In this document: piece by piece, positions 1-64,000 of the stretch
How the letters are laid out: the number at the start of each line of letters is the position of its first letter
Position numbering within the stretch: the first letter of the stretch is position 1
DNA from: a virus
Taxonomy: Duplodnaviria > Heunggongvirae > Uroviricota > Caudoviricetes
Length of the DNA: 64,000 nucleotides
Strand: one strand, 5' to 3'
IMG/VR virus record: IMGVR_UViG_2740892427_000001
Made by a program: the position numbers and the translations under genes
The notes under the pieces: model-generated
What the model was told of the DNA's origin: nothing
Databases searched by the model: none
Seen by the model: only the letters and a program-made list of their open reading frames with translations

Positions 1-236
1 TGACTCATTTCGCCAATCATCTGCTCCGGTGTGATACCAAGTTGCTGTGCTTTCAGCATGATCGGCGTACCGTGGGCATCGTCGGCACAGATGAAATTAA
101 CCTCGTGGCCGCGCATTCGCTGGTAACGAACCCAGACATCAGCCTGGATGTGCTCCAGCATATGGCCGAGGTGGATTGAGCCGTTAGCGTACGGCAGCGC
201 GCACGTCACCAGAATTTTCTTCGCGACTTGGGTCAT
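1..236 (-). CDS. metG: methionyl-tRNA synthetase, N-terminal part (gene continues beyond window start)
   Basis: Minus-strand ATG at 236..234; translation reads [60 protein letters not shown], the HIGH-motif N-terminus of MetG; divergent from mrp as in enterobacterial chromosomes. Confidence 0.85.
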
Positions 237-393
237 AGTAGGCATTACTTCTTTGTAGTGAAAAGGGGCTTGATAGTAACAAAATGGCCTTATGTCTGCC
301 ATGTGATAACAGCATTTCTCATAAATGATTAAATGTCGCAGCTGGAGTACACTACAAGGCGACAATTGCGCAAATTAAAATAAAGGAGACGGG

Positions 394-1494
394 ATGAGCG
401 AGTCCAAATCGCCGGATGCCCTGAGAGCAATGGTAGCCGGTACGCTGGCTAATTTTCAGCACCCAACCCTGAAACACAACCTGACTACGCTTAAAGCGTT
501 ACACCATGTTGCGTTGATGGATGACACACTGCATGTCGAACTAATCATGCCTTTCGTGTGGAATAAGCCTTTTGAAGACCTGAAAGAGCAATGTAGTGGT
601 GATCTGCTCCGTATCACTGGCGCAAAGGCTATTGACTGGAAGCTGTCGTACAACATTGCCACGCTTAAGCGCGTCAAAAACCAACCAGGCATTAATGGTG
701 TTAAGAATATTATCGCCGTAAGCTCAGGCAAGGGCGGTGTAGGCAAATCGTCCACAGCAGTAAACTTGGCACTGGCTTTGGCTGCTGAAGGTGCGAAAGT
801 TGGTATTTTGGATGCCGATATCTATGGTCCATCAATTCCAACCATGCTGGGCGCGGAAAACCAACGTCCAACCTCACCGGACGGTACTCACATGGCACCT
901 ATCATGTCTCATGGCCTGGCAACCAACTCTATTGGTTATCTGGTCACCGACGACAATGCAATGGTGTGGCGTGGACCGATGGCCAGCAAGGCGCTGATGC
1001 AGATGTTGCAGGAAACACTGTGGCCTGATCTGGACTATCTCGTTCTCGATATGCCGCCGGGCACTGGTGATATTCAATTGACGCTGGCGCAGAACATTCC
1101 TGTAACTGGTGCGGTTGTGGTAACTACGCCGCAAGACATCGCGCTGATCGATGCGAAGAAAGGCATTGTGATGTTCGAAAAAGTCGAAGTGCCGGTACTA
1201 GGTATCGTCGAAAACATGAGTGTGCATATTTGCAGTAACTGCGGTCATCACGAGCCAATTTTTGGCACCGGTGGCGCACAGAAACTGGCCGAGAAATACA
1301 ACACGCAGTTGTTAGGCCAAATGCCACTTCATATCTCTCTTCGTGAAGATCTGGATAACGGAACACCAACCGTTATTAGTCGTCCAGATAGCGAATTTAC
1401 GGCTATTTATCGTGACCTCGCAGATCGCGTTGCTGCCCAAATGTATTGGCAAGGTGAAGTAATACCTGGCGAAATCGCATTCCGCGCAGTGTGA
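394..1494 (+). CDS. apbC: Fe-S cluster carrier P-loop ATPase Mrp/ApbC
   Basis: 366 aa ORF; deviant Walker A SGKGGVGKS; CxxC near C-terminus; N-terminus close to E. coli Mrp. Confidence 0.9.
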   Translation: MSESKSPDALRAMVAGTLANFQHPTLKHNLTTLKALHHVALMDDTLHVELIMPFVWNKPFEDLKEQCSGDLLRITGAKAIDWKLSYNIATLKRVKNQPGINGVKNIIAVSSGKGGVGKSSTAVNLALALAAEGAKVGILDADIYGPSIPTMLGAENQRPTSPDGTHMAPIMSHGLATNSIGYLVTDDNAMVWRGPMASKALMQMLQETLWPDLDYLVLDMPPGTGDIQLTLAQNIPVTGAVVVTTPQDIALIDAKKGIVMFEKVEVPVLGIVENMSVHICSNCGHHEPIFGTGGAQKLAEKYNTQLLGQMPLHISLREDLDNGTPTVISRPDSEFTAIYRDLADRVAAQMYWQGEVIPGEIAFRAV

Positions 1495-1498
1495 TAAA

Positions 1499-1525
1499 AA
1501 GGTGGTGCAATGCACCACCTAAACA
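1499..1525 (-). terminator. hairpin ggtggtgcaatgcaccacc followed by T-run on the minus strand; terminator for the UmuD'-like gene
   Basis: Perfect 9-bp inverted repeat at 1501..1519; minus strand reads hairpin then TTTTTATC. Confidence 0.45.
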
Positions 1526-1531
1526 GTTCTC

Positions 1532-1921
1532 CTACATCACAGGACAATCATCAAACTCGCCACTTCTTGCGTCGTTGATAATGTGAGTGATCACACCAAA
1601 CACGGCATTGCTGCCCGTGCATCCATCATCATCCTTTGGCAATGCTTCCTTCTTACCAGTTCTTAAATCCTCCAGATGCTGACGTGGATACTTCCGGTAT
1701 CTTTTTACGCGATATTCCCCATCCAGAGCACATACAAGAAGAGATCCATCAACAGGAGTCAGTGAGGAATCGACCACCAGCAATGCACCCTGCAATATTC
1801 CCTCACGATGATGACTATCAGCCGCCCTCATGAAGTAGGTCGCTGAAGGATGTCTAATTATCTGCTGATCAAGAGAAATACGGCTCTCAGCATAATCCGC
1901 CGCAGGAGAAGGGAAGCCCAT
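1532..1921 (-). CDS. UmuD'/HumD-like SOS mutagenesis protein (S24 peptidase fold), naturally lacking the UmuD N-terminal arm
   Basis: MGFPSPAADY...SATYF..DS..VKR closely parallels UmuD/MucA from the RecA-mediated cleavage site onward; in-frame stop two codons upstream of the ATG, so no longer N-terminus is possible. Confidence 0.75.
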   Translation of the reverse strand: MGFPSPAADYAESRISLDQQIIRHPSATYFMRAADSHHREGILQGALLVVDSSLTPVDGSLLVCALDGEYRVKRYRKYPRQHLEDLRTGKKEALPKDDDGCTGSNAVFGVITHIINDARSGEFDDCPVM

Positions 1922-1937
1922 AATACTCGCCTCTTAA

Positions 1938-1957
1938 TGCTGTATATGCATACAGTA
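1938..1957. promoter_or_regulatory. LexA (SOS) box tgCTGTatatgcatACAGta upstream of the UmuD'-like gene
   Basis: CTGT-N8-ACAG consensus, 17 bp upstream of the start codon at 1921. Confidence 0.65.
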
Positions 1958-2258
1958 TATGTTGAAGCTATATATTTTTGAACTCTATCTCTTAAAAAAG
2001 ATGTTAATAAGATGCTAACTATTGAAAGGCATAAATATATACAATTCCAACAAACGTTATTTTTAACAAATTTTTACTTCCCATTGACTTTCCCAGACTC
2101 CTTGTCTGAACTAATGTCCGCGGAAACCACTTTTTCCTTTACGAGTTATCCACAAAGTTATGCACTTGCACATAGTCTCTATAAATCCTATCTTAATTCG
2201 CAAGACACTGATGTTGCGGTATTGTGGGTACATTTGGTTAAAAACGGACATTAAAAAA

Positions 2259-2284
2259 GCCCAGTTGACTAGGCTGGGCTTTTT
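2259..2284. terminator. bidirectional intrinsic terminator (gcccagttgactaggctgggc flanked by A-run and T-run)
   Basis: 7-bp stem, A6 upstream, T4 downstream. Confidence 0.5.
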
Positions 2285-2321
2285 AAAAGGAAACAGAGTT
2301 TGCGCCTCTGTTCCTGAGCCA

Positions 2322-2604
2322 TAAGTATCTGGCGACTGAGCTAAGATTAACCGAATGTACTGGATTCATCAAGAAACGTTGAGCCGTCATGCTAGGTAAT
2401 AATGACCATTTACCAAACATCGTTGTTCTCAAAGAAGATTTAAGTCCAGGTTTTTGGTGACTCTAAAACCTTACCTTAACTCGAAATCGTGCCGTAAGTA
2501 TCTGGCGACTACAGATATTGCAACTGCAAAGGCAAGCTCAAAGGTATTTGCAGCTAGGTGCGATAAAACTAAGTGAGGCCTATAGTGCTTAACTTACTTT
2601 TCAA
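2322..2604. repeat. direct repeats in the noncoding junction between chromosome and element: TAAGTATCTGGCGACT (2322..2337 and 2495..2510) and AAATCGTGCCG (2484..2494 and 2594..2604)
   Basis: Exact 16-bp and 11-bp direct repeats in a ~430-bp region with no ORF; ends with hairpin ggccccatccaaatggggcc at ~2683..2702. Confidence 0.45.
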
Positions 2605-2717
2605 AATCGTGCCGCCTATGTTCGCAATCATCGAAGCGATCATTGAGTACGTCAACCAGCGCCCATAATGCTAGTTGTTACCGGCCCCATCCAAATGGGG
2701 CCATTTTATTGTATTGA

Positions 2718-3350
2718 CTACATACTTTCTGATCTAATTGAGTTGTTCACTGCTCTGGCAATTTTCTCCCGCAATTGCTGCGTTCCGTGGTACTGAACCG
2801 CAATATCCCGCAACTCATTCACCAGTTCTCTAATCTGGTGATCTTTAAGCTCATTATTTGGGTGATGGGCAACAACTCTGGTTAATTCACCCTTGTCTTT
2901 TGCTCTTACGTATGCAGCTCTTGTGCATTCGACCCATGTATTACCGCCTACATTAACTTCGTAGATTAGGCTGGACTTATCTGTCAATTCGGAACAAATA
3001 CGGGCCGTGGTCTGGCAACTAGAGCATTCGCAGTTATCGCGGAAACCGTGATCTACCGGTCGAGAAAGAGGTTTAACTTTTTCATCCAACTTCATCACAG
3101 CATCGTGATAAGCGTTCCAGCCGTCATCTTTACCAAGTTGATAAATCTCTGAAGGCTCCATGTAGTCTATATCGCAACCTTCTTCATCTGATCTATCTGG
3201 TCGTTTCCCTGGTAATCGTTCATAAAAACGATTTCTGTCTCGACGTTCGGCTCTCAGTGCTAACGCAAGAAGTTGCTCAAGCGAGGTATTTGCACCAGCA
3301 ATAATTTCATTGAGAATATCTTCTGTGAGATCTTTCGCTACCGTGCTCAT
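2718..3350 (-). CDS. hypothetical protein with Cys cluster (CECSSC)
   Basis: 210 aa ORF, start overlaps upstream gene stop (operon); no confident family assignment. Confidence 0.5.
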   Translation of the reverse strand: MSTVAKDLTEDILNEIIAGANTSLEQLLALALRAERRDRNRFYERLPGKRPDRSDEEGCDIDYMEPSEIYQLGKDDGWNAYHDAVMKLDEKVKPLSRPVDHGFRDNCECSSCQTTARICSELTDKSSLIYEVNVGGNTWVECTRAAYVRAKDKGELTRVVAHHPNNELKDHQIRELVNELRDIAVQYHGTQQLREKIARAVNNSIRSESM

Positions 3351-3730
3351 TTATCTCTCTCAGTATGTTGCGATGGCGTAAATTTGACGACATCAAATAT
3401 TTTGGATGGCATCAACTTTATCCGCGAGCTTAGTTCGGCTCTTCTCTGTAATGCGGTTAATAATGTTTTCGTTCTGACGCCTTCGTGTATCCTCATCCCT
3501 GGCACAAGGACTACATCGCAGGGGAGATGCTCAGGTGACAAATCATTTTGGGCATCACCAATAAGTTGTGTAATCTCTCTTTCAAGCCGACCGCCTAACT
3601 CCGTTTTAGTGCAATGTTCTGACCAATCGCCAGCCTCAAGCAGCGCGAGAATGCTTAAAATATCGTCCAATAGATCAGTGGTATTATCGACTTCCTTCTG
3701 AAACTCACCGGCTACTGATTTATGCATCAT
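3347..3730 (-). CDS. hypothetical protein (possibly MazG-like pyrophosphohydrolase fold)
   Basis: 127 aa ORF, overlapping stop/start with neighbours; weak EAGDW..E motif resemblance only. Confidence 0.45.
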   Translation of the reverse strand: MMHKSVAGEFQKEVDNTTDLLDDILSILALLEAGDWSEHCTKTELGGRLEREITQLIGDAQNDLSPEHLPCDVVLVPGMRIHEGVRTKTLLTALQRRAELSSRIKLMPSKIFDVVKFTPSQHTERDK

Positions 3731-4380
3731 TCGTCATCCTCATCCGAGTCATCCTCATCACAGGATGAGAGTAGTGGGTTAGTCATTCGCCCTACTTGAG
3801 TGGCGTAGCCACGCCGACAGAGATTGCGCAGCACACTGTATATTTCGAACATCTCGGTTCGTTCATCGCCAACATCAAGCTCAGATGCTATAGCGTGGCA
3901 TTCAGTCGCGAGAGCCGATATTTTCTGAAATAACTCTGCATTATTCACTGTTCGACTCCTGCGGCGTTCTGGTAGTGGCATCCAGTGTGTGACATTGCTA
4001 ATCAGACCATATTCATTAGTTTGAGGATGGTTGCCGTTATCGTCTCCGTATTTAAGACTCTCCATAAAGCCATAATGCCTATCACCATTAACGCTCACAA
4101 AGCCGTAATAAGCAGGTATAACGCCGATCTCACACGTAACCAGTAAAGGAAAACTAGTTCTCCAATTTAGCTCGCCAATTACAGGCATTCGCTCACTACA
4201 GCTTATCCAACCATCCTTAGATGCGGCTGTATTGGCATAGGCCTTACGGTGCTTCTGTAGCTCTGCTGCAATCGCTCTCACGACTTCAACTGGTGCCCTT
4301 GCAGCAAACTCAATGTTGGTGATCAGCTCATTAAGATATTTCTCGCTTGGGTAGCATTTCTTATTGGTAAAGGTTGTCAT
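3727..4380 (-). CDS. hypothetical phage protein (DUF551-like), acidic C-terminal tail
   Basis: 217 aa ORF; W..C.ERMP and WMPLPE motifs reminiscent of DUF551; ends in DEDDSDEDDE. Confidence 0.5.
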   Translation of the reverse strand: MTTFTNKKCYPSEKYLNELITNIEFAARAPVEVVRAIAAELQKHRKAYANTAASKDGWISCSERMPVIGELNWRTSFPLLVTCEIGVIPAYYGFVSVNGDRHYGFMESLKYGDDNGNHPQTNEYGLISNVTHWMPLPERRRSRTVNNAELFQKISALATECHAIASELDVGDERTEMFEIYSVLRNLCRRGYATQVGRMTNPLLSSCDEDDSDEDDE

Positions 4381-4568
4381 TAGGCAGCTCTCTCAACAAC
4401 AAGCAATTCGTCGTAGTCATAATCAGTTTCGGAACCATCCGTACCGAACAGAGTCACTTTGTCACCGTCCATCCAGAAAGATTTAACCGCACATTGTTGA
4501 CCTTTAGATGTTATGACCACATCACCAGGTATTACGTCCTCAGCGCGAACTTCTATAGTTCTCATCAT
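4380..4568 (-). CDS. small hypothetical protein (~62 aa)
   Basis: ATGATG start overlapping the stop of the upstream gene (ATGA); the longer ORF in the track (to 4697) runs antisense-frame through the upstream gene. Confidence 0.4.
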
Positions 4569-4888
4569 GCTGATCCCTCTTTCTCTCCCCGGATAATTCT
4601 GTTGCACACATCCACGCACTCGTCGCAGATGAAAACGGCGTCCCCAGCAATTAACTTTTTGACGGCGTGCTGGGATTTGTTGCAGAAGCTGCAACAAAGT
4701 GTTCGCCTGACTGATAAGGATGGAGCGCCAGATGTCAGCCGCTCCATATCGTTCTTGCGACGCAATATCACACGGCTGAACTCAACCAGTTTCTCCGGGG
4801 ATATATCCTCCTCCGTAGCGAGCGTCTCTAGTCGTTCGAGTATGTTGAAGGCTTTTTCTTGGGTAATAGCAGAGTGCGATGTGGTCAT
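4565..4888 (-). CDS. small protein with C-terminal ClpX-type zinc-binding (ZB) domain
   Basis: C-terminus [38 protein letters not shown] parallels the ClpX N-terminal C4 zinc-binding domain (CSFCGKSQ..ICDECV..CN.II). Confidence 0.55.
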
Positions 4889-5286
4889 TTTCTTTCACCT
4901 TCAATGTTCGTGGCGCTGGCAAGATTGTCCTTGCGAAGAAGAGCGGCTATGCGCTTACTTCCATCCGAGATAACGCCCTCGTAATACTCACGCTGCTCGT
5001 TGAGTTTTGATTTTGCCAACTCCAGTTGTTTTGTTAGTTCCGCAATACGGCAAACATCGTTGATACGCGTTTCCTCTAATGCGTTGATCTCATCCAGTAG
5101 TGCCAGCACGGTTTCTGGTCCGGCCAGAAATTTGAAGGCGTTGAGGGCATCAATATCAACACCGCTATCTTTAAGTTCCTGTTCGCTTATCAGATCATCA
5201 TCAACTGGCAACATTAACAGGCGTTCCATTGCCGGAATTGCACGCTCTGCCGCCTCACGCAGTGCCTGATAGTCAATCTTGCTCAC
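4885..5286 (-). CDS. Ead/Ea22-like coiled-coil protein
   Basis: [15 protein letters not shown]-terminus typical of lambdoid Ea22-like proteins (from memory). Confidence 0.5.
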
Positions 5287-5783
5287 TGGATGACTCCTTT
5301 ACGAAGCTGTTCAGCAATACTTACGCATATCTCTGCGCCTCTAATCAGCCCCGGAACGTTCTTGTTTGGCCCAACTTCACCATCAACAAAATCAATCATC
5401 GCGTTACGAGCCATATCCACGCCCTGCGCACGTACTTCAGCCAGAAAAGCATCGGTGGCTGGAGTCTCCGTTAATTCGCTAACCCAATTATCTCCGTGTT
5501 CCTCGGCACACATCGTATCGAATGCTCGCTCAGATTCTTTCAGGGCTGCATTCTCCGCCGCTAATGCGTCTCTTTGCGCCCGCAACTTCTCAATTTCGGC
5601 AGCCATGTAGTAACCAACCATAGCGAAGACGGCAAAAGAGTTGTCTGCCTCATCAGGCGACACTGAGGCCATTAGCAGGCCATCGTAAAAATCGTGACTC
5701 CCATTGGTGATCGCCACCGCATAGGAGTCGTGGTTCTCGCGCTTGTGAATGAGAACTACGGGATTTTCGATTTTGTTACTCAT
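5283..5783 (-). CDS. hypothetical protein
   Basis: 166 aa ORF with conserved GGAAAAACACATG-type start context. Confidence 0.5.
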   Translation of the reverse strand: MSNKIENPVVLIHKRENHDSYAVAITNGSHDFYDGLLMASVSPDEADNSFAVFAMVGYYMAAEIEKLRAQRDALAAENAALKESERAFDTMCAEEHGDNWVSELTETPATDAFLAEVRAQGVDMARNAMIDFVDGEVGPNKNVPGLIRGAEICVSIAEQLRKGVIQ

Positions 5784-5921
5784 GTGTTTTTCTCTTCTTT
5801 GCTGTTACATAAGCACTACCAAGTGCTGGTTTATTTTCACAAATAAGAAAAGGTAGAAAACAATTTATTTAAGGCCACAACTTATGGCCTTTATTTATTC
5901 ATGCCGAAGGATTTGTAGCGT

Positions 5922-6302
5922 CTAATTGCCGGATAAAATGGGGTGAGGTGCTTGCCAGTAGGCTCCACCGGTCCATGTGAACCCCATGCGAATAAGAGTG
6001 TTTATTGCGGCTTTGGTAGACTCCGATTCGACACTGGCTTTTCGAAACTCTTGAACCTCTTTCGCCAACTTGTATGTAATTGTGCAGGGGACGATTGCAG
6101 CCCAGCCTTTCTCATGACTGTTAATGACCATCTGGATGTGACCATCCAGAATAGGTTGATTAGGCATGTTATTGAAAATGTCTGCCTGTTTTTGAATGTG
6201 AAGAAAAAGCCTTGCCAGCTCCATTTGCTCACTACGAGACAAGGGATTATCAAGAGGGCTTTTTGCAAAAGCGGCTATACGCTGTGCGTCAATGCCAAAC
6301 AT
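5922..6302 (-). CDS. hypothetical protein
   Basis: 126 aa ORF, stop overlaps next start. Confidence 0.45.
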   Translation of the reverse strand: MFGIDAQRIAAFAKSPLDNPLSRSEQMELARLFLHIQKQADIFNNMPNQPILDGHIQMVINSHEKGWAAIVPCTITYKLAKEVQEFRKASVESESTKAAINTLIRMGFTWTGGAYWQAPHPILSGN

Positions 6303-7006
6303 CAGCGCACCTCACCATCTTTATGGCTGGAGTTAACTTCCGCCATTAAATGTCTGACGTAATCGACAAGAGAGCCACCTGGTGGAATCTGGCATTCCTC
6401 AACTAACTGGAAGTAGATATCCGCTGCATTACGTGTATTGCTACCCGCACATATTCTTTCTTCCCGAAGTGCATGAAGCTCGTTGATCAAACGGTCACAC
6501 TCTCCGTTACGCTGATCCACAACGGCCTCAAGCTCTGCGACGCGTTCACCTGGCGTCTTACCTTCTTTGCGTTGGATGGTAACGACGAAATCGCCAATTG
6601 CAGGGACGTTGTAATCCAGCTCAAGGTAGTTTTTGGCACCGCTGCGGACGAACTCACCCGCGAACATGGTGGCGAACATCGCAGAGGCCACTTCGTCGTT
6701 GAAAAGTGACTCCAGATCTAACGGAGTCCCGGCAGCAAGAGCCTCTTTTGCTGTATCCATTGCATCCATGAACCGATCAAACTCACTAGCGCGCTTTTCC
6801 AGGTCTTTCCATTGCTCGCTCCAACGTTTGGCAACGAAGTCTATGAATGTTTTCGCGGATTCATCAAAATCCCCCTCAAACTTAACGATGCCTTTATCAA
6901 TAATGATCTGGCCTACCGCATCCTCTGCATAACCTTTCAATGTAAACTTGAAAGGAAAATCAGAATGGCCTGTGACGTTAAAATGCTCTAACTGGAGGTT
7001 GTTCAT
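6302..7006 (-). CDS. hypothetical protein
   Basis: 234 aa ORF with conserved start context catgtgtttttc. Confidence 0.5.
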   Translation of the reverse strand: MNNLQLEHFNVTGHSDFPFKFTLKGYAEDAVGQIIIDKGIVKFEGDFDESAKTFIDFVAKRWSEQWKDLEKRASEFDRFMDAMDTAKEALAAGTPLDLESLFNDEVASAMFATMFAGEFVRSGAKNYLELDYNVPAIGDFVVTIQRKEGKTPGERVAELEAVVDQRNGECDRLINELHALREERICAGSNTRNAADIYFQLVEECQIPPGGSLVDYVRHLMAEVNSSHKDGEVR

Positions 7007-7067
7007 GTGTTTTTCTCTTATCGTTTAGTTATTACATTCTTACACAAATTAAGTAAGTATTTACCTA

Positions 7068-8753
7068 TCATTTAACGCGTTTGAAAACGTATACGCTGAC
7101 TGTGATCCCTGTGTCTTCAAACTCGTTGGTAAACGACTTCCCTCTGGCATAAACGTAATTATCCATCGTCATCCAGTCCAGTATTGGCGCAGTGCCCGGC
7201 AATACTGCTACAAGACGCCCGCCGACTTTCAGATGCCCCAGCGCAGCCAGCGTGTGCTCTCTATGACGACCAAGCGAGTACGGCGGGTTCATAACGATTT
7301 TGTCGAACTGATAACCTACGTTGTCCTCAGACCACTTTATGAAGTCGCAGCAAATCGTGTTCGTATACCCTTTTCCGCGCAGGATATCAGCGAAGAGAGG
7401 TGCGATTTCTATGCAGGTAACATCTTCCAGATCGGCGTTAATATAGGCCAGAAGATCCCCACGTCCGGCTTGAGGCTCCAACAACTTCTCACCAGGCTTC
7501 AATTCAGTGGCTCTGGCAACGTACTCAGCAATCAAGCGTGGGGTAGGGTAGAACTGGTGTGATTTTGTATCCGGTATTAAACCGGTAGCCACAATCGTAT
7601 TTAGCGTATGGCCGATCTCATACGGGAACTGCCAGTGCTTTTTCTCCTGCACGCCGCCAATGAAGCTCAGTGTGCGCTCAAGCTCTTCCACCTGCGACTT
7701 CTGGAGAGCTGAATCAGAGAAGTACCATACGCCTTTGTCTTTGCTAAATCGCCCGTCACGAAGCGCAGTGCGAACCGGCACGGAGATCGTCTTCTGGATT
7801 AACCCGAACTGCTTTGGTGCCCGTGTTTTTGGCGCAGTTCGGCATGGCGCGGGAATTGCAGCAGGCATACTGTAAGCCAGCACCTCATTCAACTTCCAGG
7901 CCACGTCAGGATGTATTTCAAAGTGAACGTTGCCGTTCTTGAACATCTTCACGCGCATCAGATTTCCATCGACGTTCATCCAGTCACCGGTCTGGCAGTC
8001 GTTTGCCCGATACGCAGCTGATAGCACCTCAGCAGTGCGGTTGATGGTAATAAATTCTTTGTGCGCGAAGAAATGAAGCAAGACACGCAGATCGTCGATA
8101 TAGTCCTCTTTGCGATAGTTCACACTAACGCTGTCCCGCCAGAAATCAGAAATGCAGTCAGCGATTATCAGACGTTCGCTGAAACCGTTTGTCTTATTTG
8201 TCTTGTGCGCAGGACTCAGCGCCTTAAACAAGCCATACACGCGCTCAGAGAGATATTTGTGCCTGTCATTCAGCAAATTAAGCATCGTGGGTATGACCGT
8301 TTCTGCTTTGAACTCCGGTACACCAACGAACTCTTTAACCTTCATCTGGTAGCCGGTTCTGTCAGTTTTGATGACTTCCTGTTTGCCCTCTATAAACTGC
8401 TCGCGCCACTCATCTCGACGGGAAGCTGGCATGATCAGCAAAACGTTAGTCATGTCCGTGACCTTCCTCCAGTACTCGGCCCAAATATTCTGTTTCACCC
8501 ATTCCAGATCGACTTTATCCAACCAACCTCGATTTAAACGCGAGCGATCTTCATCTGGTCGATGGTTTAGTCTCAGCAGGCGATTAATCATGTTGTGGCG
8601 TTCGTCGCCATAAACGAAGTCGTGTACCTGATACATGAAGGCGATCTCTTTCTCGCACTCGGCCACAATTTCGTGGATGACGTTCATTTCCTGCCGATAG
8701 TCGATAGCAGTGTTTGAGTTGGCATCGTCGATGATGGAAAGGGCTGTATTCAT
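7068..8753 (-). CDS. DNA N6-adenine methyltransferase fused to a large uncharacterized N-terminal domain
   Basis: C-terminal third carries FYPTP, EPQAGRGDL (AdoMet-binding) and NPPY motifs; N-terminal ~380 aa unassigned. Confidence 0.65.
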   Translation of the reverse strand: MNTALSIIDDANSNTAIDYRQEMNVIHEIVAECEKEIAFMYQVHDFVYGDERHNMINRLLRLNHRPDEDRSRLNRGWLDKVDLEWVKQNIWAEYWRKVTDMTNVLLIMPASRRDEWREQFIEGKQEVIKTDRTGYQMKVKEFVGVPEFKAETVIPTMLNLLNDRHKYLSERVYGLFKALSPAHKTNKTNGFSERLIIADCISDFWRDSVSVNYRKEDYIDDLRVLLHFFAHKEFITINRTAEVLSAAYRANDCQTGDWMNVDGNLMRVKMFKNGNVHFEIHPDVAWKLNEVLAYSMPAAIPAPCRTAPKTRAPKQFGLIQKTISVPVRTALRDGRFSKDKGVWYFSDSALQKSQVEELERTLSFIGGVQEKKHWQFPYEIGHTLNTIVATGLIPDTKSHQFYPTPRLIAEYVARATELKPGEKLLEPQAGRGDLLAYINADLEDVTCIEIAPLFADILRGKGYTNTICCDFIKWSEDNVGYQFDKIVMNPPYSLGRHREHTLAALGHLKVGGRLVAVLPGTAPILDWMTMDNYVYARGKSFTNEFEDTGITVSVYVFKRVK

Positions 8754-8856
8754 AATTGCACCATTAAGAAGTGATTTGTTTAATGGTGCAATTATTTCAA
8801 AAATGAAAAGGTACTAAATAGAAATAAACAGGCAATCCTTCAAATAAAGGCATTGG

Positions 8857-9471
8857 CTAATCATACTTGGAGGTATTTATCACCAGAATTTTGTTTGTAT
8901 AAATCTTCTTAATATCCCATGTGACATTACCGGAATACCATTGACCGTTATATACTTGGTTTCCAGTTGCACCTGTCATTGTTACATAGACAGGTCTGTC
9001 GTAATCGGTTCGTCTATAGTTATATACCCCAACCATAGCAGGCATTACCGCACATGGATACCCCATATCTATTGTAAATTGAGGGTCAGAAATAGTGATA
9101 AGTTTCGCATCAAGGGGCATCATCTCACCGTGATACACCATTGCGCCTGCGCTGTTATACATGGCAATGCCATAGCCAGAATGTGGTAACACCATATCAG
9201 AAAAAGCATAAACTATTATTGTTCCGGGGCTACCATTTACCTGATGCAATCTGAGAGCATTGTATCCGTTACTATGCTCATGAATAAACATCATGTTCGC
9301 CTTATTACTGCTTTTTATGAAGAAAAAGCATGATTTGTTTGATGGGATTGATGTTTGAAAAACAGAACCTTTAGATGCAGACATTGTCCCTTTATTAATC
9401 AGATTTTGCGGAGTAAATTCTGGACTCATCCACAAACTTCCATCTGATTGAGTAATTGACATCCCGAACAT
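8857..9471 (-). CDS. hypothetical Tyr/Gly/Asn-rich protein in AT-rich island
   Basis: ORF in track extends to 9528; ATG at 9471 lies 2 nt after the stop of the upstream gene (TAATTATG), so two tandem genes rather than a frameshift. Confidence 0.4.
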   Translation of the reverse strand: MFGMSITQSDGSLWMSPEFTPQNLINKGTMSASKGSVFQTSIPSNKSCFFFIKSSNKANMMFIHEHSNGYNALRLHQVNGSPGTIIVYAFSDMVLPHSGYGIAMYNSAGAMVYHGEMMPLDAKLITISDPQFTIDMGYPCAVMPAMVGVYNYRRTDYDRPVYVTMTGATGNQVYNGQWYSGNVTWDIKKIYTNKILVINTSKYD

Positions 9472-9473
9472 AA

Positions 9474-9755
9474 TTATCCCCAGTATGTGTATATGTAAGA
9501 ACCAAGCCCCGTATATAAATTTGACCAACTAACCGTATTTCCATTAATAGTAACATTTGGAACAGGTAAATTGATGTAGTTGTCGTTGTTAAGAGGCATT
9601 AATGACCACACGGCATGTAGTGATTTACCCGGTGGCGGATTAGAGTACGTCTTAGAGCCTGATGACGCCGTAAATCGATCAAGAAAAAAAATAGGTGTAA
9701 GGAAGCCAGTAACGTTAATTCCTTTATTGTTGTAAATCCCTGTACCGTATGCCAT
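9474..9755 (-). CDS. hypothetical protein in AT-rich island
   Basis: 93 aa ORF; locally low GC versus flanks. Confidence 0.4.
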   Translation of the reverse strand: MAYGTGIYNNKGINVTGFLTPIFFLDRFTASSGSKTYSNPPPGKSLHAVWSLMPLNNDNYINLPVPNVTINGNTVSWSNLYTGLGSYIYTYWG

Positions 9756-9809
9756 TTTTCACCCTTGTTTTTATCAACACAATATGGCCGATCATGCGGC
9801 CATATCAGA

Positions 9810-10379
9810 TCAATTAGAGCTTTGAAAGACTTTGTGTGGTTGTGTTGCGAGGTTATGTCGATGGCTTAACTCACGCATCATGTCTTCAAGGCGACTCTTT
9901 GTGTCGTCGAGTTGGTCGGCCATTGCTCCCAAAAGCTGACGAACGGCCATCGGATCATCGCTGTTTAGTGATGGCATTTTATAACCCGCCTGAGAAGACA
10001 TAAGATTGAACGCAGACATCAACATCGTTAGAGAGGATTTAAGCCCAGCAATTTCACGATCTTTGCTGGCAATAATCGCCTCACTCTTGTTAGTGTCATC
10101 AGTTCGTTGAGTCTCGCTCACCATATCCAAAGTCGCCTGCAACTTATCAGCGCGCTCTTTTTCAGCAAGATAATGAACACCGAAATGATGTGCTAAAGCT
10201 ACAACCTGAGTTGGCTCTTCAAAGGTGGACTCAAAATTAAGTGCTGTAACCACTCTCTCAAATATGGAAACGTCTTCTATTCCTCGAAGAATGGCTAACA
10301 TTTTGACCAGTTCATTAGCATCCATTTCTTCGAATAAGGCGTTTTGTTCATCAGCTATCGCTTTGCATTTCTTGCACAT
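9810..10379 (-). CDS. hypothetical protein
   Basis: 189 aa ORF; conserved leader motif ttaaacaagttgttttc 16 bp upstream. Confidence 0.5.
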   Translation of the reverse strand: MCKKCKAIADEQNALFEEMDANELVKMLAILRGIEDVSIFERVVTALNFESTFEEPTQVVALAHHFGVHYLAEKERADKLQATLDMVSETQRTDDTNKSEAIIASKDREIAGLKSSLTMLMSAFNLMSSQAGYKMPSLNSDDPMAVRQLLGAMADQLDDTKSRLEDMMRELSHRHNLATQPHKVFQSSN

Positions 10380-10676
10380 GTGTTTTTCCTAATGCTTAAA
10401 CAAGTTGTTTTCTTATTGGCTTTATTGTGATGTGGCATAAAAGGGGAGCAAGCTAAACGTAAAGGTGCAAACTCTCTATTTCGGTCAACGAAACACAAGG
10501 GCCATTTGGCCCTTGTCATTAACACGTTGCTTTACGGACTAGCGGATAAGCGAAGTAGATCGCCAAACCAATGAGGACGCCATCAGAAATGACAGACATC
10601 ATCTTTCCCGTAAAATCCACCAACACCGCCATCACCAGAAGAGCAATGACGATCACAAGCCGGAATCTCTCAAGCA

Positions 10677-11102
10677 TTAGAGATAAGCATCCAGTGACAA
10701 CTGAAGCGCCTGGGCGATCTTTTTCAGTGCCTGCTCTTCTTGTTCACCAATGCCATCCTGATCGGCAATATCAAGGCACAGACACAGAACATCGACCGCC
10801 TCTGGAGTACCCGCAATATCAGAAAGCTCACGAATAGCCTGTGCATTAGCAGAACGAGGGGACGCTTCGTAACGAGCACGGATATTGGCGCTCATTTGGG
10901 CAATTTCACCAGCAAACGGAGAAAACGCAGGCAGAGCTGCAATTGTCTTCTCAAGAATGGCAATTTCTTTTGCGTCACATGTGCCGTCGGCATAGGAGAT
11001 CATGTACGCGCCCCACACGGTGGCCTCAACCGCATCACGGTTCTCCATTTTTTTGACTTCGATAACTGCTTTACGAGTTTTCTTTTTGAAGAAACCTAAC
11101 AT
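10677..11102 (-). CDS. TerB-like domain protein
   Basis: 141 aa; resembles TerB/DjlA-N type helical domain (low-certainty motif recognition). Confidence 0.4.
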   Translation of the reverse strand: MLGFFKKKTRKAVIEVKKMENRDAVEATVWGAYMISYADGTCDAKEIAILEKTIAALPAFSPFAGEIAQMSANIRARYEASPRSANAQAIRELSDIAGTPEAVDVLCLCLDIADQDGIGEQEEQALKKIAQALQLSLDAYL

Positions 11103-11195
11103 GTGTTTTCCTTTTGTTATTTGTCAAAACAAGTTGTTTTATAGTTTCATAAATTGCTTACGCAAAGATGGTCAATGCATATGCACTAACAGCCG

Positions 11196-11384
11196 TCAGA
11201 AATAACCAAGTACCGAACCGACTGGAAAAACAAAAATCCCAACTACACGAGCCAAGGTCATGCCAGCCTGAAACTGGAGATCGCCAGAGCAAACAAGTTT
11301 TATAATGTTCGATACCCAACCGGCGGCCATGAGGGCAAGAATTGCCAGCCAAATTTTTCCAAAGTGATTTGAAAACCAGTTCAT
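11196..11384 (-). CDS. small membrane protein
   Basis: 62 aa, two hydrophobic segments; start overlaps upstream stop. Confidence 0.4.
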   Translation of the reverse strand: MNWFSNHFGKIWLAILALMAAGWVSNIIKLVCSGDLQFQAGMTLARVVGIFVFPVGSVLGYF

Positions 11385-11632
11385 ACAACCGCCTTAGTCA
11401 CAGCATGATCCTGAGTAACCGGATGAACTTGAGGTATCGCATCCACCGTCATCCCATCCAGAGTGACAGGACGCTCTACTGGAGTGGTGGTAATTGTCGT
11501 CGACGGAGGTGTGGTGATGGATGAACCCGGCATCAAAAGGCTCTGGCCGGCTGGAACGGCTACCGTCGCCAGTGAAACTATAATGAGAACGTAGGCCATT
11601 GGTTTCAGCCTCTTTCTTTGAAAATTTTCCAT
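11381..11632 (-). CDS. small secreted/membrane protein (alternative frame to 11394..11888)
   Basis: Hydrophobic N-terminal segment MAYVLIIVSLATVAVPAG; overlaps another long ORF in a different frame, so only one is likely real. Confidence 0.3.
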   Translation of the reverse strand: MENFQRKRLKPMAYVLIIVSLATVAVPAGQSLLMPGSSITTPPSTTITTTPVERPVTLDGMTVDAIPQVHPVTQDHAVTKAVV

Positions 11633-11888
11633 TCGAACTGTCCTTGTTGTTTTTCTCCTTCACTAAAGGCCGTGTACTTTTCGCTTCGCGTGAAGAACCA
11701 GAGGCAACAATCGCCCCCACGTTCGCAACAACTGACGCTTGATTATCTAAACGTTCATTCAGCAACCGAACGGTAGTCTCTAGTTCATCAAGACGTGACA
11801 TAACACGACCGCTAAACAATTCGGCCAAAATTTGACGTAAAGAACGAGGACGTTTAGTTGCAGAAGTGAAATAGGTTTGACGTGCCAT
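11394..11888 (-). CDS. hypothetical protein (N-terminal ~90 aa convincing, C-terminal low-complexity part doubtful)
   Basis: 164 aa ORF; C-terminal S/G/C/H-rich stretch looks like out-of-frame read-through. Confidence 0.3.
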   Translation of the reverse strand: MARQTYFTSATKRPRSLRQILAELFSGRVMSRLDELETTVRLLNERLDNQASVVANVGAIVASGSSREAKSTRPLVKEKNNKDSSNGKFSKKEAETNGLRSHYSFTGDGSRSSRPEPFDAGFIHHHTSVDDNYHHSSRASCHSGWDDGGCDTSSSSGYSGSCCD

Positions 11889-12033
11889 GTGGACTCCATC
11901 CAGTGTCAGAAAGAGTTGCGGCTGGCGATTGCCAGCCGCCTTTCTCGTTCCATCCTGGAACTGTGTCTTACCGACACATTGTCATCCTGACGCTGATAAG
12001 ATACATGATTTAAAATGATAGGTAAACACTTAC

Positions 12034-12678
12034 TTACTGCTTGTTATAAACAAAACCAATATCTTTCTTGTGAGGCATATCTGCTGCTGAAAAAGCTGCG
12101 ATCTTCGCGAGTCGATCACATATTTCATTTTCACGATGCCCGGCGTGACCTTTAACCCACTTCCAGCGAACATTATGTCGACTTGCGGCCTCATCCAGAC
12201 GTTTCCACAGATCAACATTCTTTACCGGTTTTTTATCAGAAGTCATCCATCCATTACGTTTCCACCATTTCATCCACTGTGTCATGCCGTTTTTCAGATA
12301 CTGGCTATCAGAGTACAAAATAACGTTGCATGGATATTTCAAACGCTCCAGCCCGATAAGTGCGCCCATCATCTCCATGCGGTTATTGGTGGTGCTATGA
12401 AAACCATCTGAGAACTCGCGTTCCTCACCACGATACTGGAGAACGATACCGTAACCGCCCGGGCCACCCGGATTTTTAAGGCAAGAGCCATCACTAAAGA
12501 TTTTCACGGTTTTGAGCTGGGGATTGAACTCTACGACAGGCGTTGTGGGATTGGTGCGGGGAGAATTTTTGTTTTTGGCTTTTTTGCGAGTTTTTGCTTG
12601 CGATCGGGCTGGTGTCTTCGTCGTCATATAAACTCCTGAATCAAGCGCCGCGCCGATTTTTTCCTCGCGCGTGCGCAC
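12034..12678 (-). CDS. rnhA: RNase H (RNase HI family); true start may be internal
   Basis: Core KIFSDGSC...NRMEMMG...[14 protein letters not shown] matches RNase HI; first ~20 codons overlap a GC palindrome and may be 5' UTR. Confidence 0.75.
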
Positions 12679-12699
12679 ACGCGTGCGTGTTAATAATTA

Positions 12700-13200
12700 T
12701 TAAAATAAACAAATTACTTCCCAGAACAGGTTTTTATAAACCTGAACTGAACGAACGAAGTGAGTGAAGTTCACCTCGAACGAAGTGAGAGGTTGTCTTT
12801 TCAGGTAATACTCTCCCAGGGAGGTGAGTATAAAATTCCTCACCAACCTGGTCGTTTCATAACCTGAAAAGCTATGGTCTAAGTCTACTGCCAGCTTAGA
12901 CTTGGGAAGTTATGGATGACAGCACCCCAGAACCGAGATCTTCCCACACTTTATGAAGGGGAGTACTGGATTCAACCTCTCGAAACACCCCAGACTCGAC
13001 AATCATAAAGTGACCCTTGTCTCTGCTCACTTTGGTTCCCCCTTCCCCGACACCTATACGGCACCGGTTCTACGCTGGTAGTGAGCTTTTTTAAACCTGA
13101 CGCCAGTGACGCTTACCCCCACCCATCAGGTCGAGCCTCCAGTCTACGACTGGAAACTATCATATCTTAGCACTTACAATTCACTTTATGAATAGTTTGT
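12700..13200. other. ~500-bp ORF-free island with internal direct repeats and palindromes; candidate structured RNA or replication/packaging site
   Basis: No ORF of 60 aa or more in any frame; GAACGAAGTGAG x2 flanking palindrome GTGAAGTTCAC; several 5- to 7-bp stem pairs. Confidence 0.3.
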
Positions 13201-13209
13201 ACTTATCTA

Positions 13210-13464
13210 TCATTGTGATTGATTATTTTCTCGACCATGTAGTTGAACATTCAAGGCAAACACCTCATTGATCAACTCACCTAAAAGCTGTTCAACAAGT
13301 TCGCGATGCTCTCCAAGATGCAAGCACTTAATTGCCCACTCGTACAAGTTGAAAGCCTGCTCACGATCTTTCATCATTTCACGAGCCTGGGCCAGAAAAT
13401 CGCTCTCTACGAGCGCAACGACATTAGTCGGGTATGACATGTTGGTTTCCTTAAAGTGGTTCAT
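13210..13464 (-). CDS. hypothetical protein
   Basis: 84 aa ORF. Confidence 0.4.
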   Translation of the reverse strand: MNHFKETNMSYPTNVVALVESDFLAQAREMMKDREQAFNLYEWAIKCLHLGEHRELVEQLLGELINEVFALNVQLHGRENNQSQ

Positions 13465-13545
13465 AAAATCGATTTTAAAGCGTCTGGGAAGGGGTTCTAG
13501 TGGATTCTGTAGTGATGTTCAGGTCTGGAGTCTCTGATACAAAAC

Positions 13546-13604
13546 AGCCTGCTTCCGTATATTAATAATTAATATGTAGTTATTTATATATACAGAAGCA
13601 GGCT
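13546..13604. terminator. long hairpin AGCCTGCTTCCGTATAT / ATATACAGAAGCAGGCT with AT-rich loop; one of two copies of this element
   Basis: 17-bp stems with one mismatch; second copy at 61112..61169. Confidence 0.5.
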
Positions 13605-13625
13605 AATTACAGACGCCAGAACAAA

Positions 13626-14219
13626 CTAAGCAGCCTTCTTTGATGGTCTTTTTTTCCTGATCACATTCGCAGGATCATACCCTCCCAGACTTTTCATGAC
13701 GTCCAAAGGGATCTTGCTTATAGAGTGCCCAGCGTCCTGACAGAATCCTCGAAAAACAACGAGCATACTGCCACCGGGGTTGATGTTTACTTCTACCTGA
13801 CCCAAATTGACGTCAGGCTCGACAAACGCTACGCGGCCACCAGACAGAATAATCGTCTCATTCGCATACTCTGTTGCACGCTCATACCACTTTGTATCGA
13901 GGGATTGAGGAATTAGCATCACTGTTGTAACTCCGCGAGCCTGCTCACGTATAGCAGCATCAATCCAGGGGGAGATTTTGGAGTAGGGTGGATTGAGGAA
14001 GGCAATTGTACCTGGCTGTCCCCATTCAGATTTCAAAGCATCACGCTCAATGCCTATGAAATTAGGCAGCTTTGCGTTGTCCTTGTTGCAGGCAACGTCA
14101 ACATCAAATGTCACTCCAAGATAACGTTGAATGGCAGAAAACAGCCAATCAGGTGTTCTCCAGAGGTCACGAAGAGAGTTGTCGCGCTTTCGCTGTTTGA
14201 TTTTTTCGGCTGCAATCAT
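13626..14219 (-). CDS. phage-type DNA N6-adenine methyltransferase
   Basis: 197 aa; NPPY motif (FLNPPYS) and phage Dam-like layout. Confidence 0.65.
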   Translation of the reverse strand: MIAAEKIKQRKRDNSLRDLWRTPDWLFSAIQRYLGVTFDVDVACNKDNAKLPNFIGIERDALKSEWGQPGTIAFLNPPYSKISPWIDAAIREQARGVTTVMLIPQSLDTKWYERATEYANETIILSGGRVAFVEPDVNLGQVEVNINPGGSMLVVFRGFCQDAGHSISKIPLDVMKSLGGYDPANVIRKKRPSKKAA

Positions 14220-14402
14220 CTTCTTTCTCGATAGGTAAGTGATTACCTATTTTTGCATTTGATTTTATGTCTGGCAATCAAATAAAACGCGCCAGAAATG
14301 CAAACGAGAAGCTCTCTGGCGCGTTTTTGTGGTGCTGGGTATGTGATTGGCTTACCCAGCACTATAAAGCTCTCTATGGGCTTTATTTTCAGTAGGGGAA
14401 CG

Positions 14403-15212
14403 TCATCCAATAGTGTACTCCGCGACAAACTTCTTAACGATCGGTGATTCTTCGTTCAATGTTAGATTTCCACCGTCTCTAACGGCAATTCCTGTCGCTG
14501 GAAATACAGCCATCATTTGCCCAGCCTGAGTTGACGCAGTGTTAAGCGGATACGGTTTTTCTGGATTGCTCATTAAAGCAATCTTAATACTATTACTTGT
14601 AGCCTTCTTTTCTGTGAGAAGGTGTCTCATGGAAATTACCGTGTAAACACTAATATCTGGACCTCCGCTAAACCAATTAAGAAGGTTTAATATCTTATCC
14701 TTTGCTTTGACAGGCGCGTTATCGTAAGCGTCTAAGAAAATATCTTTTTCTAAGCCCGCTTTATTGAAAAACGAATCATCTTTATCACTTAAAGTAAAAC
14801 GAGGACCTCTTGCAGTACGAGCTTTTTTATTTGTATTGCTATCATTTGACTGTTGAACTTTTAATTCATCATTAACCTCAACACACTCTTCAACCTCAAT
14901 AAATCCCAATTGTTCTGGCTCGTTTTCGGCAGATTCAACACTTTCAGCGTTAATTACGTTTATAGGCTCATGCGCTAACTCCAACTCATTTAAAGCAGAG
15001 CTGAAATCACCTGCTTTTTCTTCATTGAACAGTTCTTCGGCAACATCATCAGAACTCATGGCTACGCCAGCATCGAGGCCGAGCAGCAGATCGTCAATAT
15101 CATCAGTATTTTCAACCTGTGCGGCTTTCTTTACTGGTTCATCAAGTGATTGCAACATGGCTGTCAGCTCGTCCAGATCATCATTTGTCATTACATTTTC
15201 AACCGAACTCAT
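14403..15212 (-). CDS. acidic hypothetical protein
   Basis: 269 aa, D/E-rich N-terminal half. Confidence 0.5.
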   Translation of the reverse strand: MSSVENVMTNDDLDELTAMLQSLDEPVKKAAQVENTDDIDDLLLGLDAGVAMSSDDVAEELFNEEKAGDFSSALNELELAHEPINVINAESVESAENEPEQLGFIEVEECVEVNDELKVQQSNDSNTNKKARTARGPRFTLSDKDDSFFNKAGLEKDIFLDAYDNAPVKAKDKILNLLNWFSGGPDISVYTVISMRHLLTEKKATSNSIKIALMSNPEKPYPLNTASTQAGQMMAVFPATGIAVRDGGNLTLNEESPIVKKFVAEYTIG

Positions 15213-15370
15213 GTAAGTCTCCTTCTGTTTGGTTACATTTGCGTTTCGATGGCTACATTTTGACTAAACCTATCAGGCGGAAAAGTATTAAATACAGGCA
15301 GGAAATGATTGAAAGGCGACTGTTCTTTAAAAGAAAGCCTACTTTAAACTTTTTAAAGTAGGCTTTTGTT

Positions 15371-15925
15371 TTACACAATTTCAGAGGGTAATTTAAAAAA
15401 TCCGTACTTATTACGTGCCTTAAAGAAGCATTGCATCATTAAGTTTGTGTCATATAAGGCACTATGTGCTTTGGCATGATCGTATATAAAGCCAAGAGAG
15501 AAGGCCAACTCTTCAAGGCGGGGACGTTTACCGTCTTCTGTGGCCCACAGGGAAAATATAGTGTCAATCAATGGGATGTCTGGAAGCGAAAAACCGTAAC
15601 TTTTCAGCTCATGCCTAATAAACGGAATATCGAACGCTTCGCCGTTGTGGGCTATCCAAATATCGGAAGAAGAGAGATACGAAGCGACAGATGAAGCGTG
15701 ATCGGCTAGTAACGGCTCGGCGGCTAAATCTTCAAGACTGATGCCGTGTACCGCTTGCGCTTTCGGATCGATACTGCGACGCGGGTTGAACCGCATTACA
15801 AAACTATCAACCATTGTCTGTGTCTCCAGTTCATAGCGGGTAATTGCGATTTCAATAATTTTATGACCAGCAAGGAAATCCAGTCCCGTAGACTCGATAT
15901 CGATGCCTGCAACAATCGTTGTCAT
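15371..15925 (-). CDS. DnaQ-like 3'-5' proofreading exonuclease (DEDD family)
   Basis: Exo I motif GIDIESTGL near N-terminus; 184 aa. Confidence 0.7.
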   Translation of the reverse strand: MTTIVAGIDIESTGLDFLAGHKIIEIAITRYELETQTMVDSFVMRFNPRRSIDPKAQAVHGISLEDLAAEPLLADHASSVASYLSSSDIWIAHNGEAFDIPFIRHELKSYGFSLPDIPLIDTIFSLWATEDGKRPRLEELAFSLGFIYDHAKAHSALYDTNLMMQCFFKARNKYGFFKLPSEIV

Positions 15926-15934
15926 CAGAACTCC

Positions 15935-16354
15935 TTACAACTTCTTAGCGCCCTTAAGTAGTGCGCTACGTACAAATTGAGCCGCTTTTTTCAAAGTTTC
16001 TTCACTGGTTTCACAGACAATCGGATCTTTCCACTTACCTGACACAGTGTTGAGAATATTGATTTGGTTGCTATCCAGACAAACAGAGATATAAAGCACC
16101 GTGCCACCAGCCAGCATCAAATGCATAGGAAACAGAGGCTTTTTACTGCCTTCACTGAACTGAGACATGGCGATGTTAATGGCTTCACCCACTTGTGTAC
16201 CAACAAGCCCCTGCGCAGTTTCGAATATGGCACGAATAGCCAGACGAGCCTCTCGATCGCTCATAAGCGACCGGGAATGTTCGTCCGCTACACGAATCAA
16301 AGCCTCTGTTGTTTTCCGATCCAGTTCATCTTCAAGCAACATTTCACTAAACAT
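15935..16354 (-). CDS. hypothetical protein
   Basis: 139 aa ORF. Confidence 0.45.
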   Translation of the reverse strand: MFSEMLLEDELDRKTTEALIRVADEHSRSLMSDREARLAIRAIFETAQGLVGTQVGEAINIAMSQFSEGSKKPLFPMHLMLAGGTVLYISVCLDSNQINILNTVSGKWKDPIVCETSEETLKKAAQFVRSALLKGAKKL

Positions 16355-16415
16355 TTTTTATCCTTAACCCATTTTGAGAGTTTTATTGTCGCAATGTCGA
16401 AGAGGCGAACAATTT

Positions 16416-17060
16416 CTAATGAACGGTCACTCGGCCACAGAACCGGTTTTCTATCTTTTCTACAGCGTTATCTAGCATTCTCATCACTGATCTGGCTCTT
16501 GCTTCAACTGTGCGATACCGGTTGGAAACGACGAAGGTTTGCAGATCTCCCCTTTGCGGATGCAGGTGAATTTTTGTCAGTTCCCCGCACATCAACGCAT
16601 CAATACGAGCGACATACAGACGGTCTAATGATGCTCGTTGTGACCGCAAGTAATCTCGCTCTGAGAGAGCGACCCCCGGGCGTAGGCCAGCAATGGCGTT
16701 AAAGTTTGAAATAGCAGTTTTGTGGCAAAACTTTTCGATATCGAGGGCTAACTCAATACACCGATCTTCATTTGTATGGCCGACCAAATCCAACGTGTAG
16801 GCCATAACATCAGCAGGTGTGCGATCGATAACAAAGCCTTCAACACCACGCGTAAGTAGCTCTATATGCTTTGCTATTTCCATTTGAATCTGAAGCCGCT
16901 CATATAGAGGCATAGAATCACCTACTCGAACACCGAGGCGGCTCATCAAACTTCCGACACCAGCATCCACGTAAGGGATTCCGTAATGTTTGTCGATATA
17001 TTTAGCCAGGGTTGTTTTCCCACTGCCCTGAGCACCAGTGATCCCAATCCGGTAATCCAT
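16416..17060 (-). CDS. deoxynucleoside monophosphate kinase
   Basis: P-loop GITGAQGSGKTTL; position in nucleotide-metabolism operon. Confidence 0.6.
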   Translation of the reverse strand: MDYRIGITGAQGSGKTTLAKYIDKHYGIPYVDAGVGSLMSRLGVRVGDSMPLYERLQIQMEIAKHIELLTRGVEGFVIDRTPADVMAYTLDLVGHTNEDRCIELALDIEKFCHKTAISNFNAIAGLRPGVALSERDYLRSQRASLDRLYVARIDALMCGELTKIHLHPQRGDLQTFVVSNRYRTVEARARSVMRMLDNAVEKIENRFCGRVTVH

Positions 17061-17536
17061 TACGACCTTCTGTATACGATCTGCGAAAAGCCAGGCTCTT
17101 CCTCGCTGGCTCGTTGGGTATAAGCTGTTTCAACAGGCACAAAGCCTAAGTTACGCATCATGCTTGCCGGGAAGAAGGCATCGGCGTTTGGTACATCAAC
17201 GCCGATGTGGGAGAGCCAAATCTCTTCAACATGCGGCATGAATAGCGAGTAAATTTGTTCCCCGCCAATCACCCACACAGGCTCTGGTAATCGCAACACA
17301 TCATCCACACCAGCAGGGTAGAATCCATTTGGTACAAAGCCATGAGAGCGCGTCAAAACGAGGTTATGACGCTCTGGAAGAGGGCGTTTGAGACTTTCCA
17401 TCGTTTTACGCCCCATAACGACAGTGGCGTTTTTGGTGAGTCTCTTAAATAGCTTCAGATCGGTAGAACAACGCCAGGGCAGTTCGTTCGCTATGCCGAT
17501 CTCATAGTTACGGCCAACAGCAGCGATCATCTTCAT
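17060..17536 (-). CDS. folA: dihydrofolate reductase
   Basis: MKMIAAVGRNYEIG...ELPW N-terminus typical of DHFR; 158 aa. Confidence 0.75.
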   Translation of the reverse strand: MKMIAAVGRNYEIGIANELPWRCSTDLKLFKRLTKNATVVMGRKTMESLKRPLPERHNLVLTRSHGFVPNGFYPAGVDDVLRLPEPVWVIGGEQIYSLFMPHVEEIWLSHIGVDVPNADAFFPASMMRNLGFVPVETAYTQRASEEEPGFSQIVYRRS

Positions 17537-17946
17537 TTGCTCACCTCATAGATGACCGGTCGATGGTGAGAGTCGGCTAAAGCGGCACGGAGTCGAGGAT
17601 CGTGCACCAGCGCAGCGATAAGCAGATCGCCTTTATGCTCCGCTAATGTGCGCTTAATATGCTTCTCATAACTGGTGCCATTCGGTACGAGATGAAGCCA
17701 GTCATAATCAACGCCAAAATCTTTCAGCCATCGTTTAGTTGGCGCTTCAAGAGTTTCAGAGCGGCTACTGATAAGCACCACTTCAGCCCCTGAGCGAGCA
17801 AAACCACGCAACATACGGCTGGTGGGGAAAATGAGTTCATCACCGGCAATGAGCTGGCCTGCATCCGCGTCAGATACTGATTTACGATGGCTGGCATTTG
17901 CCAGCACACCTTCAATTTCGCATAAGACATACATACCTCTTGCCAT
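17533..17946 (-). CDS. 5'(3')-deoxyribonucleotidase-like HAD-fold protein
   Basis: VLCEIEGVLA resembles the DxDGV motif of 5'-nucleotidases but with Glu in place of Asp; start set to ATG 2 nt after thyA stop rather than the longer track ORF. Confidence 0.4.
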   Translation of the reverse strand: MARGMYVLCEIEGVLANASHRKSVSDADAGQLIAGDELIFPTSRMLRGFARSGAEVVLISSRSETLEAPTKRWLKDFGVDYDWLHLVPNGTSYEKHIKRTLAEHKGDLLIAALVHDPRLRAALADSHHRPVIYEVSK

Positions 17947-17947
17947 A

Positions 17948-19051
17948 TCACACCGCCACTGGAACCTTGATCCACGGTAGAGGGTCATAGCCAAGAATTA
18001 AAACCTCGTCCCATTTGAAATCATCCAACTCTGACCATTCATGAGGGAAAATAACGACCGGATCTGAATGCTCTGGAGCCTGTCGTTTCATTAGCTCACA
18101 CACACCTTCCATGTGGTTGTTGTACAAATGCACGTCAAAGCCAAAATGCACAAATGCACCGGCCATGTGACCCGTAATCTTCGCGAGAAAATGAGTGAGA
18201 ATGCCATAGCCAGCAATATTGAATGGCATACCAACAAAAGTGTCTACGCTACGCTGTACGAGGCAGGAGTTGAGGATGCGTTTGGGGATTCCAAGTTCAT
18301 CCAGTTCAGCTTCAGTAACACTGCCGTCCATCTCCAGATCGTATAGCATCTTGGTGTAGATAGACTCGTAACCGAGGCGACTGTGTTGAAGACCAATGTC
18401 AGTTGCCATCGTTAAACGGGTTTCAAAATCCAGCTCACGACTCCACAAAGAGAAGACAAAGTGGCAAGGTGGCAGTTTCATATCCTCAAGCTCGCCTACG
18501 TTCCATGCGTTAAGCATGATGCGACGATCGGTAGGGTTCGTGCGCAGTGTATCGACAATACGCTGTAGCTGATCGATTTCACGGGACAGCACTACGCGAT
18601 CTTCACTGATACCCAGGTATCCCTCGACTTTGTACCCGCGTTCACGGAAAGTAGCGATCTTGCTCAGATATTCACTATGGCTCACGATGCGGGTATCTTC
18701 CCATCGACGCCACTGCTTACCGTAAACCGGCCCCAAATCGCCATTCTCATCGGCCCATGCATCCCAAATCTTAACGCCGTTATCCTTGAGAAATTGGATG
18801 TTGCCCGTGCCTTTCAGATACCACTCAAGTTCGACAAGTAGTGGCTTAAGATTTACCGCCTTTCCAGAAATAAGCGGCACAGTCCCACCAGTAAGCATGT
18901 AGTAAGAGGGAACGTAGCAGGTGCTTAAAGTGCCAGTGCCTGTGCGATCATCAGCCTGCACGCCGCTTTTAAGCACCGTCTCAATAACTTTTGCATACGA
19001 TGCGTTTGTTACCTGACCGTTCGTATGCTCTCGATTCAAAAGGAGTGACAC
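17948..19051 (-). CDS. thyA: thymidylate synthase (long form)
   Basis: 367 aa with ThyA-like blocks (PPCH, DxGxPFN); start codon appears to be GTG at 19051. Confidence 0.7.
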   Translation of the reverse strand: MSLLLNREHTNGQVTNASYAKVIETVLKSGVQADDRTGTGTLSTCYVPSYYMLTGGTVPLISGKAVNLKPLLVELEWYLKGTGNIQFLKDNGVKIWDAWADENGDLGPVYGKQWRRWEDTRIVSHSEYLSKIATFRERGYKVEGYLGISEDRVVLSREIDQLQRIVDTLRTNPTDRRIMLNAWNVGELEDMKLPPCHFVFSLWSRELDFETRLTMATDIGLQHSRLGYESIYTKMLYDLEMDGSVTEAELDELGIPKRILNSCLVQRSVDTFVGMPFNIAGYGILTHFLAKITGHMAGAFVHFGFDVHLYNNHMEGVCELMKRQAPEHSDPVVIFPHEWSELDDFKWDEVLILGYDPLPWIKVPVAV

Positions 19052-19221
19052 AAAAACCTCACAAAGATAAGTAATTACTTATTCATCGTGTGAGTTTACA
19101 TTCATTGAGAGAACAAGACCAGACAGATAAAAAAATGGTGGCCATAGGCCACCAAAACGAATAGTCATTCCAGAGTTTTATTACGCATGTTAAATATACA
19201 CAGATAGATAACTACCTACAA

Positions 19222-20091
19222 TTATTTTTTGATCATTCCGTACATTGCTGAGGCTTTAGCTTGCTCAACAAAGGAGGATAAATCGACATCACTATAGGTT
19301 GGAGACTTCAGAATCTTTCCATCGGAAATTCGAAAACCGATCATCTTATCGGTGCCATCAGCATGGCGGAATCCCAGATCTGAAGAGTCGTATTTGCAGT
19401 TGGCCACAGCCTGGCGACGTTCCTCAACATCAGCAGGCCATAATTTTGTCATGTTAGACCGATGAATTTCGCCAACCAGCTCGACGACATTGATACCGAG
19501 GAAATCAGCCAGTCGATAAGTCATCATGCACGCCACATAGATTTTGTTCATTACACGGCGCAGTTCCTGAATCAGCTCAGAATCCTTAACAGTCTTCTTC
19601 TCAAGTTTATCTGCCAGCTCTTCGAGCATACATGACGCCTCACGAGCTTCCTGAAATGGCATTGCCATATCATCGAAAACAGTGTTACCGGGCACAAAAA
19701 TTGTCTGCATAAAGCGATCAATGCTCTGTTCCTGCGTGTAATAGGTCATGCCGGTAGAAATACCACCTTTGATGGAGACCATCGTACCAACACCAACGTA
19801 TAAAAAGTCGGCCATTGCATCCAGCAGTTGCTCAATATCCCCATTCATTGCGGCTGGAATACCTTCCACTACAGCTTCTTCATGAATCAGGCTTGCACGG
19901 AGACGAAGCAGCTCTGGTGTCGGCATAACGCGTCTCGGATGCTGGAAGAGTTCATGAAACTGATCGACCATCTTGTAAATACTTTCAGTGGCTACACCAT
20001 GGCCTTCATGCAACTCATATGGTTCTGGCTTAAATCCAATGAGTCGATCGGTGGCAAGTTTCAGGTGGTCAGTCAGTTTGGTAAAGTTCAT
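19222..20091 (-). CDS. hypothetical nucleotide-metabolism protein (possibly MazG-like NTP pyrophosphohydrolase)
   Basis: Start moved to internal ATG at 20091 with RBS AAGAAGGA; longer track ORF overlaps nrdB in another frame. Confidence 0.4.
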   Translation of the reverse strand: MNFTKLTDHLKLATDRLIGFKPEPYELHEGHGVATESIYKMVDQFHELFQHPRRVMPTPELLRLRASLIHEEAVVEGIPAAMNGDIEQLLDAMADFLYVGVGTMVSIKGGISTGMTYYTQEQSIDRFMQTIFVPGNTVFDDMAMPFQEAREASCMLEELADKLEKKTVKDSELIQELRRVMNKIYVACMMTYRLADFLGINVVELVGEIHRSNMTKLWPADVEERRQAVANCKYDSSDLGFRHADGTDKMIGFRISDGKILKSPTYSDVDLSSFVEQAKASAMYGMIKK

Positions 20092-20168
20092 GCTAGTTTT
20101 GTTCCTTCTTAATTCTTGTGATCCATTGTGGCCCAGCGTTGCCAGGCCACATAATGCTTTGTATCGGT

Positions 20169-21311
20169 TTACAGGTCTGCAAACTGGCTTAGAGAAGCCT
20201 TGTCCACGGTAGAATCGATCTGACCTACCAGATATGTGCTTTGCTCTGCCTCTTGTGGTGCAATTTGCAGTGTGTCGGTTAACAACCACTTGTTCATCCA
20301 GACCAGCGGATCAGTGGTAACTTCTGGAAATAAAGCCTTCAGGCCAAGACGATTCATAGCCAGATTGGTTCGGTATTTTACATAGGTCTTCAGAATATCC
20401 GCGTTTAAACCAATCATCGAACCGTCTTTGAAGAGATAGTCTGCCCAGTTCATTTCTTGTTCGGCGACTGATTTCATGGTGTCGTAAATGACGTTTTCTT
20501 CATCAGCAGCAATCTCTTTCCACAATAAACCTTCGCGACCGGTACGCATGAAGCGGATCATGCGTTCAGTTCCTTCGCAATGCAGAGCTTCATCACGGGC
20601 AATAAAGCGCATAATTTTGGTGTTACCCTCAAGCAACTTCCGTTCGCCAAAGGCAAACGTACATGCAAAACTTACATAGAAACGGATCGCCTCAAGCGCA
20701 TTAATGGACACTAACGTGCGGAAAAGCTGACGGTGCAAAGGGTATGGCTCCCAGCCATATTCATTTACGTACAGACGTTCAAACTCTTTCTCACCTAACG
20801 ACTGGCGCTCGCAGGTCATCCCATAAAGCCTGTCATATTCAGCAGAGATACTGATCGCTCGGTTGATGATTTCTTCATCCGTAACAATACCGTCAAAAAC
20901 AATGCTCGGATCGTCCACCATGCCACGAATAATGTGGGTGTAGCTGCGGCTATGGATAGTCTCAGAGAAAGACCATGTTTCAACCCACGTTTCCAGTTCA
21001 GGAATAGAGATAAGCGGCAGCAGCGTTGCATTTGGGCTACGTCCCTGAACTGAATCGAGCAACGTTTGATAACGGAGATTACTCAGGAAAATGTGGCGTT
21101 CGTGGTCCCGCAGCTTCGTATTGAAGTCGATGCGATCGCTCGAAATATCAACTTCTTCCGGCCGCCAGAAGAAAGACAATTGACGTTCAATCAACTTTTC
21201 AAAATCACGGTATTTTTGTTGATCGTAACGAGCCACGTTGACAGATTGTCCGAGGAACATAGGCTCTTTGGTTGCATCATTAGCACCCAAACGGAACGTT
21301 GAATATGACAT
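20169..21311 (-). CDS. nrdB: ribonucleotide reductase class I small subunit
   Basis: 380 aa; R2-type iron/radical-site layout; adjacent to nrdA. Confidence 0.85.
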
Positions 21312-21393
21312 GTGTTTTTCCTTTTTCTTTTTTGGTGCGTTTAAACAAGTTGTTATCTTATGTGTTTAAACAAGGCTTACAAATCAAAGAGAA

Positions 21394-21412
21394 GGTGGGG
21401 ATATCCCCCACC
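21394..21412 (-). terminator. near-perfect palindrome ggtggggatatcccccacc between nrdA and nrdB (attenuator/terminator-like)
   Basis: Hairpin followed by T-rich run on the minus strand. Confidence 0.35.
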
Positions 21413-21417
21413 ATATG

Positions 21418-23733
21418 TCAGATTTTGCAGGCTCCGTCGCACTCATCTTCTGGCTCGACGGCTACAGCTTGCGTCAGTGGATTCTGCGGTTCGTCGTCAT
21501 CACGCTTTCCTGCCCCATCTCTGGTGTTGTGGTAGTAAAGCGTTTTAACTCCCATCTTGTAGGCGAGAAGCAAATCTGACAGTAGCGTCATCATTGGGAC
21601 TTTATCGCCTTCAAAGCGAGAAGGGTCATAGTTGGTATTGGCTGAAATAGCCTGGTCAAAGAACTTCTGGATGATCGCCACCTTTGTCAGATAGCCGCGG
21701 TTGTCCGGCATATCCCACAGGTATTCATACTGTTCCTTCAGTTTTTCAAACTCAGGCACGACCATCTTAACGATGCCGTCCTTAGAAGATTTCACCGACA
21801 CCGGGCCACGAGGCGGTTCGATGCCGTTGGTGGAATTAGTGATCTGGCTGGAAGTCTCGCATGGCATTTGTGCCGTCAGTGTGGAGTTGCGAAGGCCGTA
21901 TTTTGCAATACGTTCACGCAGTTCTTCCCACGGCATCTTTAACTCAAAGTTGGTTTCGCCACTTTCGTCTAATGAAGAACGGTAATGGTCGATCGGCAAC
22001 TGACCAATTGCGTACTTGGTCTGCTCAAACCAGTCACACTCACCTTTTGCTTCAGCAAGTCGGCAGCTGGCGTCAAGAAGGTAATACTGGATAGCTTCGA
22101 ACGTTTCATGCACCAGTTTATTGCCAGCGGTATCAGAATAACGAACGCCATTCTTTGCCAGGTAATAAGCAAAGTTGGTTACACCAATTCCCAGGCTACG
22201 ACGAGCTTTGGCAGGCACTTCGGCTGCCTCCATCGGATAGTCTTGATAATCCAGTAACGAATCCAGTGCAGCAACGGCATAGAACGCCACCTCTTTAAGA
22301 GACTCCAGTGAACGGATGGCTCCGAGGTTAAAAGCGGATAAAGTGCATAGCGCGATCTCACCGTTCGGGTCGTCGGTAAATGCCAGTGGACGGGTGGGTA
22401 GAGTGATCTCCATGCACAGGTTTGACTGGCGAACAGGTGCAAGAGCAGGAATGAAAGCGCCATGCTCGTTAATATGATCGACGTTCGCAATATAAATTCG
22501 GCCCGTGGACGCTCGTTCCTGCATCAGAGATGAGAACAGCTCAATGGCAGGTACTGACTTCTTGCGAATTGAATCATCGGCTTCGTATTTATGGTACAGC
22601 TTTTCAAACAGATCCTGGTCTGTGAAGAAGGCTTCGTACATATCAGGCACATCATGCGGGCTGAACAGAGTGATGTTCTCGCTTCTGACGAGTCGACGGT
22701 ACATTAGACGGTTACTCATGACGCCGTAATCAAGATGGCGAACGCGGTTTTCATCAATACCACGGTTATTTTTCACCACCAGCAGACTTTCAACCTCAAG
22801 ATGCCAAATCGGGTAAAACGCTGTTGCTGCGCCACCACGAACACCACCTTGCGAACAAGATTTAACAGCCGTCTGGAAATGCTTCAGGAATGGAATAACT
22901 CCGGTATGGGTGGCTTCACCATTGCGGATCTCGCTGCCCAGCGCACGGATACGGCCAAAACCAATACCAATTCCAGCACGACGTGAAACGTAGTCGATAA
23001 TTGCGGCTGAAGCTGCACTAATCCCTTTCAGACTATCGCCAGACTCAATCAGCACACAACTGGAGAACTGACGGGTTGGAGTACGGACGCCGGCCATGAT
23101 TGGTGTGGGCAGAGACAGTTTGAACGTACTTGTAACGTCATAGAAACCTTTGACCATCTCCATACGTGTTTTGCCAGCGCAGTCGTCTTCCCAATTCTGG
23201 AACAGACACATGCCTACCAGCATATAGATATGTTGCGGCCCCTCATGAATCTCACCAGTAACACGGTTTTGAACGAGGTATTTGCTTTGCAACTGCACCG
23301 TAGCTGCATAGCCAAAAAGATCGTCACGTTTAGGCTTAATGTAATTGCCGAGTTCTTCGATCTCTTCAAATGAATAATGTGTCAGCAAATCCTTGTCATA
23401 AACGCCCTTGTTAACGTTCTTGACAATGTGTTGGTGGAAGTTCGGATAGTCGTAACGACCGAAGGCATCTTTGCGGATTTTAAAAATGTTCAGGCGGGCA
23501 GCCACCTGCGAGTAATTTGGTGCATCTGGTGAGATCAAATCAGCGGCAGATTTAACCAAAGCCTCATGCAACTGGCTGGTGGTAATCCCATCAAAAATGC
23601 TGGCCGCAGCTCCCATTGCTACAGCGGATGCGCTTACACCACGAATGCCTTCTACGCCATACATTACGACGCGGTTGTATTTTTCTTCGGATAACGGCTC
23701 TGTTTGGCCGTTACGTTTTACGATGCTTATCAT
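21418..23733 (-). CDS. nrdA: ribonucleotide reductase class I large subunit
   Basis: 771 aa with N-terminal ATP-cone and C-terminal redox cysteines. Confidence 0.9.
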   Translation of the reverse strand: MISIVKRNGQTEPLSEEKYNRVVMYGVEGIRGVSASAVAMGAAASIFDGITTSQLHEALVKSAADLISPDAPNYSQVAARLNIFKIRKDAFGRYDYPNFHQHIVKNVNKGVYDKDLLTHYSFEEIEELGNYIKPKRDDLFGYAATVQLQSKYLVQNRVTGEIHEGPQHIYMLVGMCLFQNWEDDCAGKTRMEMVKGFYDVTSTFKLSLPTPIMAGVRTPTRQFSSCVLIESGDSLKGISAASAAIIDYVSRRAGIGIGFGRIRALGSEIRNGEATHTGVIPFLKHFQTAVKSCSQGGVRGGAATAFYPIWHLEVESLLVVKNNRGIDENRVRHLDYGVMSNRLMYRRLVRSENITLFSPHDVPDMYEAFFTDQDLFEKLYHKYEADDSIRKKSVPAIELFSSLMQERASTGRIYIANVDHINEHGAFIPALAPVRQSNLCMEITLPTRPLAFTDDPNGEIALCTLSAFNLGAIRSLESLKEVAFYAVAALDSLLDYQDYPMEAAEVPAKARRSLGIGVTNFAYYLAKNGVRYSDTAGNKLVHETFEAIQYYLLDASCRLAEAKGECDWFEQTKYAIGQLPIDHYRSSLDESGETNFELKMPWEELRERIAKYGLRNSTLTAQMPCETSSQITNSTNGIEPPRGPVSVKSSKDGIVKMVVPEFEKLKEQYEYLWDMPDNRGYLTKVAIIQKFFDQAISANTNYDPSRFEGDKVPMMTLLSDLLLAYKMGVKTLYYHNTRDGAGKRDDDEPQNPLTQAVAVEPEDECDGACKI

Positions 23734-23806
23734 GTATCACCAAATAAAGAGGGCCACTATATTTAGTGGCCCATGTTAATAGATAAGCACTTACCTATCA
23801 ATGAAA

Positions 23807-24376
23807 TCAAATGAGAGACTTAAGAACATCGCGCACCTGGCGGAACTGATCCGTTTGCATACCGGTATGGATGGCAGCCACCGCATCAGCCAAATGTTCG
23901 TTTTTGTTCACGAGAACATCCTGTCCAGATTGCTTACGACGCAGCCACGGTGCTTTAGGGTGTTTTTTCGTAGCCCACTGGATAATCTCTTCTTTCGATG
24001 TAGTAAGTTTATTGCCAACAAAATGCTTGATTTCGTTTGGAGTGACCTGGATCAATGGCTTATCCACACACGCAAGTACACCGATACAAATACCGTAAGA
24101 CGTCTGCGAACGAGAGTTTTGGCTCCCAACCGGTAGTTCACAAAAAACCATATTCGCCTTATCAATGATTGGCTTCGCAACACGCCATATTTCACTGGCA
24201 CGGCGCAGATCGTCACTGTTCACACGAACAGTCTTTTTGTTACTCCCCGCTTTAGTCTCAACAAGAGTAAGGCCGTGAATCTCAAGTTCGTCCGTTTCAA
24301 GGTCTAAAGTGCCCACAGCAAGCCCAAAGTTGCTCATAGAGGGATCAACACCAACTACGCTGATTTTTTTACTCAT
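23807..24376 (-). CDS. RuvC-like Holliday junction resolvase
   Basis: VVGVDPS N-terminus and DAVAAIHTG near C-terminus parallel RuvC catalytic blocks. Confidence 0.6.
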   Translation of the reverse strand: MSKKISVVGVDPSMSNFGLAVGTLDLETDELEIHGLTLVETKAGSNKKTVRVNSDDLRRASEIWRVAKPIIDKANMVFCELPVGSQNSRSQTSYGICIGVLACVDKPLIQVTPNEIKHFVGNKLTTSKEEIIQWATKKHPKAPWLRRKQSGQDVLVNKNEHLADAVAAIHTGMQTDQFRQVRDVLKSLI

Positions 24377-24385
24377 ATAGTCTCC

Positions 24386-25128
24386 TTACCATGTTCCCCA
24401 TAGAGGGTTTTCCAATAATCTCGCCTCCAACGAATTGGTTACTATTGCCGTTTGCAACGTTGGTTGGGGATAGTTTGCAAAGTCTGAATACTCATTTTCC
24501 TGCGTGACACGTTTATCTACGGCATGTTTAACGCCACTTGCTATGAAATGACGCATGATACCCAACAGCCTCCGACTGTCTGCACTATCGTTTGCTAAAA
24601 CATGAGGGAGCTGAAGTTCGATTTCTACCATTTCTCCATACTTACCAACAAACTGTAGTTTGTCCGCACTGTACTTTTTATCCCTCCTTTGGATAAGGAA
24701 ACCAGTAAAAGCATCACCTGGCGATGCCAAACTATCCACCCGCTTATTGGCAAGTCGAATAAGGTTCGTGAAAGCCATACAGTGATGCGCATCCATTGCC
24801 CCAAAGAACCCTTCGCTATCAATGTTAAGATCTTCAGTTTCATGGGTTGCGATAAACCCAGGCCCGACGTTGGGGAGATATCCCCCTCAACAAAAGGATT
24901 AATCAGGATCGGCGCAATACATCCAGGTGGTAGTGATTTCAAACTTTGCATCAATGGTGTCTCGGATATTAGACCAAGCAACGAGGCGAATTGTACTCCG
25001 TCAATATTGTTGCTGCCCCACAGAATACGTGGAGCCGAACCATTGGAAGTATGCCCATTGATCAGTTTTATCGACTGCATCACTGCAAATACCTGCAAAA
25101 ACTGCGAGCGGCTTAATTTAAACGACAT
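24386..25128 (-). pseudogene. gene interrupted by a frameshift at a G5 tract (two overlapping ORFs in different frames)
   Basis: Upstream frame is protein-like to ~24890, then the other frame is protein-like to the stop at 24386; switch point is the ccccc run at 24882..24886 inside palindrome GGGGAGATATCCCCC. Confidence 0.5.
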
Positions 25129-27034
25129 AGCTGCGCCCCTCTTTAACTTCCAGCGTAATAGTTTCCCGGAACCATGACTTCATCTCTTTATGGGAGATAA
25201 TCAGCACAGTACCTCGCTCGCGAGCTTTGGACTCCAGAATACCCATGAGGCGTTCAAGACCGGCTGTATCGAGTGCATCGTCAATTTCGTCGCCGATAAA
25301 CAAATCGATGTTTTTACTCGCCCGGTTACTAACCAGATCCTGCAATGCCAAAGAACACGCAATGCGAACCTTCCGCTTCTCACCACCAGAGAGGGTTTGG
25401 AACGACTTACTTGAACCTTTCTTCTGCACACTAATGTTGAATTTGTCGCGATACTCACCTTTTTTAGTGGTATCCATCGTCGACCACTCAGCAGTAATAT
25501 TCCCGTCAGACAACGTATTGAGATACTCGGCAGTGCGTGTATTCAGGAAAGGCGTAACAGACGTCAAAATATGAGAACGCACCCCGGCAGGAGAGTAGAC
25601 CTGACGAGCTTTTTCCAATAGCAACGTTTGTTCCTGAATAGCCTTCAACTCATCTTTTAAGGACTTTAAGGTAGACTTACTGGATACCAGGTTATCTTCG
25701 TGTCTGGCGATAAGAGCAATAAACGGATTAATCTCTTTTGATATACGATCGACCTCAGTACGAGCACGAGTCACAAGAGACTCAATAGCAACAACCTCCT
25801 TCTCACGATGACGCAAAGATGAGAGTTGTTTCGTAAGCTCTTCAATCCGGGCAATGATAGCCGTTACATCAGGTGTCGTTTTAACAAGGGCAGACTCAAT
25901 GCTTAACGCTTTCTCAAGATTCGTTTTGTGTTTAGCCATTGCCTCTGCAAGTGTCTTCGCCTGACCAATTTCCTGACGTGCTTGTTCAATGAAACTCTCC
26001 TTCACCGTTGATAGATCTTCTTCGCAGTAGGCTTTGCCACAAGTAGGGCATGGTGATCCCACTTTAGTACCAACCTCTTCTGCTTTGGTCTTAAAATTAC
26101 GCGCGCGGTTCATTGCATCAGCCTGACTATTTTCTGTAGCTTTGATGCTTGCCCGAATATCAGTTATCGCACCACGAACTTTGAGCAACTTGGCGTCATG
26201 TTCTTCTTTTGAGGCTAACTTTTTGCGCTCACTTTCGATTGCCTTCTCGGTATCACGTATCTGTTCGGGAAGAGTGCGGATCTCAAGTTCAACTTCCGTT
26301 AACTCAACTTCGGCACTGGCCAGCCCAGCCAGGGCATCGTCATAACGTTTAGAACGCTCTTGCTCCCATGATTCAGAGGAGGCTTTCGCTGACTCAATTT
26401 CTGACTGTGTTGCCTCAATGGTCGAGATTGTCGACTCCAATTTGGTTTTAACCACGTCCATACGTGCGGCAGCTGCGTTAGCTCGTTCACGAGCAATAGC
26501 GTAGGCGCGTGTCAGTCTGTCAACGCCAGCGGCTTCTTCTACGATGGTTTTGAGGTTTTTGTCGGACATTCCAGGTAGATCTGGCATTGCTTCCTGACTG
26601 GCGTAGATGGACGCCATGAACACCTCTTTCGATGCACCAATCAGGCGTTCAACGAACTCCTGCGTCAGCGTGTCCTTGCCTTTGGTCATGTCACCGTCTT
26701 CACCGCGGACGATCAGCCGGTTCTTGAACTCTTTGTGTTTACGGTGACGAATGATCGCGTATCTCTTGCCTTCATCCTCAACAGTCACCATTACACGACA
26801 GTTTTTCTCGTAGCCTGTAGACAGCACGTCGTCACCTTTGACTCCATGCGCAGTTTCGCCATACAGACACCACATCAGGCTGTTCATCAAAGTAGATTTA
26901 CCAGCGCCATTACTTGATGCGGAACTATCATCACTATTAACACCCTGAATGAGCACTAAACCACGCTGATCTAACTCGACCTCCGCGCTGGCGATAGCCA
27001 TAAAATTCTCAACCTGGAGCTTTAAAAACTTCAT
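25118..27034 (-). CDS. sbcC: SbcC/Rad50-like recombination ATPase
   Basis: Walker A GAGKSTL, long coiled coil, CPTCGK zinc hook, Walker B LFIGDEIDDALD. Confidence 0.8.
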   Translation of the reverse strand: MKFLKLQVENFMAIASAEVELDQRGLVLIQGVNSDDSSASSNGAGKSTLMNSLMWCLYGETAHGVKGDDVLSTGYEKNCRVMVTVEDEGKRYAIIRHRKHKEFKNRLIVRGEDGDMTKGKDTLTQEFVERLIGASKEVFMASIYASQEAMPDLPGMSDKNLKTIVEEAAGVDRLTRAYAIARERANAAAARMDVVKTKLESTISTIEATQSEIESAKASSESWEQERSKRYDDALAGLASAEVELTEVELEIRTLPEQIRDTEKAIESERKKLASKEEHDAKLLKVRGAITDIRASIKATENSQADAMNRARNFKTKAEEVGTKVGSPCPTCGKAYCEEDLSTVKESFIEQARQEIGQAKTLAEAMAKHKTNLEKALSIESALVKTTPDVTAIIARIEELTKQLSSLRHREKEVVAIESLVTRARTEVDRISKEINPFIALIARHEDNLVSSKSTLKSLKDELKAIQEQTLLLEKARQVYSPAGVRSHILTSVTPFLNTRTAEYLNTLSDGNITAEWSTMDTTKKGEYRDKFNISVQKKGSSKSFQTLSGGEKRKVRIACSLALQDLVSNRASKNIDLFIGDEIDDALDTAGLERLMGILESKARERGTVLIISHKEMKSWFRETITLEVKEGRSYVV

Positions 27035-27309
27035 ATAACACCTCTGATACCGTGTGTTAGCTTTTGGCCTTCTTTCAATCTGAACTCCGTATGCGCCGGG
27101 AAGGATCTGCGCCTCAATACGCCTTTTCTTGTTAACCTTCCAAGATAAAACGCTACGGGATTTCCTTGTGGCGGGTAGGGCTTGTGAAACATCACCGTCT
27201 GGCCTCGTTCAAGTCTTTTCATCGCGATGGCAAAGTCTCGAAAGCTCCCATAACGACTTTGCTTCACATAGCCTCCGAACTCTCCGCTTCGGTGAGGATT
27301 TCCTGACAC
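27031..27309 (-). CDS. small hypothetical protein
   Basis: 92 aa ORF overlapping the 3' end of sbcD. Confidence 0.3.
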   Translation of the reverse strand: MSGNPHRSGEFGGYVKQSRYGSFRDFAIAMKRLERGQTVMFHKPYPPQGNPVAFYLGRLTRKGVLRRRSFPAHTEFRLKEGQKLTHGIRGVI

Positions 27310-28349
27310 AAAATATCCAATTTGCTCAGATCAAATCCGCCGTCAGTATCGTGGACAATCTTGCAATAAGCAGATACCGACTCTCCCAGGCTATCGATTT
27401 TGCTGGTTTCAGTTGTGCTGGCTGTCCCTTCCATCATTGATGACTTACGGATGAAGTTGCACACGACACCTTTTGCACCCATTGTTTTGAGGATGTTCTG
27501 GTACTTAATGCCTTCTTCATCGTTCTCAATTACGGCGCGGAAACGCACGTAGTTGCCGCGAATTTGGTCATCAGCAACATCATCTTCCAGGTTAATGAAT
27601 TTAGGCGCACTGGTTTCGTAGTGACTGAAACTGCCGTCCGGGTTTACGATCATGTAGCCAGCCAGAGATCCAACATCTCCCCAATTTTGATGAGTCAGTG
27701 CACCGACACTGATAACTCCAGGAATGACCTCTTTGTGGTTGTGGTAATGCCCACTAAGCACGAGACGAAAGCCGATATCCTTTAACTCCTGCGCATCGAT
27801 ACCGACGTCAGGCATTGTTGGAATGGCTTTGTTAATGGATGTATGGATAACAACGTCATGATTGTCACCTTCTACGCTCTTACGTAATGCTTTCAGATCG
27901 CTGATAAGCTCCGCATGATTGTTACGCCAGCTAATCAGGTGGACAGTCACATCACCAATTTTTATTGAGTGTGGGCGCTTGCCACATACGATTACCACGC
28001 CGATAGAACTCAGCGATGCTGCTGCGTTGGCGCTATATACTGAATCGTTGGTTTCAAGATCGTGATTACCGGCCAGCATTACTACTGTCAGATCAAGCTC
28101 GTTGATAATCCACTTGTACGTTTCAGTTACGTAATGCAAAACAGAAGGGGACACAGTTCCTCGGACGTGAAATGTATCACCGGCAACCAACATGTACTTA
28201 CAACCGGCCTTCTTCATGGCGATGGCTGCTTCTTTCGTTGCTTCCAACTGTATTTCAAGTCTGGAGTTAAGCCCCTCAGCGTTCGTCGTGGAGAACGCAT
28301 CCCATTTGTGGTAGTGGCAGTCAGAAATGACGCCGTATGGCAAAGTCAT
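27264..28349 (-). CDS. sbcD: SbcD/Mre11-like nuclease
   Basis: Metallophosphatase motifs DCHYH, GDTFH, GNHDLE; start set to ATG at 28349, which has the conserved leader, rather than 28445. Confidence 0.75.
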   Translation of the reverse strand: MTLPYGVISDCHYHKWDAFSTTNAEGLNSRLEIQLEATKEAAIAMKKAGCKYMLVAGDTFHVRGTVSPSVLHYVTETYKWIINELDLTVVMLAGNHDLETNDSVYSANAAASLSSIGVVIVCGKRPHSIKIGDVTVHLISWRNNHAELISDLKALRKSVEGDNHDVVIHTSINKAIPTMPDVGIDAQELKDIGFRLVLSGHYHNHKEVIPGVISVGALTHQNWGDVGSLAGYMIVNPDGSFSHYETSAPKFINLEDDVADDQIRGNYVRFRAVIENDEEGIKYQNILKTMGAKGVVCNFIRKSSMMEGTASTTETSKIDSLGESVSAYCKIVHDTDGGFDLSKLDILCQEILTEAESSEAM

Positions 28350-28575
28350 GTGTTTTTCCTTTGTGGTTATTTTGATACAGATATTAAGTGTGTTTGAGAG
28401 GCGAACAATCCAGATAACACGGCCATTAAGAATGTTCACAGACACATGATTATGGCAAATTCATAGGTAAGTGAATACCTATTTTTATGGACAGCAAAGA
28501 CTTCTAGATGTTACAAGCCACTCTATAATCGCAGTCACTTAATGATGACAACCAAACGAAAAAGGAGAACTGACG

Positions 28576-29079
28576 GTGAAACGCGTAATTATAGGGACGA
28601 TGGCCATTGCTCTGATCGGATGCGTACCAAAACCACCTCAAGATGAAAAGTCAGCTGGCGGGTACGTTGATATTTACTCCACTTCAAGCGTAGCAATTGC
28701 CCAAGACAGAGCCGACAAATTGTGTGGAAGCCATGCCTATTATGTCTCTAACGACAATGATTTAACCAAAGTCATGGGTAGATACGCGCCTTCATTCCCA
28801 AAAATCAGGTTCAACTGTGATCTTGAAATGGCCGCTTATCTGGGCAGCAAAGAGGCAAAGGAGATCAAAATGAAACGCATAGAGGAAGCCTACAAGGAGA
28901 TGTACAAGGCCCAATATGAGCTGAAAGAAGTGCGCCGTAAGAACGCTGATCCGAAGAAGCTGGAGTCTTACACAGAACGCGATCCGGACGGTACTATTCG
29001 CAGCTACAGCTTCTTGAATGGCAAGTCGTGCGAATCAATCGTGTACCCAGACGGCACGGGCAAAACGACTTGTGATTAA
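28576..29079 (+). CDS. lipoprotein (plus-strand cassette)
   Basis: Signal peptide with lipobox LIGC; own terminator downstream. Confidence 0.6.
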   Translation: MKRVIIGTMAIALIGCVPKPPQDEKSAGGYVDIYSTSSVAIAQDRADKLCGSHAYYVSNDNDLTKVMGRYAPSFPKIRFNCDLEMAAYLGSKEAKEIKMKRIEEAYKEMYKAQYELKEVRRKNADPKKLESYTERDPDGTIRSYSFLNGKSCESIVYPDGTGKTTCD

Positions 29080-29088
29080 TTCTTCAGG

Positions 29089-29115
29089 AGCACCTCGTAT
29101 GGGGTGCTTTTTATT
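29089..29115 (+). terminator. intrinsic terminator after lipoprotein gene
   Basis: agcacc/ggtgct stem followed by TTTTTATTTT. Confidence 0.55.
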
Positions 29116-29551
29116 TTGGGTCGCGAAACAGCATGTCGGCCATTTGCGAGGATTTGACGTAGCACTTTGCCATCATCGGCTGACTAGGGTTTGATGCGAT
29201 CATGTCGGACACCAGCATTGACCCATAGCCTTTTCCGCGAAGCTCTTTGACAATACTGACGGCACGGAGTTCAAGTCAAGGTGCGCCAGTCGGATCGAGT
29301 GCGGCACAGAACCAGATTAGTCCTACTTTTTGTCATCAGAACGATGCAGCAGGATGTAGATAAAATGCCCGGAGTATTGGCCCCGCTCGTTCGTCTTGAT
29401 TGCCAGTCTGGTCTGCTGCTCAAAGGTTTTACCCCCCCTTTGATGTGAGGATCTCTTCGTAGAAGTGACCTTTGCGTGCGCCGTCCTCGAACTCAGCCAT
29501 GATAAAAGGCATGTCTGTCACAGTTGCTGCCCTTGAATAAAATTCACTCAT
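29111..29551 (-). pseudogene. decayed GNAT acetyltransferase-like gene (frameshift at C7/G7 tract plus further disruptions)
   Basis: Minus-strand reading MSEFYSRAATVTDMPFIMAEFEDGARKGHFYEEILTSKGG stops at the G7 run (29432..29438); C-terminal fragment in another frame has LRGKGYGSML (GNAT motif A-like). Confidence 0.45.
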
Positions 29552-29626
29552 GTATTAATCCTAAAAGCCCTCAGTGTCTTTCTAATGCACCATATTTTAT
29601 GCCTCGGTTAAACCCTGAGATTACGT

Positions 29627-30271
29627 TTAAAACGTCTCAGTGGGCTTTTTACGCGCTGCGTTTATGCTTATGACGCCAGCTTTTGGACGTGGGTCAACAA
29701 GGTTAAGCTCTTCTTCACTGTGGTATTCGAGGTCGAACTCACGTTTTACATGTCTGATGTAGATTGCGGTGAGCAGGCTATCTTTGGTCAGGAAGTGTCC
29801 GTAGGATTTGCGGATCACTTCTTCTACCTTCTCGATTTTCTCACCACCCATACAGAGATGATTAAACCGGCTGTGTTTCCGCAACATTTCGTCTACTGGG
29901 CCTGAGTAAACCTTGTCTACTTTCCCAAAACGGATGATTTTCCCTGTGTCTGCGGATACAAGGCAAATCAGCTTGTCTGGTGATAAACGATCTTGCCACG
30001 TCACACCTGAACGGAGTGTGTTGAAGTAGGGTGCATCCAATCCGATGATCGGTTTACGAAATGCGAGCAATGGAACGTACCTGATGCAACTGTTTAAATG
30101 AAAATTCACACCAGCCTTATCAAGTTTAATTCTGGTTTCGTAGATCGGGCACTTCGCCGCTATACCGCAGATGTCACAAAGCAACTTCTGCTTATTCAGG
30201 TTGGAATTTGATTCGATAGTGTAGGAGCCGTCCTCAAGACGACGAACCCAGCGCGTGCGTTTTAGATCCAT
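29627..30271 (-). CDS. hypothetical protein adjacent to replication origin
   Basis: 214 aa ORF. Confidence 0.5.
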   Translation of the reverse strand: MDLKRTRWVRRLEDGSYTIESNSNLNKQKLLCDICGIAAKCPIYETRIKLDKAGVNFHLNSCIRYVPLLAFRKPIIGLDAPYFNTLRSGVTWQDRLSPDKLICLVSADTGKIIRFGKVDKVYSGPVDEMLRKHSRFNHLCMGGEKIEKVEEVIRKSYGHFLTKDSLLTAIYIRHVKREFDLEYHSEEELNLVDPRPKAGVISINAARKKPTETF

Positions 30272-30358
30272 AATCGTTTTTTCAGTAGTTATTGGCCGAT
30301 GCTACGATAACTCATTAGGCATACCTTAATCTGCATTTGCCTGTTTTACTTATCCCAG

Positions 30359-30806
30359 TTATCCACTGGATAGATCCAAATAAGAGATCCCAAGTAAGAT
30401 CAAATAGAAGATCCAAAGAGATCCCCGATCGCCTCTAGCCGTTGCGGTTACTGGTCTGAAAGGGTGTTGCCATCCACTATGGAGAGCAAAGAAACCTCTG
30501 TAGAGAGCTGAATAACCGCTATGAAGAGTAAAACAACCACTCTGGAGAGCTGTATATATCCACTGTAGAGAGTAGAGCACATTGTCTTTTATGGATAACT
30601 TAATGACTTAATTCTTCATTAACATACTGATATACATAGATATATTTTAAACTCTACTCTTAGTCATGATTCTTATGTCCTTAAATATCCACAGAAGAGT
30701 AGAGTTACCTGTTCTTGAAATCCTCTGATTTTATCCACAGGCCCGATCCAGTAATTCAGATCACAAAGAGAACCAAAGAGACCCATAAAGACCCAATAAG
30801 ATCCCC
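30359..30806. promoter_or_regulatory. origin-type region: DnaA boxes and two GATC-rich clusters
   Basis: DnaA box-like sites at 30359..30367, 30685..30693 and perfect TTATCCACA at 30731..30739; GATC clusters at ~30373..30430 and ~30752..30806. Confidence 0.5.
30472..30573 (+). repeat. iteron array A (5 copies, 21-bp period, consensus AWCCRCTNTRGAGAGY)
   Basis: Copies at 30472, 30493, 30514, 30535, 30558. Confidence 0.75.
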
Positions 30807-30851
30807 GCCCACCTCAAACCGTTGCGCCATCTGCCTTCAGACATGATCGAT

Positions 30852-30973
30852 ATCCACTATAGAGAGCGAATAATCCACTATAGGGAGCAAAGCAACCACT
30901 ATAGAGAGGAGAAAAACCACTATAGACGGTAGGATAACCGCTGTGATGAGTGCTACTATCCACTGTAATCAGC
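30852..30973 (+). repeat. iteron array B (6 copies, 21-bp period) immediately upstream of repA
   Basis: Copies at 30852, 30873, 30894, 30915, 30936, 30958. Confidence 0.8.
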
Positions 30974-31013
30974 AAAGGCCACCAAAGCCGTCGAATAACA
31001 AGAGACATTTGGA

Positions 31014-32069
31014 ATGAGCGAAAACGGCAATAAAAACATAGCGATCGTTGAAGCATTTTCAGAAACAGATAAAAAGACAGGCGAAGTTGTTACGTTGGTT
31101 CCTAACACTAATAACACTGTTCAGCCTGTTGCTTTGATGCGTCTGGGCCTCTTCGTTCCGACGCTGAAATCGACATCCAGAGGAAGAAAGGGGCAAATGG
31201 TCTCTATGGATGCCTCTGCTGAACTCAAACAGCTGTCTCTGGCAAAAGCCGAAGGGTACGAAGACATAAGGATCTCTGGCCTTCGGCTTGATATGGATAA
31301 CGACTTTAAAACGTGGGTGGGAATAATCCACGCGTTTGCCAAACACAAGGTCGTTGGCGATACTGTCACGTTGCCGTTCGTTGAGTTTGTAAGGCTGTGT
31401 GGCATTCCGACCGCCAGGTCATCAGCGAAGTTACGCAAACGCCTGGACAGTTCGCTAAGCCGTATTGCCACAAATACCATCTCGTTCCGTAGCAAAGGCT
31501 CTGATGAGTTTTACGTAACGCATCTTGTGCAAACGGCAAAATATAGTGTCAAGCACGATACGGTCGAACTGAAAGCAGATCCCAAGATTTTCGAACTCTA
31601 CCAGTTCGACAAAAAGGTTCTTCTGCAACTCCGGGCTATAAACGAACTCTCAAGAAAAGAATCCGCTCAGGCGCTTTATACTTTTATTGAAAGTTTGCCG
31701 CCTGATCCGGCACCAATATCACTAGCTCGTTTACGCGCCAGACTTAATCTGACAAGTCGCACTATTACTCAGAATGCGACGGTAAGAAAGGCTATGGAAC
31801 AGCTGCGAGAGATAGGATATCTCGATTACACGGAAGTTAAGCGCGGAAACTCGGTCTACTTCATCATCCACTATAGGCGGCCAAAGTTACGCCAGGCACA
31901 AATATCAACAAAAATCGATAATGATGAGACGGAATATAGCCTCCCAGATGAGAATCAAGATGACATTATCGACGTTGTGCCTGACGAAAAAGAAGGCAAA
32001 ATGGTCATGTTGAGTAAAGAAGAACTGGCGCTTCTCGAAGAGTTGCGCAAGGCAAAGACTCGCAAATAG
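31014..32069 (+). CDS. repA: P1/RepFIB-type replication initiator RepA
   Basis: Blocks [51 protein letters not shown] match P1 RepA from memory; flanked by iterons. Confidence 0.85.
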
Positions 32070-32071
32070 CC

Positions 32072-32555
32072 CAACCACTGTAGTTAGTAGTAAGGCTCAC
32101 TATCCACTGTAGTGAGCCTTACTTATATCTGTAATTCGCTATCCACTATAGTGAGTATCGTTATCTGTTGATAACCACTGTAGGCAGTAGAATGCAAATA
32201 CTGAATTAAATGTTAGTGATCACTAACACTGATGAAACAAGGGCTGCGAGGTTAGTGGTCACTGGGTATCTTGGAAAATTTACTGTCTATAGTGGTTGTT
32301 GTCGCCCTCATCTTTGAGCGTATCCACTGTGGCGAGTGGATATCCACTGAAAACAGCAAAGGCTTACTCACCATAGTGGATACCCGCTGGACATCTCACT
32401 CCAATACTCACCATAGTGGTTGTTTGATGCGAATGAAAGGCTGTCTACTCGCTACAGTGGTTAGCAGATATGTAGGAAGAGAGGACTGCAGACCACAGTG
32501 GATAATGAGCTGATACGAATGCGGTGAGCTGGCTACTCACCGCAGTGGTTGGTGC
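32072..32555. repeat. iteron array C downstream of repA (~11 copies, both orientations; incA-like)
   Basis: Repeated CCACTGTAG/CACTATAGTG-type units; also palindrome GTTAGTGATCACTAAC at ~32212..32227. Confidence 0.7.
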
Positions 32556-32557
32556 TA

Positions 32558-32770
32558 TTAGTGTATTTTCTTCAACAGGCCCCAAAGTGTTCCGGCTTTT
32601 GTAGTCAGTTTTCCTGTTTCTGGATCGTACATACGCCATTCACGCCGCTGGTGGACGATATACCCATCTTCACGTTCCAGACGCTCAAGAATGCCAGGCT
32701 GCTTGAAACCCTTAGCACGCCAGTAGCCGCTTGTTTTCTCGATTTCCAGACCTGCCAGTGTTAATGCCAT
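32558..32770 (-). CDS. small hypothetical protein
   Basis: 70 aa ORF. Confidence 0.4.
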   Translation of the reverse strand: MALTLAGLEIEKTSGYWRAKGFKQPGILERLEREDGYIVHQRREWRMYDPETGKLTTKAGTLWGLLKKIH

Positions 32771-33105
32771 TATCCAACCTCCTTGCAGTCATCGAAAAGG
32801 TAGCTTTGCTGAGAAGCGTGAACGCCATAGAAGCCCTTGTATTTGTTGTATACGAAGTGGTCTTCTCCGACGCCGGTTAATTTGCCATTACGATTTGTGA
32901 GATATGGGGATGACAACACTCGATCGTCACGCACAACATAGAACTGGTCGCCGCTGTCTACGACCATCGCTCCATATGGTGCTTTTATGACGTCGGTAAG
33001 AGCGCCATTCTTAACGTCGGCTACAGACATTTCACACTGATAAACAGTGGTGTCGGCCACAACGATCGAGGAAAGGAACAACAGAGCGAATGGGATGGCC
33101 TTCAT
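32770..33105 (-). CDS. secreted hypothetical protein
   Basis: N-terminal signal peptide MKAIPFALLFLSSIVVA. Confidence 0.5.
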   Translation of the reverse strand: MKAIPFALLFLSSIVVADTTVYQCEMSVADVKNGALTDVIKAPYGAMVVDSGDQFYVVRDDRVLSSPYLTNRNGKLTGVGEDHFVYNKYKGFYGVHASQQSYLFDDCKEVG

Positions 33106-33281
33106 GCTGCCACCTCTTTGATTACATCAAATGCTGAATTAAATACGAGCACGATAGCCAAAGCGTTTATGACTACGTCGTTCACCGGGGAAAAGACTTT
33201 ACGAATGACACCGGTGAAAATGCAGTCGATGACAAAAGCTATTGAAACGATGAGTAACAAGTATTCAATAAAAATCTTCAT
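33102..33281 (-). CDS. small membrane protein (59 aa; below ORF-track cutoff)
   Basis: MKIFIEYLLLIVSIAFVIDCIFTGV...; stop overlaps downstream start (ATGA). Confidence 0.35.
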   Translation of the reverse strand: MKIFIEYLLLIVSIAFVIDCIFTGVIRKVFSPVNDVVINALAIVLVFNSAFDVIKEVAA

Positions 33282-33320
33282 GATAGGTAGATACTAACTT
33301 ATATAAATTTTACTGTAAAC

Positions 33321-33596
33321 TCACTCAAAAGTGCTGATGCTTAAAATACGCTCAAGATGTGCGGCATCTTCATCACTGATTTGTTGAGTCTCTTCTACGT
33401 ACCAACAGTTGCCGTTATGCCAACAAACACCATCATCATCAACCATCACTGAATCAGCGTCATGACCTGTATATTCAACGAGAATACGCTGGATCAGCGC
33501 GTCAGTTTCTTCGTCGTTAAGGCCATCGGCTTTGACCATAAAAAGCGGAAACACGTCATAGACAGTGCTGGTAACGATTCGAACTAAAACTCTCAT
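33321..33596 (-). CDS. hypothetical protein
   Basis: 91 aa ORF with conserved start context. Confidence 0.45.
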   Translation of the reverse strand: MRVLVRIVTSTVYDVFPLFMVKADGLNDEETDALIQRILVEYTGHDADSVMVDDDGVCWHNGNCWYVEETQQISDEDAAHLERILSISTFE

Positions 33597-33651
33597 GTGT
33601 TTTTCCTTTTGTGGTTAGTGTTTACTTATTTTGTTAGTTATGAATAGGCGA

Positions 33652-34077
33652 TCAATCTTCTTGTTTAGGGAAAAACTGTTCAATAACTCTGTCAACGGCT
33701 GTGTCTATATGGAGTAGATGCCACACAACCATATCTTTGCTTCCCATGCCTTGTGTGAATATCACGTCATACTTACGCCATGCGCAGTGGAACCAATATG
33801 CTGAGTCATCAATTGGTAAATCCTCTCCCGCCTCTTTGAAGTATTTCAGCAGCATTGCCTGCTCTGCCGTTGGCGTTGGACCTATTTCCTGAGCGTACAT
33901 ACGGATGAATCGCTGCCAGTCTGTCTCGTCGGGGGTTGGATCTGGTGGGGTCATTTCTGCGATAGCGTTTCGTAGCTGATGCGCCCAATCAGGTTCAGGA
34001 AAGCCTTTTGCTACTTCATCATCAATAACATCCAGAGCCACGTTTGCGGCATCGTAGAGTTTCTTAATAGCTGTCAT
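33652..34077 (-). CDS. hypothetical protein
   Basis: 141 aa ORF; leader motif ttaaacaaattgttttc upstream. Confidence 0.5.
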   Translation of the reverse strand: MTAIKKLYDAANVALDVIDDEVAKGFPEPDWAHQLRNAIAEMTPPDPTPDETDWQRFIRMYAQEIGPTPTAEQAMLLKYFKEAGEDLPIDDSAYWFHCAWRKYDVIFTQGMGSKDMVVWHLLHIDTAVDRVIEQFFPKQED

Positions 34078-34168
34078 GTTTTCTTATCCTTTTAAACAAA
34101 TTGTTTTCTTAATAAGATAATTGCGATAAAAAAGGCGTCCAACTGGACGCCTGAACTTTTTAGGGGAG

Positions 34169-34999
34169 TTATTTCACTGTAATGAAAGGAGTGTTAGCCC
34201 CTTGAGTCATGTACTGCGGTAACTGGCCATTCCATTTATTGATGGCTTCCAGTTCCATAACGTTCGGGTTTTGACGCAGAGCTTCACCGCGCAGACGAAT
34301 GGCGTCTGCTTCTGCTTGCGCACGAGCACGGATAGCATCAGCTTCACCATTAGCCTGTTCACGTAGCATATTCGCCTCAGCTTTACGCTGTTCGACTTCC
34401 TGCTGACGTTGCAGAGTACGCTGGTTAGCCGTTACTTTGGCGTTAATAGATTCAATGACGGTTTTTGGGTAATCAGGCTTTCCAACCCATGACAGGCTCA
34501 GTACCTCAATACCAACCGGAGACATCTCTTTCTGAATATCTTTCAGTGCGTTGTCCAGCAATTGTGCCTTACCACCGTCGATAAATGAGTCAGTGGTCAT
34601 ACGGCTGGCCAAACGGTTTAGAGAGTCGGCAATTTTCTGACGCAGATCTGATTCGGTGATATCGTCTACGCCTTTGCGATAGGTCTGGAACACCGTCGTT
34701 ACCTTGTCACGATTAACCAGATACGCAACGCCAATTTTGTGACCAATAGCAGTACCGTCACTCATCTGGAATGTGAACGGTTCGTCGTAGGTCTTCATTT
34801 GTTTGAAGGTCGGGAATACGTAAAGTTCGGTGTTAAGACCTGTCCATTGGCGACCAACGCCAACCACTTCACCAATCCCTTTGTCTTCACCTAATTTGTT
34901 TACTTTGATGCCAACGTATCCAGGCTCCACGCGATCACAGCCAGTAAGACCCATTGTGCAAATAGCCGCCAGAGCAACTGCAAGTAAACCTTTCTTCAT
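34169..34999 (-). CDS. SPFH/band-7 domain lipoprotein
   Basis: Lipobox LTGC; SPFH-like core; Ala/Glu-rich coiled-coil C-terminus. Confidence 0.55.
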   Translation of the reverse strand: MKKGLLAVALAAICTMGLTGCDRVEPGYVGIKVNKLGEDKGIGEVVGVGRQWTGLNTELYVFPTFKQMKTYDEPFTFQMSDGTAIGHKIGVAYLVNRDKVTTVFQTYRKGVDDITESDLRQKIADSLNRLASRMTTDSFIDGGKAQLLDNALKDIQKEMSPVGIEVLSLSWVGKPDYPKTVIESINAKVTANQRTLQRQQEVEQRKAEANMLREQANGEADAIRARAQAEADAIRLRGEALRQNPNVMELEAINKWNGQLPQYMTQGANTPFITVK

Positions 35000-35002
35000 T
35001 AC

Positions 35003-35203
35003 TTATTTCCCCTTTGCTTTGATTAATGAGTTGATAAACTTACGACCAGCAATAAGACCGATTACAGGAGCACCAAAACCAACGATAACTCCAAACATGA
35101 CGGCTAAATCACTCTTGGTAGAAATCAGCGACGGAACCAGTAAACCGTAGATGAGAGCCACTGAAAGGCCTGTGGTTACTGCCAATAGATAGATTTTGAT
35201 CAT
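35003..35203 (-). CDS. small membrane protein (possible NfeD-like partner of SPFH protein)
   Basis: 66 aa, two TM segments, immediately upstream of SPFH gene. Confidence 0.4.
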   Translation of the reverse strand: MIKIYLLAVTTGLSVALIYGLLVPSLISTKSDLAVMFGVIVGFGAPVIGLIAGRKFINSLIKAKGK

Positions 35204-35295
35204 GTGTTTTCCTATGTGGTTGTTATGCGAAAATAATAAGTAAGTACTTATATATTTTCAAGAGATAAAAAAGGCGTCCTGTGGACGCCTTGTGT

Positions 35296-37635
35296 TTACT
35301 CTTCTACTGACTCGGTGGGGTTGTCTTTTGCTCTTCGGTCGTCGATTGCCTGCAAAGCCGCAATGATTTCAGCCAGTGGCTTCTCCCGATACATCTCGAC
35401 GATCTGCGATTTGGTGTATTTCTTGTCACCAATTTCAACTCGCCCGCTGGCGTTCTTTGGCAGGTATCCTTCTTCCAGCATGTACTCGACGAGCGATTCG
35501 ATAACGTCGAGGCCACGAGTAGGATCGAAGTAGAATTTCCAGGTGCATTTGCCATACGGTGGTGCAACTTTGTTTTTGATGCATTCTGCGCCTACGTCCT
35601 GGCCGATCTTCTCTTTACCATCCTTCATCACCGATGCACCAAGACGGATACGTACAGAAGCGTAGAACTTCGGTGAATCGCCGCCTGGTGACGTAGTAGG
35701 GTCGCCAAACATTACACCGATTTTTGTGCGAACCTGATTCAAGAAGATGATGCAGGCGTTGTATTTGCGTGCCCACAAAGCCAGAGTAGGGAAGTTCGCA
35801 CTCGTCGCACGAGCCAGTGCCGTATTGTCGTTCATGTTTAGCTGATCTTTGTCTTTGGCAGTGCCTTCAGCCATCTTTTCGAACTTCTCGGCTTTGGAGT
35901 TCGGAACCATAGACGCAAGAGAGTCAGCCACGATACAGATAGGTGCTGATTCGGGGATAAGCTCTTCATCACGAACCAATTTAAGTATTGTGCCGATCAA
36001 CTCTACAGAGTCTTCGAAGGTATCTGGCTGCTTGTATACCCACTGACCGTCATCCTCATCTGCGTTCAGGCCATTGGCTACAGCCAGGCCAACGTCAAAA
36101 CTGTTTTCATGATCGAGGAATACCGCCAGACCATCTTGTTTTTGAGCGGAGATCATCGCTGCTGTTGCAAGGAATGTGTTGTGGCTGATAATCCCGTTAG
36201 ACCAGAAAGAGTGTGTTTCCGGCATCGCTACGTCGAACGTTGGTGCTTCACCTTCCTCAATAGCCACGACTTCGTCGTAGAACAAGTTAGAGCCAATTAC
36301 CGCTGCCAGTTGTGCAAACAGATGCTCGTTAAAACGATTCTTTCTGCCAATGAAGGAGACATAGATTTCTCGCAGTTTGTCTATTCCGACACGATCGCCG
36401 CGGCCAATAACGTGGTCTACCAGAGCGTAGTCTTCACGGGTGGTCTTGGTGAGCGACTCGTAGAGTGATTTCACTAAGCCGCTGATGTGCGGAACATAGC
36501 CTGAGTAAGTGCGGTCAAAACCAATGTCCCGTTTGGTTGCCACTGATAAACGTGCCGGAGATTCGAAACCAATCGTTGACAGAAAAAGGTCGTAATTAGA
36601 GCCACTGAATGACAGCCGGTAATATGTATTTTCATAACCCGCGACGTGTTTTTCAGAGATAGTTGACGTAATCCCCAGATTCAGGAGCATGAGGCGAATT
36701 TGCTGTAGCAGCAGCCCACTCGCGCTCACAACCTCAATGCAGCGACCATCATTGACGTGGCATTCCAGCTCAAAGTAGCCGCGAAGGAATGCAATTTGAG
36801 CCTCGCTATTGGCGCGACGCACACTCAACGGAACCTGCTTGCCAGCATCTTTCTCATACTCCAGACCATATTCTTTAAAAAGCAGCGAACGCACCTCTTT
36901 GCTAAACAGCACATGGTCTTCCGAGCCGTTATGTTTTCTCGTAACTGGCATCTTGTCTGATACCAGCGAAATGAGGCGGTAGTACTCATCCTTGATGAAA
37001 GGATCTGTGTTAGAAAAATTCACTGAATTTTCAGAGGCCACGTATCCGTCAGCAATTAAATAGCCCATCAGTTTTGCGATATTGGCATCCAGGTGCTGAT
37101 CGCCGAATTGATGTGTGCCAACCATTGAAGGAATCGTGTCGCCTACACTGATTTTTTCAGCATGTCGCCAGACGACATTACCTAAGTCGTCAACCACACG
37201 GATTGGGTGACGGAACGTAGCCTCGATATAACCGCCTGATGCCAGCTTAATACGCTTGAATTTGCGACGGTTGTTCCATGTCAGGTGTGAGGTCTTCTCT
37301 ATCACGCCATTTTCATTGATGAGTCCAACGTTATGCTCTACATCGCGAGTAGTGCATGTCGCTTTGTACCCTTCAATCTCAAACAACTCTTTCACTGTTA
37401 CCATTCCACGCTCCGTCAGCAGCATGGTGTCTGCGGTAACACATTTCCCCGCGCTTGGTGGCCCGAATACTTCGACGATACGACCACATGGGAAGCCGCC
37501 ATCGTAACGACCAGAAATAGCTTTGTTTAACGGTGGAAAGCCTGTATCAATCCAATGAGTTACTTTCTGAATTTCGTCGTTGCTACCGATTTTCTTTTTC
37601 AGAGCAAGTGCCAGTGCGGATTTTCCTTTTGCCAT
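35296..37635 (-). CDS. recA: RecA recombinase containing an in-frame intein
   Basis: Exteins read ...RIVEVFGPPSAGK / TFLATAAM...LNQVRTKIGVMFGDPTTSPGGDSPKFYASVRIRLG (RecA core); 779 aa total versus ~357 aa extein. Confidence 0.85.
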   Translation of the reverse strand: MAKGKSALALALKKKIGSNDEIQKVTHWIDTGFPPLNKAISGRYDGGFPCGRIVEVFGPPSAGKCVTADTMLLTERGMVTVKELFEIEGYKATCTTRDVEHNVGLINENGVIEKTSHLTWNNRRKFKRIKLASGGYIEATFRHPIRVVDDLGNVVWRHAEKISVGDTIPSMVGTHQFGDQHLDANIAKLMGYLIADGYVASENSVNFSNTDPFIKDEYYRLISLVSDKMPVTRKHNGSEDHVLFSKEVRSLLFKEYGLEYEKDAGKQVPLSVRRANSEAQIAFLRGYFELECHVNDGRCIEVVSASGLLLQQIRLMLLNLGITSTISEKHVAGYENTYYRLSFSGSNYDLFLSTIGFESPARLSVATKRDIGFDRTYSGYVPHISGLVKSLYESLTKTTREDYALVDHVIGRGDRVGIDKLREIYVSFIGRKNRFNEHLFAQLAAVIGSNLFYDEVVAIEEGEAPTFDVAMPETHSFWSNGIISHNTFLATAAMISAQKQDGLAVFLDHENSFDVGLAVANGLNADEDDGQWVYKQPDTFEDSVELIGTILKLVRDEELIPESAPICIVADSLASMVPNSKAEKFEKMAEGTAKDKDQLNMNDNTALARATSANFPTLALWARKYNACIIFLNQVRTKIGVMFGDPTTSPGGDSPKFYASVRIRLGASVMKDGKEKIGQDVGAECIKNKVAPPYGKCTWKFYFDPTRGLDVIESLVEYMLEEGYLPKNASGRVEIGDKKYTKSQIVEMYREKPLAEIIAALQAIDDRRAKDNPTESVEE
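36178..37443 (-). mobile_element. intein (422 aa) with LAGLIDADG homing-endonuclease motifs, inserted in the RecA P-loop
   Basis: Begins with Cys directly after GK of Walker A, ends with HN followed by Thr; internal LMGYLIADGYV and LRGYFELECHV blocks. Confidence 0.8.
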
Positions 37636-37637
37636 GA

Positions 37638-37910
37638 TCAGGCTCCTTTTGTTTCGTTGATTCGTTTTAAAGCGGCGGATTCGTCGAATACAATCGCATC
37701 GTGGTTAAGGAGTCTGGATACACGAGCGAGGATTTTTACGACCTGCTCGCTGACTAATCCAAACTCGCGATCTGTCGCTTTCATTCCGGCAGCGCCCAGA
37801 ATTGACGGCAGTGCGATGACAGCGTACTCACCGTGATAAAAGACAATCTCTTTTGCCAGTTGGGTAGGGGTGGTTGTAGCGCCATTAATAATCGATTTAA
37901 GCATTAGCAA
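37638..37910 (-). CDS. small hypothetical protein
   Basis: 90 aa ORF. Confidence 0.4.
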   Translation of the reverse strand: MLMLKSIINGATTTPTQLAKEIVFYHGEYAVIALPSILGAAGMKATDREFGLVSEQVVKILARVSRLLNHDAIVFDESAALKRINETKGA

Positions 37911-38899
37911 TACCTTTCGAATGGAAGAACAAACACTTCAAGGTCTTCAAGGAACGAACGGAAATTCAGCTCGTAGCACAGTTGCTCGAATGCTTTCACG
38001 TCACGATTGCCTTTGATTGTTTCGATTTCGGTAGGCGGAAACTTCGTCTCAATCAGGTTCATTAGCGTGATGTTTCTCTTGAACGCTTCGAGCATTCGAC
38101 AGCCTGTTTTCTCGTTGAAGGCATTCTTCGCTAGTTTGTTGAAGGCGGTCTTATGGCGTCCTTTGTCAACCACGATTGAGCCGTCGTTGATGCCGCGTAC
38201 CATCGTTGCGACACTTCCCCATTCATGCAGCAGCTCTTTCGCACCGCCAGCACCAATGCCACCAACACCGCTAATGTTGTCCGATTTATCGCCTTGTAAT
38301 GCTTTTGCTTCCAAAAATGCGCGAGGCGTGGCGAATCCTGTCAGCTCCGCAAATTGCTCAAAATTAACCTGCTTGTTTTTGGCGTCTTCACGCAGGCTTA
38401 CCCAGCTTACGTTTTCACGAACTAACTGAAGCCAGTCGCTATCGCCTGTTAACAGATAGATGTGTTCAACGGTTGGCTGCGGTGCCATGCGGGATACCAG
38501 CAGCCCGGCCAGATCATCCGCTTCTGCATCTTTTGCAATGAGTTGGGTAACTCCAAGCGCGGTCATCATTTTGAGGATGTATGGCTTCTGGATAGCAAAG
38601 CCTTCCTTCATCTTTTTCATATCAGGATCGTCGTCGCGATTTGCTTTGTAGTCCGGGTAAAAGTCGCGACGCTTGTCACTAAATCCATCCCAAAGAATCA
38701 TAGGTCGGGCATGGAGGATGGAGGCATAACGACGGACGTTCTTAACAAAGCCGAAAGCAGCCTGTACTTCCATTTCGCCGTTGTGCAATTTGTCAGATTG
38801 TTGGTGGTAATAACCCAGGCTATTGCCATCTACGAAGAGATAATTCACCGGTACATTCCTTCCAAAAAGTAAGGCGTCCGTAGAGGCCTTACTGGTCAC
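37904..38899 (-). CDS. 5'-3' exonuclease / flap endonuclease
   Basis: FVDGNSLGY N-terminal block and H3TH-like GDKSDNISGVGGIG. Confidence 0.7.
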   Translation of the reverse strand: MTSKASTDALLFGRNVPVNYLFVDGNSLGYYHQQSDKLHNGEMEVQAAFGFVKNVRRYASILHARPMILWDGFSDKRRDFYPDYKANRDDDPDMKKMKEGFAIQKPYILKMMTALGVTQLIAKDAEADDLAGLLVSRMAPQPTVEHIYLLTGDSDWLQLVRENVSWVSLREDAKNKQVNFEQFAELTGFATPRAFLEAKALQGDKSDNISGVGGIGAGGAKELLHEWGSVATMVRGINDGSIVVDKGRHKTAFNKLAKNAFNEKTGCRMLEAFKRNITLMNLIETKFPPTEIETIKGNRDVKAFEQLCYELNFRSFLEDLEVFVLPFERYC

Positions 38900-38908
38900 G
38901 TAATGGGA

Positions 38909-39937
38909 TTACAGAGAGTCCAGCTCTCTCAGTAGGTCATCCAGACCTTCATCTTCCGTCGCAGATGCGGTTGCTACAGATGTCGCTGCGACTGCTTCAG
39001 ACTCTTTGACTGATACGGCAACGGCAGCGGAACTTGCCTCTGGTTTAAATTCAGTTTCAACGGCACGGAGGATTTCTTCATCAACCAGACTGGTTGGTTC
39101 AGAAGCCGGTGTGTGCGCGGTTGCTACAGCCGTCGCTCCTTCTGTATGACCAGTGACAGAGCCAAATCCAGGTAGTGCCGCAGCCGATGTTTTCGCGGTT
39201 GAGGAAATTGCTGGTGCAGATGCTGCGGCAGTTGGTGCAGCGATGCCAATCAGACGACCCATAGTGCGAACTGTCGACAGAAGACGAGTTTCATCAGCCT
39301 GATTTGCGTATGCGATCAGATCATGCTGGGTGTTCCAGAATTTATCTTCGATATCGCCTTTGTAGACTTTACGCTTAGGCGAGACGTCATATTTGGTATC
39401 GCGACCAGAGCCAGTACGTTTAATCAGGAATGCGTAGCCTTCCTCTTTGCTCAGTGGATTGCCGATATCATCAGCGATGTCTTCGGTGATTGCTTTGCAG
39501 ATATCATCGAATACAGTAGACGGCAGCTCGATTAACTGGCATTTCTCAGCATCTGCGAAATCCTCACGAGCAGAAAGAATGCCGTTGACCAGGTAGCGAG
39601 GAGTGGCACGCATTTGACCGATGCGTTCTTCCATTGCTTTGTTACCCTTGTGACGAGCGCGACCTTCCATCACCATTTCGCATAGCTGACAAGCGCGACC
39701 GTGAGTATGTTGCTCACAAATATAAGCGTTGGTTGCTTCTTTACCTTCCTCGTTCTGATACTTAACGTAGTGCATACCGAAAGTCTGGAAGAACTTACCG
39801 TTTGGGTCGTCTTTATTCGGGAAGATGCGGATATAGTTGACGCCGTCTTTTAAGCGAGTCAGATCAACGTTGTTGCCACGTTTGGCGGCAATGTCTTCAC
39901 GAGTTTTGTTAAGCAAATCAAGTAATGTCTTAGACAT
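38909..39937 (-). CDS. T4 gp32-like single-stranded DNA-binding protein
   Basis: Zn-binding pattern CEQHTHGRACQLCE; Ala/Ser-rich linker; acidic C-terminus DEGLDDLLRELDSL. Confidence 0.6.
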   Translation of the reverse strand: MSKTLLDLLNKTREDIAAKRGNNVDLTRLKDGVNYIRIFPNKDDPNGKFFQTFGMHYVKYQNEEGKEATNAYICEQHTHGRACQLCEMVMEGRARHKGNKAMEERIGQMRATPRYLVNGILSAREDFADAEKCQLIELPSTVFDDICKAITEDIADDIGNPLSKEEGYAFLIKRTGSGRDTKYDVSPKRKVYKGDIEDKFWNTQHDLIAYANQADETRLLSTVRTMGRLIGIAAPTAAASAPAISSTAKTSAAALPGFGSVTGHTEGATAVATAHTPASEPTSLVDEEILRAVETEFKPEASSAAVAVSVKESEAVAATSVATASATEDEGLDDLLRELDSL

Positions 39938-40054
39938 GTGTTTCTCCTTGTTGTGATTTGGCCGATGGCGCTATGCGCGTTGGGCTTTCGTTCATTCGTG
40001 GCTCTTTCGAGCTGTTAAATGATAGATCAGTACTTACTTATTATCTATCAAAAA

Positions 40055-40486
40055 TCAACGGGGAGTAATAAAGCGTTCAGAGCCTAATCGCTCTAATTCA
40101 ACGATGGCCATCTTTGACGCCTGAACGATCATGTCTCGGCGATGCGAAAAGGCGGCGACAGCATGTTTGTATATGTCTGCGATGTGCCGTGCTTCATCCA
40201 ACTTCTGCCGTTTAGACAGATACTGTGGGTTTGTTTTAACCTTAGCGTCCAGTACAGACTCGTTGAACTTAATGCCGTTCATACTCAAGTTCTTACGCTC
40301 TGTGTCGTATAGCTTTGCTTCAACAGCTTCAAGGTTAAGTTTTGCCTCTGCGACATCTCGATCTGCCTGCGCTAGTTTTGACCCATACTCCATTAAAAGC
40401 CGTGGCTGTTTACGCCATACTTCCTCAAGGTTGTCGCGGTCGAACTCCAGATCGGCCATGATTTTAGAAAAAATATCAGTGTTCAC
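40055..40486 (-). CDS. hypothetical protein (possible recombination mediator, by position only)
   Basis: 143 aa helical protein next to SSB and RecA genes. Confidence 0.35.
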   Translation of the reverse strand: MNTDIFSKIMADLEFDRDNLEEVWRKQPRLLMEYGSKLAQADRDVAEAKLNLEAVEAKLYDTERKNLSMNGIKFNESVLDAKVKTNPQYLSKRQKLDEARHIADIYKHAVAAFSHRRDMIVQASKMAIVELERLGSERFITPR

Positions 40487-40693
40487 TCTAATAGGTTCCT
40501 ACTTATAAAATCTGTATCAATTATATCAAACAGAGAACGGGTTTATGGCGTCATGTCAACTTTGTTCAGGGGAAAATATTGAGATCACCGAAGATAATTA
40601 GTTGTCTTATTTTGGTAAGCTGTGCTGACCATCTTTAGGTCACATACATGAGATGGATGGGGGTGTGGCATGAACGGATGAAATTCAGTCGCC

Positions 40694-40723
40694 GTTGACA
40701 GATGTCAACACTGTGAATAGAAT
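40694..40723 (+). promoter_or_regulatory. sigma70-type promoter TTGACA-17-TAGAAT with palindromic operator GTTGACAGATGTCAAC over the -35
   Basis: Perfect inverted repeat overlapping -35; 18 bp upstream of a GGAGG RBS and ATG at 40741. Confidence 0.5.
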
Positions 40724-40740
40724 ACTATTATCGGAGGCGA

Positions 40741-40965
40741 ATGAAGCAACATCCGAATAAGCATATTCAAGCAGCCATTGACTATGCATTAAGTAAAGGC
40801 TGGATCTGGGTAGCAGCTGGTGGTGCTGCACATTGTTTTTGCAGACTGCGATGCGGTAATCCAGAAGGTGAACACAAAACTCACCAAATGAGCGTATGGT
40901 CGACTCCGGGTAATCCCGAAAACCATGCCAAACAGATCAAACGAATGGTTGATCGTTGTAAATGA
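40741..40965 (+). CDS. small Cys/His-rich protein, possibly HicA-like toxin
   Basis: 74 aa; strong RBS; weak HicA-like pattern (GW...GG.AH...P.NH..KQIKR). Confidence 0.4.
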   Translation: MKQHPNKHIQAAIDYALSKGWIWVAAGGAAHCFCRLRCGNPEGEHKTHQMSVWSTPGNPENHAKQIKRMVDRCK

Positions 40966-41025
40966 TTTCAAGGCGGCATTAGCCGCCTTTTGCAGAAACT
41001 GTCCAACTATCTTCAAAGGAAAACT

Positions 41026-41589
41026 ATGGCGCTTTATAACTTCACTCTGACGCTCTCAGGCGTATCGTATGAGACGGAAGGACTGGAAGACGCGCTGTAC
41101 CAAAACGGCTGTGACGATGCGCTAATTTGCGCATATGGAAACTCCGTCTATGTAGAATTTGACCGCGAAGCACAATCACTTGATGCAGCTATCGCATCTG
41201 CGGTCGACAATATTGAATCAGCCGGTATCGGTGCAATTGTTGAATCCGTCGACTCGGCTCTTGTGGGCTTAAGCGATATCGCGGAACTGACAGACCTGTC
41301 TCGCCAGGCAGTGGCGTTGCTCAAAGACGGTAAGCGCGGAAGCGGCGACTTCCCTTGCCCTGTACAACGCATAAAAGGCCAGTCTCCTCTCTGGGATTGG
41401 GCTGATGTGGCTGAATGGCTCATGAATAACGGACGACTTAAAGAGGGCGATCAAATTGTCCAAAATGCCCGAACTTTGAGTAAATGGAATCTGGCGCTTC
41501 GAAACAGCGTCTCGAAAGATTTCAACGAAATAGAGCAAATTGCGGAGAAACTGATTAAACGCCGCAAAGATATTGCGAAATGCGCATAA
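41026..41589 (+). CDS. possible HicB-like antitoxin with C-terminal HTH
   Basis: Start at ATG 41026 with AAGGA RBS; N-terminus YNFTLTL...YETEG and C-terminal HTH-like LSRQAVALL. Confidence 0.35.
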   Translation: MALYNFTLTLSGVSYETEGLEDALYQNGCDDALICAYGNSVYVEFDREAQSLDAAIASAVDNIESAGIGAIVESVDSALVGLSDIAELTDLSRQAVALLKDGKRGSGDFPCPVQRIKGQSPLWDWADVAEWLMNNGRLKEGDQIVQNARTLSKWNLALRNSVSKDFNEIEQIAEKLIKRRKDIAKCA

Positions 41590-41918
41590 TGATGCCCGCC
41601 AATTGGCGGGCATCTGTTCTCTGTAAAGGTGTCTGGCATCGTCTGGTTCGTTAACGTTTACTAAACCAATGGTGACAAAAATTAGTTATCTTTGAAAAAT
41701 AAAGGTTGCATGAAAAGAAGGGGTATGCGTTAATAGCATCGTTGGTTTGCAAGACAGACCTTATGTAAGCAGTTTTAGTAAAGCAGTCTCAGTTCAGTGT
41801 TATCTTCTGATTTCCCTTCTTCGTGAGTCTCCTCCTTAAGTGCCTAAGTAAGTCCCAATCTATACAGATCAAATTCTCGCCGCACTATGTGGCTCACAAA
41901 ATTAAGAAGGTAATATCT

Positions 41919-42134
41919 ATGTCTAATAAAATGACTGGTTTAGTAAAATGGTTTAACTCTGATAAAGGCTTTGGCTTTATTTCTCCTGCTGATGGCAGTA
42001 AAGATGTTTTTGTACATTTTTCGGCAATTCAGAGTAATAATTTCCGCACTTTGGAAGAAGGCCAGCAGGTCGAATTCTCTATCGAGAATGGTGCTAAAGG
42101 CCCAGCAGCAGCAAATGTCGTTGCTCTAAGCTGA
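41919..42134 (+). CDS. cold-shock protein (CspA family)
   Basis: [38 protein letters not shown] is near-identical in pattern to E. coli CspA/CspE; long 5' UTR. Confidence 0.85.
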
Positions 42135-42412
42135 TTCAACGCTGATGATCCTCATTTCTACAATAACGAAGACGGTGTAAGCCTGAGTGGATAGATTTGT
42201 AGGATTGTACAAGTTGAATAAATTAGCATGGTAAGGCCATGCTAATTAAATCGACACAACGGCCAGTTTATTCCATAAAAGTGAATTGCCCATTGTGGCG
42301 AAATGCGGGGTTGCCGCATGAATAGTCAAAGGCAGAAGCTAACTGCCGGCATGGCAAAACAAAGTGCGTAAGAGGAGTGACTTCCTCAACAAGCGCCATA
42401 ATTCTTTATAAA

Positions 42413-42435
42413 CCCGCCAACAGGCGGGTTTTCTT
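42413..42435. terminator. bidirectional intrinsic terminator (cccgccaacaggcggg + T-run) between csp and dnaE
   Basis: 6-bp GC stem, T-run downstream, A-run upstream. Confidence 0.6.
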
Positions 42436-42437
42436 TA

Positions 42438-45400
42438 TTACTTATTTATTGTCTCCGCGATATCAGCCAGAATGGCCTCCAGTCGCTCTCCTTCTTCCGG
42501 TCGGAAGTACAGGATATTCGGGTTAAATCCGTAGAAGACGGTTGCATCAAGCTCTGGGAAGTACTCCTTACGACCAATCAGATCTGATGGTTTACTCTTA
42601 TTGTTAAATAGTGCGGTTGAACGACTACCACACGTCAAAATGTAGGTTGGTCGTACAAGATTAATTTCTTCCCGCATAAAGTCTGTGAACTGGCCTATCT
42701 CGTCTTTGGTATAGTCTTTCTCTTTGTCCTTAACCTTCTTACAAACACCCGTGACATAAAGATCGCCCATGCGCAGATCTCCAACTGTCAGTAGTTTTGC
42801 CTTAAAGTCGTCGTATCCGTTCTCCATGAAGTAGCCGGTACGAGCGTCATTGCCGTTCGCATTGTCCAGAATGATCATGATTTTGGGTTTAATACCAATA
42901 GTCGGGCGTATCAACTCCTCACCCAAGCCCATTTCAGCCGCCATACGTGTCATGAGTACGTTGATTTCGGCAGAACGCTTAGGATTCATTTCGAACGGAC
43001 GTGATGCTTTAACAGCGTCAATGATGAGATTGCCCATCAGCTCAGCCTGGTCGCGCAGTCGTTCAGGATCAGTTGCTGGCAGACTGCCTGGCTCAATTGA
43101 CGCAAAAGCCCCTACTTTATGAAGCGACTCGCGTACACGACTGTTACATGCACGCTTCTCGACCGCTTCATCGAATTGTGCCACTGACTCGAATTTGCCA
43201 CCAACTTTCTCACGCGCACGCATAATTGCCTGACAACCATTTTCAGAACAGCCTTTCACAGCAGAGAATGGCGCATACAGTGCCTGACTGCCGTCTTCGA
43301 GTGTGCGGATCTCAATTCGGTTAGATGACACATTAACGTCTGGTGGCAATACGCGAATGCCATAGGTCAGCGCATCCTTCACCAGCCCCTGATGCTTATC
43401 CTCGCCCAGAATGGTGAGCGCAGCTGCGAAGAACTCAGCAGGGTAGTGCGTCTTTAGCCACATAGACTGATAACTGATTAAAGAATAAGCAACACTGTGT
43501 GATTTGTTGAAGGCATATCCACCGAACTTCTCAAAGGCGTCCCATATTTCTTGGGCTTTTTCCTTACTGAGACCTTCTTGTTCAGAGACGATCTCCACGT
43601 AGTCTATGCCGTCACTAATAGCCTCGCTGTAGCTTCTACGCTTACCGTCTGAGCAATCCAGTTTTGCGTGTTTGTGAACCTCTACAGTACCTCCATTTTT
43701 GAGTGACAGTGTCACCCAGCCTGCTTGTGCTCGTTCTACAAAATCGCTGCCGATCGCTTTCATCTTATCCATGTTCTTTTTACCGATAGCGGAACGCAGA
43801 GCGTCTGCTTCGGCCATAGAGAACCCGGCAAGTACTCGGGAACTTTGCATGATTTGTTCCTGATAGAGCAAAACACCATTAGTCTCCCGGGTGACTTCCT
43901 CAAGACGCGGATGAATTGAATGTGGAGCCATGAAGCCTTTGGCCACGGAGACATAGTCGTCCAACATGCCGGATTGGATCGGGCCTGGTCGGAAGAGTGC
44001 GGTCGTGGCGACAACGGTCTTGAAGCTCATTGGCTCGATGCCACCGCCCAGATCTTTAAGCAACTTACGCATGGGGCCGGACTCCAGCTGGAATACGCCC
44101 TGCGTGTACCCTGCAGCGAACCCATCCAGAACCTTGCGATCGTCCAGTGGGATAGCGTCGAGATTGATGTCTTCCCCGGTACTCTCTTTGATGTAGCGTT
44201 TCGCGCTATCCAGAAGATCGAGCGTTGCCAGGCCAAGCACGTCCAGCTTAATTAGGCCCATAGCCTCGCAGTAACGCTTGTCAAATGCGATACAACGCGC
44301 GTCACCACGGCGCTCAACCGGTGTACGTTCTGTCAGAGGAACACCTGCTACGATCATCCCTGCCGCATGTCTACCAAAGCCACGCATAAGGCTTTGTAAC
44401 TTGCAGGCTGCATTGAATGCATCAGGATATTTTGTTGCGTATTTGTCGAGACTTGCCAGTTGTTCGCGCAGCTCTTCCAATGGAAGGCTATCATCCTCGA
44501 CGTTCTTCAGTTCTTTTGATACCGCCATATCTGCGGACTCCACACCATAAATACGAGCGGTGTCACGTAGTGCAGATGCCGCGCCCAGATAGGTGAAGTT
44601 CGGAATGCCTGCAACGTAATCTTCGCCGTAGCGTTCATTCAGATACTCGATCACCTCATGGCGACGTGCCTGGCTGAAGTCCAAGTCCGCATCCGGCAAG
44701 TCGAGACGCTCAGGGTTGATGAAACGCTCAAACAGAAGACCGTGACGGATTGGGTCGACGTTGGTTATGCCTATGCACCACGCCACCAGAGAACCGGCAG
44801 AGGAACCACGACCAGGCCCGACAGGAATGCCAGTTTCACGGCTGTGATTCATCAGATCGCGTACCATCAGGAAGTAACCACAGAATCCCAGGCGAGTCAG
44901 CGTGTCCATTTCGTACTTTAGCCGCTCAACATAAACCCTGTTCTCAGAAGCAGGTGGTGTGTATCCAAACTCTTTTGTGGTAAGACGTTTACGCAGCCCT
45001 GCAACAGCCAGTTTCATCAGCGTTGCAGGTTCGTCGTCTGCCATCTTGGGCAGTGCTGGTGGCAATTCATGCCAGCGCCATGTGCAGGCATCGATAATGG
45101 AGTCCTGCGTTGTTGAGGCCATTGCAGCTGTTACCGGCACATCCATGCGAACGGAGAAGGCTTTAAGCGCCTCAAGGAGATGGCGACGACCATTGATGGC
45201 GTTATCTCGCTGGTGGGGGATACGCAGACGATGCGGCTGGTCGATTTTTATGTTGTTCGTAACCATGTGCGCAATGTCTTTAATGTCTGCATCGTCGATC
45301 GATTCGTAATAAGCGGGATAGAACGCCACTGGCTCTATTTTCAATGCGCTGGCTACTTTCATCGCTCGGACGTTAATCTGGTCGTAGAATGGGGTAGGGT

Positions 45401-45944
45401 GCGGATAAACCACGCTATAGAAGTTGTCTTTCCCGCCCGCTGTAATCAGTGAGCTTATGATTTTTGCAAAATCGTTGCGTTGGAACACGCTACCGATGTC
45501 GGAAGTGAGCAGGATGATGTTGCCTTTGGCATATGTAGAAACCAACTGTTCGAGCGAGAGACGCGGTACAAAGTAGAACTGTTCTCGTGTGTTGGCCACC
45601 GTCATTAGTTCGCAGATGTCGCGATATCCTTTCTCATTTTTAATTAGAGCGGTAAACGAGTAGTTACGTCCTCGCTCCAATGATTCCATACATCCCTTAG
45701 ACTCTTTAGCAAGTTTAGCCCGGTGCTCGTATGTGGGATCATCAACGATGTTTAGTTTCACACCACAAATAACCGCCATGTCGTCACCAGCGGCACGTTG
45801 TAGTGGAATAACGCTCGCAATATTCATGCTATCTGCTGAAATTACAGCGGTGTAGCCAGCTTCTCTGGCAATCTTCACCGCGTTTTCTGCTTTTAGAGCC
45901 GACTCCCCAAGTGAGAAGTCAGTTCGAACCATCAGTGCTTTCAT
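42438..45944 (-). CDS. dnaE: DNA polymerase III alpha subunit-like replicative polymerase
   Basis: 1168 aa; N-terminal PHP-like domain; PDADLDF catalytic aspartate block parallels DnaE PDIDIDF. Confidence 0.8.
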   Translation of the reverse strand: MKALMVRTDFSLGESALKAENAVKIAREAGYTAVISADSMNIASVIPLQRAAGDDMAVICGVKLNIVDDPTYEHRAKLAKESKGCMESLERGRNYSFTALIKNEKGYRDICELMTVANTREQFYFVPRLSLEQLVSTYAKGNIILLTSDIGSVFQRNDFAKIISSLITAGGKDNFYSVVYPHPTPFYDQINVRAMKVASALKIEPVAFYPAYYESIDDADIKDIAHMVTNNIKIDQPHRLRIPHQRDNAINGRRHLLEALKAFSVRMDVPVTAAMASTTQDSIIDACTWRWHELPPALPKMADDEPATLMKLAVAGLRKRLTTKEFGYTPPASENRVYVERLKYEMDTLTRLGFCGYFLMVRDLMNHSRETGIPVGPGRGSSAGSLVAWCIGITNVDPIRHGLLFERFINPERLDLPDADLDFSQARRHEVIEYLNERYGEDYVAGIPNFTYLGAASALRDTARIYGVESADMAVSKELKNVEDDSLPLEELREQLASLDKYATKYPDAFNAACKLQSLMRGFGRHAAGMIVAGVPLTERTPVERRGDARCIAFDKRYCEAMGLIKLDVLGLATLDLLDSAKRYIKESTGEDINLDAIPLDDRKVLDGFAAGYTQGVFQLESGPMRKLLKDLGGGIEPMSFKTVVATTALFRPGPIQSGMLDDYVSVAKGFMAPHSIHPRLEEVTRETNGVLLYQEQIMQSSRVLAGFSMAEADALRSAIGKKNMDKMKAIGSDFVERAQAGWVTLSLKNGGTVEVHKHAKLDCSDGKRRSYSEAISDGIDYVEIVSEQEGLSKEKAQEIWDAFEKFGGYAFNKSHSVAYSLISYQSMWLKTHYPAEFFAAALTILGEDKHQGLVKDALTYGIRVLPPDVNVSSNRIEIRTLEDGSQALYAPFSAVKGCSENGCQAIMRAREKVGGKFESVAQFDEAVEKRACNSRVRESLHKVGAFASIEPGSLPATDPERLRDQAELMGNLIIDAVKASRPFEMNPKRSAEINVLMTRMAAEMGLGEELIRPTIGIKPKIMIILDNANGNDARTGYFMENGYDDFKAKLLTVGDLRMGDLYVTGVCKKVKDKEKDYTKDEIGQFTDFMREEINLVRPTYILTCGSRSTALFNNKSKPSDLIGRKEYFPELDATVFYGFNPNILYFRPEEGERLEAILADIAETINK

Positions 45945-46128
45945 GTGTTTTTACCTTTATGGTTTTTTTGATTTTGTCATTGGGGAAGCCTACGAACTTC
46001 CCATACATCGAAATCGCAACTTCTTTTGCTGATTGGTGACAATCGGTCTTGTCTGGACATACCAGACAAGCCTTACCAGTTTCAGAAGCAGCGATAAGAG
46101 AGCCGAAACATCCTTTACGCACGATCAA
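45919..46128 (-). CDS. small Cys-rich protein
   Basis: 69 aa, CLVCPDKTDCH. Confidence 0.35.
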   Translation of the reverse strand: MIVRKGCFGSLIAASETGKACLVCPDKTDCHQSAKEVAISMYGKFVGFPNDKIKKTIKVKTHESTDGSN

Positions 46129-47360
46129 CCAAATATTTTTTGAACAACTTCACGAGCCGCTTGTGCAGAAGCTGAAGGGAGTTTGTTAATGAAAGAACGC
46201 TCAATACCTGTCACAAAGTCGCCTCGCATCATTCCAATCTTGGCCGACAACAAAAGTTCACGAGGGCCAATTGGCTGACTGATAAGGTGTTCTTCGTATC
46301 CATCGCGAACGATACCGGCAAACTTAACCATCTTTTCTGCGTATTCATCCACGATACCGGCATTTATCAACATGTTGATCTCTGCCTCTTTGCTCATGTA
46401 TTTCACATTCGAAACGATGCCAAAACGCGAAAAGTTCGCGGCGTTCTGGATGTTTGTACCCTGGTACAAGCCGGTTTCATCACCAGATCCGTTCGTGTTG
46501 CCAGTGCCAATGAAAGCAAACCGTTCATGCGGAGTAATGCGACGCCATTCTGGAGTCGCCTCTTTGATGACCAACGCTTCACCTTCCAGCACTGGCTGAT
46601 ACACGCCAAGAATCTGTGGAAACGCAAAGTCGTATTCATCCGCGAGGTAAACCCAGCCATGCTTCATTGCGAGCGCAAGCAAGCCAGGCTCGAAATACGT
46701 AGAGCCATCACGCGCCAGAATTTGCCCCGTAACATGTGCCTCTTCCATTGATGCTGTATGTTGGGCACGGATCAACGGACGATTGAGCAAAGCACATAGT
46801 TGTGTAGGCAATGACGATTTGCCTGTTCCTGCATGACCCCACAAATAGCCAGGTATGCCAAGTTCAAGCATCATGAAAATGTCTTTGATCAGTTCGAAGT
46901 CGCCATATACGTAGCCCTTCTTCACTTCTGGAACGAACTCTGGAAACGGCGTATTGACGTTGACGCTAACCATGAGCGGCGTCCCACGTTTTGTTCCGAG
47001 TTCTTTCACCGTTACATTTAGCAGTTCGTGAGCTGCGACCAGATCTGTCTTGTACTCAACTGTGCCTGTGTAGCCTGGGCTACTGGTCACGCCAGATGAT
47101 TTGGCCATTTCGCTTTTTTGCTCGGCACGTTTAGCTTGAATTGCATCAAGTGCCTTTTTCGATAGCGTTGGCTCATCTGGAAACTGTGTTGTGTACATTT
47201 TCAGTACGGTGTCAGGATCGGCATCTTTTACTGACTCAGGAATGCCCTCGCAATTACCATTGGCTACATGGGACTTAAAATAGTGAAATGATTTTCCGCA
47301 CCACTTGCAAACAAGGTAATCAGAAGGATTTTTTTCATTTTGCAGTGCAGTAGTAGTCAT
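46125..47360 (-). CDS. CobS-like AAA+ (MoxR-family) ATPase
   Basis: Walker A GHAGTGKS; pairs with downstream vWA protein. Confidence 0.6.
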   Translation of the reverse strand: MTTTALQNEKNPSDYLVCKWCGKSFHYFKSHVANGNCEGIPESVKDADPDTVLKMYTTQFPDEPTLSKKALDAIQAKRAEQKSEMAKSSGVTSSPGYTGTVEYKTDLVAAHELLNVTVKELGTKRGTPLMVSVNVNTPFPEFVPEVKKGYVYGDFELIKDIFMMLELGIPGYLWGHAGTGKSSLPTQLCALLNRPLIRAQHTASMEEAHVTGQILARDGSTYFEPGLLALAMKHGWVYLADEYDFAFPQILGVYQPVLEGEALVIKEATPEWRRITPHERFAFIGTGNTNGSGDETGLYQGTNIQNAANFSRFGIVSNVKYMSKEAEINMLINAGIVDEYAEKMVKFAGIVRDGYEEHLISQPIGPRELLLSAKIGMMRGDFVTGIERSFINKLPSASAQAAREVVQKIFG

Positions 47361-47455
47361 GCGTTTTTCCTTTGTTTTCTAATGAGCGTTCAACTTCTTA
47401 TATAAATATATCATTATCTATCGTAAGTGGTTACTTATCGTTAAGGCTGTTTTGT

Positions 47456-49564
47456 TCACTTTAAAATGATACGAGATAGTTCAGTAACTACAGATGAACC
47501 AAGACTATCAACGCTCGTTACCAGGGCATGATTTGAGTAAAATCTCTCCGGTGCGTCAGTCATGATGCCAATTGCCATCAAATCAATGTCAGTCTGCGTT
47601 TCAATTTGCTTCGCAACCGAACGCAAATGAGCGTCAAAACCTCTCCCAACAGCCCACGGCTCGCCATCGCTCAGAACAAGCATGATCTTCCTGTCCTCCA
47701 TGCGACCGGAAAATAACGATGCAAGGCTGGCTATGCTTTCACCATCCACGTTATTAAGAAGTGGGAATGTGTAGCCTACGCACCCCATACGTGAGCGAAC
47801 TTCGCGAGAATTTACCTTTTCATTCCAATTTTTGATGATAGGTAGCATTAAAGATTCAAAGCGAGAGAACTCATACTTGACAGCCTTAAGTTCTCCTGCC
47901 GCCATATGACTACCAAATGTAGTGAAGCCGGTGATAATGTTGGGAACATTTATTCGATCAAGGGCATCGGCGATGGTATATGCACTTGCAAGAGCCAATT
48001 GTATCGTTATACCCCTCATTGAACCTGATAAATCAATCACTTGTTGAACACAGGCGTTAACGGCTTTAGATTCTTCTTTTTTACGAAACACGCGATCATC
48101 ATTCATTGCTAATCTGTAGATACTAGAACCATGAATGCGCCCCCGACGCTGGCCCGGTATAAACTGAACTCTGTTTCTGCTTGCTATTGCTCGCTCCAGG
48201 TCTTTTGCCAGCGTCGACGAAACACCTGACGAAAGATGCTTTTCAATATATTTGTCGAAGAGCTGGTTGCCTTCAGGAACGATGCGATAGCGGCTGATTG
48301 GACATCCTCCTAAATCAATATCGGAGAATGTTTTAATAAGCCGTTTGATATGGGCTTCTGCCTGATCAATCGAGCCGATGAAGTCGTATGAGCGATTGTA
48401 TGGCCTGTATTCGCTTTTCGAGCTTTCTGTTAACTCGCTTTTAATCGTTTCGGATAGAGCATCTTCTGTCATGCCTCCGACTTCATCTTCTATGCTATCC
48501 AGCTCCTCTAAAGCCTCTTCCAGACTCATTTTTGACGGAGTTGGGATATCTGAAGAGCCGTCTTCTGTCGTTTTTCTTTTTTCGTGGTCAGCGGTTAATG
48601 ATTCTGACGCCGCGTTATCAGAAGCATCAGAATCTGATACCTCTTTATCATTTTCTGTATCATCGAATATTGTTTCTGATGATTCAGAATTATCTGAATC
48701 ATCACTGTTGTTATTATCATGTTTGTGCTTACTATGTGATTCTGATTTGATAGATTTGTGATTATCTAACAATGAAGGTGTCTCATGATCTTCGTTGTCT
48801 TCATTGTTTTCTCCAGAGGCATCCGTCTGGTCAGCGTCAGAAGGATCGGAAGTTTTTCCCGGAGCTGACTCCTTACCTTTGCTTTCACTTTCAGTGTCTT
48901 TGAGGATCTTAGCTATGGTCGCAGCCACCTTTACACAATCCTCGGTGCAAGACATGTTACGCACGGCCACATCGATACCATGTTCTTTTAATAATGAAAT
49001 TGGTTTCTCAATGACAGGCCAGTATTCATCCATGAAATCTACGAACGGTGCTTGGCCATCCCAGGCTCTTACAACCGGACAGAGAAAGAAGTTTAGAAAA
49101 AGCGCGCGCTGATCTTTGCCACAATAAGCAATAGCCTCTGAAGCCTTTGGTTTAAAGACTTTTTCGATTATAAGGCGCTGAGTTGCCATCAGATTACGTC
49201 TTGTTCCGTTAAAGACCTGACCCATTTTTCGCTCGATGAACACGTCTTCTAAGGCATTCCATAGCGACCAGGAAGGAACGCGTCCTTTTTCTCTCATTTT
49301 GTTGGACACACGAATATCGGTAAACAAAATGTGAGCAACCTCATGATCGAGAAATCCGCGCACAGCATTCATCAATGCCGGTGTTGCGTTATCCGGGATT
49401 GATGGGATGTTTACGAGAATTGGCTCTCCATCATCGTTATAGCGTACATAAGCGTCGTCCCCTCGTTCTGCAACAGGGATGTTTTTACCTGAAAGGAGAG
49501 CGACTACTCGTTTTACACTGTCACGGAAGTCCTGAACCTCTTTGATGGAACGTTTTTTAGACAT
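47456..49564 (-). CDS. CobT-like protein with C-terminal von Willebrand A domain and long acidic low-complexity linker
   Basis: vWA-like blocks DLSGSM ... MLVLSDGEP; ~150-aa D/S/E/N-rich region. Confidence 0.55.
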   Translation of the reverse strand: MSKKRSIKEVQDFRDSVKRVVALLSGKNIPVAERGDDAYVRYNDDGEPILVNIPSIPDNATPALMNAVRGFLDHEVAHILFTDIRVSNKMREKGRVPSWSLWNALEDVFIERKMGQVFNGTRRNLMATQRLIIEKVFKPKASEAIAYCGKDQRALFLNFFLCPVVRAWDGQAPFVDFMDEYWPVIEKPISLLKEHGIDVAVRNMSCTEDCVKVAATIAKILKDTESESKGKESAPGKTSDPSDADQTDASGENNEDNEDHETPSLLDNHKSIKSESHSKHKHDNNNSDDSDNSESSETIFDDTENDKEVSDSDASDNAASESLTADHEKRKTTEDGSSDIPTPSKMSLEEALEELDSIEDEVGGMTEDALSETIKSELTESSKSEYRPYNRSYDFIGSIDQAEAHIKRLIKTFSDIDLGGCPISRYRIVPEGNQLFDKYIEKHLSSGVSSTLAKDLERAIASRNRVQFIPGQRRGRIHGSSIYRLAMNDDRVFRKKEESKAVNACVQQVIDLSGSMRGITIQLALASAYTIADALDRINVPNIITGFTTFGSHMAAGELKAVKYEFSRFESLMLPIIKNWNEKVNSREVRSRMGCVGYTFPLLNNVDGESIASLASLFSGRMEDRKIMLVLSDGEPWAVGRGFDAHLRSVAKQIETQTDIDLMAIGIMTDAPERFYSNHALVTSVDSLGSSVVTELSRIILK

Positions 49565-49662
49565 GGCTAATCCTTTGTTATGAAAACAAATTATTTACTA
49601 GTGTGTTTAATGTAGCACTGCGCGAACAGGGAACTAAGCCATTCGCGCAGGGAGAAGAGGGG

Positions 49663-49875
49663 TTAACAGATTCTGACGGCTAAAGACCCGGAGCCGGTAT
49701 TGAGAAGCGTGAAGCGTTTGTTGTTAAGTTCGAATATAAATCCAGTTGTGTCATTCACACCAACCTGAATCTGCTCATTCGGTAGATCGGTGAGGATGTC
49801 AGCTACACACTCATCAACTAATTTCTGTACGTGTCCGATCTCAAGAGCGATTAGGCTGGAAATAGTGGTGTTCAT
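49663..49875 (-). CDS. small hypothetical protein
   Basis: 70 aa ORF. Confidence 0.4.
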   Translation of the reverse strand: MNTTISSLIALEIGHVQKLVDECVADILTDLPNEQIQVGVNDTTGFIFELNNKRFTLLNTGSGSLAVRIC

Positions 49876-50053
49876 TCAATCAGTCCATTCTAACTTATAC
49901 TATGGTAAGGAATACTACTAAAATTTGTATCAATACTGAATACATTCATATCATATGCAAGTTGATTTTCTTACCTATTTTTGGCTAATTTTTCTCCGTG
50001 CAATGGCCTTTAACCGGTCTTTTAAGTGCCTATCGAAAAAAATGATAATAGCT

Positions 50054-50097
50054 TTACAACCCTAACCTTTGATGTAATATCGGTAAGCACTTACCAG
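50054..50097 (+). promoter_or_regulatory. promoter TTTACA-16-TAATAT with palindromic operator GGTAAGcaCTTACC just downstream of the -10
   Basis: Located 30-70 bp upstream of the HTH regulator ATG; the palindrome belongs to the dispersed motif family. Confidence 0.5.
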
Positions 50098-50126
50098 AGA
50101 GAATTGAACGCGCAAAGGTTGTAACC

Positions 50127-50513
50127 ATGTCTGATAACAAGATTGAATTTATAGAAAGTCGCTACGCTGCTTTTATCGCAGGGTTGATTGAATCCTCACC
50201 TATGAGCCAGGCCCAGATAGCCAAAACAATTGGGTATAAAAACGCCAACAACCTTTCTTTAATTAAAAGCGGCAAAATTCCTTTGCCTATCGATAAGGTT
50301 CGTCCGCTGGCGCTGGCACTGGGTATTGAGCCAAGTCGTCTTATGATGATGGTGCTGGAAGAACGCCAACCCGAACTCGCAGCATTTTTATACAAAGAAG
50401 GCACTGCTCCTCTTAACGAGGACGAAAAACAGGTTCTTGCTGCATATAACGAGCGATTCGGTAAAGAGAAAGGCGCATCACAAAAGGTTGTTGAGGCCAT
50501 AAAGTCTCTATGA
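50127..50513 (+). CDS. HTH (XRE/Cro-C1 type) transcriptional regulator
   Basis: 128 aa; HTH-like MSQAQIAKTIGYKNANNLSLIKSGK. Confidence 0.6.
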   Translation: MSDNKIEFIESRYAAFIAGLIESSPMSQAQIAKTIGYKNANNLSLIKSGKIPLPIDKVRPLALALGIEPSRLMMMVLEERQPELAAFLYKEGTAPLNEDEKQVLAAYNERFGKEKGASQKVVEAIKSL

Positions 50514-51611
50514 AAAATTTACACGAATAAGCTCTGTTGATAGACGATCTCCCTTAAATTTGTGGTCAATTTCGTCTAAATCCGGTTGCTCTACGATTGA
50601 TGCGATGTACGTCGAGAAACTTTCTAAGGCGTCTCGCATCTCGTCCATATAATCGTGCCGGTCGTAGACCCGATCTATCCCCTCAAGACTGTGGTTCATG
50701 ATTTTACGTGATACCTCCTGGCTTATGCCTAATGCTGGGAAGTAACTACGCGCAGTACGGCGCAAATCTCGGGGTGTAAATGGCTCAAGCTCCATCAGTT
50801 CTGGTCGTTCCAGAATACGACGTAATGCCTGGGCTATTGCCACTTTAGACATAGGAAGGTCTTTCCCGATTTTTTTATTCGAAGGCACGAGCCACTGGCT
50901 GTCTTTACCATATTCGAACAACTCTTCAATACAAGTGCGCATTAATGAGCTTAAAGGCAGAGAATGCTCACGGGCAGATTTGTTCCTCTTGCCTTGATTC
51001 CAAACCCCACGCTTAAGATTGAACTCACTTTTTTTAGCCCGCAGTACTTCGTCAGGTCGTCTTGCGGATACAAGACATAGCCTGGCCGCCCATTTTGTAC
51101 CAGCACACACATTGAAGTAGTCCCATATATTCCAGAACACCCATACCTCTGCGTCGGTCAGCTTCCGCTCGCGAGGTGTGGGCTTTGCGCCACCGGCAAC
51201 TTTGTTAAGTGACATATCGTTTAACGGTGACACGTCTATCATCCCCTGGAAGGCGCACCAGCTAAGGAACTGCTTCATCAGAGAGAAAACGCGGCGACCC
51301 ATAACAATTTTGCCATCCAGTATTAGTGGGTTGACCAGTTGGTTCACCATGAACCTATTAATGTCACTTACTTTTACATCGGCAATGTGCGGCAAAACAT
51401 GTATCAAAATACAATGAACAGCGATCTCTGGCCGACGTCTGGTTATCAGCAGAGATAAGCGAGTGAATAACATGAATGCGTCCGAGAATCTCATGTCATT
51501 GCTGACCTGGGAGATCGTAACGGCCTGCATTTGAGATGCTCTTTCGAGATACTCTATCGCCTCTTTTGAGGTGTTCTCCGCAGCGCGTGCTCTGTCAAAG
51601 CTATTTTTCAT
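50508..51611 (-). CDS. tyrosine recombinase / integrase family protein
   Basis: C-terminal region DLRRTARSY ... HSLEG ... VYDRHDY matches the catalytic R..H..R..Y pattern. Confidence 0.6.
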   Translation of the reverse strand: MKNSFDRARAAENTSKEAIEYLERASQMQAVTISQVSNDMRFSDAFMLFTRLSLLITRRRPEIAVHCILIHVLPHIADVKVSDINRFMVNQLVNPLILDGKIVMGRRVFSLMKQFLSWCAFQGMIDVSPLNDMSLNKVAGGAKPTPRERKLTDAEVWVFWNIWDYFNVCAGTKWAARLCLVSARRPDEVLRAKKSEFNLKRGVWNQGKRNKSAREHSLPLSSLMRTCIEELFEYGKDSQWLVPSNKKIGKDLPMSKVAIAQALRRILERPELMELEPFTPRDLRRTARSYFPALGISQEVSRKIMNHSLEGIDRVYDRHDYMDEMRDALESFSTYIASIVEQPDLDEIDHKFKGDRLSTELIRVNFS

Positions 51612-51637
51612 ATGACAATCACCGAGTTACGCCGATG

Positions 51638-51657
51638 TACTGTATAAGTAAACAGTA
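51638..51657. promoter_or_regulatory. LexA (SOS) box TACTGTataagtaaACAGTA upstream of the recombinase gene
   Basis: CTGT-N8-ACAG with flanking TA, 27 bp upstream of the recombinase ATG (51611). Confidence 0.6.
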
Positions 51658-51709
51658 TATTAGGCATAGATTCTTATAGGATCAAGAGTAAAAGTAACTC
51701 ATTTTTACT

Positions 51710-51742
51710 AATGATTCCATACATAGTAGGTATGGAATCATT
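51710..51742. repeat. perfect inverted repeat AATGATTCCATAC-N7-GTATGGAATCATT
   Basis: 13-bp arms; same ATGTATGGAATCAT core recurs at ~53479 and ~54506. Confidence 0.5.
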
Positions 51743-51798
51743 TTGACGTTGTTTTTTGAATTTTAAGGGAAACGGGAGTGAGTTTGGTGGGAATAAAA

Positions 51799-51816
51799 AC
51801 GGCTCCTGTGAGCCGT
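51799..51816 (-). terminator. intrinsic terminator after glutaredoxin gene
   Basis: acggctcctgtgagccgt stem followed on minus strand by TTTTTA. Confidence 0.5.
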
Positions 51817-51821
51817 TAAAA

Positions 51822-52067
51822 TCAGAGGGTGCTGACGTATGCAGCCAGTTCTGTGTATCCGCCAATCGGTTGGCCATCGATCAGCACTTGGGGGATAGTC
51901 TCTACCGGTTTACCAACAATTTCACTTAGTTTTTCCTTGTCGATACCGGCAGTGGTGATGTCGATGTACTCATAATCACCGTAGCCATGTCCCTTTAGTT
52001 GCTTCGCCAGCTCGACCGCACGTTTGCAGTATGAGCAGTTATCTCGTCCGTAGATAGTGATCGTCAT
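51822..52067 (-). CDS. glutaredoxin-like protein (RNR reductant)
   Basis: 81 aa; CSYC active site near N-terminus. Confidence 0.7.
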   Translation of the reverse strand: MTITIYGRDNCSYCKRAVELAKQLKGHGYGDYEYIDITTAGIDKEKLSEIVGKPVETIPQVLIDGQPIGGYTELAAYVSTL

Positions 52068-52414
52068 TGCTTTGCCTCATGCCACTTTTGCTTCAGGAGA
52101 TAGCCTTCCAGGGGCCAGATTTGATCGATAGCATCTTTTCGAGCGTACTCGCGACCAACATCAAAGTTGAAGATTTCTGGTCTTACGCACGCAGATTTTC
52201 CCGTTACGGTATATCCATTTTTGAGAACCATAACGCAGAACGTTAAGAGTTTTAACGACTCATGACCTTTGTCGATATCTGTTTTTGAATTGTAAACAGA
52301 GATGAAGTTATCCCCGTGGCTGGCATCATATGCAGTGAAATAATGTTCACTTTGAATGAGTTGTTCAATGTGTTCAGGGGTGACTTTTAGTGGTGTGTTA
52401 TCTTTGCTGGTCAT
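52064..52414 (-). CDS. hypothetical protein
   Basis: 116 aa ORF overlapping glutaredoxin start. Confidence 0.45.
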   Translation of the reverse strand: MTSKDNTPLKVTPEHIEQLIQSEHYFTAYDASHGDNFISVYNSKTDIDKGHESLKLLTFCVMVLKNGYTVTGKSACVRPEIFNFDVGREYARKDAIDQIWPLEGYLLKQKWHEAKQ

Positions 52415-52555
52415 TATTTCTTCCTACAAAGTTCGTAGACTTGACTCTTTCAGTTGCAAAAAAGGGGCCGAAGCCCCTTTGAATTTTGCGCTGAAAAAAA
52501 GTGTTGCTAGGATGTTAGCAAGCTATGGTTAAGAACGTCTGCCGTAATTGTCTAT

Positions 52556-52633
52556 CACAGCGTTGAGCGGTCTGGTTTATGTTAGCGGAGTCTTAATCTG
52601 GGTGATTAAAAGGCCAAACCGCTCAACGCTGTG
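52556..52633 (-). repeat. hairpin-bounded module H1 (15-bp perfect terminal inverted repeat CACAGCGTTGAGCGG), abuts tRNA-Ser
   Basis: 78 nt; one of four related modules in the tRNA region. Confidence 0.45.
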
Positions 52634-52635
52634 TT

Positions 52636-52722
52636 TGGCGGAGAGTAATGGAATCGAACCATCATCGCTTGCGCAATGGGACGGTTTTCAAGACCGCTTG
52701 AGCACCATGCTCCCTACTCTCC
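52636..52722 (-). tRNA. tRNA-Ser (anticodon TGA), long variable arm
   Basis: Cloverleaf folded by hand: acceptor GGAGAGT/ACTCTCC, anticodon loop CTTGAAA, T-loop GGTTCGATTCC, 87 nt. Confidence 0.7.
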
Positions 52723-52822
52723 AGCTATTGTGATGGTCGGTGCTGAACTCCGACACAGGGTTGTAGCAAGCCCCGCAAAGCGCGCACTACTGTAGTTGCG
52801 GCACATCAGCCTGTGCATTCAT

Positions 52823-52901
52823 CACAACGGTAAGATCACTACCTTTCGACCAGTCATTGTGCACATGAACGACGATTAACCGTAATGATCTTATCGTTGT
52901 G
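52823..52901 (-). repeat. hairpin-bounded module H2 (terminal inverted repeat CACAACGGTAAGATCA)
   Basis: 79 nt, 16-bp stems with one G-U position. Confidence 0.4.
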
Positions 52902-52952
52902 TTGTGAAGCCAGATGCTTATCTTCTGGTTGCTTCAAAGAGCTGCACTTCCT

Positions 52953-53041
52953 CACAACGGTAAGAGCACTGGTCTGACTCTATCGATTTACGGGCTTGTG
53001 GGTCAGTATCGCCGATTCGCCCAATGCTCTTACCTGTTGTG
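52953..53041 (-). repeat. hairpin-bounded module H3 (terminal inverted repeat CACAACGGTAAGAGCA), abuts tRNA-Thr
   Basis: 89 nt, 16-bp stems with one bulge. Confidence 0.4.
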
Positions 53042-53042
53042 T

Positions 53043-53118
53043 TGGTGCCGGTTAACGGGATCGAACCGCTGACATCCTGCTTACAAGGCAGACGCTCTAC
53101 CAACTGAGCTAAACCGGC
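53043..53118 (-). tRNA. tRNA-Thr (anticodon TGT)
   Basis: Acceptor GCCGGTT/AACCGGC, anticodon loop CTTGTAA, T-loop GGTTCGATCC, 76 nt. Confidence 0.8.
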
Positions 53119-53122
53119 AATT

Positions 53123-53209
53123 TGGTGGGGAGTGATGGAGTCGAACCACCCGAGTCGCAATGACAGTAGATTTACAGTCTACCCCGCTGCCCCTACGGAC
53201 TAACTCCCC
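53123..53209 (-). tRNA. tRNA-Tyr (anticodon GTA), long variable arm
   Basis: Acceptor GGGGAGT/ACTCCCC, anticodon loop CTGTAAA, T-loop GGTTCGACTCC, 87 nt. Confidence 0.75.
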
Positions 53210-53214
53210 TAAAT

Positions 53215-53289
53215 TGGCGATGGTGGGTGGATTCGAACCACCGACCAGTTGGTTAACAGCCAACTGCTCTACCGCTGAGCTACACCATC
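53215..53289 (-). tRNA. tRNA-Asn (anticodon GTT)
   Basis: Acceptor GATGGTG/CACCATC, anticodon loop CTGTTAA, T-loop GGTTCGAATCC, 75 nt. Confidence 0.8.
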
Positions 53290-53555
53290 AATTCAGCACT
53301 GCCAGTATTTATTACTCAACAGTGCCAATCGCGACGGTTTAGTTTCTGCCAGGAAACGCACCGCTACTTGCACTTTTCGTTAGTGCCAGACGCTTTCGAC
53401 TTCGCTCAATAGTAGAAGGCAAAATCTTTAAGTAGATGATGTTTCTGAGGACAGCACCTACTTTGTAATTTATACAATGTGATGTATGGAATCATTTGTT
53501 GTGAAAACAGGCACCAATGGCAACAGTGGTTAAACCTACACAACAATCCTGTCTT

Positions 53556-53677
53556 CACAACGTTGAGGCCACTACTCCGATTGAATGTTTGCCCAACATG
53601 TTACATATCAACGCTCGCCGGTATCTCTGTGAATAGAACCTTAGAATTGATAAAAATGTAATGGCCTCAACGTTGTG
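53556..53677 (-). repeat. hairpin-bounded module H4 (16-bp perfect terminal inverted repeat CACAACGTTGAGGCCA)
   Basis: 122 nt; upstream of the tRNA cluster. Confidence 0.4.
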
Positions 53678-54081
53678 TGCTGGCTAACCATACCAGCCGG
53701 GCTACGTCGCCGCTTTTTAACCCAGTATAAACGACATAATTGAACAAAATGACGTAACAGGATGGGCGGTCAGTGGCTAAGAATCCGGGAGTCATATGGA
53801 GTTGAAAATATACCAACCGCCCATTCTGTTACTTCATCGGATAGGGCATAGTGGTTTGGCTGTCTATGCCCTATCCTGCGTTCTGCAATCACACTCGCTC
53901 AGTGTGTCCCATTTCGGTAACGAGGCTGGAAACTGACCTCGCTGGTGTTTGGCTTATTAGGCTACTGCCAGATAGACTTCTTCGTTTGCACTTGTATTTA
54001 AGTTCAAACAGTCGCGTCTCAACGAAAACAAAGTCATCTTATACATAAAAGATAAGTAAGTAAATACTTATCATGATGTTT

Positions 54082-54372
54082 CTATTCGGTTGTGACTTTT
54101 TTGATCAAGGCCACTCTACGACTAGGTGTTCTTGTGATGGTGGCAGTGAATCGTTTCGCCTGGATAGTAATGGTTTCGTTCTCCTTAAGTTGCCCGTAGC
54201 GAGTTTCCACCAGGGTGCCAAGACGCCACAGACCATCATCGATACGTTTATGACTAGCAAATTTAATCAGCAACAGTTTTACGACTAACTGACCTACGTA
54301 AAAGGCGAATGCGACTCCGGTCGCTAAGAAATAGGTGGCCAACCACCATTCCCAAGAAGTTAAATTGCTCAT
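54082..54372 (-). CDS. membrane protein
   Basis: 96 aa; N-terminal TM segment WEWWLATYFLATGVAFAFYVGQLVV. Confidence 0.45.
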   Translation of the reverse strand: MSNLTSWEWWLATYFLATGVAFAFYVGQLVVKLLLIKFASHKRIDDGLWRLGTLVETRYGQLKENETITIQAKRFTATITRTPSRRVALIKKVTTE

Positions 54373-54521
54373 TTTTTCACCTTTGTTTCATGAACTACCC
54401 GATACACACGCTTTCCGATGCACAGTGTTTTGGTTTTAAGTTCCTGCTTAATTAAATCACGACAGATGCCGAAGCCGATAAGGAAGCCACCCATAAAAGC
54501 TAATGAGATGTATGGAATCAT
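54369..54521 (-). CDS. small membrane peptide (50 aa)
   Basis: MIPYISLAFMGGFLIGFGICRDL...; stop overlaps next start (ATGA); start lies in the ATGATTCCATAC motif. Confidence 0.3.
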   Translation of the reverse strand: MIPYISLAFMGGFLIGFGICRDLIKQELKTKTLCIGKRVYRVVHETKVKK

Positions 54522-54733
54522 TTTAACACTCCTGATTCTACTAATTGCTGTAGCAATACTTTCCCTTTATCAGTTAACTGGTAGTTGGCCGAACACCACG
54601 TTTCAGAAACGTTTGCAACCAACCCTAAACGCTCTAACTTAGCTCGCGTTTTAGGCTTCCAGTACTCAGGGAACTCCGGCCACTTACTGATTTCATGAAG
54701 CGTTTCCTTCTCCCGTTTACTTAATACGATCAT
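54518..54733 (-). CDS. small hypothetical protein
   Basis: 71 aa ORF. Confidence 0.4.
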   Translation of the reverse strand: MIVLSKREKETLHEISKWPEFPEYWKPKTRAKLERLGLVANVSETWCSANYQLTDKGKVLLQQLVESGVLK

Positions 54734-54896
54734 CCTTAATCTCCTTCAGGGTGTTGGTTATTTCTACAATGCGATAAATACGACCGCGTCTTTCTATAAC
54801 ACCGCTTTTAATGTAGTCATTGATGCAACTGGACATCACCACAATACCTATGAAAAAACCAACTGCTAAAAATGCAATCATCCAGCCGAGCATCAT
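54717..54896 (-). CDS. small membrane peptide (59 aa)
   Basis: MMLGWMIAFLAVGFFIGIVVM...; starts right after ligase stop. Confidence 0.3.
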   Translation of the reverse strand: MMLGWMIAFLAVGFFIGIVVMSSCINDYIKSGVIERRGRIYRIVEITNTLKEIKDDRIK

Positions 54897-56215
54897 TCTT
54901 TATCTCCGATTCGATCTTCTGTATCGCGTAAGCAACGCGGCCATTTCAGTCGGGGGTGGCGTAAGCTGCCATCCGGTGTTTTCTCGTGACAATGAACCTC
55001 AACAATACGACCACGGTACTTCTCTTTGTTGTTCCAGATCTCGTCCAGATATTTATGCTTAATACCGCTCGCACGAACGATGACGCCGTTTTCAAGACGA
55101 ATAACAATTTTTCCAAGCGTGTTGGCAAAACCAGAGTCCGGATCGCCCGGCTCAAAATCGATAATTTCACCATCTTCTGAATCTTCGTCTTTTAACTTCC
55201 ACCAGCTGCGGGTACGTTTAAACTCGTAAACAGAGTTCGGATCTTTGCCCATCTCCCCTTCTTCGTTATCGTCCAGGCGTTTCATGAAGCGTTCGATGAA
55301 GTCTTCGTGGCTATGGATGATATAGAACGGATGTAGGTGAATGTCTTGCGCGTAGTCTTCACTGCGATCGTTTTTGAACAACGCCACGAGAATAGCCAGG
55401 CGCTCTTTCAGCTTCATACCTGTCTTTGCATACTCTTTGGATTTAGCCTGTGCCCGCCATTCCGGTAGGAAAAAGTCGAAAACATGATAAATAGCGCCAA
55501 TTGCCTGCACGTTCTTTTTGCGCAATGCAGATACGGACTGGTTAAATGAACCGGCTGTTCCTTCACCATCGAAGAAGATGTGTTTGTGGCCTGAAAGTTT
55601 GCCTAATTCGAGCATTGCTGGCTTTAGGTGATCGAGAGACGTGATTGGATTACCAGTACGAGAAAGGAAGTTAACCTCTTCCTCGTCAACAATAACCTCG
55701 CAAATTACTCGCAAACCATCGAGCTTAAGACTGCCAATCATCGGCCATTTTGCTTTAGGATTTGGCTTGAAGGGGTATTTGTCGCCTTTTTCTTTATACG
55801 GTGACGCCAGCTGCACCTCGAATTTCGGAATGGGATTTTCAAAAACCTTGTTGCATAGGCTAATCCCAACACCTGCTTTCGGGTCTTTTAAGAGGAAACG
55901 ACGGAACACGTCCTGCCCATCGGCGCACATTGACGCCACGATAGACTCAACAGCTGCTATTGCTGCGTTCCCCGTCAGCTCGCGAGAGGCCAGCTTATTC
56001 AGTACATCAATGGCTTTTTCGTCACTTGGGACGGACTCACTAAGCGGCTCTGCCACTTTGTATTTCTTTACCCCAAAACGGATGAAAGGGTTGAGCATCA
56101 ATGAAACCATGCTTTGTTCAAAGTCATCCATGTTGGCCAATGCCTCTTTTTTTGCATTGGTTCCCATAGCTTTCATTTCGTCCAGCTTATGCTTAAGTGC
56201 GATCAACTTTTTCAT
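54893..56215 (-). CDS. ATP-dependent DNA ligase
   Basis: Adenylation motif I KLDGLR; 440 aa. Confidence 0.7.
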   Translation of the reverse strand: MKKLIALKHKLDEMKAMGTNAKKEALANMDDFEQSMVSLMLNPFIRFGVKKYKVAEPLSESVPSDEKAIDVLNKLASRELTGNAAIAAVESIVASMCADGQDVFRRFLLKDPKAGVGISLCNKVFENPIPKFEVQLASPYKEKGDKYPFKPNPKAKWPMIGSLKLDGLRVICEVIVDEEEVNFLSRTGNPITSLDHLKPAMLELGKLSGHKHIFFDGEGTAGSFNQSVSALRKKNVQAIGAIYHVFDFFLPEWRAQAKSKEYAKTGMKLKERLAILVALFKNDRSEDYAQDIHLHPFYIIHSHEDFIERFMKRLDDNEEGEMGKDPNSVYEFKRTRSWWKLKDEDSEDGEIIDFEPGDPDSGFANTLGKIVIRLENGVIVRASGIKHKYLDEIWNNKEKYRGRIVEVHCHEKTPDGSLRHPRLKWPRCLRDTEDRIGDKE

Positions 56216-56694
56216 TGTTGTTTTGCCTCCATATGTTGATCGATTTGCTCATGTGTTTCTTTTGTTGTTTCTTCAAGCAACGCCGCATACACGTCAGTGA
56301 TCGCTGTTTGTGATGTGGCGCTCTTCTTAACCATGCTATTAATCGTTACACTGTCACGTTTTCGTTTTATAGTTCTGGCTTGTTTATTCCGTTCTTCAAC
56401 CTCCTTAATGAGTGCGGTCATATCTTCGAAATACAGAGATTCTCCTTTACGAATCTCTTCAACCATCATTTTTAACGCCTTGCATTTGCCTGCTTTGATA
56501 GCGGTTGCGCACGACTGGAATGAAGTTCGAGGAAGACGGTTTTCTTTGAAGGCAAGAATGGTGTGCTGGCAAACGGAGTAGCTGCAATATGCCGACTCAC
56601 CGTTTATCTTTACTTCCTCACAACGAAGTGAATAACCATTATTTCCTGAAATAGAGGGGATTTTTGACAAATCAGCTTTCACAACCACCGCCAC
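56212..56694 (-). CDS. Cys-rich hypothetical protein
   Basis: 160 aa ORF, stop overlaps ligase start. Confidence 0.45.
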   Translation of the reverse strand: MAVVVKADLSKIPSISGNNGYSLRCEEVKINGESAYCSYSVCQHTILAFKENRLPRTSFQSCATAIKAGKCKALKMMVEEIRKGESLYFEDMTALIKEVEERNKQARTIKRKRDSVTINSMVKKSATSQTAITDVYAALLEETTKETHEQIDQHMEAKQQ

Positions 56695-56749
56695 AAATAA
56701 TCTTGTACTTACCTATCATTCTTTGCGTAAAAAACGACACACTGAGAGA

Positions 56750-57532
56750 TTACCAACTTCCCCAGCTAATCATCTTGCGCTGATTGCTTTCTAAGCGATA
56801 GGGGGCAAGAAGCTCTGTGACATGATTGGTGGCGTATGATTTAGCCTCTTGCTCTATCATCGGTAATTCGTTAGCAATCCTGACCACCTTCCCAGCAAAT
56901 TCCGCCATTACGCCATCACATGCCTTCCCAGCATCAATAACGATATGCACCAGATCCAACTGGCTTTTGCACATGTCCCAAAGAGTCGAATATTCGCTCT
57001 CCCTGATTACATTTACGGCATCATTAGCCCCTTTATTAAGCAAGACTTCCAACAGGTTTGTCGGGGTAACGAAATCGGCTTTAAGTGACAATGTTCTCTC
57101 ACCTTTTATCGACCGTAAGTACTCTTCGTAGTTTTGCTTGTCTTCCAGCAAAACTAAGCTATGCATAGTTAGAAGTGATTCCTGAATAGCCTCTTCAATA
57201 ATACTGTCGTTTGGCGCACAAAAAACGGTATTTGTGTAGATCACTTTGCCATCCATCCATGCCCCAACCTGCACTTTAAGACTGATCGGGTTTTCTTTGC
57301 TAATAAAAACAACTAATGCAGAACGCCGTGCACAAGAAGGTTCACCCCATACGTGTAACTTAACCTTCAGATAAGGTAGCCCCGGTAGCGGGATCTCGAC
57401 CAAACGAGTGGCGATATGATCCATTGCTGTTTTTACGGCTTTTTCAATGATGTCTAGCCGATTGCTCTCGCTGATTTCTAAACCAGTTTTATCAATGATG
57501 TCGCAGGCTAATTTCTGAATTTCGTCTTTCAT
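56750..57532 (-). CDS. hypothetical protein
   Basis: 260 aa ORF. Confidence 0.5.
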   Translation of the reverse strand: MKDEIQKLACDIIDKTGLEISESNRLDIIEKAVKTAMDHIATRLVEIPLPGLPYLKVKLHVWGEPSCARRSALVVFISKENPISLKVQVGAWMDGKVIYTNTVFCAPNDSIIEEAIQESLLTMHSLVLLEDKQNYEEYLRSIKGERTLSLKADFVTPTNLLEVLLNKGANDAVNVIRESEYSTLWDMCKSQLDLVHIVIDAGKACDGVMAEFAGKVVRIANELPMIEQEAKSYATNHVTELLAPYRLESNQRKMISWGSW

Positions 57533-57607
57533 ACAAACTCCTAGCTAACAGATGAAAGTATTCTTACAGAAAGATAAGTAATCATCTACTTATTTTATCG
57601 GCACTTG

Positions 57608-58789
57608 TTACGATAGCGCCTTAATGCCTAAAACCTTGCTTTGCAACTCCAACTGTCTGGTATACGGTTTTGCCCGATAATAGGCTTTGATAATTTGTTC
57701 TGGCGTTGCATCGCCTGGGTCGAGTCCTTCCTCGCCCAAACACGCTACTTTGACATTAAGACCAATACTGGTCAGTCGCCTGGCTGCGGCCATAGTGTTG
57801 CGTATAGCTTGCTTTTCACTATCCCACATCATGATCACATTACGTAATCCACGCGCCTTGAGCGTCAGGAACGCGCCCAACTGATCTTCTGCATCCTGAG
57901 TGGTGTTGCCAGATAGATGCATCCCGAACGTTCCTATTGGTTCCACGTAATCACGTAATGTTTCTTCATCAAAAATAGCTCGTTTAACTCCCATAACATC
58001 GAACGCCCCCTCACAGACAACTACAGTCTGTTTGCCAACTGCATTATGGCCGTTGTAGAGAAACTTACCTGAAGCTGGAAGCTGCATAGGAAAGAGGTAG
58101 CGGCGTTCTGCTGTACCGGTAATGTCTCGTCCCTGAAATGTCTTCATTACCCCATCCAGATCGTAAACCGGTATCAGTATTCGCATATCGAATATCTGTC
58201 CTTTAACCTGATCTGTATACGGATCTACATAGGCGTGCTTGCCTTCGACGCAGTATCGTAGGTCAAAATATTTTGCCATTTCAGGTGATATGTTTCGTTC
58301 AACCAGATAGTCTGGAAGACGGCCATCTATAGGAAGCTCGTAATGACGAGGGAGTGCAACTGGCCCCTCTAACTCGACTGTGCTTGCAAGCACTAGCTCT
58401 TCTTTCTTTGGTGCCCACCCCTGGGAAAGAAGAGCGTTCTGCACATATTCCTCGAACTGTCGTCGTGATTTACCGCTGTAGTGCTTGAGGAAGACCAGCT
58501 TATTGAACTGAATCTCTTCGGGATGATCACCAGCGAAGCATTTGCCGACGCCACTGGTCAGATTGAAATATACCTTCCAGTTGGAGCTGCCGCATACCGG
58601 ACACTCCTTGATATTCACTTCACGACCGCGAGTACTCACGCCTCCACGTCGATAAACGATACCTTCAGTATCCAACCATTGTTCAAAATCTAATTCGGTA
58701 ATTAGCTCTTTCAGCTCGCTCACGATAATTCCACTTTTAACAGGCAATATTGTGACCAACCTAAATGTTGATATAACATAAAGGCTCAT
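57608..58789 (-). CDS. DNA primase (zinc ribbon + TOPRIM)
   Basis: CPVCGSSNWKVYF zinc-binding element; start set to ATG 58789, which has the conserved leader, rather than 58861. Confidence 0.7.
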   Translation of the reverse strand: MSLYVISTFRLVTILPVKSGIIVSELKELITELDFEQWLDTEGIVYRRGGVSTRGREVNIKECPVCGSSNWKVYFNLTSGVGKCFAGDHPEEIQFNKLVFLKHYSGKSRRQFEEYVQNALLSQGWAPKKEELVLASTVELEGPVALPRHYELPIDGRLPDYLVERNISPEMAKYFDLRYCVEGKHAYVDPYTDQVKGQIFDMRILIPVYDLDGVMKTFQGRDITGTAERRYLFPMQLPASGKFLYNGHNAVGKQTVVVCEGAFDVMGVKRAIFDEETLRDYVEPIGTFGMHLSGNTTQDAEDQLGAFLTLKARGLRNVIMMWDSEKQAIRNTMAAARRLTSIGLNVKVACLGEEGLDPGDATPEQIIKAYYRAKPYTRQLELQSKVLGIKALS

Positions 58790-58870
58790 GTGTTTTTCTT
58801 TTGTGGTTTGGCAAAAGAAAAGTTGTTTCACCAATGAATCAAGCGTGGAGGTGTTCTCCACGCTTATTTT

Positions 58871-60211
58871 TTAGGTAACGTCTAAGATTCGCTCAATGAA
58901 GCGCATTTGTTCGAGGTTTTGTTTAACGCGAATGCTGATCCCTCCCTGCTGGTTACGTGAACCAGCAAAGTAGAGACGAGCCTCTCCTTTCGCTTCTTCT
59001 TCTTCGGTTTTGTTGATCGTTATTACCAGGTCAGCAATACGTACTTTTTCGATGTTGTCGGCAGCGTGCATCATTGTGGCAACTTCTGACGCGCCACCTT
59101 CACGGTTTGTCTGCGATGCCGTGATCCCAGCAACGTTATGCTTGTCATAAAGAGCACGTAAATCGGTGTAGATACTACGAATGTTGGCGCGATCATCACG
59201 AAGGTCATAACTGGCACGCATCAAATCTGCGTAGTCGACAACAACCATGTCAGGTACCATGCCGTTGGCTTTCATGCTGTTAAGCATACGGTCCAGATCT
59301 GCCGGTGACATACTTCCTGACGGACGCTCAACCACCCACAAACTACCAATCCCCTTCGTGGCTCCCAACTCTGCCAACTTACGATGAACCTCATCGCGCC
59401 GTTCCACCAGCTTGGACATTTCTGTCTCCGACAATCTTGCATCAAAACGGTCGGATAAAATGGTGGTGTGAACCTCCAGCGAGAGATACAGAACATTGTA
59501 GCCAGCAAGCGTTGCGTTTATGGAAAACTCACCCATTGCGGTCGATTTACCGGATTTAGCGAACCCCATGAAGAGCACCATTTCGCGCTTTGCCCAGCCT
59601 TTTTGGTACAGCAACCTATCGAGCAGAGGGAGTCCAGTTGTAATGCTGTTTGGCACATACTCCTCTGAAGCCTCATATTCACGCGCTTTCAATCGCTCAC
59701 TTGCGGAGGTGTAGTAGTCATAGATTCCGGTCGCTTCGTTCGATCCAATCTGCTGAACCTTGGCCATGATTGCCATCGCCCCCTGAAAGTCGCCTTTCTC
59801 TTTCAGTTCAGCAGCCTTAATCAGAGCATCATCAAACGCTACACTTTTTGCGAAGGTTGATACCTGGTCAACCATGTACGAGGTATCGGACAATTTTTCT
59901 GCAAGAATGCGCTTAAACGCAGCAACAACATCGGCGAATAGTTCCTCACGGATAGTCTTATCGCGTTTCGCACGCTTAAGCATATCCAGAATTGCAGATG
60001 AAGAGGGCGCGCTCTTGTACATACGGTAATAGCCCGAAACCATATTAACCAATATGGCATTGGCCGCATTGGCAAATTGGCTAGGCACAACCAGATCTCC
60101 CGCACGAGTAAGAAACTCGTGATCACGACAAAAATATGCCGTCAGTCTGTTCTGGAAATCTTCATCAAACTCTTCGGACAGCCCGCGTCCTGTATGGCAA
60201 AGTTCGGTCAT
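58871..60211 (-). CDS. DnaB-family replicative helicase
   Basis: Walker A GFAKSGKST and RecA-like C-terminal domain; 446 aa. Confidence 0.75.
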   Translation of the reverse strand: MTELCHTGRGLSEEFDEDFQNRLTAYFCRDHEFLTRAGDLVVPSQFANAANAILVNMVSGYYRMYKSAPSSSAILDMLKRAKRDKTIREELFADVVAAFKRILAEKLSDTSYMVDQVSTFAKSVAFDDALIKAAELKEKGDFQGAMAIMAKVQQIGSNEATGIYDYYTSASERLKAREYEASEEYVPNSITTGLPLLDRLLYQKGWAKREMVLFMGFAKSGKSTAMGEFSINATLAGYNVLYLSLEVHTTILSDRFDARLSETEMSKLVERRDEVHRKLAELGATKGIGSLWVVERPSGSMSPADLDRMLNSMKANGMVPDMVVVDYADLMRASYDLRDDRANIRSIYTDLRALYDKHNVAGITASQTNREGGASEVATMMHAADNIEKVRIADLVITINKTEEEEAKGEARLYFAGSRNQQGGISIRVKQNLEQMRFIERILDVT

Positions 60212-60254
60212 GTGCTTTCCTTTGTTTTTTAAACAAATTGTTTTCTAGTATTAG

Positions 60255-61004
60255 TTAATTAGATAGGGGATCAATAAACCGCCGTGCTTCTTCCAGTTCT
60301 TCTGGAAAGTGGGCGGAAATAAGGCGCTCTGGAACGATTTCCATTAGCCAGATAGCGGAGAAAATTGCGCGTATGCGCTTGCTGCGAGGGATGGTGCGCA
60401 AACGCTCCAGAATCCACTCAAAATAGCTTTCCTGAATCGGGTTGAACTGCATGTCTCCCATATGCTTAAAGCTAACCAGAGAGTCATCCAGACGGGTTGT
60501 TGCGCGTATGGCTAATTTCTCTTCAAATATCTCAATCAGTTCTGGCTGCCACAAATGCTGTGGGCGAGGCAGCTTGTCCCACAGACGTCGTGCAGCTGCG
60601 GAAAGAACAGTGGAGATAAAGTAGTCGTATGAGCAGCAATAGCGATCCGCAAACTGGCGTGCTTTCCATAGCGACGTTTTATTGGCAGTCGACAACTCCT
60701 GATAAGGCAGGCGTTTTAACCCGGTGGTGAACGGAGCTGTTTCAAAGTGTTCGCGACCGTGCGTCAGCATGATATTTGAGTACTGACGTTTGTATGCCTC
60801 CGTAAAAAGACAGGTGGCCATGAGAGGATGCATGTCGCGGTAATCAAACCACTTCGTCTCGAAGAGTTCAGCCTCGTCTTTACAGCGCGACAAACCAATG
60901 TTTTCAGCGACCCACTTGTCCATAACAGCGGTATTCCACTCTGTCATGAAGTCGTACTGGTCGTTGTCGATGGTATCGAAAAAGATTTGGCTCATGTGGC
61001 TCAC
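60255..61004 (-). CDS. hypothetical protein
   Basis: 249 aa ORF. Confidence 0.5.
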   Translation of the reverse strand: MSHMSQIFFDTIDNDQYDFMTEWNTAVMDKWVAENIGLSRCKDEAELFETKWFDYRDMHPLMATCLFTEAYKRQYSNIMLTHGREHFETAPFTTGLKRLPYQELSTANKTSLWKARQFADRYCCSYDYFISTVLSAAARRLWDKLPRPQHLWQPELIEIFEEKLAIRATTRLDDSLVSFKHMGDMQFNPIQESYFEWILERLRTIPRSKRIRAIFSAIWLMEIVPERLISAHFPEELEEARRFIDPLSN

Positions 61005-61111
61005 CTGGTAGGTAGTTACTTACTTATCACAATGAGCGGATGATAGCGACTGGTGGCAGTTTTTGGAAGTGGAAACGGAAGGGAATGTATCTGGGAAGTC
61101 AGCAGAGAAAA

Positions 61112-61169
61112 GACCTGCTTCCGTATAAATAATAATAAGTAACTTAGTATTTATATACAGAAGCAGGTC
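61112..61169. terminator. second copy of the long conserved hairpin GACCTGCTTCCGTATA / TATACAGAAGCAGGTC
   Basis: 16-bp stems with AT-rich loop; paralog of hairpin at 13546..13604. Confidence 0.5.
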
Positions 61170-61367
61170 AAAAACCAACCCAACCTAGTTTTTAGTCTCA
61201 TGGTATGCAACCTTAAGATCTACTTCAAAACAGCTGCACGCCAGACGGTTGTAACATTGTTAAGTGTAACAAATTATTGTAGATTACTCAGGCACAGAAT
61301 AGCATCTACAACTTAAGAAACGTCCAGAAATAAACAATGTACCAATCACGTAGAAAGGGAATTAAGA

Positions 61368-62045
61368 ATGAAGGCGAATAAGTCAGCGGCACTTTTAGTT
61401 TTATTATTAGCCGGTTGCGCGCAACAAAGTAACCCACAACAAAATGCCACTGTAAAACCAATCCTAACCCAAGAAATATTGCCTTCCTCTAACGTAGAGT
61501 CAAAGGCGAAAATGGGTGACCTTGTCGTTTATAACACGTTTGTGTCCACGTTAAAAACCGACATGGTCACTCTTGGTAACGCTTCTGGTTCGATGTCTGA
61601 GATTAAAGCGGGCAACTACTGCCACGTTGGTGGTGGGGTCTACCGGAACTTTGAAGACTCAAAAGCTGTGGGCCTGAAGGCCATTACAGGGCAGGTAGTG
61701 AGCCACACTGATAACGTCAAGTATGACAAGGTCAAAAACACTATATCTCCTCCAAACACCACGACGTTCGACGCCTCCGAAATATCCATAAAATTCGCAC
61801 AAAATGTCCCCTGCCATGTAGAGAAAAAGATTGTTCAGTCTATTTCTTATAATGGTAAAAGCGGCGAAGAACTTAAATTTATTTATTCCGAAAGCTACCC
61901 ATATTTAGATGAAACTAAGACTGAGTTTTCAGTGCCTCTTTCCGATGCAAAAACCAAAGTCGAATATAAAAACCTGGCATTCAAGGTTATTGAAATGGAG
62001 GGTACTACAATCCGCTACTATGTATTACCATCTGGCAATAAATAA
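61368..62045 (+). CDS. lipoprotein (plus-strand cassette)
   Basis: Signal peptide with lipobox LAGC; convergent with flanking operons. Confidence 0.6.
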   Translation: MKANKSAALLVLLLAGCAQQSNPQQNATVKPILTQEILPSSNVESKAKMGDLVVYNTFVSTLKTDMVTLGNASGSMSEIKAGNYCHVGGGVYRNFEDSKAVGLKAITGQVVSHTDNVKYDKVKNTISPPNTTTFDASEISIKFAQNVPCHVEKKIVQSISYNGKSGEELKFIYSESYPYLDETKTEFSVPLSDAKTKVEYKNLAFKVIEMEGTTIRYYVLPSGNK

Positions 62046-62083
62046 ACTGCTTTAAAATATAGGCGCCATCTGGCGCCTTATTC

Positions 62084-62443
62084 TTAACTCTTCTTCATTA
62101 ACTCGCGTTTAATTTCATCGGTACGCATCGTGACATCGGCAGCTGTGATCGCCTCGTTAAGTTTCACGATATCCTCGATTTCCTGCGGTGATTTCTCTGC
62201 CAAATGGAAAATAGCAGCACGAATCACATCAGAGCGGGTGAACTTCTCGAAACGAGGGATGAACTTCATCATCTCCAGCAGTTCGAAGTATTCGTCTTCC
62301 AGTGACATTGTGCGGCTTTTAATTTTCTCTTTGCCACGAGTCGGGCGTCCCTGTGGTCTGACTGGTTGGCGCAAAGGAGTTGTGTTCTTAGCCGGTGCAT
62401 CAGGCTCTTTGCGCTTTGCTAGGTCACCCATTTTCATGGACAT
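62084..62443 (-). CDS. ParG/ParB-like centromere-binding partition protein
   Basis: 119 aa, basic disordered N-terminus, immediately downstream of parA. Confidence 0.4.
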   Translation of the reverse strand: MSMKMGDLAKRKEPDAPAKNTTPLRQPVRPQGRPTRGKEKIKSRTMSLEDEYFELLEMMKFIPRFEKFTRSDVIRAAIFHLAEKSPQEIEDIVKLNEAITAADVTMRTDEIKRELMKKS

Positions 62444-63111
62444 TATTCTTCTTCCTCCAGACTCAACAGATAATCTACAAATTCTTCAAACTCGGCTTCC
62501 GCCTTTTTGTCGCGCTCGCTACCGGTCATTTCAAAGATAGAACGACCAGACTCTTCCGCATCATCATAGACGTTGCGGTTATATAGATTGACTGGCGCAG
62601 ACTCGATTCCAAACGTCTCAACAATCTCTTTAGCCGCCAGAATGCGAGACACTTGTGATGGCAAAGCCGGGCACTGGTTCATGACCGCGCGGACCTTCAC
62701 TTTATCGTTTACATTACGAACATTGTCGATAATAGGATCAATGTCACGCAGAGATTTCAAATCACGACGCTTAGGACGAAGCGGGATAATGATAACGTCG
62801 GCCATCAGCATCGCTTGTCGCTGAATTTCGGAGTCAAAGCCACCAGCATCTACCACTACATACTCAGCTCTACCCTGAAGCGATTTTAGGTGCTTAATGA
62901 TGTCATCCTGAACGTATGCAAAAGGAATCAGCTCAAGGTCTTCGTTCTGTCGACGGTCTTCACACCAGCTTGTTGTCGTGCGCTGAATATCTATATCGGT
63001 AATATAAACCTTCTTCTTCTTTTTGACTTTCAGGCAAACGGCAATTTGCTGGGCAACGGTGGATTTGCCAGGCCCGCCCTTTGTGCCGCCAACCACAAAG
63101 ATCTTGGTCAT
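62443..63111 (-). CDS. parA: ParA partition ATPase (small type Ib)
   Basis: Deviant Walker A VGGTKGGPGKST; 222 aa. Confidence 0.8.
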   Translation of the reverse strand: MTKIFVVGGTKGGPGKSTVAQQIAVCLKVKKKKKVYITDIDIQRTTTSWCEDRRQNEDLELIPFAYVQDDIIKHLKSLQGRAEYVVVDAGGFDSEIQRQAMLMADVIIIPLRPKRRDLKSLRDIDPIIDNVRNVNDKVKVRAVMNQCPALPSQVSRILAAKEIVETFGIESAPVNLYNRNVYDDAEESGRSIFEMTGSERDKKAEAEFEEFVDYLLSLEEEE

Positions 63112-63429
63112 TGGAGAGTTCCCTTTGCGTATATAATTATCGTCTGAAACAACTTGTTTTCTTATATGTGATATAGCCTAAATGCCTACGGCTGCGGTGT
63201 AAAGGTTAAATGGTAGGTTGTGATTAACAATTGGCAATCATAGCTTGTATTTGTCTGTTGAAAAAAGTAACAATGACCTCTATATTACAAGTACGGTGAT
63301 ATGCCGTACACAATTTGATAATGCACACGTAATGGGCTATAGCCTTTTAAAGTAATTTTTGAGTCGAAAACTCAGTTTGAACAGAGGAGATTGATGGCCT
63401 TCCTACATCACGGCCATCAGGAGGAATAC

Positions 63430-63699
63430 ATGTCAGCACTAAAAAAGCAGCGCATCGATTTGAGATTAACCGATGACGATAAAAGCATCATCGAGGAAGC
63501 TGCCGCAATGTCTAACCAGAGCATTACTCAGTTTATGGTTAGCAGTGCATCTGAACGTGCCGTGAAAGTTATAGAGCAACACCGTAGACTAGTTCTGAAT
63601 GAAGAATCCTGGAATCTGGTTATGGACGCTATAAGCAATCCTCCGGCACCGAACGACAAGCTGAAACGAGCTGCTGATCGTCTGAAAAGCATGGAGTAG
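63430..63699 (+). CDS. TacA-like (DUF1778) antitoxin
   Basis: AGGAGG RBS 5 nt before ATG at 63430; ~89 aa; precedes GNAT toxin gene. Confidence 0.55.
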   Translation: MSALKKQRIDLRLTDDDKSIIEEAAAMSNQSITQFMVSSASERAVKVIEQHRRLVLNEESWNLVMDAISNPPAPNDKLKRAADRLKSME

Positions 63700-63706
63700 T
63701 TTACTC

Positions 63707-64000
63707 GTGAGCAATACAACGATAGAGATTTTCTCTGGAGAGAAAGATTATGATCTAAACGGTTTTGATTGCGGCGAAGAGTCACTAAACGCCTTTTTAG
63801 CCAACCACTTAAAAAGGCAGCATGAGGGAAAAATTCTTCGTGCTTATGTGCTTTGCACTCAAGAAGAAAGGCCAAAAGTGTTAGGATATTACACTTTGTC
63901 AGGTAGTTGTTTTGAAAAGGAGTCCTTACCTTCAAGAAGCAAACAAAAGAAGGTTCCTTATCGGAATGTTCCAAGTGTTACTTTGGGTAGGCTGGCTTTG
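63707..64000 (+). CDS. GNAT acetyltransferase toxin (TacT-like), truncated by window end
   Basis: GTG start; reads VSNTTIEIFSGEKDYDLNGFDCGEESLNAFLANHLK...VTLGRLA; no stop before 64000. Confidence 0.5.
   Translation, partial: MSNTTIEIFSGEKDYDLNGFDCGEESLNAFLANHLKRQHEGKILRAYVLCTQEERPKVLGYYTLSGSCFEKESLPSRSKQKKVPYRNVPSVTLGRLAL

Follow-up and report, generated by a model that had tools for sequence, protein, structure and literature searches.

Two tandem paralogous origin-like units upstream of repA in the P1/RepFIB-type replicon of SSU5/pLF82-type phage-plasmids

The replicon in the window (the whole stretch of 64,000 nucleotides analyzed here) belongs to the iteron-controlled theta replicons of the well-known P1/RepFIB family, and its origin-like module upstream of repA occurs twice, as two tandem paralogues that we call unit A (distal) and unit B (proximal to repA). 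This two-unit layout is standard throughout one clade of the RepA tree and is not peculiar to the element in the window. Comparative evidence leads us to lean towards a reading in which the two copies have undergone subfunctionalization, with A initiating replication and B regulating it as the promoter and operator of repA and as an extra RepA-binding array.

The replicon and the element that carries it

The replicon is the low-copy plasmid-maintenance module of a phage-plasmid of the SSU5/pLF82 (Cyrano) type. Across 2.3 kb its DNA is 99.2% identical to that of Escherichia phage Cyrano and 99.8% identical to many plasmids of ~110 kb from E. coli, E. albertii, and Shigella, while identity is 83-84% to Salmonella phage SSU5 and to pHCM2 of S. 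Typhi CT18 and 83% to Y. pestis pMT1; Y. pestis plasmids account for 63 records in the list of DNA matches. Cyrano is the phage-plasmid pLF82 of E. coli LF82. An SbcCD-like nuclease, an ASCH-domain protein, and a Cra-like protein are gene neighbors common to the window, Cyrano, and SSU5. The replicon was found in 129 of 5,426 complete E. coli genomes, plasmid-borne every time, and pHCM2 is typed as IncFIB by MOB-suite.

RepA has the WH1 and WH2 winged-helix domains of Rep_3 iteron-plasmid initiators, matching the Pfam models Rep3_N (PF01051; 42.2 bits, cut-off 22.4, E = 1.3e-10) and Rep3_C (PF21205; 22.8 bits, cut-off 21.1, E = 1.1e-4). Its identity is 99.7% to the RepA of Cyrano, 91% to the proteins of SSU5 and Y. 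pestis (pMT1), 76% to that of a Rahnella plasmid, and about 70% to those of Pantoea plasmids, and amounts to 61-65% for classical IncFIB RepA and 48% for P1 RepA. The features of the locus are collected in Table 1.

Table 1. Features of the two-unit replicon, with positions counted from the first nucleotide of the window
Feature	Position	Strand	Details
Unit A	30350-30598		Tandem DnaA boxes, six GATC, linker, five iterons, inverted DnaA box
Tandem DnaA boxes of unit A	30350-30367	+	Abutting; TTATCCCAG then TTATCCACT
Dam sites of unit A, AGATCC-type heptamers	30373-30430		GATC at 30373, 30386, 30398, 30410, 30420, 30427
G+C-rich linker of unit A, heptamers to iterons	30431-30471		Length kept, sequence weakly conserved (31-53% between lineages)
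Five direct iterons of unit A	30472-30574	+	Starts 30472, 30493, 30514, 30535, 30558; spacing 21, 21, 21, 23
Inverted DnaA box closing unit A	30590-30598	-	TTATCCATA
A+T-rich inter-unit spacer	30599-30730		Includes DnaA-like box ATATCCACA at 30685
Unit B	30731-30974		One DnaA box, heptamer cluster, linker, six iterons
DnaA box of unit B	30731-30739	+	Perfect; TTATCCACA
Heptamer cluster of unit B	30745-30806		GATC kept at 30745, 30759, 30800
Six direct iterons of unit B	30852-30974	+	Starts 30852, 30873, 30894, 30915, 30936, 30958; spacing 21, 21, 21, 21, 22
Putative repA promoter, extended -10	30951-30959	+	TGcTACTAT, between the last two iterons of unit B
repA	31014-32069	+	Rep_3-family initiator, 351 aa, ATG start; sole long ORF around 30350-32550
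Downstream control array (incA-like)	32073-32550	both	12 irregularly spaced iterons, 6 direct and 6 inverted
Direct downstream iterons	32073, 32102, 32141, 32173, 32322, 32342 (weak)	+	
Inverted downstream iterons	32281, 32365, 32405, 32446, 32487, 32534	-	

Iterons, with the motif A[TA]CCACT[AG]T[AG]G[ATC]GAG, were located by a repeat search, by the core pattern A[TA]CCNCTNT[AG]G, and by a 17-nt weight matrix. The matrix gives 24 sites of at least 12 bits between 30300 and 32600 versus one in the remaining 61.7 kb; it was trained on 22 of these 24, and the untrained pattern scan shows an equal concentration. Shuffles of the region contain 0.5 sites on average, even at a lower cut-off of 8 bits. 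Five of the 24 sites fall in unit A, six in unit B, one within repA, and 12 downstream. A sequence-only reading of this DNA had placed repA between six upstream iterons and some 11 downstream iterons of mixed orientation; the six direct copies are those of unit B, and the downstream array and its mixed orientation stand, with the count revised to 12. Its description of a second upstream unit that repeats the DnaA site, the GATC cluster, and five iterons was likewise borne out, as all of these elements are located in unit A. The site within repA (31866-31882, 14.6 bits) was rejected as a real iteron, and we regard it as a coding coincidence because relatives have it behind the conserved peptide I-H-Y-R-R-P, with free variation at synonymous positions.

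The P1 incC/incA layout named in the same reading agrees with the annotated oriR/incC-repA-incA map of P1, whose record gives DnaA boxes, five Dam sites, an incC set of five iterons that encloses PrepA, repA, and nine incA iterons. The window shares with P1 a Rep_3 RepA, tandem DnaA boxes, heptamers of the AGATCC type, iterons phased at 21 bp, and a -10 element between the last two iterons, and because it follows the annotated P1 layout in this way the assignment to the P1/RepFIB family is sound. Two differences stand out. In P1 a single upstream module serves as origin and operator, whereas the window has two tandem paralogous modules; and incA of P1 is followed by parAB, whereas the array in the window is followed by the Cra-like gene. 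Classical IncFIB replicons (P307/F/pO157) have the closest characterized RepA and share a DnaA box, five GATC, five upstream iterons (BCDD'D''), rep, and the downstream iterons E-K (PMC11983097), but they have a single upstream module and a differing iteron sequence, and RepFIB starts at a CTG codon (PMC11983097) whereas repA of the window starts at ATG. The replicons of pLF82/Cyrano, SSU5, pHCM2, and pMT1 have the same two-unit layout, of which the window is one member.

A single old duplication shared by a whole RepA clade

Units A and B lie in tandem about 380 bp apart, carry their modules in the same order, and align end to end with 66% identity over about 229 nt. Their likeness goes beyond chance, with a local alignment z of 21 against dinucleotide shuffles and of 10 for the left half without the iterons. 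The earlier suggestion of an old duplication was upheld, in that A is a true paralogue of B and is shared by SSU5, pHCM2, pMT1, and distant plasmids. We looked for close relatives without unit A and found that 64 records carry the repA allele at >=95% identity and that unit A with the spacer at >=90% identity is likewise present in 64, as a comparison of totals; no deletion variant of unit A was seen among plasmids with the repA allele of the window. Beyond SSU5, pHCM2, and Y. pestis pMT1, a second upstream unit is also present in plasmids of Rahnella, Pantoea, Erwinia, and Xenorhabdus.

We surveyed 88 loci, made up of the classical relatives and 80 loci from one-genome-per-species contigs with RepA 62-92% identical. 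For every locus the iteron matrix was re-estimated, and the iterons were mapped together with the DnaA boxes and GATC clusters. Two upstream iteron blocks of about five iterons each were found in 56 of the 88, and a single upstream block in 29, which comprise classical IncFIB and a Pantoea group, found for the most part on contigs of very large size, that is likely the large Pantoea plasmid. The matrix failed in the other three (P1, for which a single block is annotated, and two Photorhabdus loci). On a neighbor-joining tree of RepA, the two-block loci form one clade, with the single-block Pantoea group as its sister and classical IncFIB and P1 outside; the two Photorhabdus loci lie inside the clade and, without matrix iterons, have duplicated DnaA-box segments 248 bp apart. 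The clade covers several enterobacterial families and includes phage-plasmids as well as conjugative plasmids.

When eight lineages are aligned, A pairs with A and B with B. Orthologues are slightly closer than paralogues, both in the left half (73% for A-A versus 68% for A-B) and in the iterons (74% for B-B versus 66% for A-B). Concerted evolution or gene conversion between the units was considered and rejected, as A-B identity within a plasmid is no higher than between lineages. The excess of orthologue over paralogue identity, together with A-B identity that is not raised within plasmids, fits one ancient duplication without later homogenization.

Both units are conserved beyond neutral expectation

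Between the window and SSU5, identity at 4-fold degenerate sites of repA is 64%, and the inter-unit spacer, at 65%, evolves at about this neutral rate. Compared with Rahnella and Pantoea, identity is 33-36% at the 4-fold sites, 35-46% in the spacer, and 34-53% in the linkers. The DnaA/GATC part of unit A is 76% identical to SSU5 and 66-71% identical to Rahnella/Pantoea, and its iterons 84% and 60-63%, respectively; for unit B the corresponding values are 94% and 59-68% for the DnaA/GATC part and 90% and 70-74% for the iterons. At the Rahnella/Pantoea distance, where 4-fold sites are saturated, the four functional segments are thus still 59-74% identical. Conservation this far above neutral sites indicates purifying selection on both units, and since their motifs are invariant and their segments exceed 4-fold sites and spacer, neither unit is a decaying relic.

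The two units differ in what has been kept. The GATC cluster of unit A is the densest in the window (6 GATC within 60 nt versus 0.27 expected), and across the eight lineages five GATCC of this unit are invariant, as are the cores of its iterons (19-26 bits in the window) and the ATAAC of the closing DnaA box. A DnaA box stands at the left end of unit A in all two-unit relatives, and most two-unit loci have a minus-strand DnaA box after the distal iterons. The string TTATCCACTGGATAGATCCAA at the unit A DnaA boxes is identical in P1 oriR, and the whole DnaA and GATC core of A matches the P1 oriR core at 69 of 76 positions (91%), although identity between the initiators is only 48%. The equivalent core of unit B matches P1 at 48 of 62 positions (77%). 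In the heptamer cluster of B, GATC is replaced by GAACC, GACCC, and GACCC at 30770, 30780, and 30790 with the heptamer register kept, and a further GATC lies at 30845. Slots 1, 2, and 5 of the unit B GATC series are invariant in the alignment and slots 3 and 4 are non-GATC in almost all lineages, so that the partial loss of Dam sites in unit B is an old and conserved state. The window has six iterons in unit B and the other lineages five, with invariant cores.

Between the last two iterons of unit B lies an extended -10 with the pattern TG.TA.TAT, which is invariant in the eight lineages while the other inter-iteron gaps vary. It is placed as is the annotated -10 of PrepA in P1 incC, and conservation and position make it the putative repA promoter.

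Probable roles of the two units

Judged by these comparisons, the distal unit A looks like the more canonical P1-like origin and the proximal unit B like a diverged copy, so that to name A the extra unit probably inverts the roles. The RepA clade goes back to a single tandem duplication at its base, in which an ancestral P1-like origin module was copied. That module consisted of one or more DnaA boxes, heptamers methylated by Dam, a G+C-rich linker, and five iterons in phase. Selection has retained both copies, which have probably diverged in role. Replication would most likely be initiated at unit A, through opening of the DNA by RepA and DnaA, under Dam/SeqA control. For unit B the main role would most likely be that of an operator for RepA autorepression and of a further RepA-binding array, so that RepA bound there would repress repA, and B and the 12 downstream iterons would probably pair (handcuff) with the origin and limit copy number. 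We hold this assignment, A initiating and B regulating, to be somewhat more probable than not.

The case for A as the origin is built on its P1-like core, its GATC density, and its DnaA boxes at both ends. Unit A has the full feature set of the experimentally defined oriR of P1 (tandem DnaA boxes, GATC heptamers numbering 5-6, five iterons, and an inverted DnaA box at the close). At least five GATC stand within 200 nt ahead of the distal block in 54 of the 56 two-block loci, versus 0-6 in the corresponding stretch ahead of the proximal block. The case for B as the operator comes from its extended -10, which is invariant and placed like PrepA in P1. In P1, according to the work of Abeles, Brendler, and Austin and of Chattoraj, the GATC heptamers and their methylation are reportedly required for oriR and form the opening site, a promoter within incC is said to give autorepression, and pairing of the incA iterons is said to lower copy number. 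The heptamer requirement is borrowed from P1 and may not hold for the RepA of the window.

A first alternative, which we consider unlikely, keeps B as the working origin, as in P1, and makes A an auxiliary negative-control iteron array or a reserve origin; A would then resemble P1 incA or the extra upstream iterons of RK2 oriV and would reduce copy number through titration and handcuffing. Position speaks for it, as B occupies the place of P1 oriR relative to repA, with its DnaA box at -283 (-277 in P1) and its iterons at -162 to -56 (-160 to -57 in P1). Unit B is also the more conserved of the two between the window and SSU5 (90-94% versus 76-84%), and it retains a perfect DnaA box and three invariant GATC. 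A pure control array, however, would not need the tandem and closing DnaA boxes and the 5-6 GATC heptamers that A conserves clade-wide; moreover, A is nearer than B to the P1 origin core, and the central heptamers of B are without GATC in nearly all lineages. Because many Pantoea lineages keep a DnaA box and 4-5 GATC in B, it may still fire, alone or with A.

Less probable again is that A and B are both active origins, used alternatively by the same RepA, with, for example, A sensitive to Dam/SeqA and B less dependent on methylation. Such a pair could give robustness across hosts and growth states, as with R6K or ori1/ori2 of mini-F, and would suit the presence in both units of all module types in the same order under purifying selection, as well as the breadth of the clade across enterobacterial families and across phage-plasmids and conjugative plasmids. 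Yet the same heptamers of B have lost GATC in a conserved fashion and a putative promoter lies inside B, which points to a different role and not to redundancy. That unit A is a non-functional relic of the duplication, or an artifact of assembly or recent rearrangement, is highly improbable given its presence in close plasmids (64 records) and in all lineages of the clade, with motifs that are invariant beside saturated spacer and 4-fold sites. The copy number reported for Cyrano, 5.5 per chromosome in overnight cultures (PMC9928086), has no discriminating power among these role assignments.

If A initiates and B regulates, a narrower version of this reading, which we put forward tentatively and as a speculation, would have A as an initiation site that can be fully methylated by Dam and sequestered by SeqA, physically split from a methylation-poor operator and pairing site, B. 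If true, the timing of initiation and the autoregulation of RepA would be independently controlled, whereas in P1 both share one segment, and such a split could explain why both copies were kept throughout this clade of low-copy plasmids and phage-plasmids, Y. pestis pMT1 and S. Typhi pHCM2 among them.

The downstream control array

The counterparts of the array downstream of repA are incA in P1 and iterons E-K in RepFIB, and arrays of an equivalent kind were found in all relatives mapped. Its size varies, with 22 downstream matrix matches in SSU5 and 17 in pHCM2 versus 12 in the window. In classical FIB, the downstream block (E-K) alone displaces a resident replicon and is the controlling set (PMC11983097), a result that agrees with a pairing of the downstream iterons with those of the origin. 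The palindrome TTAGTGATCACTAA in the array was considered as a family-wide element and rejected, being present in only 10 of 86 loci.

Relation to other multi-cluster replicons and significance

One initiator acting on several iteron clusters or origins is a familiar arrangement, as in RK2 oriV (5+3+1 iterons), mini-F (ori1/ori2), and R6K (alpha/beta/gamma), where the extra iteron clusters modulate copy number. We know of no case in RK2, mini-F, or R6K in which an extra cluster is a full tandem copy of the whole origin module. A full-text search, whose reach ends short of the early RepFIB papers and the 1998 pMT1 papers, turned up no account of an origin unit being duplicated for the replicons of pMT1, pHCM2, SSU5, or pLF82, although the replicon itself has been sequenced hundreds of times. 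The presence and conservation of a second, complete module of this kind may therefore be a seemingly undescribed variant of a textbook replicon, with an earlier mention possible, and because the replicon type is textbook the gain is incremental.

The replicon maintains a widespread phage-plasmid family, present in E. coli and also represented by pMT1 in Y. pestis and by pHCM2 in S. Typhi, and some family members have been reported with resistance genes. It is also a clean natural example of a non-coding replication origin that was duplicated and then diverged. Knowing which unit fires and which regulates matters for reading copy-number mutants and for building vectors, as well as for the design of curing or incompatibility cassettes, for which classical FIB is a precedent (PMC11983097).

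Other candidate elements

An Rfam scan of 30000-32800 for structured RNA gave zero matches at E <=1. The best sigma-70-like match of the region (30619-30646, 10 of 12 positions) was rejected as the repA promoter because it is located in the near-neutrally evolving spacer. G+C content is 20-25% at 30590-30680, and the A+T-rich spacer was considered as an unwinding element of unit A and rejected, as its low G+C is not conserved; in the locus of Erwiniaceae bacterium CAU 1747, the spacer stretch includes G-rich runs.

Conservation of part of unit A across plasmids

Within unit A, the outer of the two origin-like modules upstream of repA, the stretch holding the DnaA boxes and GATC sites shows ~83% identity to a segment lying directly upstream of rep in hundreds of ~110 kb Klebsiella plasmids (344 Klebsiella records among the matches; plasmid matches H146-H164) and ~74-76% identity to that segment in some E. 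coli plasmids. SSU5-like phage-plasmids recovered by protein search encode a Rep just 49-51% identical to the RepA of the window. If the matching plasmids are these same SSU5-like elements, the origin's host-factor portion would be conserved across differing Rep and iteron specificities.

Sequence elements within and around the replicon

The replicon is bordered by two minus-strand genes that are named here from the annotation of Cyrano, a pLF82-type phage-plasmid (see table). In P1, parAB follows the downstream iterons, whereas no parAB is found at that place in the window.

Features in and around the replicon, in window coordinates
Feature	Position	Strand or orientation	Remarks
ASCH-domain protein	29627-30271	-	replicon flank; Cyrano annotation; no Pfam match in window
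Unit A, DnaA-box and GATC part	30340-30460		
Sigma-70-like match, TTAACA-16-TATATT	30619-30646	towards repA	10/12 positions
Additional unit B heptamer	30760-30771		12 nt; lineage alignment columns 550-561
Additional unit B iteron	30852-30872		21 nt; lineage alignment columns 646-666
Iteron-like site ATCCACTATAGGCGGCC	31866-31882		within repA CDS; 14.6 bits
Four direct iterons	32073-32189		downstream array
Palindrome TTAGTGATCACTAA, perfect form and degenerate copy	32212-32225 and 32251-32264		perfect form contains GATC; 39 nt apart
Small P1 Cra-like protein	32558-32770	-	other replicon flank; Cyrano annotation

The palindrome pair occupies a gap between the four direct iterons and the remainder of the downstream array, and could represent a binding site of another protein. 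Its perfect form was found again only in Cyrano, with close variants in two Pantoea plasmids, and the degenerate copy occurs in the SSU5, pHCM2 and pMT1 group of phage-plasmids (10 of 86 loci matching in total).

In this region, the strongest match to a sigma-70 promoter pattern falls in the A+T-rich spacer separating units A and B, and this spacer evolves at an approximately neutral rate. The iteron-like site within repA encodes a conserved peptide, I-H-Y-R-R-P, and looks like a coding coincidence rather than a conserved iteron, because its synonymous positions vary between relatives.

Variation in iteron and heptamer number

Unit B of the SSU5/pLF82 group carries one iteron and one heptamer more than that of the Rahnella, Erwinia and Pantoea lineages, in which unit B has five iterons. 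Members of this replicon family may differ more widely in how many iteron arrays they carry. Among the surveyed loci, the upstream iteron blocks of a Tolumonas MAG (L052) are five in number and scattered, and Cedecea neteri (L057) has an additional block of eight inverted iteron matches ~1 kb upstream of repA (-1097 to -959).

What the first reader, a model, noticed from the sequence alone, without database searches (positions are those of the whole stretch)
35296..37635. RecA gene split by a LAGLIDADG intein inserted in the Walker A P-loop
The 779-aa ORF is a bacterial-type RecA whose Walker A motif GPPSAGK is followed by Cys and 422 aa of non-RecA sequence ending in His-Asn, then Thr and the rest of RecA. 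Removing residues 65-486 (nt 36178..37443) restores the canonical GKT P-loop and a ~357-aa RecA. The insert carries two LAGLIDADG-like blocks, so the homing endonuclease may be intact. Recombinase activity in this element would then depend on protein splicing.
Basis: partly seen in the sequence, partly recalled or inferred. Interest (0 to 1): 0.65.

Follow-up and report, generated by a model that had tools for sequence, protein, structure and literature searches.

The report
Known RecA P-loop intein, phage-plasmid copy

Summary
ORF 35296..37635 (-) encodes a 779-aa RecA-family precursor. Residues 65-486 (nt 36178..37443) are a 422-aa class-1 intein with a LAGLIDADG homing endonuclease, inserted between Lys and Thr of the Walker A motif GPPSAGK|T. 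All splicing residues are present. Removing the insert gives a 357-aa protein 100% identical to natural intein-less alleles.

The window is an SSU5-like phage-plasmid of E. coli. The intein is polymorphic: 248 of 736 matching plasmids carry it, as do 114 of the 250 complete E. coli genomes that have this gene. It is about 97% (up to 100%) identical between lineages whose recA and neighbouring genes are only 73-85% identical. It always carries the same short flank signature, GCGGGGAAA|ACATTCCT. Its endonuclease domain is under purifying selection. Together these indicate recent homing.

It is not new. Topilina et al. [quoted passage not shown] NCBI already names some copies "intein-containing recombinase RecA".

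What this analysis adds is the phage-plasmid context and the population footprint of homing. Splicing and DNA cleavage are inferred, not shown.

The parts
35296..37635 (-). recA precursor gene, 779 aa (86.6 kDa): N-extein + intein + C-extein in one uninterrupted frame
   Evidence: The exact protein is in NCBI as WP_064237046.1 / OAO44749.1.
37643..37648 (-). Shine-Dalgarno-like AAGGAG, 7 nt upstream of the ATG
   Evidence: sequence only
37444..37635 (-). N-extein, aa 1-64, ending in Walker A GPPSAGK (aa 58-64, nt 37444-37464)
36178..37443 (-). Intein, 422 aa (47.6 kDa), precursor aa 65-486; published allele RecA-c2
   Evidence: Pfam PF14890 and PF14528. NCBIfam intein_Nterm TIGR01445 at 35.5 bits against a cut-off of 24.5. 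AF2 model with pLDDT 80.5 and pTM 0.85. Best structural matches are the endonuclease-containing inteins Tli VMA 7qss (E 1.7e-19, TM 0.69), PI-PfuI, PI-PkoII and PI-SceI. Topilina 2015 Table 1 gives 'c2 (65-486)'.
37108..37443 (-). N-terminal splicing (Hint) lobe, intein aa 1-112: block A Cys1 (CVTADT, 37426-37443) and block B T76-F-R-H79 (37204-37218). The boundary at aa 112 is approximate.
   Evidence: dN/dS 0.03-0.08
36289..37107 (-). LAGLIDADG homing-endonuclease domain plus helical linker, intein aa 113-385. The boundaries are approximate.
   Evidence: PF14528 in two stretches. phmmer alignment to the endonuclease domains of Tli VMA and PI-PkoII. Foldseek matches to I-DmoI. dN/dS 0.13-0.22.
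37039..37074 (-). LAGLIDADG motif 1, KLMGYLIADGYV (intein 124-135); putative catalytic Asp132
36754..36792 (-). LAGLIDADG motif 2, AFLRGYFELECHV (intein 218-230); putative catalytic Glu227, followed by Cys instead of the usual Gly
36178..36288 (-). C-terminal splicing lobe, intein aa 386-422: block F PTFDVAMPETHSFWSNG (36193-36243) and block G IISHN (36178-36192)
   Evidence: There were no substitutions in this lobe between the window and the Klebsiella, Enterobacter and GS04 copies.
35296..36177 (-). C-extein, aa 487-779 plus stop. It starts with Thr+1 (ACA), which completes GKT. A Walker B-like ICIVADS lies at spliced aa 144.
37444..37452 (-). Upstream half of the flank signature shared by all intein-bearing alleles (GCGGGGAAA)
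   Evidence: 29 of 29 IMG/VR intein-plus alleles, plus all PLSDB and phage copies examined
36170..36177 (-). Downstream half of the flank signature (ACATTCCT)
   Evidence: every intein-plus allele with a readable C-junction. None of the 78 empty sites has both halves.

Best explanation
This is a canonical class-1 intein carrying a LAGLIDADG homing endonuclease, namely the published RecA-c2 allele. It sits in the P-loop of the RecA-like recombinase of an SSU5-type phage-plasmid.

Inferred mechanism: the gene is translated as an 86.6-kDa precursor whose ATP-binding loop is split. The intein then excises itself by the standard four steps. Cys1 undergoes an N-S acyl shift. The N-extein is transferred to the hydroxyl of Thr+1. 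Asn422 cyclises, assisted by His421. An O-N shift then forms the Lys64-Thr peptide bond. The products are a 39-kDa RecA with GPPSAGKT restored and a free 47.6-kDa endonuclease.

When an intein-bearing and an intein-less phage-plasmid share a cell, the endonuclease cuts the empty recA at the P-loop coding sequence. Double-strand-break repair then copies in the intein together with about 7-24 nt of upstream flank and about 8-12 nt of downstream flank.

Shown here: the anatomy, the catalytic residues, the fold, exact empty-site alleles, presence/absence polymorphism within each host-gene clade, an intein far younger than its host genes, a shared junction signature, and purifying selection on the exteins, the splicing lobes and the endonuclease domain.

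Inferred only: that splicing and DNA cleavage actually occur.
For: Anatomy and residues.

Fold.

Exact empty allele with identical extein protein.

Polymorphism: 248 of 736 PLSDB plasmids; 114 of the 250 complete E. coli genomes that carry the gene, all on plasmids; 8/29, 8/20 and 4/18 intein-plus within three extein clades.

Horizontal movement: the intein is 96.8-97.0% identical to the Klebsiella, Enterobacter and GS04 copies, whose exteins are 79-85% and neighbouring genes 73-83% identical. Intein dS is 0.09 against extein dS of 1.3-2.2. Intein-plus pairs with 75-85% extein identity have a median intein identity of 97% and a maximum of 100%, and one intein cluster spans three extein clades.

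Junction signature. No empty site has the fused signature.

Selection: endonuclease-domain dN/dS is 0.13-0.22. All 21 complete and 13 partial IMG/VR inteins are free of stop codons. Within-clade extein pN/pS is 0.007 for intein-plus and 0.010 for intein-less alleles, and 7 of 8 intein-plus and 17 of 21 intein-less alleles encode the same extein protein.

Prior description. RefSeq name 'intein-containing recombinase RecA'.
Against: There is no experimental evidence here for splicing or cleavage. The second LAGLIDADG motif ends in E-C rather than the usual D/E-G, and one distant relative (P0004) has Gly at the acidic position, so endonuclease activity is not guaranteed. Ordinary homologous recombination between co-resident phage-plasmids could also move the intein, although it would not be expected to give such short and uniform flank tracts. 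The population counts come from redundant, clinically biased collections. The junction survey only sees alleles that match my degenerate pattern.
Confidence: 0.88

Rival explanations
1. The intein splices, but its endonuclease is no longer active. Its spread between lineages would then be due to general homologous recombination among co-resident phage-plasmids, not homing.
For: The second motif is non-canonical, ELEC instead of xDG. Distant c2-site relatives with degenerate or missing endonuclease domains exist: P0007, P0011 and P0013 lack PF14528. About half to two-thirds of alleles remain empty, which a highly active endonuclease might have filled.
Against: Endonuclease-domain dN/dS is 0.13-0.22 and there is no stop or frameshift in 34 copies. 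The high-identity tract stops within 7-24 nt upstream and 8-12 nt downstream of the intein in every lineage, which is tighter than expected for random crossovers. No empty site carries the intein-plus flank signature.
Confidence: 0.1
2. The intein has been co-opted as a conditional switch. Splicing, and hence phage-plasmid recombinase activity, would be held back or released by redox state, temperature or DNA damage, as proposed for the Pho RadA, Mtu RecA and Msm DnaB inteins. This is compatible with the best explanation rather than exclusive of it.
For: It occupies the same P-loop position as the Pho RadA intein, where extein-intein interactions gate splicing. The intein has Cys30, Cys228 and Cys235 in addition to Cys1, which could allow disulfide trapping. 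The P-loop bias has been argued to be adaptive.
Against: Nothing in the sequence data indicates regulation. Intein-less alleles are the majority and encode the identical RecA, so the intein is dispensable. Topilina et al. report that Pho-RadA-like extein-intein packing is sterically infeasible for the E. coli RecA precursor.
Confidence: 0.1
3. The insert is dead: splicing does not occur, and intein-bearing recA copies are non-functional pseudogenes carried along by the plasmid.
For: Thr+1 is a weaker nucleophile than Cys or Ser (general knowledge of intein chemistry). Two copies have been hit by insertion sequences, one in E. albertii and one in CP059946.1, so the gene is not indispensable.
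Against: All splicing residues are intact. The splicing lobes have dN/dS of 0.03-0.08. Intein-plus exteins are as constrained as intein-less ones, pN/pS 0.007 against 0.010, and none has a stop codon. The K|T P-loop site is the 'classic' position of functional inteins.
Confidence: 0.02

Closest known systems
RecA-c2 intein of E. coli, Enterobacter and Salmonella (Topilina, Novikova, Stanger, Banavali & Belfort 2015, NAR 43:6631, PMC4513877, Table 1)
   Same: Same host protein, same hosts and the same coordinates, 'c2 (65-486)'. [quoted passage not shown] For practical purposes this is the same element.
   Different: The paper treats it as 'bacterial RecA' and does not mention plasmids, phages or homing; its text has no hits for 'plasmid-encoded' or 'prophage'. 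Here the gene is on an SSU5-type phage-plasmid: 0 of 252 places in complete E. coli genomes are chromosomal. I could not retrieve the listed UniProt entries to confirm identity residue by residue.
Pyrococcus horikoshii RadA intein (insertion point c1)
   Same: Same position at the end of the recombinase P-loop. The Hint fold matches 4e2t.
   Different: It is a mini-intein without an endonuclease. Topilina et al. report little similarity between the RadA (c1) and RecA (c2) inteins and infer independent invasion. It is a thermophile intein with extein-gated conditional splicing.
Mycobacterium tuberculosis RecA intein (PI-MtuI, insertion point a, aa 252-691)
   Same: A LAGLIDADG-containing class-1 intein in RecA, so recombinase maturation needs splicing.
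   Different: It uses a different insertion site, at the monomer-monomer interface rather than the P-loop, and sits in a chromosomal recA. The splicing domain gives only a weak structural match (3ifj, E 7e-4).
Endonuclease-containing archaeal and yeast inteins: Tli/Pho VMA, PI-PfuI, PI-PkoII, PI-SceI
   Same: Same two-domain architecture, a Hint lobe split by a LAGLIDADG endonuclease. These are the best whole-chain structural matches, TM 0.6-0.69, and the best sequence matches in the PDB.
   Different: Only 10-21% identity, and different host proteins and insertion sites.
Mycobacteriophage TerL1-a P-loop inteins (Kelley et al. 2016, PMC5050341)
   Same: A phage-borne intein between the invariant Lys and the nucleophilic Thr of a Walker A motif, which the paper calls the 'classic' P-loop insertion.
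   Different: The host protein is terminase, the phages infect actinobacteria, and there is no close sequence relationship. The only terminase hit is weak: phrog_17415 at 3e-9 over the N-terminal splicing lobe.

Membership tests
Class 1 intein (Hint superfamily) | Cys or Ser as first residue (block A) | tested here: met
   Cys65 of the precursor is intein Cys1, in CVTADT. It is conserved in all copies and in the distant relatives.
Class 1 intein (Hint superfamily) | Block B TxxH | tested here: met
   T76-F-R-H79
Class 1 intein (Hint superfamily) | Blocks F and G, with penultimate His and terminal Asn | tested here: met
   PTFDVAMPETHSFWSNG followed by IISHN; D404, H421, N422
Class 1 intein (Hint superfamily) | Cys, Ser or Thr nucleophile as first C-extein residue | tested here: met
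   Thr487
Class 1 intein (Hint superfamily) | In-frame insertion whose removal restores a contiguous conserved host protein; intein-less alleles exist | tested here: met
   The spliced sequence equals the natural 357-aa allele, 0 amino-acid differences. There are many empty alleles.
Class 1 intein (Hint superfamily) | Hint fold | tested here: met
   AF2 model with pLDDT 80.5. Foldseek matches full inteins and many mini-inteins at probability 1.00. PF14890 scores 44.3 bits against a cut-off of 35.8.
Class 1 intein (Hint superfamily) | Autocatalytic protein splicing | not testable with these tools
   Needs expression and Western blot or mass spectrometry. The indirect support is purifying selection on intein-plus exteins.
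LAGLIDADG homing endonuclease (intein-borne, monomeric two-motif type) | Two LAGLIDADG motifs in one chain | tested here: met
   PF14528 at 63.4 bits against a cut-off of 22.5, in two stretches. The motifs are at intein 124-135 and 218-230.
LAGLIDADG homing endonuclease (intein-borne, monomeric two-motif type) | Acidic catalytic residue at the end of each motif | tested here: met
   D132 aligns with the Asp of Tli VMA and the Glu of PI-PkoII. E227 aligns with the Asp of both (numbering). The residue after E227 is Cys rather than Gly.
LAGLIDADG homing endonuclease (intein-borne, monomeric two-motif type) | Endonuclease-domain fold | tested here: met
   Foldseek matches to I-DmoI structures (target-normalised TM 0.53-0.62) and to the endonuclease domains of PI-PfuI and PI-PkoII
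LAGLIDADG homing endonuclease (intein-borne, monomeric two-motif type) | Site-specific cleavage of the intein-less allele | not testable with these tools
   Needs an in vitro cleavage assay
LAGLIDADG homing endonuclease (intein-borne, monomeric two-motif type) | Population signature of homing: sporadic distribution, element younger than host gene, co-converted flanks | tested here: met
RecA-c2 intein allele (Topilina et al. 2015) | Insertion between Lys and Thr of the RecA Walker A, residues 65-486, in enterobacterial RecA-like proteins | tested here: met
   Identical coordinates and host genera. Distant relatives P0005-P0007, P0009, P0011 and P0013 show the same GK|C and/or SHN|TT junctions.
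Bacterial RecA (NCBIfam TIGR02012 equivalog) | Score at or above the equivalog cut-off (325.3 bits) | tested here: not met
   The spliced extein scores 153.7 bits. It is therefore a RecA-family protein, not an equivalog of cellular RecA.
RecA family (Pfam PF00154) | Score at or above the gathering threshold; Walker A and Walker B present after splicing | tested here: met
   125.5 bits against a cut-off of 27. GPPSAGKT is restored. ICIVADS is at spliced aa 144. PHROG 97 'UvsX-like recombinase' scores 1.4e-83.

The most novel reading that the evidence does not exclude
The intein is in the middle of an ongoing sweep through SSU5-family phage-plasmids of Enterobacteriaceae. It is present in three host-gene clades that are 15-25% diverged, with some intein copies 99.8-100% identical across clades. 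On this reading, every remaining empty recA allele survives because it carries synonymous changes in the endonuclease target: none of the 78 IMG/VR empties and none of the PLSDB empties in the 72-nt junction search has the GCGGGGAAA|ACATTCCT flanks, and the closest differs only at the wobble base of Thr+1. That would be a natural, datable arms race between a homing endonuclease and target-site immunity, in a clinically tracked plasmid family carried by about 5% of complete E. coli genomes.
Probability: 0.25. Interest if true: 0.4.

Novelty: already known. Interest (0 to 1): 0.17.

Why it matters
As a discovery it matters little. The intein, its site and even its residue numbers were published in 2015, and NCBI's pipeline already names it. 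It does have some practical value.

1. Most RefSeq copies are labelled only "LAGLIDADG family homing endonuclease" or "hint domain-containing protein". That hides the fact that these phage-plasmids encode a complete RecA-like recombinase next to genes for a gp32-like SSB, a 5'-3' exonuclease and a UvsY-like protein.

2. None of the phage-plasmid papers that mention SSU5, pHCM2, pKpn or P1-like elements contains the word intein. Yet the intein is a sharp presence/absence marker and a tracer of co-residence and recombination between SSU5-type elements from different genera.

3. With intein-plus and intein-less alleles that are otherwise identical in protein, this is a convenient natural E. coli system for studying homing, co-conversion tract length and target-site immunity.

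Tried and rejected
1. Group I intron or free-standing homing-endonuclease gene: rejected. The frame is continuous, there are no stops, all the intein blocks are present, and the endonuclease is embedded between the two Hint lobes.

2. Bacterial intein-like (BIL) or other Hint domain without ligation: rejected, because of His-Asn plus Thr+1 and the exact empty allele.

3. Assembly or fusion artefact: rejected. The same 2340-nt gene occurs in 237 PLSDB plasmids and 114 complete E. coli genomes.

4. Search for a 'naive' empty site with intein-plus flanks: a 30-nt megablast in PLSDB found nothing. That search had no positive control of its own. The 72-nt blastn served as the control and gave a best empty match of 97.2%. 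A 20-nt exact scan of IMG/VR found nothing.

5. I first thought the upstream synonymous differences marked all empty alleles. L009 showed an empty allele with an upstream flank identical to the intein-plus flank, its only junction-proximal difference being at +3. IMG/VR then showed that ACA at +3 does occur in a few empties, but those have other differences. So no single base separates the two classes, only the full signature.

6. Literature searches for intein with SSU5 or phage-plasmid terms found nothing relevant. The supplementary tables of Novikova 2016 are not held.

7. Cross-clade extein dN/dS is weak evidence for function after intein arrival, because most of that divergence predates the intein. 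I replaced it with the within-clade comparison.

Full report
The window has a single 779-aa ORF at 35296..37635 on the minus strand, with an AAGGAG ribosome-binding site 7 nt upstream. The Walker A sequence GPPSAGK occupies aa 58-64. Cys65 follows, His485-Asn486 close the insert, and Thr487 resumes RecA. Pfam finds RecA (3.3e-36), two LAGLIDADG_3 stretches (2.4e-17) and the intein splicing domain (2.1e-11, spanning aa 73-486), all above their curated cut-offs. Calculated masses are 86.6 kDa for the precursor, 39.0 kDa for spliced RecA and 47.6 kDa for the intein.

**2. Where it sits.** The window is an SSU5-like phage-plasmid of E. coli. The gene is 98.3-98.5% identical to Escherichia phages PhiR41_1 and Cyrano and 99.7% identical to its best plasmid match. 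In complete E. coli genomes it is found only on plasmids: 252 places, none chromosomal. Its neighbours are a 5'-3' exonuclease (37904-38899), a T4 gp32-like SSB (38909-39937) and a gene annotated in Cyrano as a UvsY mediator, so it belongs to a phage-type recombination module. The spliced extein scores 154 bits on NCBIfam RecA against an equivalog cut-off of 325. It is therefore a diverged RecA-family protein, which PHROGs groups under 'UvsX-like recombinase'. Other classic intein hosts in the window are uninterrupted: Pol III alpha, the RNR large subunit, a DnaB-like helicase and an SbcC-like protein.

**3. The insert is a complete bifunctional intein.**
- Splicing residues: block A Cys1, block B T76xxH79, block F with D404, block G H421-N422, then Thr+1.
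- Endonuclease motifs: LAGLIDADG motifs at intein 124-135 (KLMGYLIADGYV) and 218-230 (AFLRGYFELECHV). D132 and E227 align with the catalytic acidic residues of the Tli VMA intein and PI-PkoII. The residue after E227 is Cys instead of the usual Gly.
- Fold: an AlphaFold2 model (pLDDT 80.5, pTM 0.85, from a shallow 10-sequence alignment) matches endonuclease-containing inteins best. These are Tli VMA 7qss (E 1.7e-19, TM 0.69), PI-PfuI, PI-PkoII and PI-SceI. I-DmoI matches the endonuclease domain, and mini-inteins including Pho RadA match the Hint lobes.

**4. Empty alleles exist at exactly this site.** Escherichia phage CMS-2020a (CP053388.1) has a 1074-nt recA whose protein is 100% identical to the in-silico spliced product. 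All 15 nucleotide differences are synonymous, and five of them lie within 20 nt of the insertion point. SSU5 itself and Klebsiella phage vB_Kpn_1825-KPC53 are also empty.

**5. Distribution.**
- PLSDB: 736 plasmids match the gene and 248 match the intein (Escherichia 123, Klebsiella 71, Enterobacter 41, Citrobacter 6, and others).
- Complete E. coli genomes: 250 of 5,426 carry the gene, and 114 of those include the intein.
- Combined set: among 84 full alleles from the window, fetched records and IMG/VR contigs, the three main extein clades are each polymorphic, at 8/29, 8/20 and 4/18 intein-plus.
- These collections are redundant and biased, so the fractions are only indicative.

**6. Evidence that the intein moves by homing.**

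(a) The intein is much younger than its host genes. Against the Klebsiella, Enterobacter and E. coli GS04 copies it is 96.8-97.0% identical, while the N-extein is 79-84%, the C-extein 82-85%, the exonuclease 79-83% and the SSB 78-80% identical. Intein dS is 0.09 against extein dS of 1.3-2.2. Across all intein-plus pairs whose exteins are 75-85% identical, intein identity has a median of 97% and reaches 100%. One intein cluster is shared by three extein clades.

(b) The high-identity tract ends almost at the splice junctions. Every intein-plus allele carries GCGGGGAAA|intein|ACATTCCT. This holds for 29 of 29 N-junctions and all readable C-junctions in IMG/VR, plus all fetched records, and it appears on at least three different upstream backgrounds. 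One intein-plus haplotype differs from its empty sibling only at -7 and +3. The Klebsiella intein-plus and intein-less alleles are identical over 75 nt on each side except at -7, -4 and +3.

(c) None of the 78 IMG/VR empty sites has the full signature, and none of the PLSDB empties in the 72-nt junction search matches the fused flanks. The closest (L009) differs near the junction only at the wobble base of the Thr+1 codon. This fits either co-conversion of short donor flanks or survival of cleavage-resistant empty sites. The data do not separate the two.

(d) The endonuclease domain is under purifying selection (dN/dS 0.13-0.22) and the splicing lobes more strongly so (0.03-0.08). None of the 21 complete and 13 partial IMG/VR inteins has a stop codon.

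**7. Evidence that intein-bearing recA still works, so splicing occurs.** Within the E. coli-type clade, extein pN/pS is 0.007 among intein-plus alleles and 0.010 among intein-less alleles. Seven of 8 intein-plus and 17 of 21 intein-less alleles encode the same extein protein, and no extein has a stop codon. This is indirect. A P-loop split by 422 residues cannot bind ATP (established knowledge of Walker A function), so the maintained constraint implies that splicing restores the protein.

**8. It is already known.** Topilina et al. 2015 (NAR 43:6631, PMC4513877) mined RadA and RecA inteins. Their Table 1 lists eight E. coli strains, Enterobacter cloacae BWH 29, Enterobacter sp. MGH 26 and Salmonella enterica 557928 with an intein at 'c2 (65-486)', the same residues as here. 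[quoted passage not shown]

Kelley et al. 2016 call the Lys|Thr position the 'classic' P-loop intein insertion. Novikova et al. 2016 count 56 RecA inteins, including some in Proteobacteria. RefSeq names some copies 'intein-containing recombinase RecA' and most others 'LAGLIDADG family homing endonuclease'. The exact protein is WP_064237046.1, in a 90% cluster of 1,496 sequences, and PHROGs has a 779-position profile of it.

More distant relatives of this intein (28-44% identity) also sit at GK|C...SHN|TT in other RecAs. They include a canonical RecA on a 550-kb contig whose endonuclease domain has decayed. The c2 allele is therefore a wider family.

**9. What is not in the literature I could search.** Topilina et al. 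do not mention a plasmid or phage location. None of the phage-plasmid papers returned contains the word intein. The phage-plasmid context and the homing footprint described in sections 5-6 are therefore modest additions. They do not amount to a new kind of element.

**10. Verdict.** The feature is a textbook intein of a published allele. Interest is low. The only mildly novel reading is an ongoing sweep with target-site immunity among SSU5-type phage-plasmids, which would need cleavage assays to establish.

Noticed in passing
L006:5577-6738 (Escherichia albertii plasmid CP043243.1): In this copy the recA C-extein is interrupted by a ~1.16-kb IS3-family element (two transposase ORFs), so the gene is dead. 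Its intein is a third variant, 93.9% identical to the window's, while the flanking genes are 95-99% identical. That is the reverse of the usual discordance, and the intein is still free of stops (dN/dS 0.09).
   Followed up: partly
L117:732-1502 (E. coli plasmid CP059946.1): An IS1 element (InsA/InsB reading frames) is inserted inside the intein after intein nt 431, with an 8-nt target duplication. It truncates the precursor at aa 214.
   Followed up: partly
window 35003-35203 (-): The small membrane-protein gene just downstream of recA is only 79% identical to that of phage Cyrano, while the genes on either side are 96-99% identical. This is a local mosaic replacement.
   Followed up: no
window 52636-53289 (-): A cluster of four tRNA genes: Ser(tga), Thr(tgt), Tyr(gta) and Asn(gtt). 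The tRNA-Thr(UGU) reads ACA, which happens to be the Thr+1 codon carried by all intein-bearing alleles. This is probably a coincidence.
   Followed up: no
window 46125-47360 and 47456-49564 (-): A MoxR-like AAA_5 ATPase lies next to a CobT-like protein with a VWA domain, immediately beside the Pol III alpha gene (42438-45944). Its role in the phage-plasmid is unclear.
   Followed up: no
P0007, P0011, P0013: These are distant c2-site RecA inteins (27-37% identity) in other RecA proteins with no LAGLIDADG Pfam hit, so the endonuclease domain has decayed or shrunk. P0007 sits in a canonical-looking RecA (GPESSGK|C...SHN|TTLTLQ) on a 550-kb contig. The c2 allele is therefore not confined to phage-plasmids.
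   Followed up: partly
L113 (IMG/VR contig 3300028993_000030): An intein variant 6 nt (2 aa) shorter than the usual 1266 nt, still in frame and ending in HN|T.
   Followed up: no
P0016: One exact-cluster member is recorded on a 2.72-Mb contig, whereas none of the 252 places in complete E. coli genomes is chromosomal. This could be an integrated phage-plasmid or a misassembly.
   Followed up: no
window 21418-23733, 42438-45944, 58871-60211 (-): The RNR large subunit, Pol III alpha and DnaB-like helicase genes are among the commonest intein hosts in bacteria, yet none carries an intein in this element. Only recA does.
   Followed up: yes

What the first reader, a model, noticed from the sequence alone, without database searches (positions are those of the whole stretch)
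40694..41589. Plus-strand two-gene cassette resembling a HicAB-type toxin-antitoxin pair with an operator-overlapped promoter
A 74-aa Cys/His-rich protein is followed 60 bp later by a 187-aa protein with a C-terminal HTH-like segment. The pair is driven by a TTGACA-17-TAGAAT promoter whose -35 sits inside the perfect palindrome GTTGACAGATGTCAAC. The arrangement fits an autoregulated addiction module, but the family assignment is weak.
Basis: partly seen in the sequence, partly recalled or inferred. Interest (0 to 1): 0.35.

Follow-up and report, generated by a model that had tools for sequence, protein, structure and literature searches.

The report
Self-repressed two-gene toxin-antitoxin-like cassette
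This is a real, self-contained two-gene unit on an SSU5-type phage-plasmid of E. coli: it has the layout of a toxin-antitoxin or phage-defence module and is already listed as the untested defence candidate PDC-M06, but it is not a true HicA/HicB pair.

Summary
A near-consensus promoter (TTGACA-17-TAGAAT) has its -35 inside the inverted repeat GTTGACA-GA-TGTCAAC. It is followed by a 74-aa basic Cys/His-rich protein (g1), a 60-nt spacer and a 187-aa protein (g2).

The window is an SSU5-like phage-plasmid, 99.7% identical to E. coli LF82 phage Cyrano. There the pair is annotated HicA/HicB and is transcribed during lysogeny.

Both proteins match PADLOC's untested candidate PDC-M06 (A and B). In 80 of 80 species-level genomes g1 is immediately followed by g2. 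In 71 of 78 loci GTTGAC-N4-GTCAAC lies upstream, and changes in one arm are mirrored in the other. Three loci whose g2 lacks the DNA-binding domain also lack this repeat.

The HicAB label fails. [quoted passage not shown]

The best reading is a toxin-first, autorepressed toxin-antitoxin or abortive-infection module. Toxicity is inferred, not shown.

The parts
40694..40709 (+). Operator: inverted repeat GTTGACA-GA-TGTCAAC (core GTTGAC-N4-GTCAAC) overlapping the -35
   Evidence: It is the only perfect copy in the 64-kb window. The same repeat lies upstream of g1 homologues in 71 of 78 species-level loci, with symmetric arm variants GTTTAC/GTAAAC and GTAGAC/GTCTAC. It is absent in the 3 loci whose g2 lacks the helix-turn-helix.
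40695..40723 (+). Sigma-70 promoter: TTGACA (40695-40700), 17-nt spacer, TAGAAT (40718-40723). The inferred transcription start is near 40730, giving a leader of about 11 nt.
   Evidence: 11 of 12 consensus positions. A TAnnnT -10 at 16-18 nt spacing is present in 64 of 71 operator-bearing loci. RNA-seq of the 99.7%-identical Cyrano shows both genes expressed in the lysogen (PMC9928086). The transcription start site is inferred, not mapped.
40733..40737 (+). Shine-Dalgarno sequence GGAGG of g1
   Evidence: Read directly from the sequence. It is conserved in related loci.
40741..40965 (+). g1: a 74-aa basic (net +6, pI 9.5) Cys/His-rich protein that matches PADLOC PDC-M06A. It is the putative effector or toxin.
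   Evidence: E 1.2e-19; phrog_5923; 692 representatives; conserved H4, K7, W21, H31, C38, T55, P56, H62, C73; AF2 pLDDT 88.8, alpha-beta-beta-(alpha)-beta-alpha.
40970..40989 (+). GC-rich hairpin AAGGCGGC-ATTA-GCCGCCTT, whose last two T run into TT at 40990-40991, directly after the g1 stop codon. It is a putative partial terminator or attenuator ahead of g2.
   Evidence: A perfect hairpin of the same kind is present in 19 of 45 loci with a g1-g2 gap of at least 23 nt, against 0.7% of shuffles. Paired (compensatory) changes in the stem are seen between related plasmids. Cyrano RNA-seq shows g1 at 30-fold and g2 at 14-fold above background. The function is inferred by analogy with hicA(T)B (PMC11878559).
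41017..41020 (+). Shine-Dalgarno-like AGGA of g2
   Evidence: Read directly from the sequence.
41026..41259 (+). g2 N-terminal domain (aa 1-78): acidic (net -13, pI 4.05), ferredoxin-like beta-alpha-beta-beta-alpha-beta. It is the putative g1-binding, neutralising domain.
   Evidence: It is the only part of g2 retained in the helix-turn-helix-less loci L056, L074 and L086.
41260..41445 (+). g2 central winged helix-turn-helix (aa about 79-140), weakly AlpA/excisionase-like. It is the putative operator-binding domain.
   Evidence: (PHROG 'excisionase and transcriptional regulator'), and 88 (PF05930 in 9 of 33 relatives, best E 0.025). Its presence goes together with the operator.
41446..41589 (+). 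g2 C-terminal pair of long helices (aa about 141-187) plus the stop codon. This part is absent in the roughly 147-150-aa short forms of g2.
41591..41614 (+). Intrinsic terminator GATGCCCGCC-AATT-GGCGGGCATC at the end of the cassette
   Evidence: Equivalent CCCGCC...GGCGGG(T)n terminators follow g2 in related plasmids.

Best explanation
The region is a self-contained, autorepressed, two-gene module of the toxin-antitoxin / abortive-infection kind. It corresponds to PADLOC's untested candidate PDC-M06 and is carried as a lysogeny-expressed accessory gene pair (a moron) by an SSU5-type phage-plasmid.

Proposed mechanism:
1. A strong sigma-70 promoter drives g1 and then g2.
2. A g2 dimer binds GTTGAC-N4-GTCAAC through its central winged helix-turn-helix. 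This site covers the -35, so g2 represses its own operon.
3. A GC-rich hairpin with a short U tract just after g1 terminates or attenuates part of the transcripts. g1 mRNA therefore exceeds g2 mRNA.
4. The very acidic ferredoxin-like N-terminal domain of g2 binds and neutralises g1. g1 is a small, basic alpha-beta-beta-beta-alpha protein with invariant His/Lys residues and a probable Cys/His metal site.
5. When g2 is lost, degraded or titrated (on plasmid loss or phage infection), free g1 arrests growth, most likely by binding or cleaving RNA as HicA does.

Shown here or in the cited literature: the anatomy, the obligate g1-g2 linkage, the conserved operator-in-promoter, expression in the lysogen, and the PDC-M06 match.

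Inferred: DNA binding by g2, the g1-g2 contact, the attenuator role of the hairpin, toxicity of g1 and its RNA target, and metal binding.
For: - Module identity: PDC-M06A matches g1 at E 1.2e-19 over the full length, and PDC-M06B matches g2 at E 1.3e-32. The source describes PDC systems as untested candidates found embedded in BREX, DISARM or type I RM systems; PDC-M06 is cassette CAS_00046 with 497 instances.
- Linkage: g1 is immediately followed by g2 on the same strand in 80 of 80 species-level loci, from Gammaproteobacteria to Planctomycetaceae, Balneolia and a cyanobacterium. The genes often overlap by 4 nt.
- Mobility across unrelated contexts:
  - SSU5-family plasmids, including Y. pestis plasmids.
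  - A P2-like prophage, next to YefM/YoeB.
  - A lambda-like tail region.
  - A P4-like island, next to a RelE-type toxin-antitoxin pair.
  - Solo insertions among housekeeping genes.
- Operator: present in 71 of 78 loci, 62 of them perfect, against a background of 0.0044 per 120 nt. Arm changes are symmetric and the spacer is free to vary. A -10 follows at 16-18 nt in 64 of 71 loci. There is one perfect copy in the 64-kb window. The three loci with a g2 lacking the helix-turn-helix also lack the operator.
- Hairpin: found in 19 of 45 spaced loci against 0.7% of shuffles.
- Expression: CYRAN_51 (g1) is 30-fold and CYRAN_50 (g2) 14-fold above prophage background (PMC9928086).
- Charge: g1 is +6 with pI 9.5; the g2 N-terminal domain is -13 with pI 4.05. 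Both hold across the families.
- Asymmetric decay: g1 is inactivated while the g2 N-terminal domain is intact in 3 loci (a nonsense mutation in L041, a frameshift in L093, a nonsense mutation in L074). No locus has an intact g1 with a destroyed g2 N-terminal domain.
- g1 fold: alpha-beta-beta-(alpha)-beta-alpha at pLDDT 88.8, with BFVD matches to proteins named HicA-like.
Against: - There is no experimental or computational demonstration of toxicity, of a g1-g2 contact, or of g2 binding the repeat.
- Homology of g1 to any known toxin is not established.
- PDC-M06 itself is only a guilt-by-embedding candidate.
- The pair holds a fixed syntenic position, between the UvsY-like gene and dnaE, throughout the SSU5 family. 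This could instead reflect a role in the element's own biology.
- The hairpin has a short U tract, was not called by the terminator scan, and its fold z-score in this window is unremarkable.
- The pseudogene asymmetry rests on three cases.
Confidence: 0.5

Rival explanations
1. It is a genuine, merely divergent member of the HicAB family, as annotated in the GenBank record of phage Cyrano. On this view g1 is a HicA mRNA interferase and g2 is a HicB antitoxin.
For: - The Cyrano record names the pair 'HicA toxin protein' and 'putative antitoxin HicB'.
- The gene order is toxin-first, with a palindromic operator in the promoter, as in hicAB (PMC10865869).
- BFVD matches include several proteins named HicA-like, with TM 0.47-0.70.
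- The best hhalign local match against HicA is in register and covers the catalytic-His region.
- An intergenic hairpin is also a feature of the hicA(T)B subfamily.
Against: - No PF07927 hit for g1 or for any of 74 relatives, even at E up to 1. There is no NCBIfam or PHROG HicA hit either.
- hhalign probability is only 15-17%.
- There is no HicA among the 50 PDB Foldseek matches listed.
- g2 against HicB gives probability 0.2%.
- The g2 N-terminal domain has different connectivity from the partial RNase H fold.
- The DNA-binding domain is an AlpA-like winged helix, not an Xre-type helix-turn-helix or a ribbon-helix-helix.
- The Cyrano annotation came from BLASTP label transfer or Pfam, not from experiment.
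Confidence: 0.1
2. It is a non-toxic regulatory pair. g2 would be an AlpA-like transcription factor with a ligand- or partner-sensing ferredoxin-like domain. g1 would be its small co-regulator or anti-repressor, or an RNA- or DNA-binding modulator. The pair would serve the mobile element's own programme (replication, recombination or the lysogeny decision) rather than killing the host.
For: - The position is fixed, between the recombination genes and dnaE, in every SSU5-family plasmid examined.
- g2 resembles AlpA/excisionase-type regulators.
- Both genes are expressed in the lysogen.
- No toxin family matches g1.
Against: - Only one operator is present in the 64-kb window, and it is the cassette's own. 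No other target is visible.
- The same pair occurs as a solo insertion among housekeeping genes and in unrelated prophages, satellites and defence contexts, where no common partner genes exist.
- Forms of g2 without the helix-turn-helix keep the pairing with g1. The conserved core is therefore the g1 / g2 N-terminal domain interaction, not transcription control.
Confidence: 0.22
3. It is an anti-phage system that is not a classical toxin-antitoxin pair. For example, g1 might sense or sequester a phage nucleic acid or protein, and release of g2 might reprogramme transcription. Alternatively the g1-g2 complex itself might be the effector.
For: - The cassette was selected as PDC-M06 because homologues are embedded in BREX, DISARM or type I RM loci.
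- It is carried as a moron by temperate elements.
- g1 is basic and looks like a nucleic-acid binder.
Against: - No enzymatic or sensor domain is recognisable in either protein.
- The module is very small.
- The asymmetric loss of g1 and the strong autorepression design are more typical of toxin control.
Confidence: 0.15

Closest known systems
PADLOC phage defence candidate PDC-M06 (Payne et al., bioRxiv 10.1101/2024.01.29.577857)
   Same: Both proteins match its HMMs over their length, in the A-then-B order on one strand. This is the same cassette family (CAS_00046, 497 RefSeq instances).
   Different: Nothing differs in membership. However, PDC-M06 is only a name for an untested candidate. 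No fold, operator, hairpin, mechanism or phage-plasmid association is described in the main text or the held supplements that I searched.
HicAB type II toxin-antitoxin systems, especially class 3 (HicB with helix-turn-helix) and the plasmid hicA(T)B subfamily with an internal terminator (PMC10865869; PMC11878559)
   Same: The small first gene has an alpha-beta-beta-beta-alpha fold. The second gene combines an N-terminal partner domain with a DNA-binding domain. A palindromic operator lies in the promoter. There are two layouts, either overlapping genes or a spacer holding a GC-rich hairpin with a short U tract. Variants whose second protein lacks the DNA-binding domain also exist.
   Different: There is no PF07927 or HicB profile match. 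The g2 N-terminal domain is ferredoxin-like beta-alpha-beta-beta-alpha-beta, not a partial RNase H fold. The DNA-binding domain is a central AlpA-like winged helix followed by extra helices. g1 carries a conserved Cys/His cluster and an N-terminal HPNK motif that are absent from HicA.
AlpA / excisionase (MerR-superfamily) winged-helix regulators of prophages (Pfam PF05930; PHROG 'excisionase and transcriptional regulator')
   Same: The central segment of g2...LSDIAELTxLSRQA...FPxPxQRIxGxSPLWxWxxVxxW..., resembles this family by eye. It gives weak profile hits (phrog_66 at E 2e-4; PF05930 in 9 of 33 relatives).
   Different: All hits are below the curated thresholds. g2 has an extra acidic N-terminal domain and a C-terminal helical pair. 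It is always coupled to g1 and sits next to its own palindromic operator rather than next to an integrase.
MqsRA and HigBA (other toxin-first type II toxin-antitoxin systems)
   Same: The toxin gene precedes the antitoxin gene. The antitoxin carries a helix-turn-helix and represses through a promoter palindrome (general knowledge of these families, not tested here).
   Different: Those toxins have a RelE fold, whereas g1 does not. In MqsRA the zinc site is in the antitoxin; here the Cys/His cluster is in g1.

Membership tests
HicA toxin (Pfam PF07927) | Significant match to the HicA sequence profile | tested here: not met
   There is no PF07927 hit at E up to 1 for g1 or for any of 74 diverse g1 relatives. 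NCBIfam, PHROG and PDB-sequence searches give no HicA hit either. hhalign against a PDB-anchored HicA alignment gives probability 15-17%. Against a narrow E. coli-type alignment it gives only an out-of-register match.
HicA toxin (Pfam PF07927) | dsRBD-like alpha-beta-beta-beta-alpha fold that superposes on solved HicA structures | tested here: inconclusive
   The AF2 model (pLDDT 88.8) has H7-18, E21-25, E32-38, (H43-47), E49-53 and H59-72. BFVD Foldseek gives proteins named HicA-like at ranks 3, 15, 19, 31, 33 and 43 with TM 0.47-0.70, but no E-value at or below 1e-3. PDB Foldseek shows no HicA among the 50 matches listed; the best hits are aminotransferase subdomains at E above 0.6.
HicA toxin (Pfam PF07927) | Conserved catalytic His (with a preceding Gly/Ser) at the start of strand beta-2 | tested here: inconclusive
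   g1 H31 is nearly invariant and lies just before beta-2, which the model starts at residue 32, within a G-x-S-x-H-x-F context. The low-probability hhalign match places it within one residue of HicA H24. Positional equivalence is not established.
HicA toxin (Pfam PF07927) | Ribosome-independent RNase activity and growth inhibition | not testable with these tools
   This needs an expression and toxicity assay, and RNA cleavage assays.
HicB antitoxin | [quoted passage not shown] | tested here: not met
   The g2 model (pLDDT 89.5) has E2-11, H20-26, E32-37, E40-49, H52-64 and E71-76, which is beta-alpha-beta-beta-alpha-beta. Its Foldseek neighbours are generic ferredoxin-like folds, with no HicB among the matches listed. 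hhalign against an E. coli / S. pneumoniae / Y. pestis HicB alignment gives probability 0.2%. No Pfam HicB-type hit is found in 33 relatives.
HicB antitoxin | C-terminal Xre-type helix-turn-helix or ribbon-helix-helix DNA-binding domain | tested here: not met
   The DNA-binding segment is central and weakly AlpA/excisionase-like. HTH_3 is hit by 1 of 33 relatives, at E 0.19.
HicAB operon | Toxin gene first, with a palindromic operator in the promoter | tested here: met
   The gene order is fixed in 80 of 80 loci. The palindrome overlaps the -35 in 71 of 78 loci. Binding itself was not tested.
PADLOC PDC-M06 | Protein A and protein B match the PDC-M06A and PDC-M06B HMMs and are adjacent on one strand in A-then-B order | tested here: met
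   six M06A models hit g1 (best E 1.2e-19, residues 2-74), and M06B hits g2 at E 1.3e-32 (residues 3-161). Adjacency is shown.
PADLOC PDC-M06 | Anti-phage activity | not testable with these tools
   The source states that the 145 PDC systems are untested. No paper text in the held library mentions PDC-M06.
Type II toxin-antitoxin module (generic) | Small, autoregulated bicistronic unit that moves as a unit between unrelated genomic contexts | tested here: met
Type II toxin-antitoxin module (generic) | Toxin inhibits growth and is neutralised by direct binding of the antitoxin | not testable with these tools
   Only indirect support is available. The charges are complementary. The g2 N-terminal domain is retained in the forms lacking the helix-turn-helix. 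There are 3 loci with a dead g1 and an intact g2 N-terminal domain, against 0 of the reverse.
AlpA / excisionase winged helix (PF05930) | Profile match above the curated threshold | tested here: inconclusive
   PF05930 is hit by 9 of 33 g2 relatives, best E 0.025, and not by the window protein. The hits to 'excisionase and transcriptional regulator' PHROGs other than the protein's own family are weak, at E 2e-4 to 1e-3.

The most novel reading that the evidence does not exclude
PDC-M06 is a previously uncharacterised toxin-antitoxin / abortive-infection family. Its toxin would be a metal-braced (Cys/His), very remote HicA-like dsRBD protein. This toxin would be neutralised not by HicB but by an unrelated acidic ferredoxin-like domain fused to an AlpA-type winged helix. 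That would effectively be a fifteenth genetic context for HicA-like toxins. The module would be the conserved addiction or superinfection-exclusion unit of the SSU5 phage-plasmid family, which includes plasmids of Yersinia pestis. Its toxin:antitoxin ratio would be set by an intergenic attenuator hairpin.
Probability: 0.3. Interest if true: 0.55.

Novelty: new variant of a known kind. Interest (0 to 1): 0.4.

Why it matters
- The cassette is widespread. The g1 family has 692 representative clusters, and the pair was found in 80 of 80 sampled species. It is a fixed feature of SSU5-type phage-plasmids of E. coli, Enterobacter, Citrobacter, Klebsiella and Yersinia pestis.
- Despite this it has no Pfam family, and its public labels conflict: 'HicA/HicB', 'AlpA family regulator', 'hypothetical protein' and PDC-M06.
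- Showing that it is a toxin-antitoxin or abortive-infection module would add a new toxin/antitoxin pairing. It would also help explain the stability or phage exclusion of these plasmids, and would correct a propagating HicAB annotation.
- The very strongly conserved operator GTTGAC-N4-GTCAAC, and the split between overlapping and hairpin-spaced layouts, give directly testable handles on how the ratio of the two proteins is set.
- It is not a conceptual surprise. The architecture is that of a classical toxin-first type II module.

Tried and rejected
- Pfam, NCBIfam and PHROG scans of g1 and g2 gave no named family. The exceptions were each protein's own PHROG and sub-threshold noise hits (RuBisCO_small, CagE_TrbE_VirB), which I rejected as chance.
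- Profile searches of both families against PDB sequences gave nothing below E 0.1.
- Foldseek against the PDB gave no match at E 1e-3 or better for either model. The aminotransferase small-domain hits for g1 and the HIV reverse-transcriptase hits for g2 were rejected as generic alpha/beta fragments.
- hhalign of the g1 family against a narrow E. coli-type HicA alignment gave an out-of-register 19-column match (76%). I discarded it, because that profile cannot even find other HicA structures in the PDB. I then rebuilt a PDB-anchored HicA alignment.
- The search for related loci with the broad alignment A4 failed because it had no conserved stretch. It was repeated with A2.
- I considered that E. 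coli plasmids with g2 alone (pTB212 type) might show g2 acting independently. I rejected this: it is a deletion that removes the promoter, g1 and the first strand of g2.
- The extra half-site TGTCAAC at 40554-40560 was examined by eye as a possible -35 of a divergent promoter. The spacing to any -10 is wrong, so it is left unexplained.
- The held supplements of the Serratia 39006 transposon study list the pair only as 'hypothetical protein' in GI_4 and give no insertion data.
- No model coordinates were accessible, so Cys/His distances could not be measured.
- No Rfam family lies within the cassette.
Full report
**What is there**

The window is an SSU5-type phage-plasmid. The 1.2 kb around the finding is 100% identical to many roughly 110-kb non-mobilizable E. 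coli plasmids. It is 99.7% identical to Escherichia phage Cyrano, which is pLF82 of E. coli LF82. This variant occurs in 110 of 5426 complete E. coli genomes and is always on a plasmid.

The cassette lies on the + strand between two minus-strand blocks. One block is a recombination set: a 5'-3' exonuclease, a gp32-like SSB and a UvsY-like protein. The other contains dnaE.

The anatomy is as follows:
- Inverted repeat: GTTGACA-GA-TGTCAAC at 40694-40709.
- -35: TTGACA at 40695-40700.
- Spacer: 17 nt.
- -10: TAGAAT at 40718-40723 (11 of 12 consensus positions with the -35).
- g1 ribosome-binding site: GGAGG at 40733-40737.
- g1: 40741-40965, 74 aa.
- Hairpin: AAGGCGGC-ATTA-GCCGCCTT, running into TT, at 40970-40989.
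- g2: 41026-41589, 187 aa.
- Terminator: a strong intrinsic terminator at 41591-41614.

The repeat has 7-bp arms around a non-palindromic 2-nt centre. The helix-turn-helix of g2 is central, not C-terminal. The intergenic hairpin was missed.

**Is it more than chance?**

Within one window the repeat alone is not compelling. Comparison with other genomes settles the matter.

A scan of one genome per species returned 80 loci that encode a g1 relative. The taxa include:
- Enterobacterales, Pasteurellaceae and Neisseria;
- Acinetobacter/Moraxella and Legionella;
- Alteromonadaceae and Phenylobacterium;
- a Planctomycetaceae MAG, a Balneolia MAG and a cyanobacterial MAG.

In all 80 loci a g2 relative follows immediately on the same strand.

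In 71 of the 78 loci with enough upstream sequence, GTTGAC-N4-GTCAAC lies within 120 nt of the start codon. Sixty-two copies are perfect, and the background rate is 0.0044 per 120 nt.
- The 4-nt spacer varies freely while the arms do not.
- The arm variants change symmetrically: GTTTAC/GTAAAC in 8 loci and GTAGAC/GTCTAC in 2.
- This is what a dimeric DNA-binding protein predicts. A -35 box alone does not predict it.
- In 64 of the 71 loci a TAnnnT -10 follows the TTGACx of the left arm at 16-18 nt.

Three loci encode a g2 that consists only of the N-terminal domain: two Cardiobacteriaceae MAGs and one Planctomycetaceae MAG. All three lack the repeat. The window holds only one perfect copy of the operator, and it is the cassette's own.

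**The proteins**

g1 belongs to a sizeable orphan family.
- It has 692 representatives at 50% identity with E at or below 1e-3.
- It has no Pfam or NCBIfam model.
- H4, K7, W21, H31, C38, T55, P56 and C73 are invariant or nearly so across the broad family, and H62 is invariant among the close relatives.
- In the wider family the pattern is LxCP...GC...DxCxH.
- In this subfamily C34, C38, H45/H48 and C73 take those places, which suggests a structural metal site.
- AF2 gives a confident alpha-beta-beta-(alpha)-beta-alpha model (pLDDT 88.8).
- The protein is basic, with net charge +6 and pI 9.5.

g2 has three parts (pLDDT 89.5).
- An extremely acidic N-terminal domain, beta-alpha-beta-beta-alpha-beta, with net charge -13 and pI 4.05 (family median -12).
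- A central winged helix-turn-helix with weak AlpA/excisionase similarity.
- Two long C-terminal helices, which the roughly 147-150-aa short forms lack.

**Known catalogue entry**

Against PADLOC-DB, g1 matches PDC-M06A (E 1.2e-19) and g2 matches PDC-M06B (E 1.3e-32).

PDC systems are 145 untested 'phage defence candidates'. They were chosen because homologues are embedded inside BREX, DISARM or type I RM loci. PDC-M06 is cassette CAS_00046, with 497 RefSeq instances. No paper text in the held library mentions PDC-M06.

**The HicAB question**

The Cyrano record calls the genes 'HicA toxin protein' and 'putative antitoxin HicB'. The paper that produced the record assigned functions by BLASTP label transfer or Pfam, not by experiment.

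I took the family's defining features from Gerdes 2024 (PMC10865869) and tested them.

For g1:
- There is no PF07927 hit for g1 or for any of 74 relatives.
- hhalign against an alignment anchored on five solved HicA sequences gives only a 19-22-column local match at 15-17% probability. That match is, however, in register and includes the catalytic-His region.
- PDB Foldseek lists no HicA.
- BFVD Foldseek lists several phage proteins named HicA-like at TM 0.47-0.70, but no E-value at or below 1e-3.

For g2:
- The N-terminal fold has different connectivity from the partial RNase H fold of HicB.
- hhalign against HicB gives 0.2%.
- The DNA-binding domain is of a different type.

So g2 is not HicB. 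g1 is at most a very remote structural relative of HicA.

**How it probably works**

The evidence best fits a toxin-first, autorepressed toxin-antitoxin / abortive-infection module.

The pair behaves as a mobile unit and appears in unrelated contexts:
- an integrase islet in Pseudoalteromonas (g2 is 47% identical);
- a P2-like prophage beside YefM/YoeB in Histophilus;
- a P4-like island beside a RelE-type toxin-antitoxin pair in Serratia sp. ATCC 39006;
- solo insertions among housekeeping genes in Sodalis and Providencia.

Further indirect support:
- In the LF82 lysogen both genes are transcribed well above prophage background, g1 at 30-fold and g2 at 14-fold (PMC9928086).
- The N-terminal domain of g2 is the part that always accompanies g1, and its charge is opposite to that of g1.
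- g1 is found inactivated with the g2 N-terminal domain intact in three species: a W53 nonsense mutation in L041, a frameshift in L093 and a Q65 nonsense mutation in L074. The reverse was not seen.
- One E. coli lineage has deleted the promoter, g1 and the first strand of g2 together.

The g1-g2 junction comes in two layouts.
- In one, the genes overlap or nearly abut, typically with a 4-nt ATGA overlap.
- In the other, a 23-148-nt spacer begins with a GC-rich hairpin and a short T tract. A perfect hairpin is present in 19 of 45 spaced loci, against 0.7% of shuffles.
- Paired (compensatory) stem changes are seen between related plasmids.

This mirrors the hicA(O)B and hicA(T)B subfamilies. In hicA(T)B such a hairpin was shown to terminate part of the transcripts and raise the toxin:antitoxin ratio (PMC11878559).

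The steps that remain inferred are g2 binding to the repeat, the g1-g2 contact, the attenuator role of the hairpin, g1 toxicity and its target, and the metal site.

**Rivals**

- A true but divergent HicAB pair is unlikely because g2 fails every HicB feature.
- A non-toxic regulator pair serving the phage-plasmid is kept alive by the fixed syntenic position across the SSU5 family. It is weakened by the single operator, by the solo chromosomal copies and by the forms of g2 without the helix-turn-helix.
- A defence system that is not a classical toxin-antitoxin pair cannot be excluded.

**Verdict**

The cassette is already catalogued as an untested candidate, so it is not categorically new. Its protein folds, its operator and its two junction layouts are, as far as the held literature shows, undescribed. 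I rate it a new variant of a known kind, of moderate interest.

Noticed in passing
window 41741-42159 (+); CDS 41916-42134: A complete cspA thermoregulator RNA (Rfam RF01766, 187.6 bits, E 2.4e-51) with a CspA-family cold-shock gene (Pfam CSD, E 1.5e-33) lies directly downstream of the cassette. SSU5 and the Citrobacter, Enterobacter and Yersinia relatives have a minus-strand ORF of roughly 140-150 aa at this position instead.
   Followed up: partly
L011 about 1470-1490 and L031 (Yersinia pestis SSU5-family plasmids): Both ORFs are intact, but the right arm of the operator has decayed (GTGTTGACACGCGCTCACAC). In Y. pestis the cassette may therefore have escaped autorepression.
   Followed up: no
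L013 1830-2500 (E. coli plasmid pTB212, NZ_CP033252); similar matches H54-H58: A lineage of E. coli SSU5-like plasmids has lost the promoter, g1 and the first ~19 residues of g2. What remains is a truncated gene annotated 'DNA-binding protein'.
   Followed up: yes
L051 (Alteromonadaceae MAG), upstream of 5001; L070, L073 and L087 (Moraxellaceae / Acinetobacter): One locus has two tandem operators (GTTGACGTTTGTCAAC...GTTGACAGACGTCAAC). Several Acinetobacter/Moraxellaceae loci embed the operator in much longer palindromes, with 13-25-nt arms.
   Followed up: no
window 40554-40560: An isolated operator half-site, TGTCAAC, lies 133 nt upstream of the operator, in the divergent intergenic region shared with the UvsY-like gene. 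No suitably spaced -10 was seen by eye, and its role, if any, is unknown.
   Followed up: partly
L094 8001-8863 (Serratia sp. ATCC 39006 / Prodigiosinella, CP025084): The pair (CWC46_04390 and CWC46_04385) sits in genomic island GI_4. Nearby is the relBE/parDE-3 locus (CWC46_04410-04415), which a transposon study scored as functional. The pair itself was not on that study's toxin-antitoxin list.
   Followed up: partly
window 37904-40486 (-) and 42438-45944 (-): The cassette interrupts a minus-strand replication and recombination block: a 5'-3' exonuclease, a gp32-like SSB with an acidic tail, a UvsY-like protein (phrog_231, E 1.9e-4), and further on a DnaE-type polymerase.
   Followed up: no
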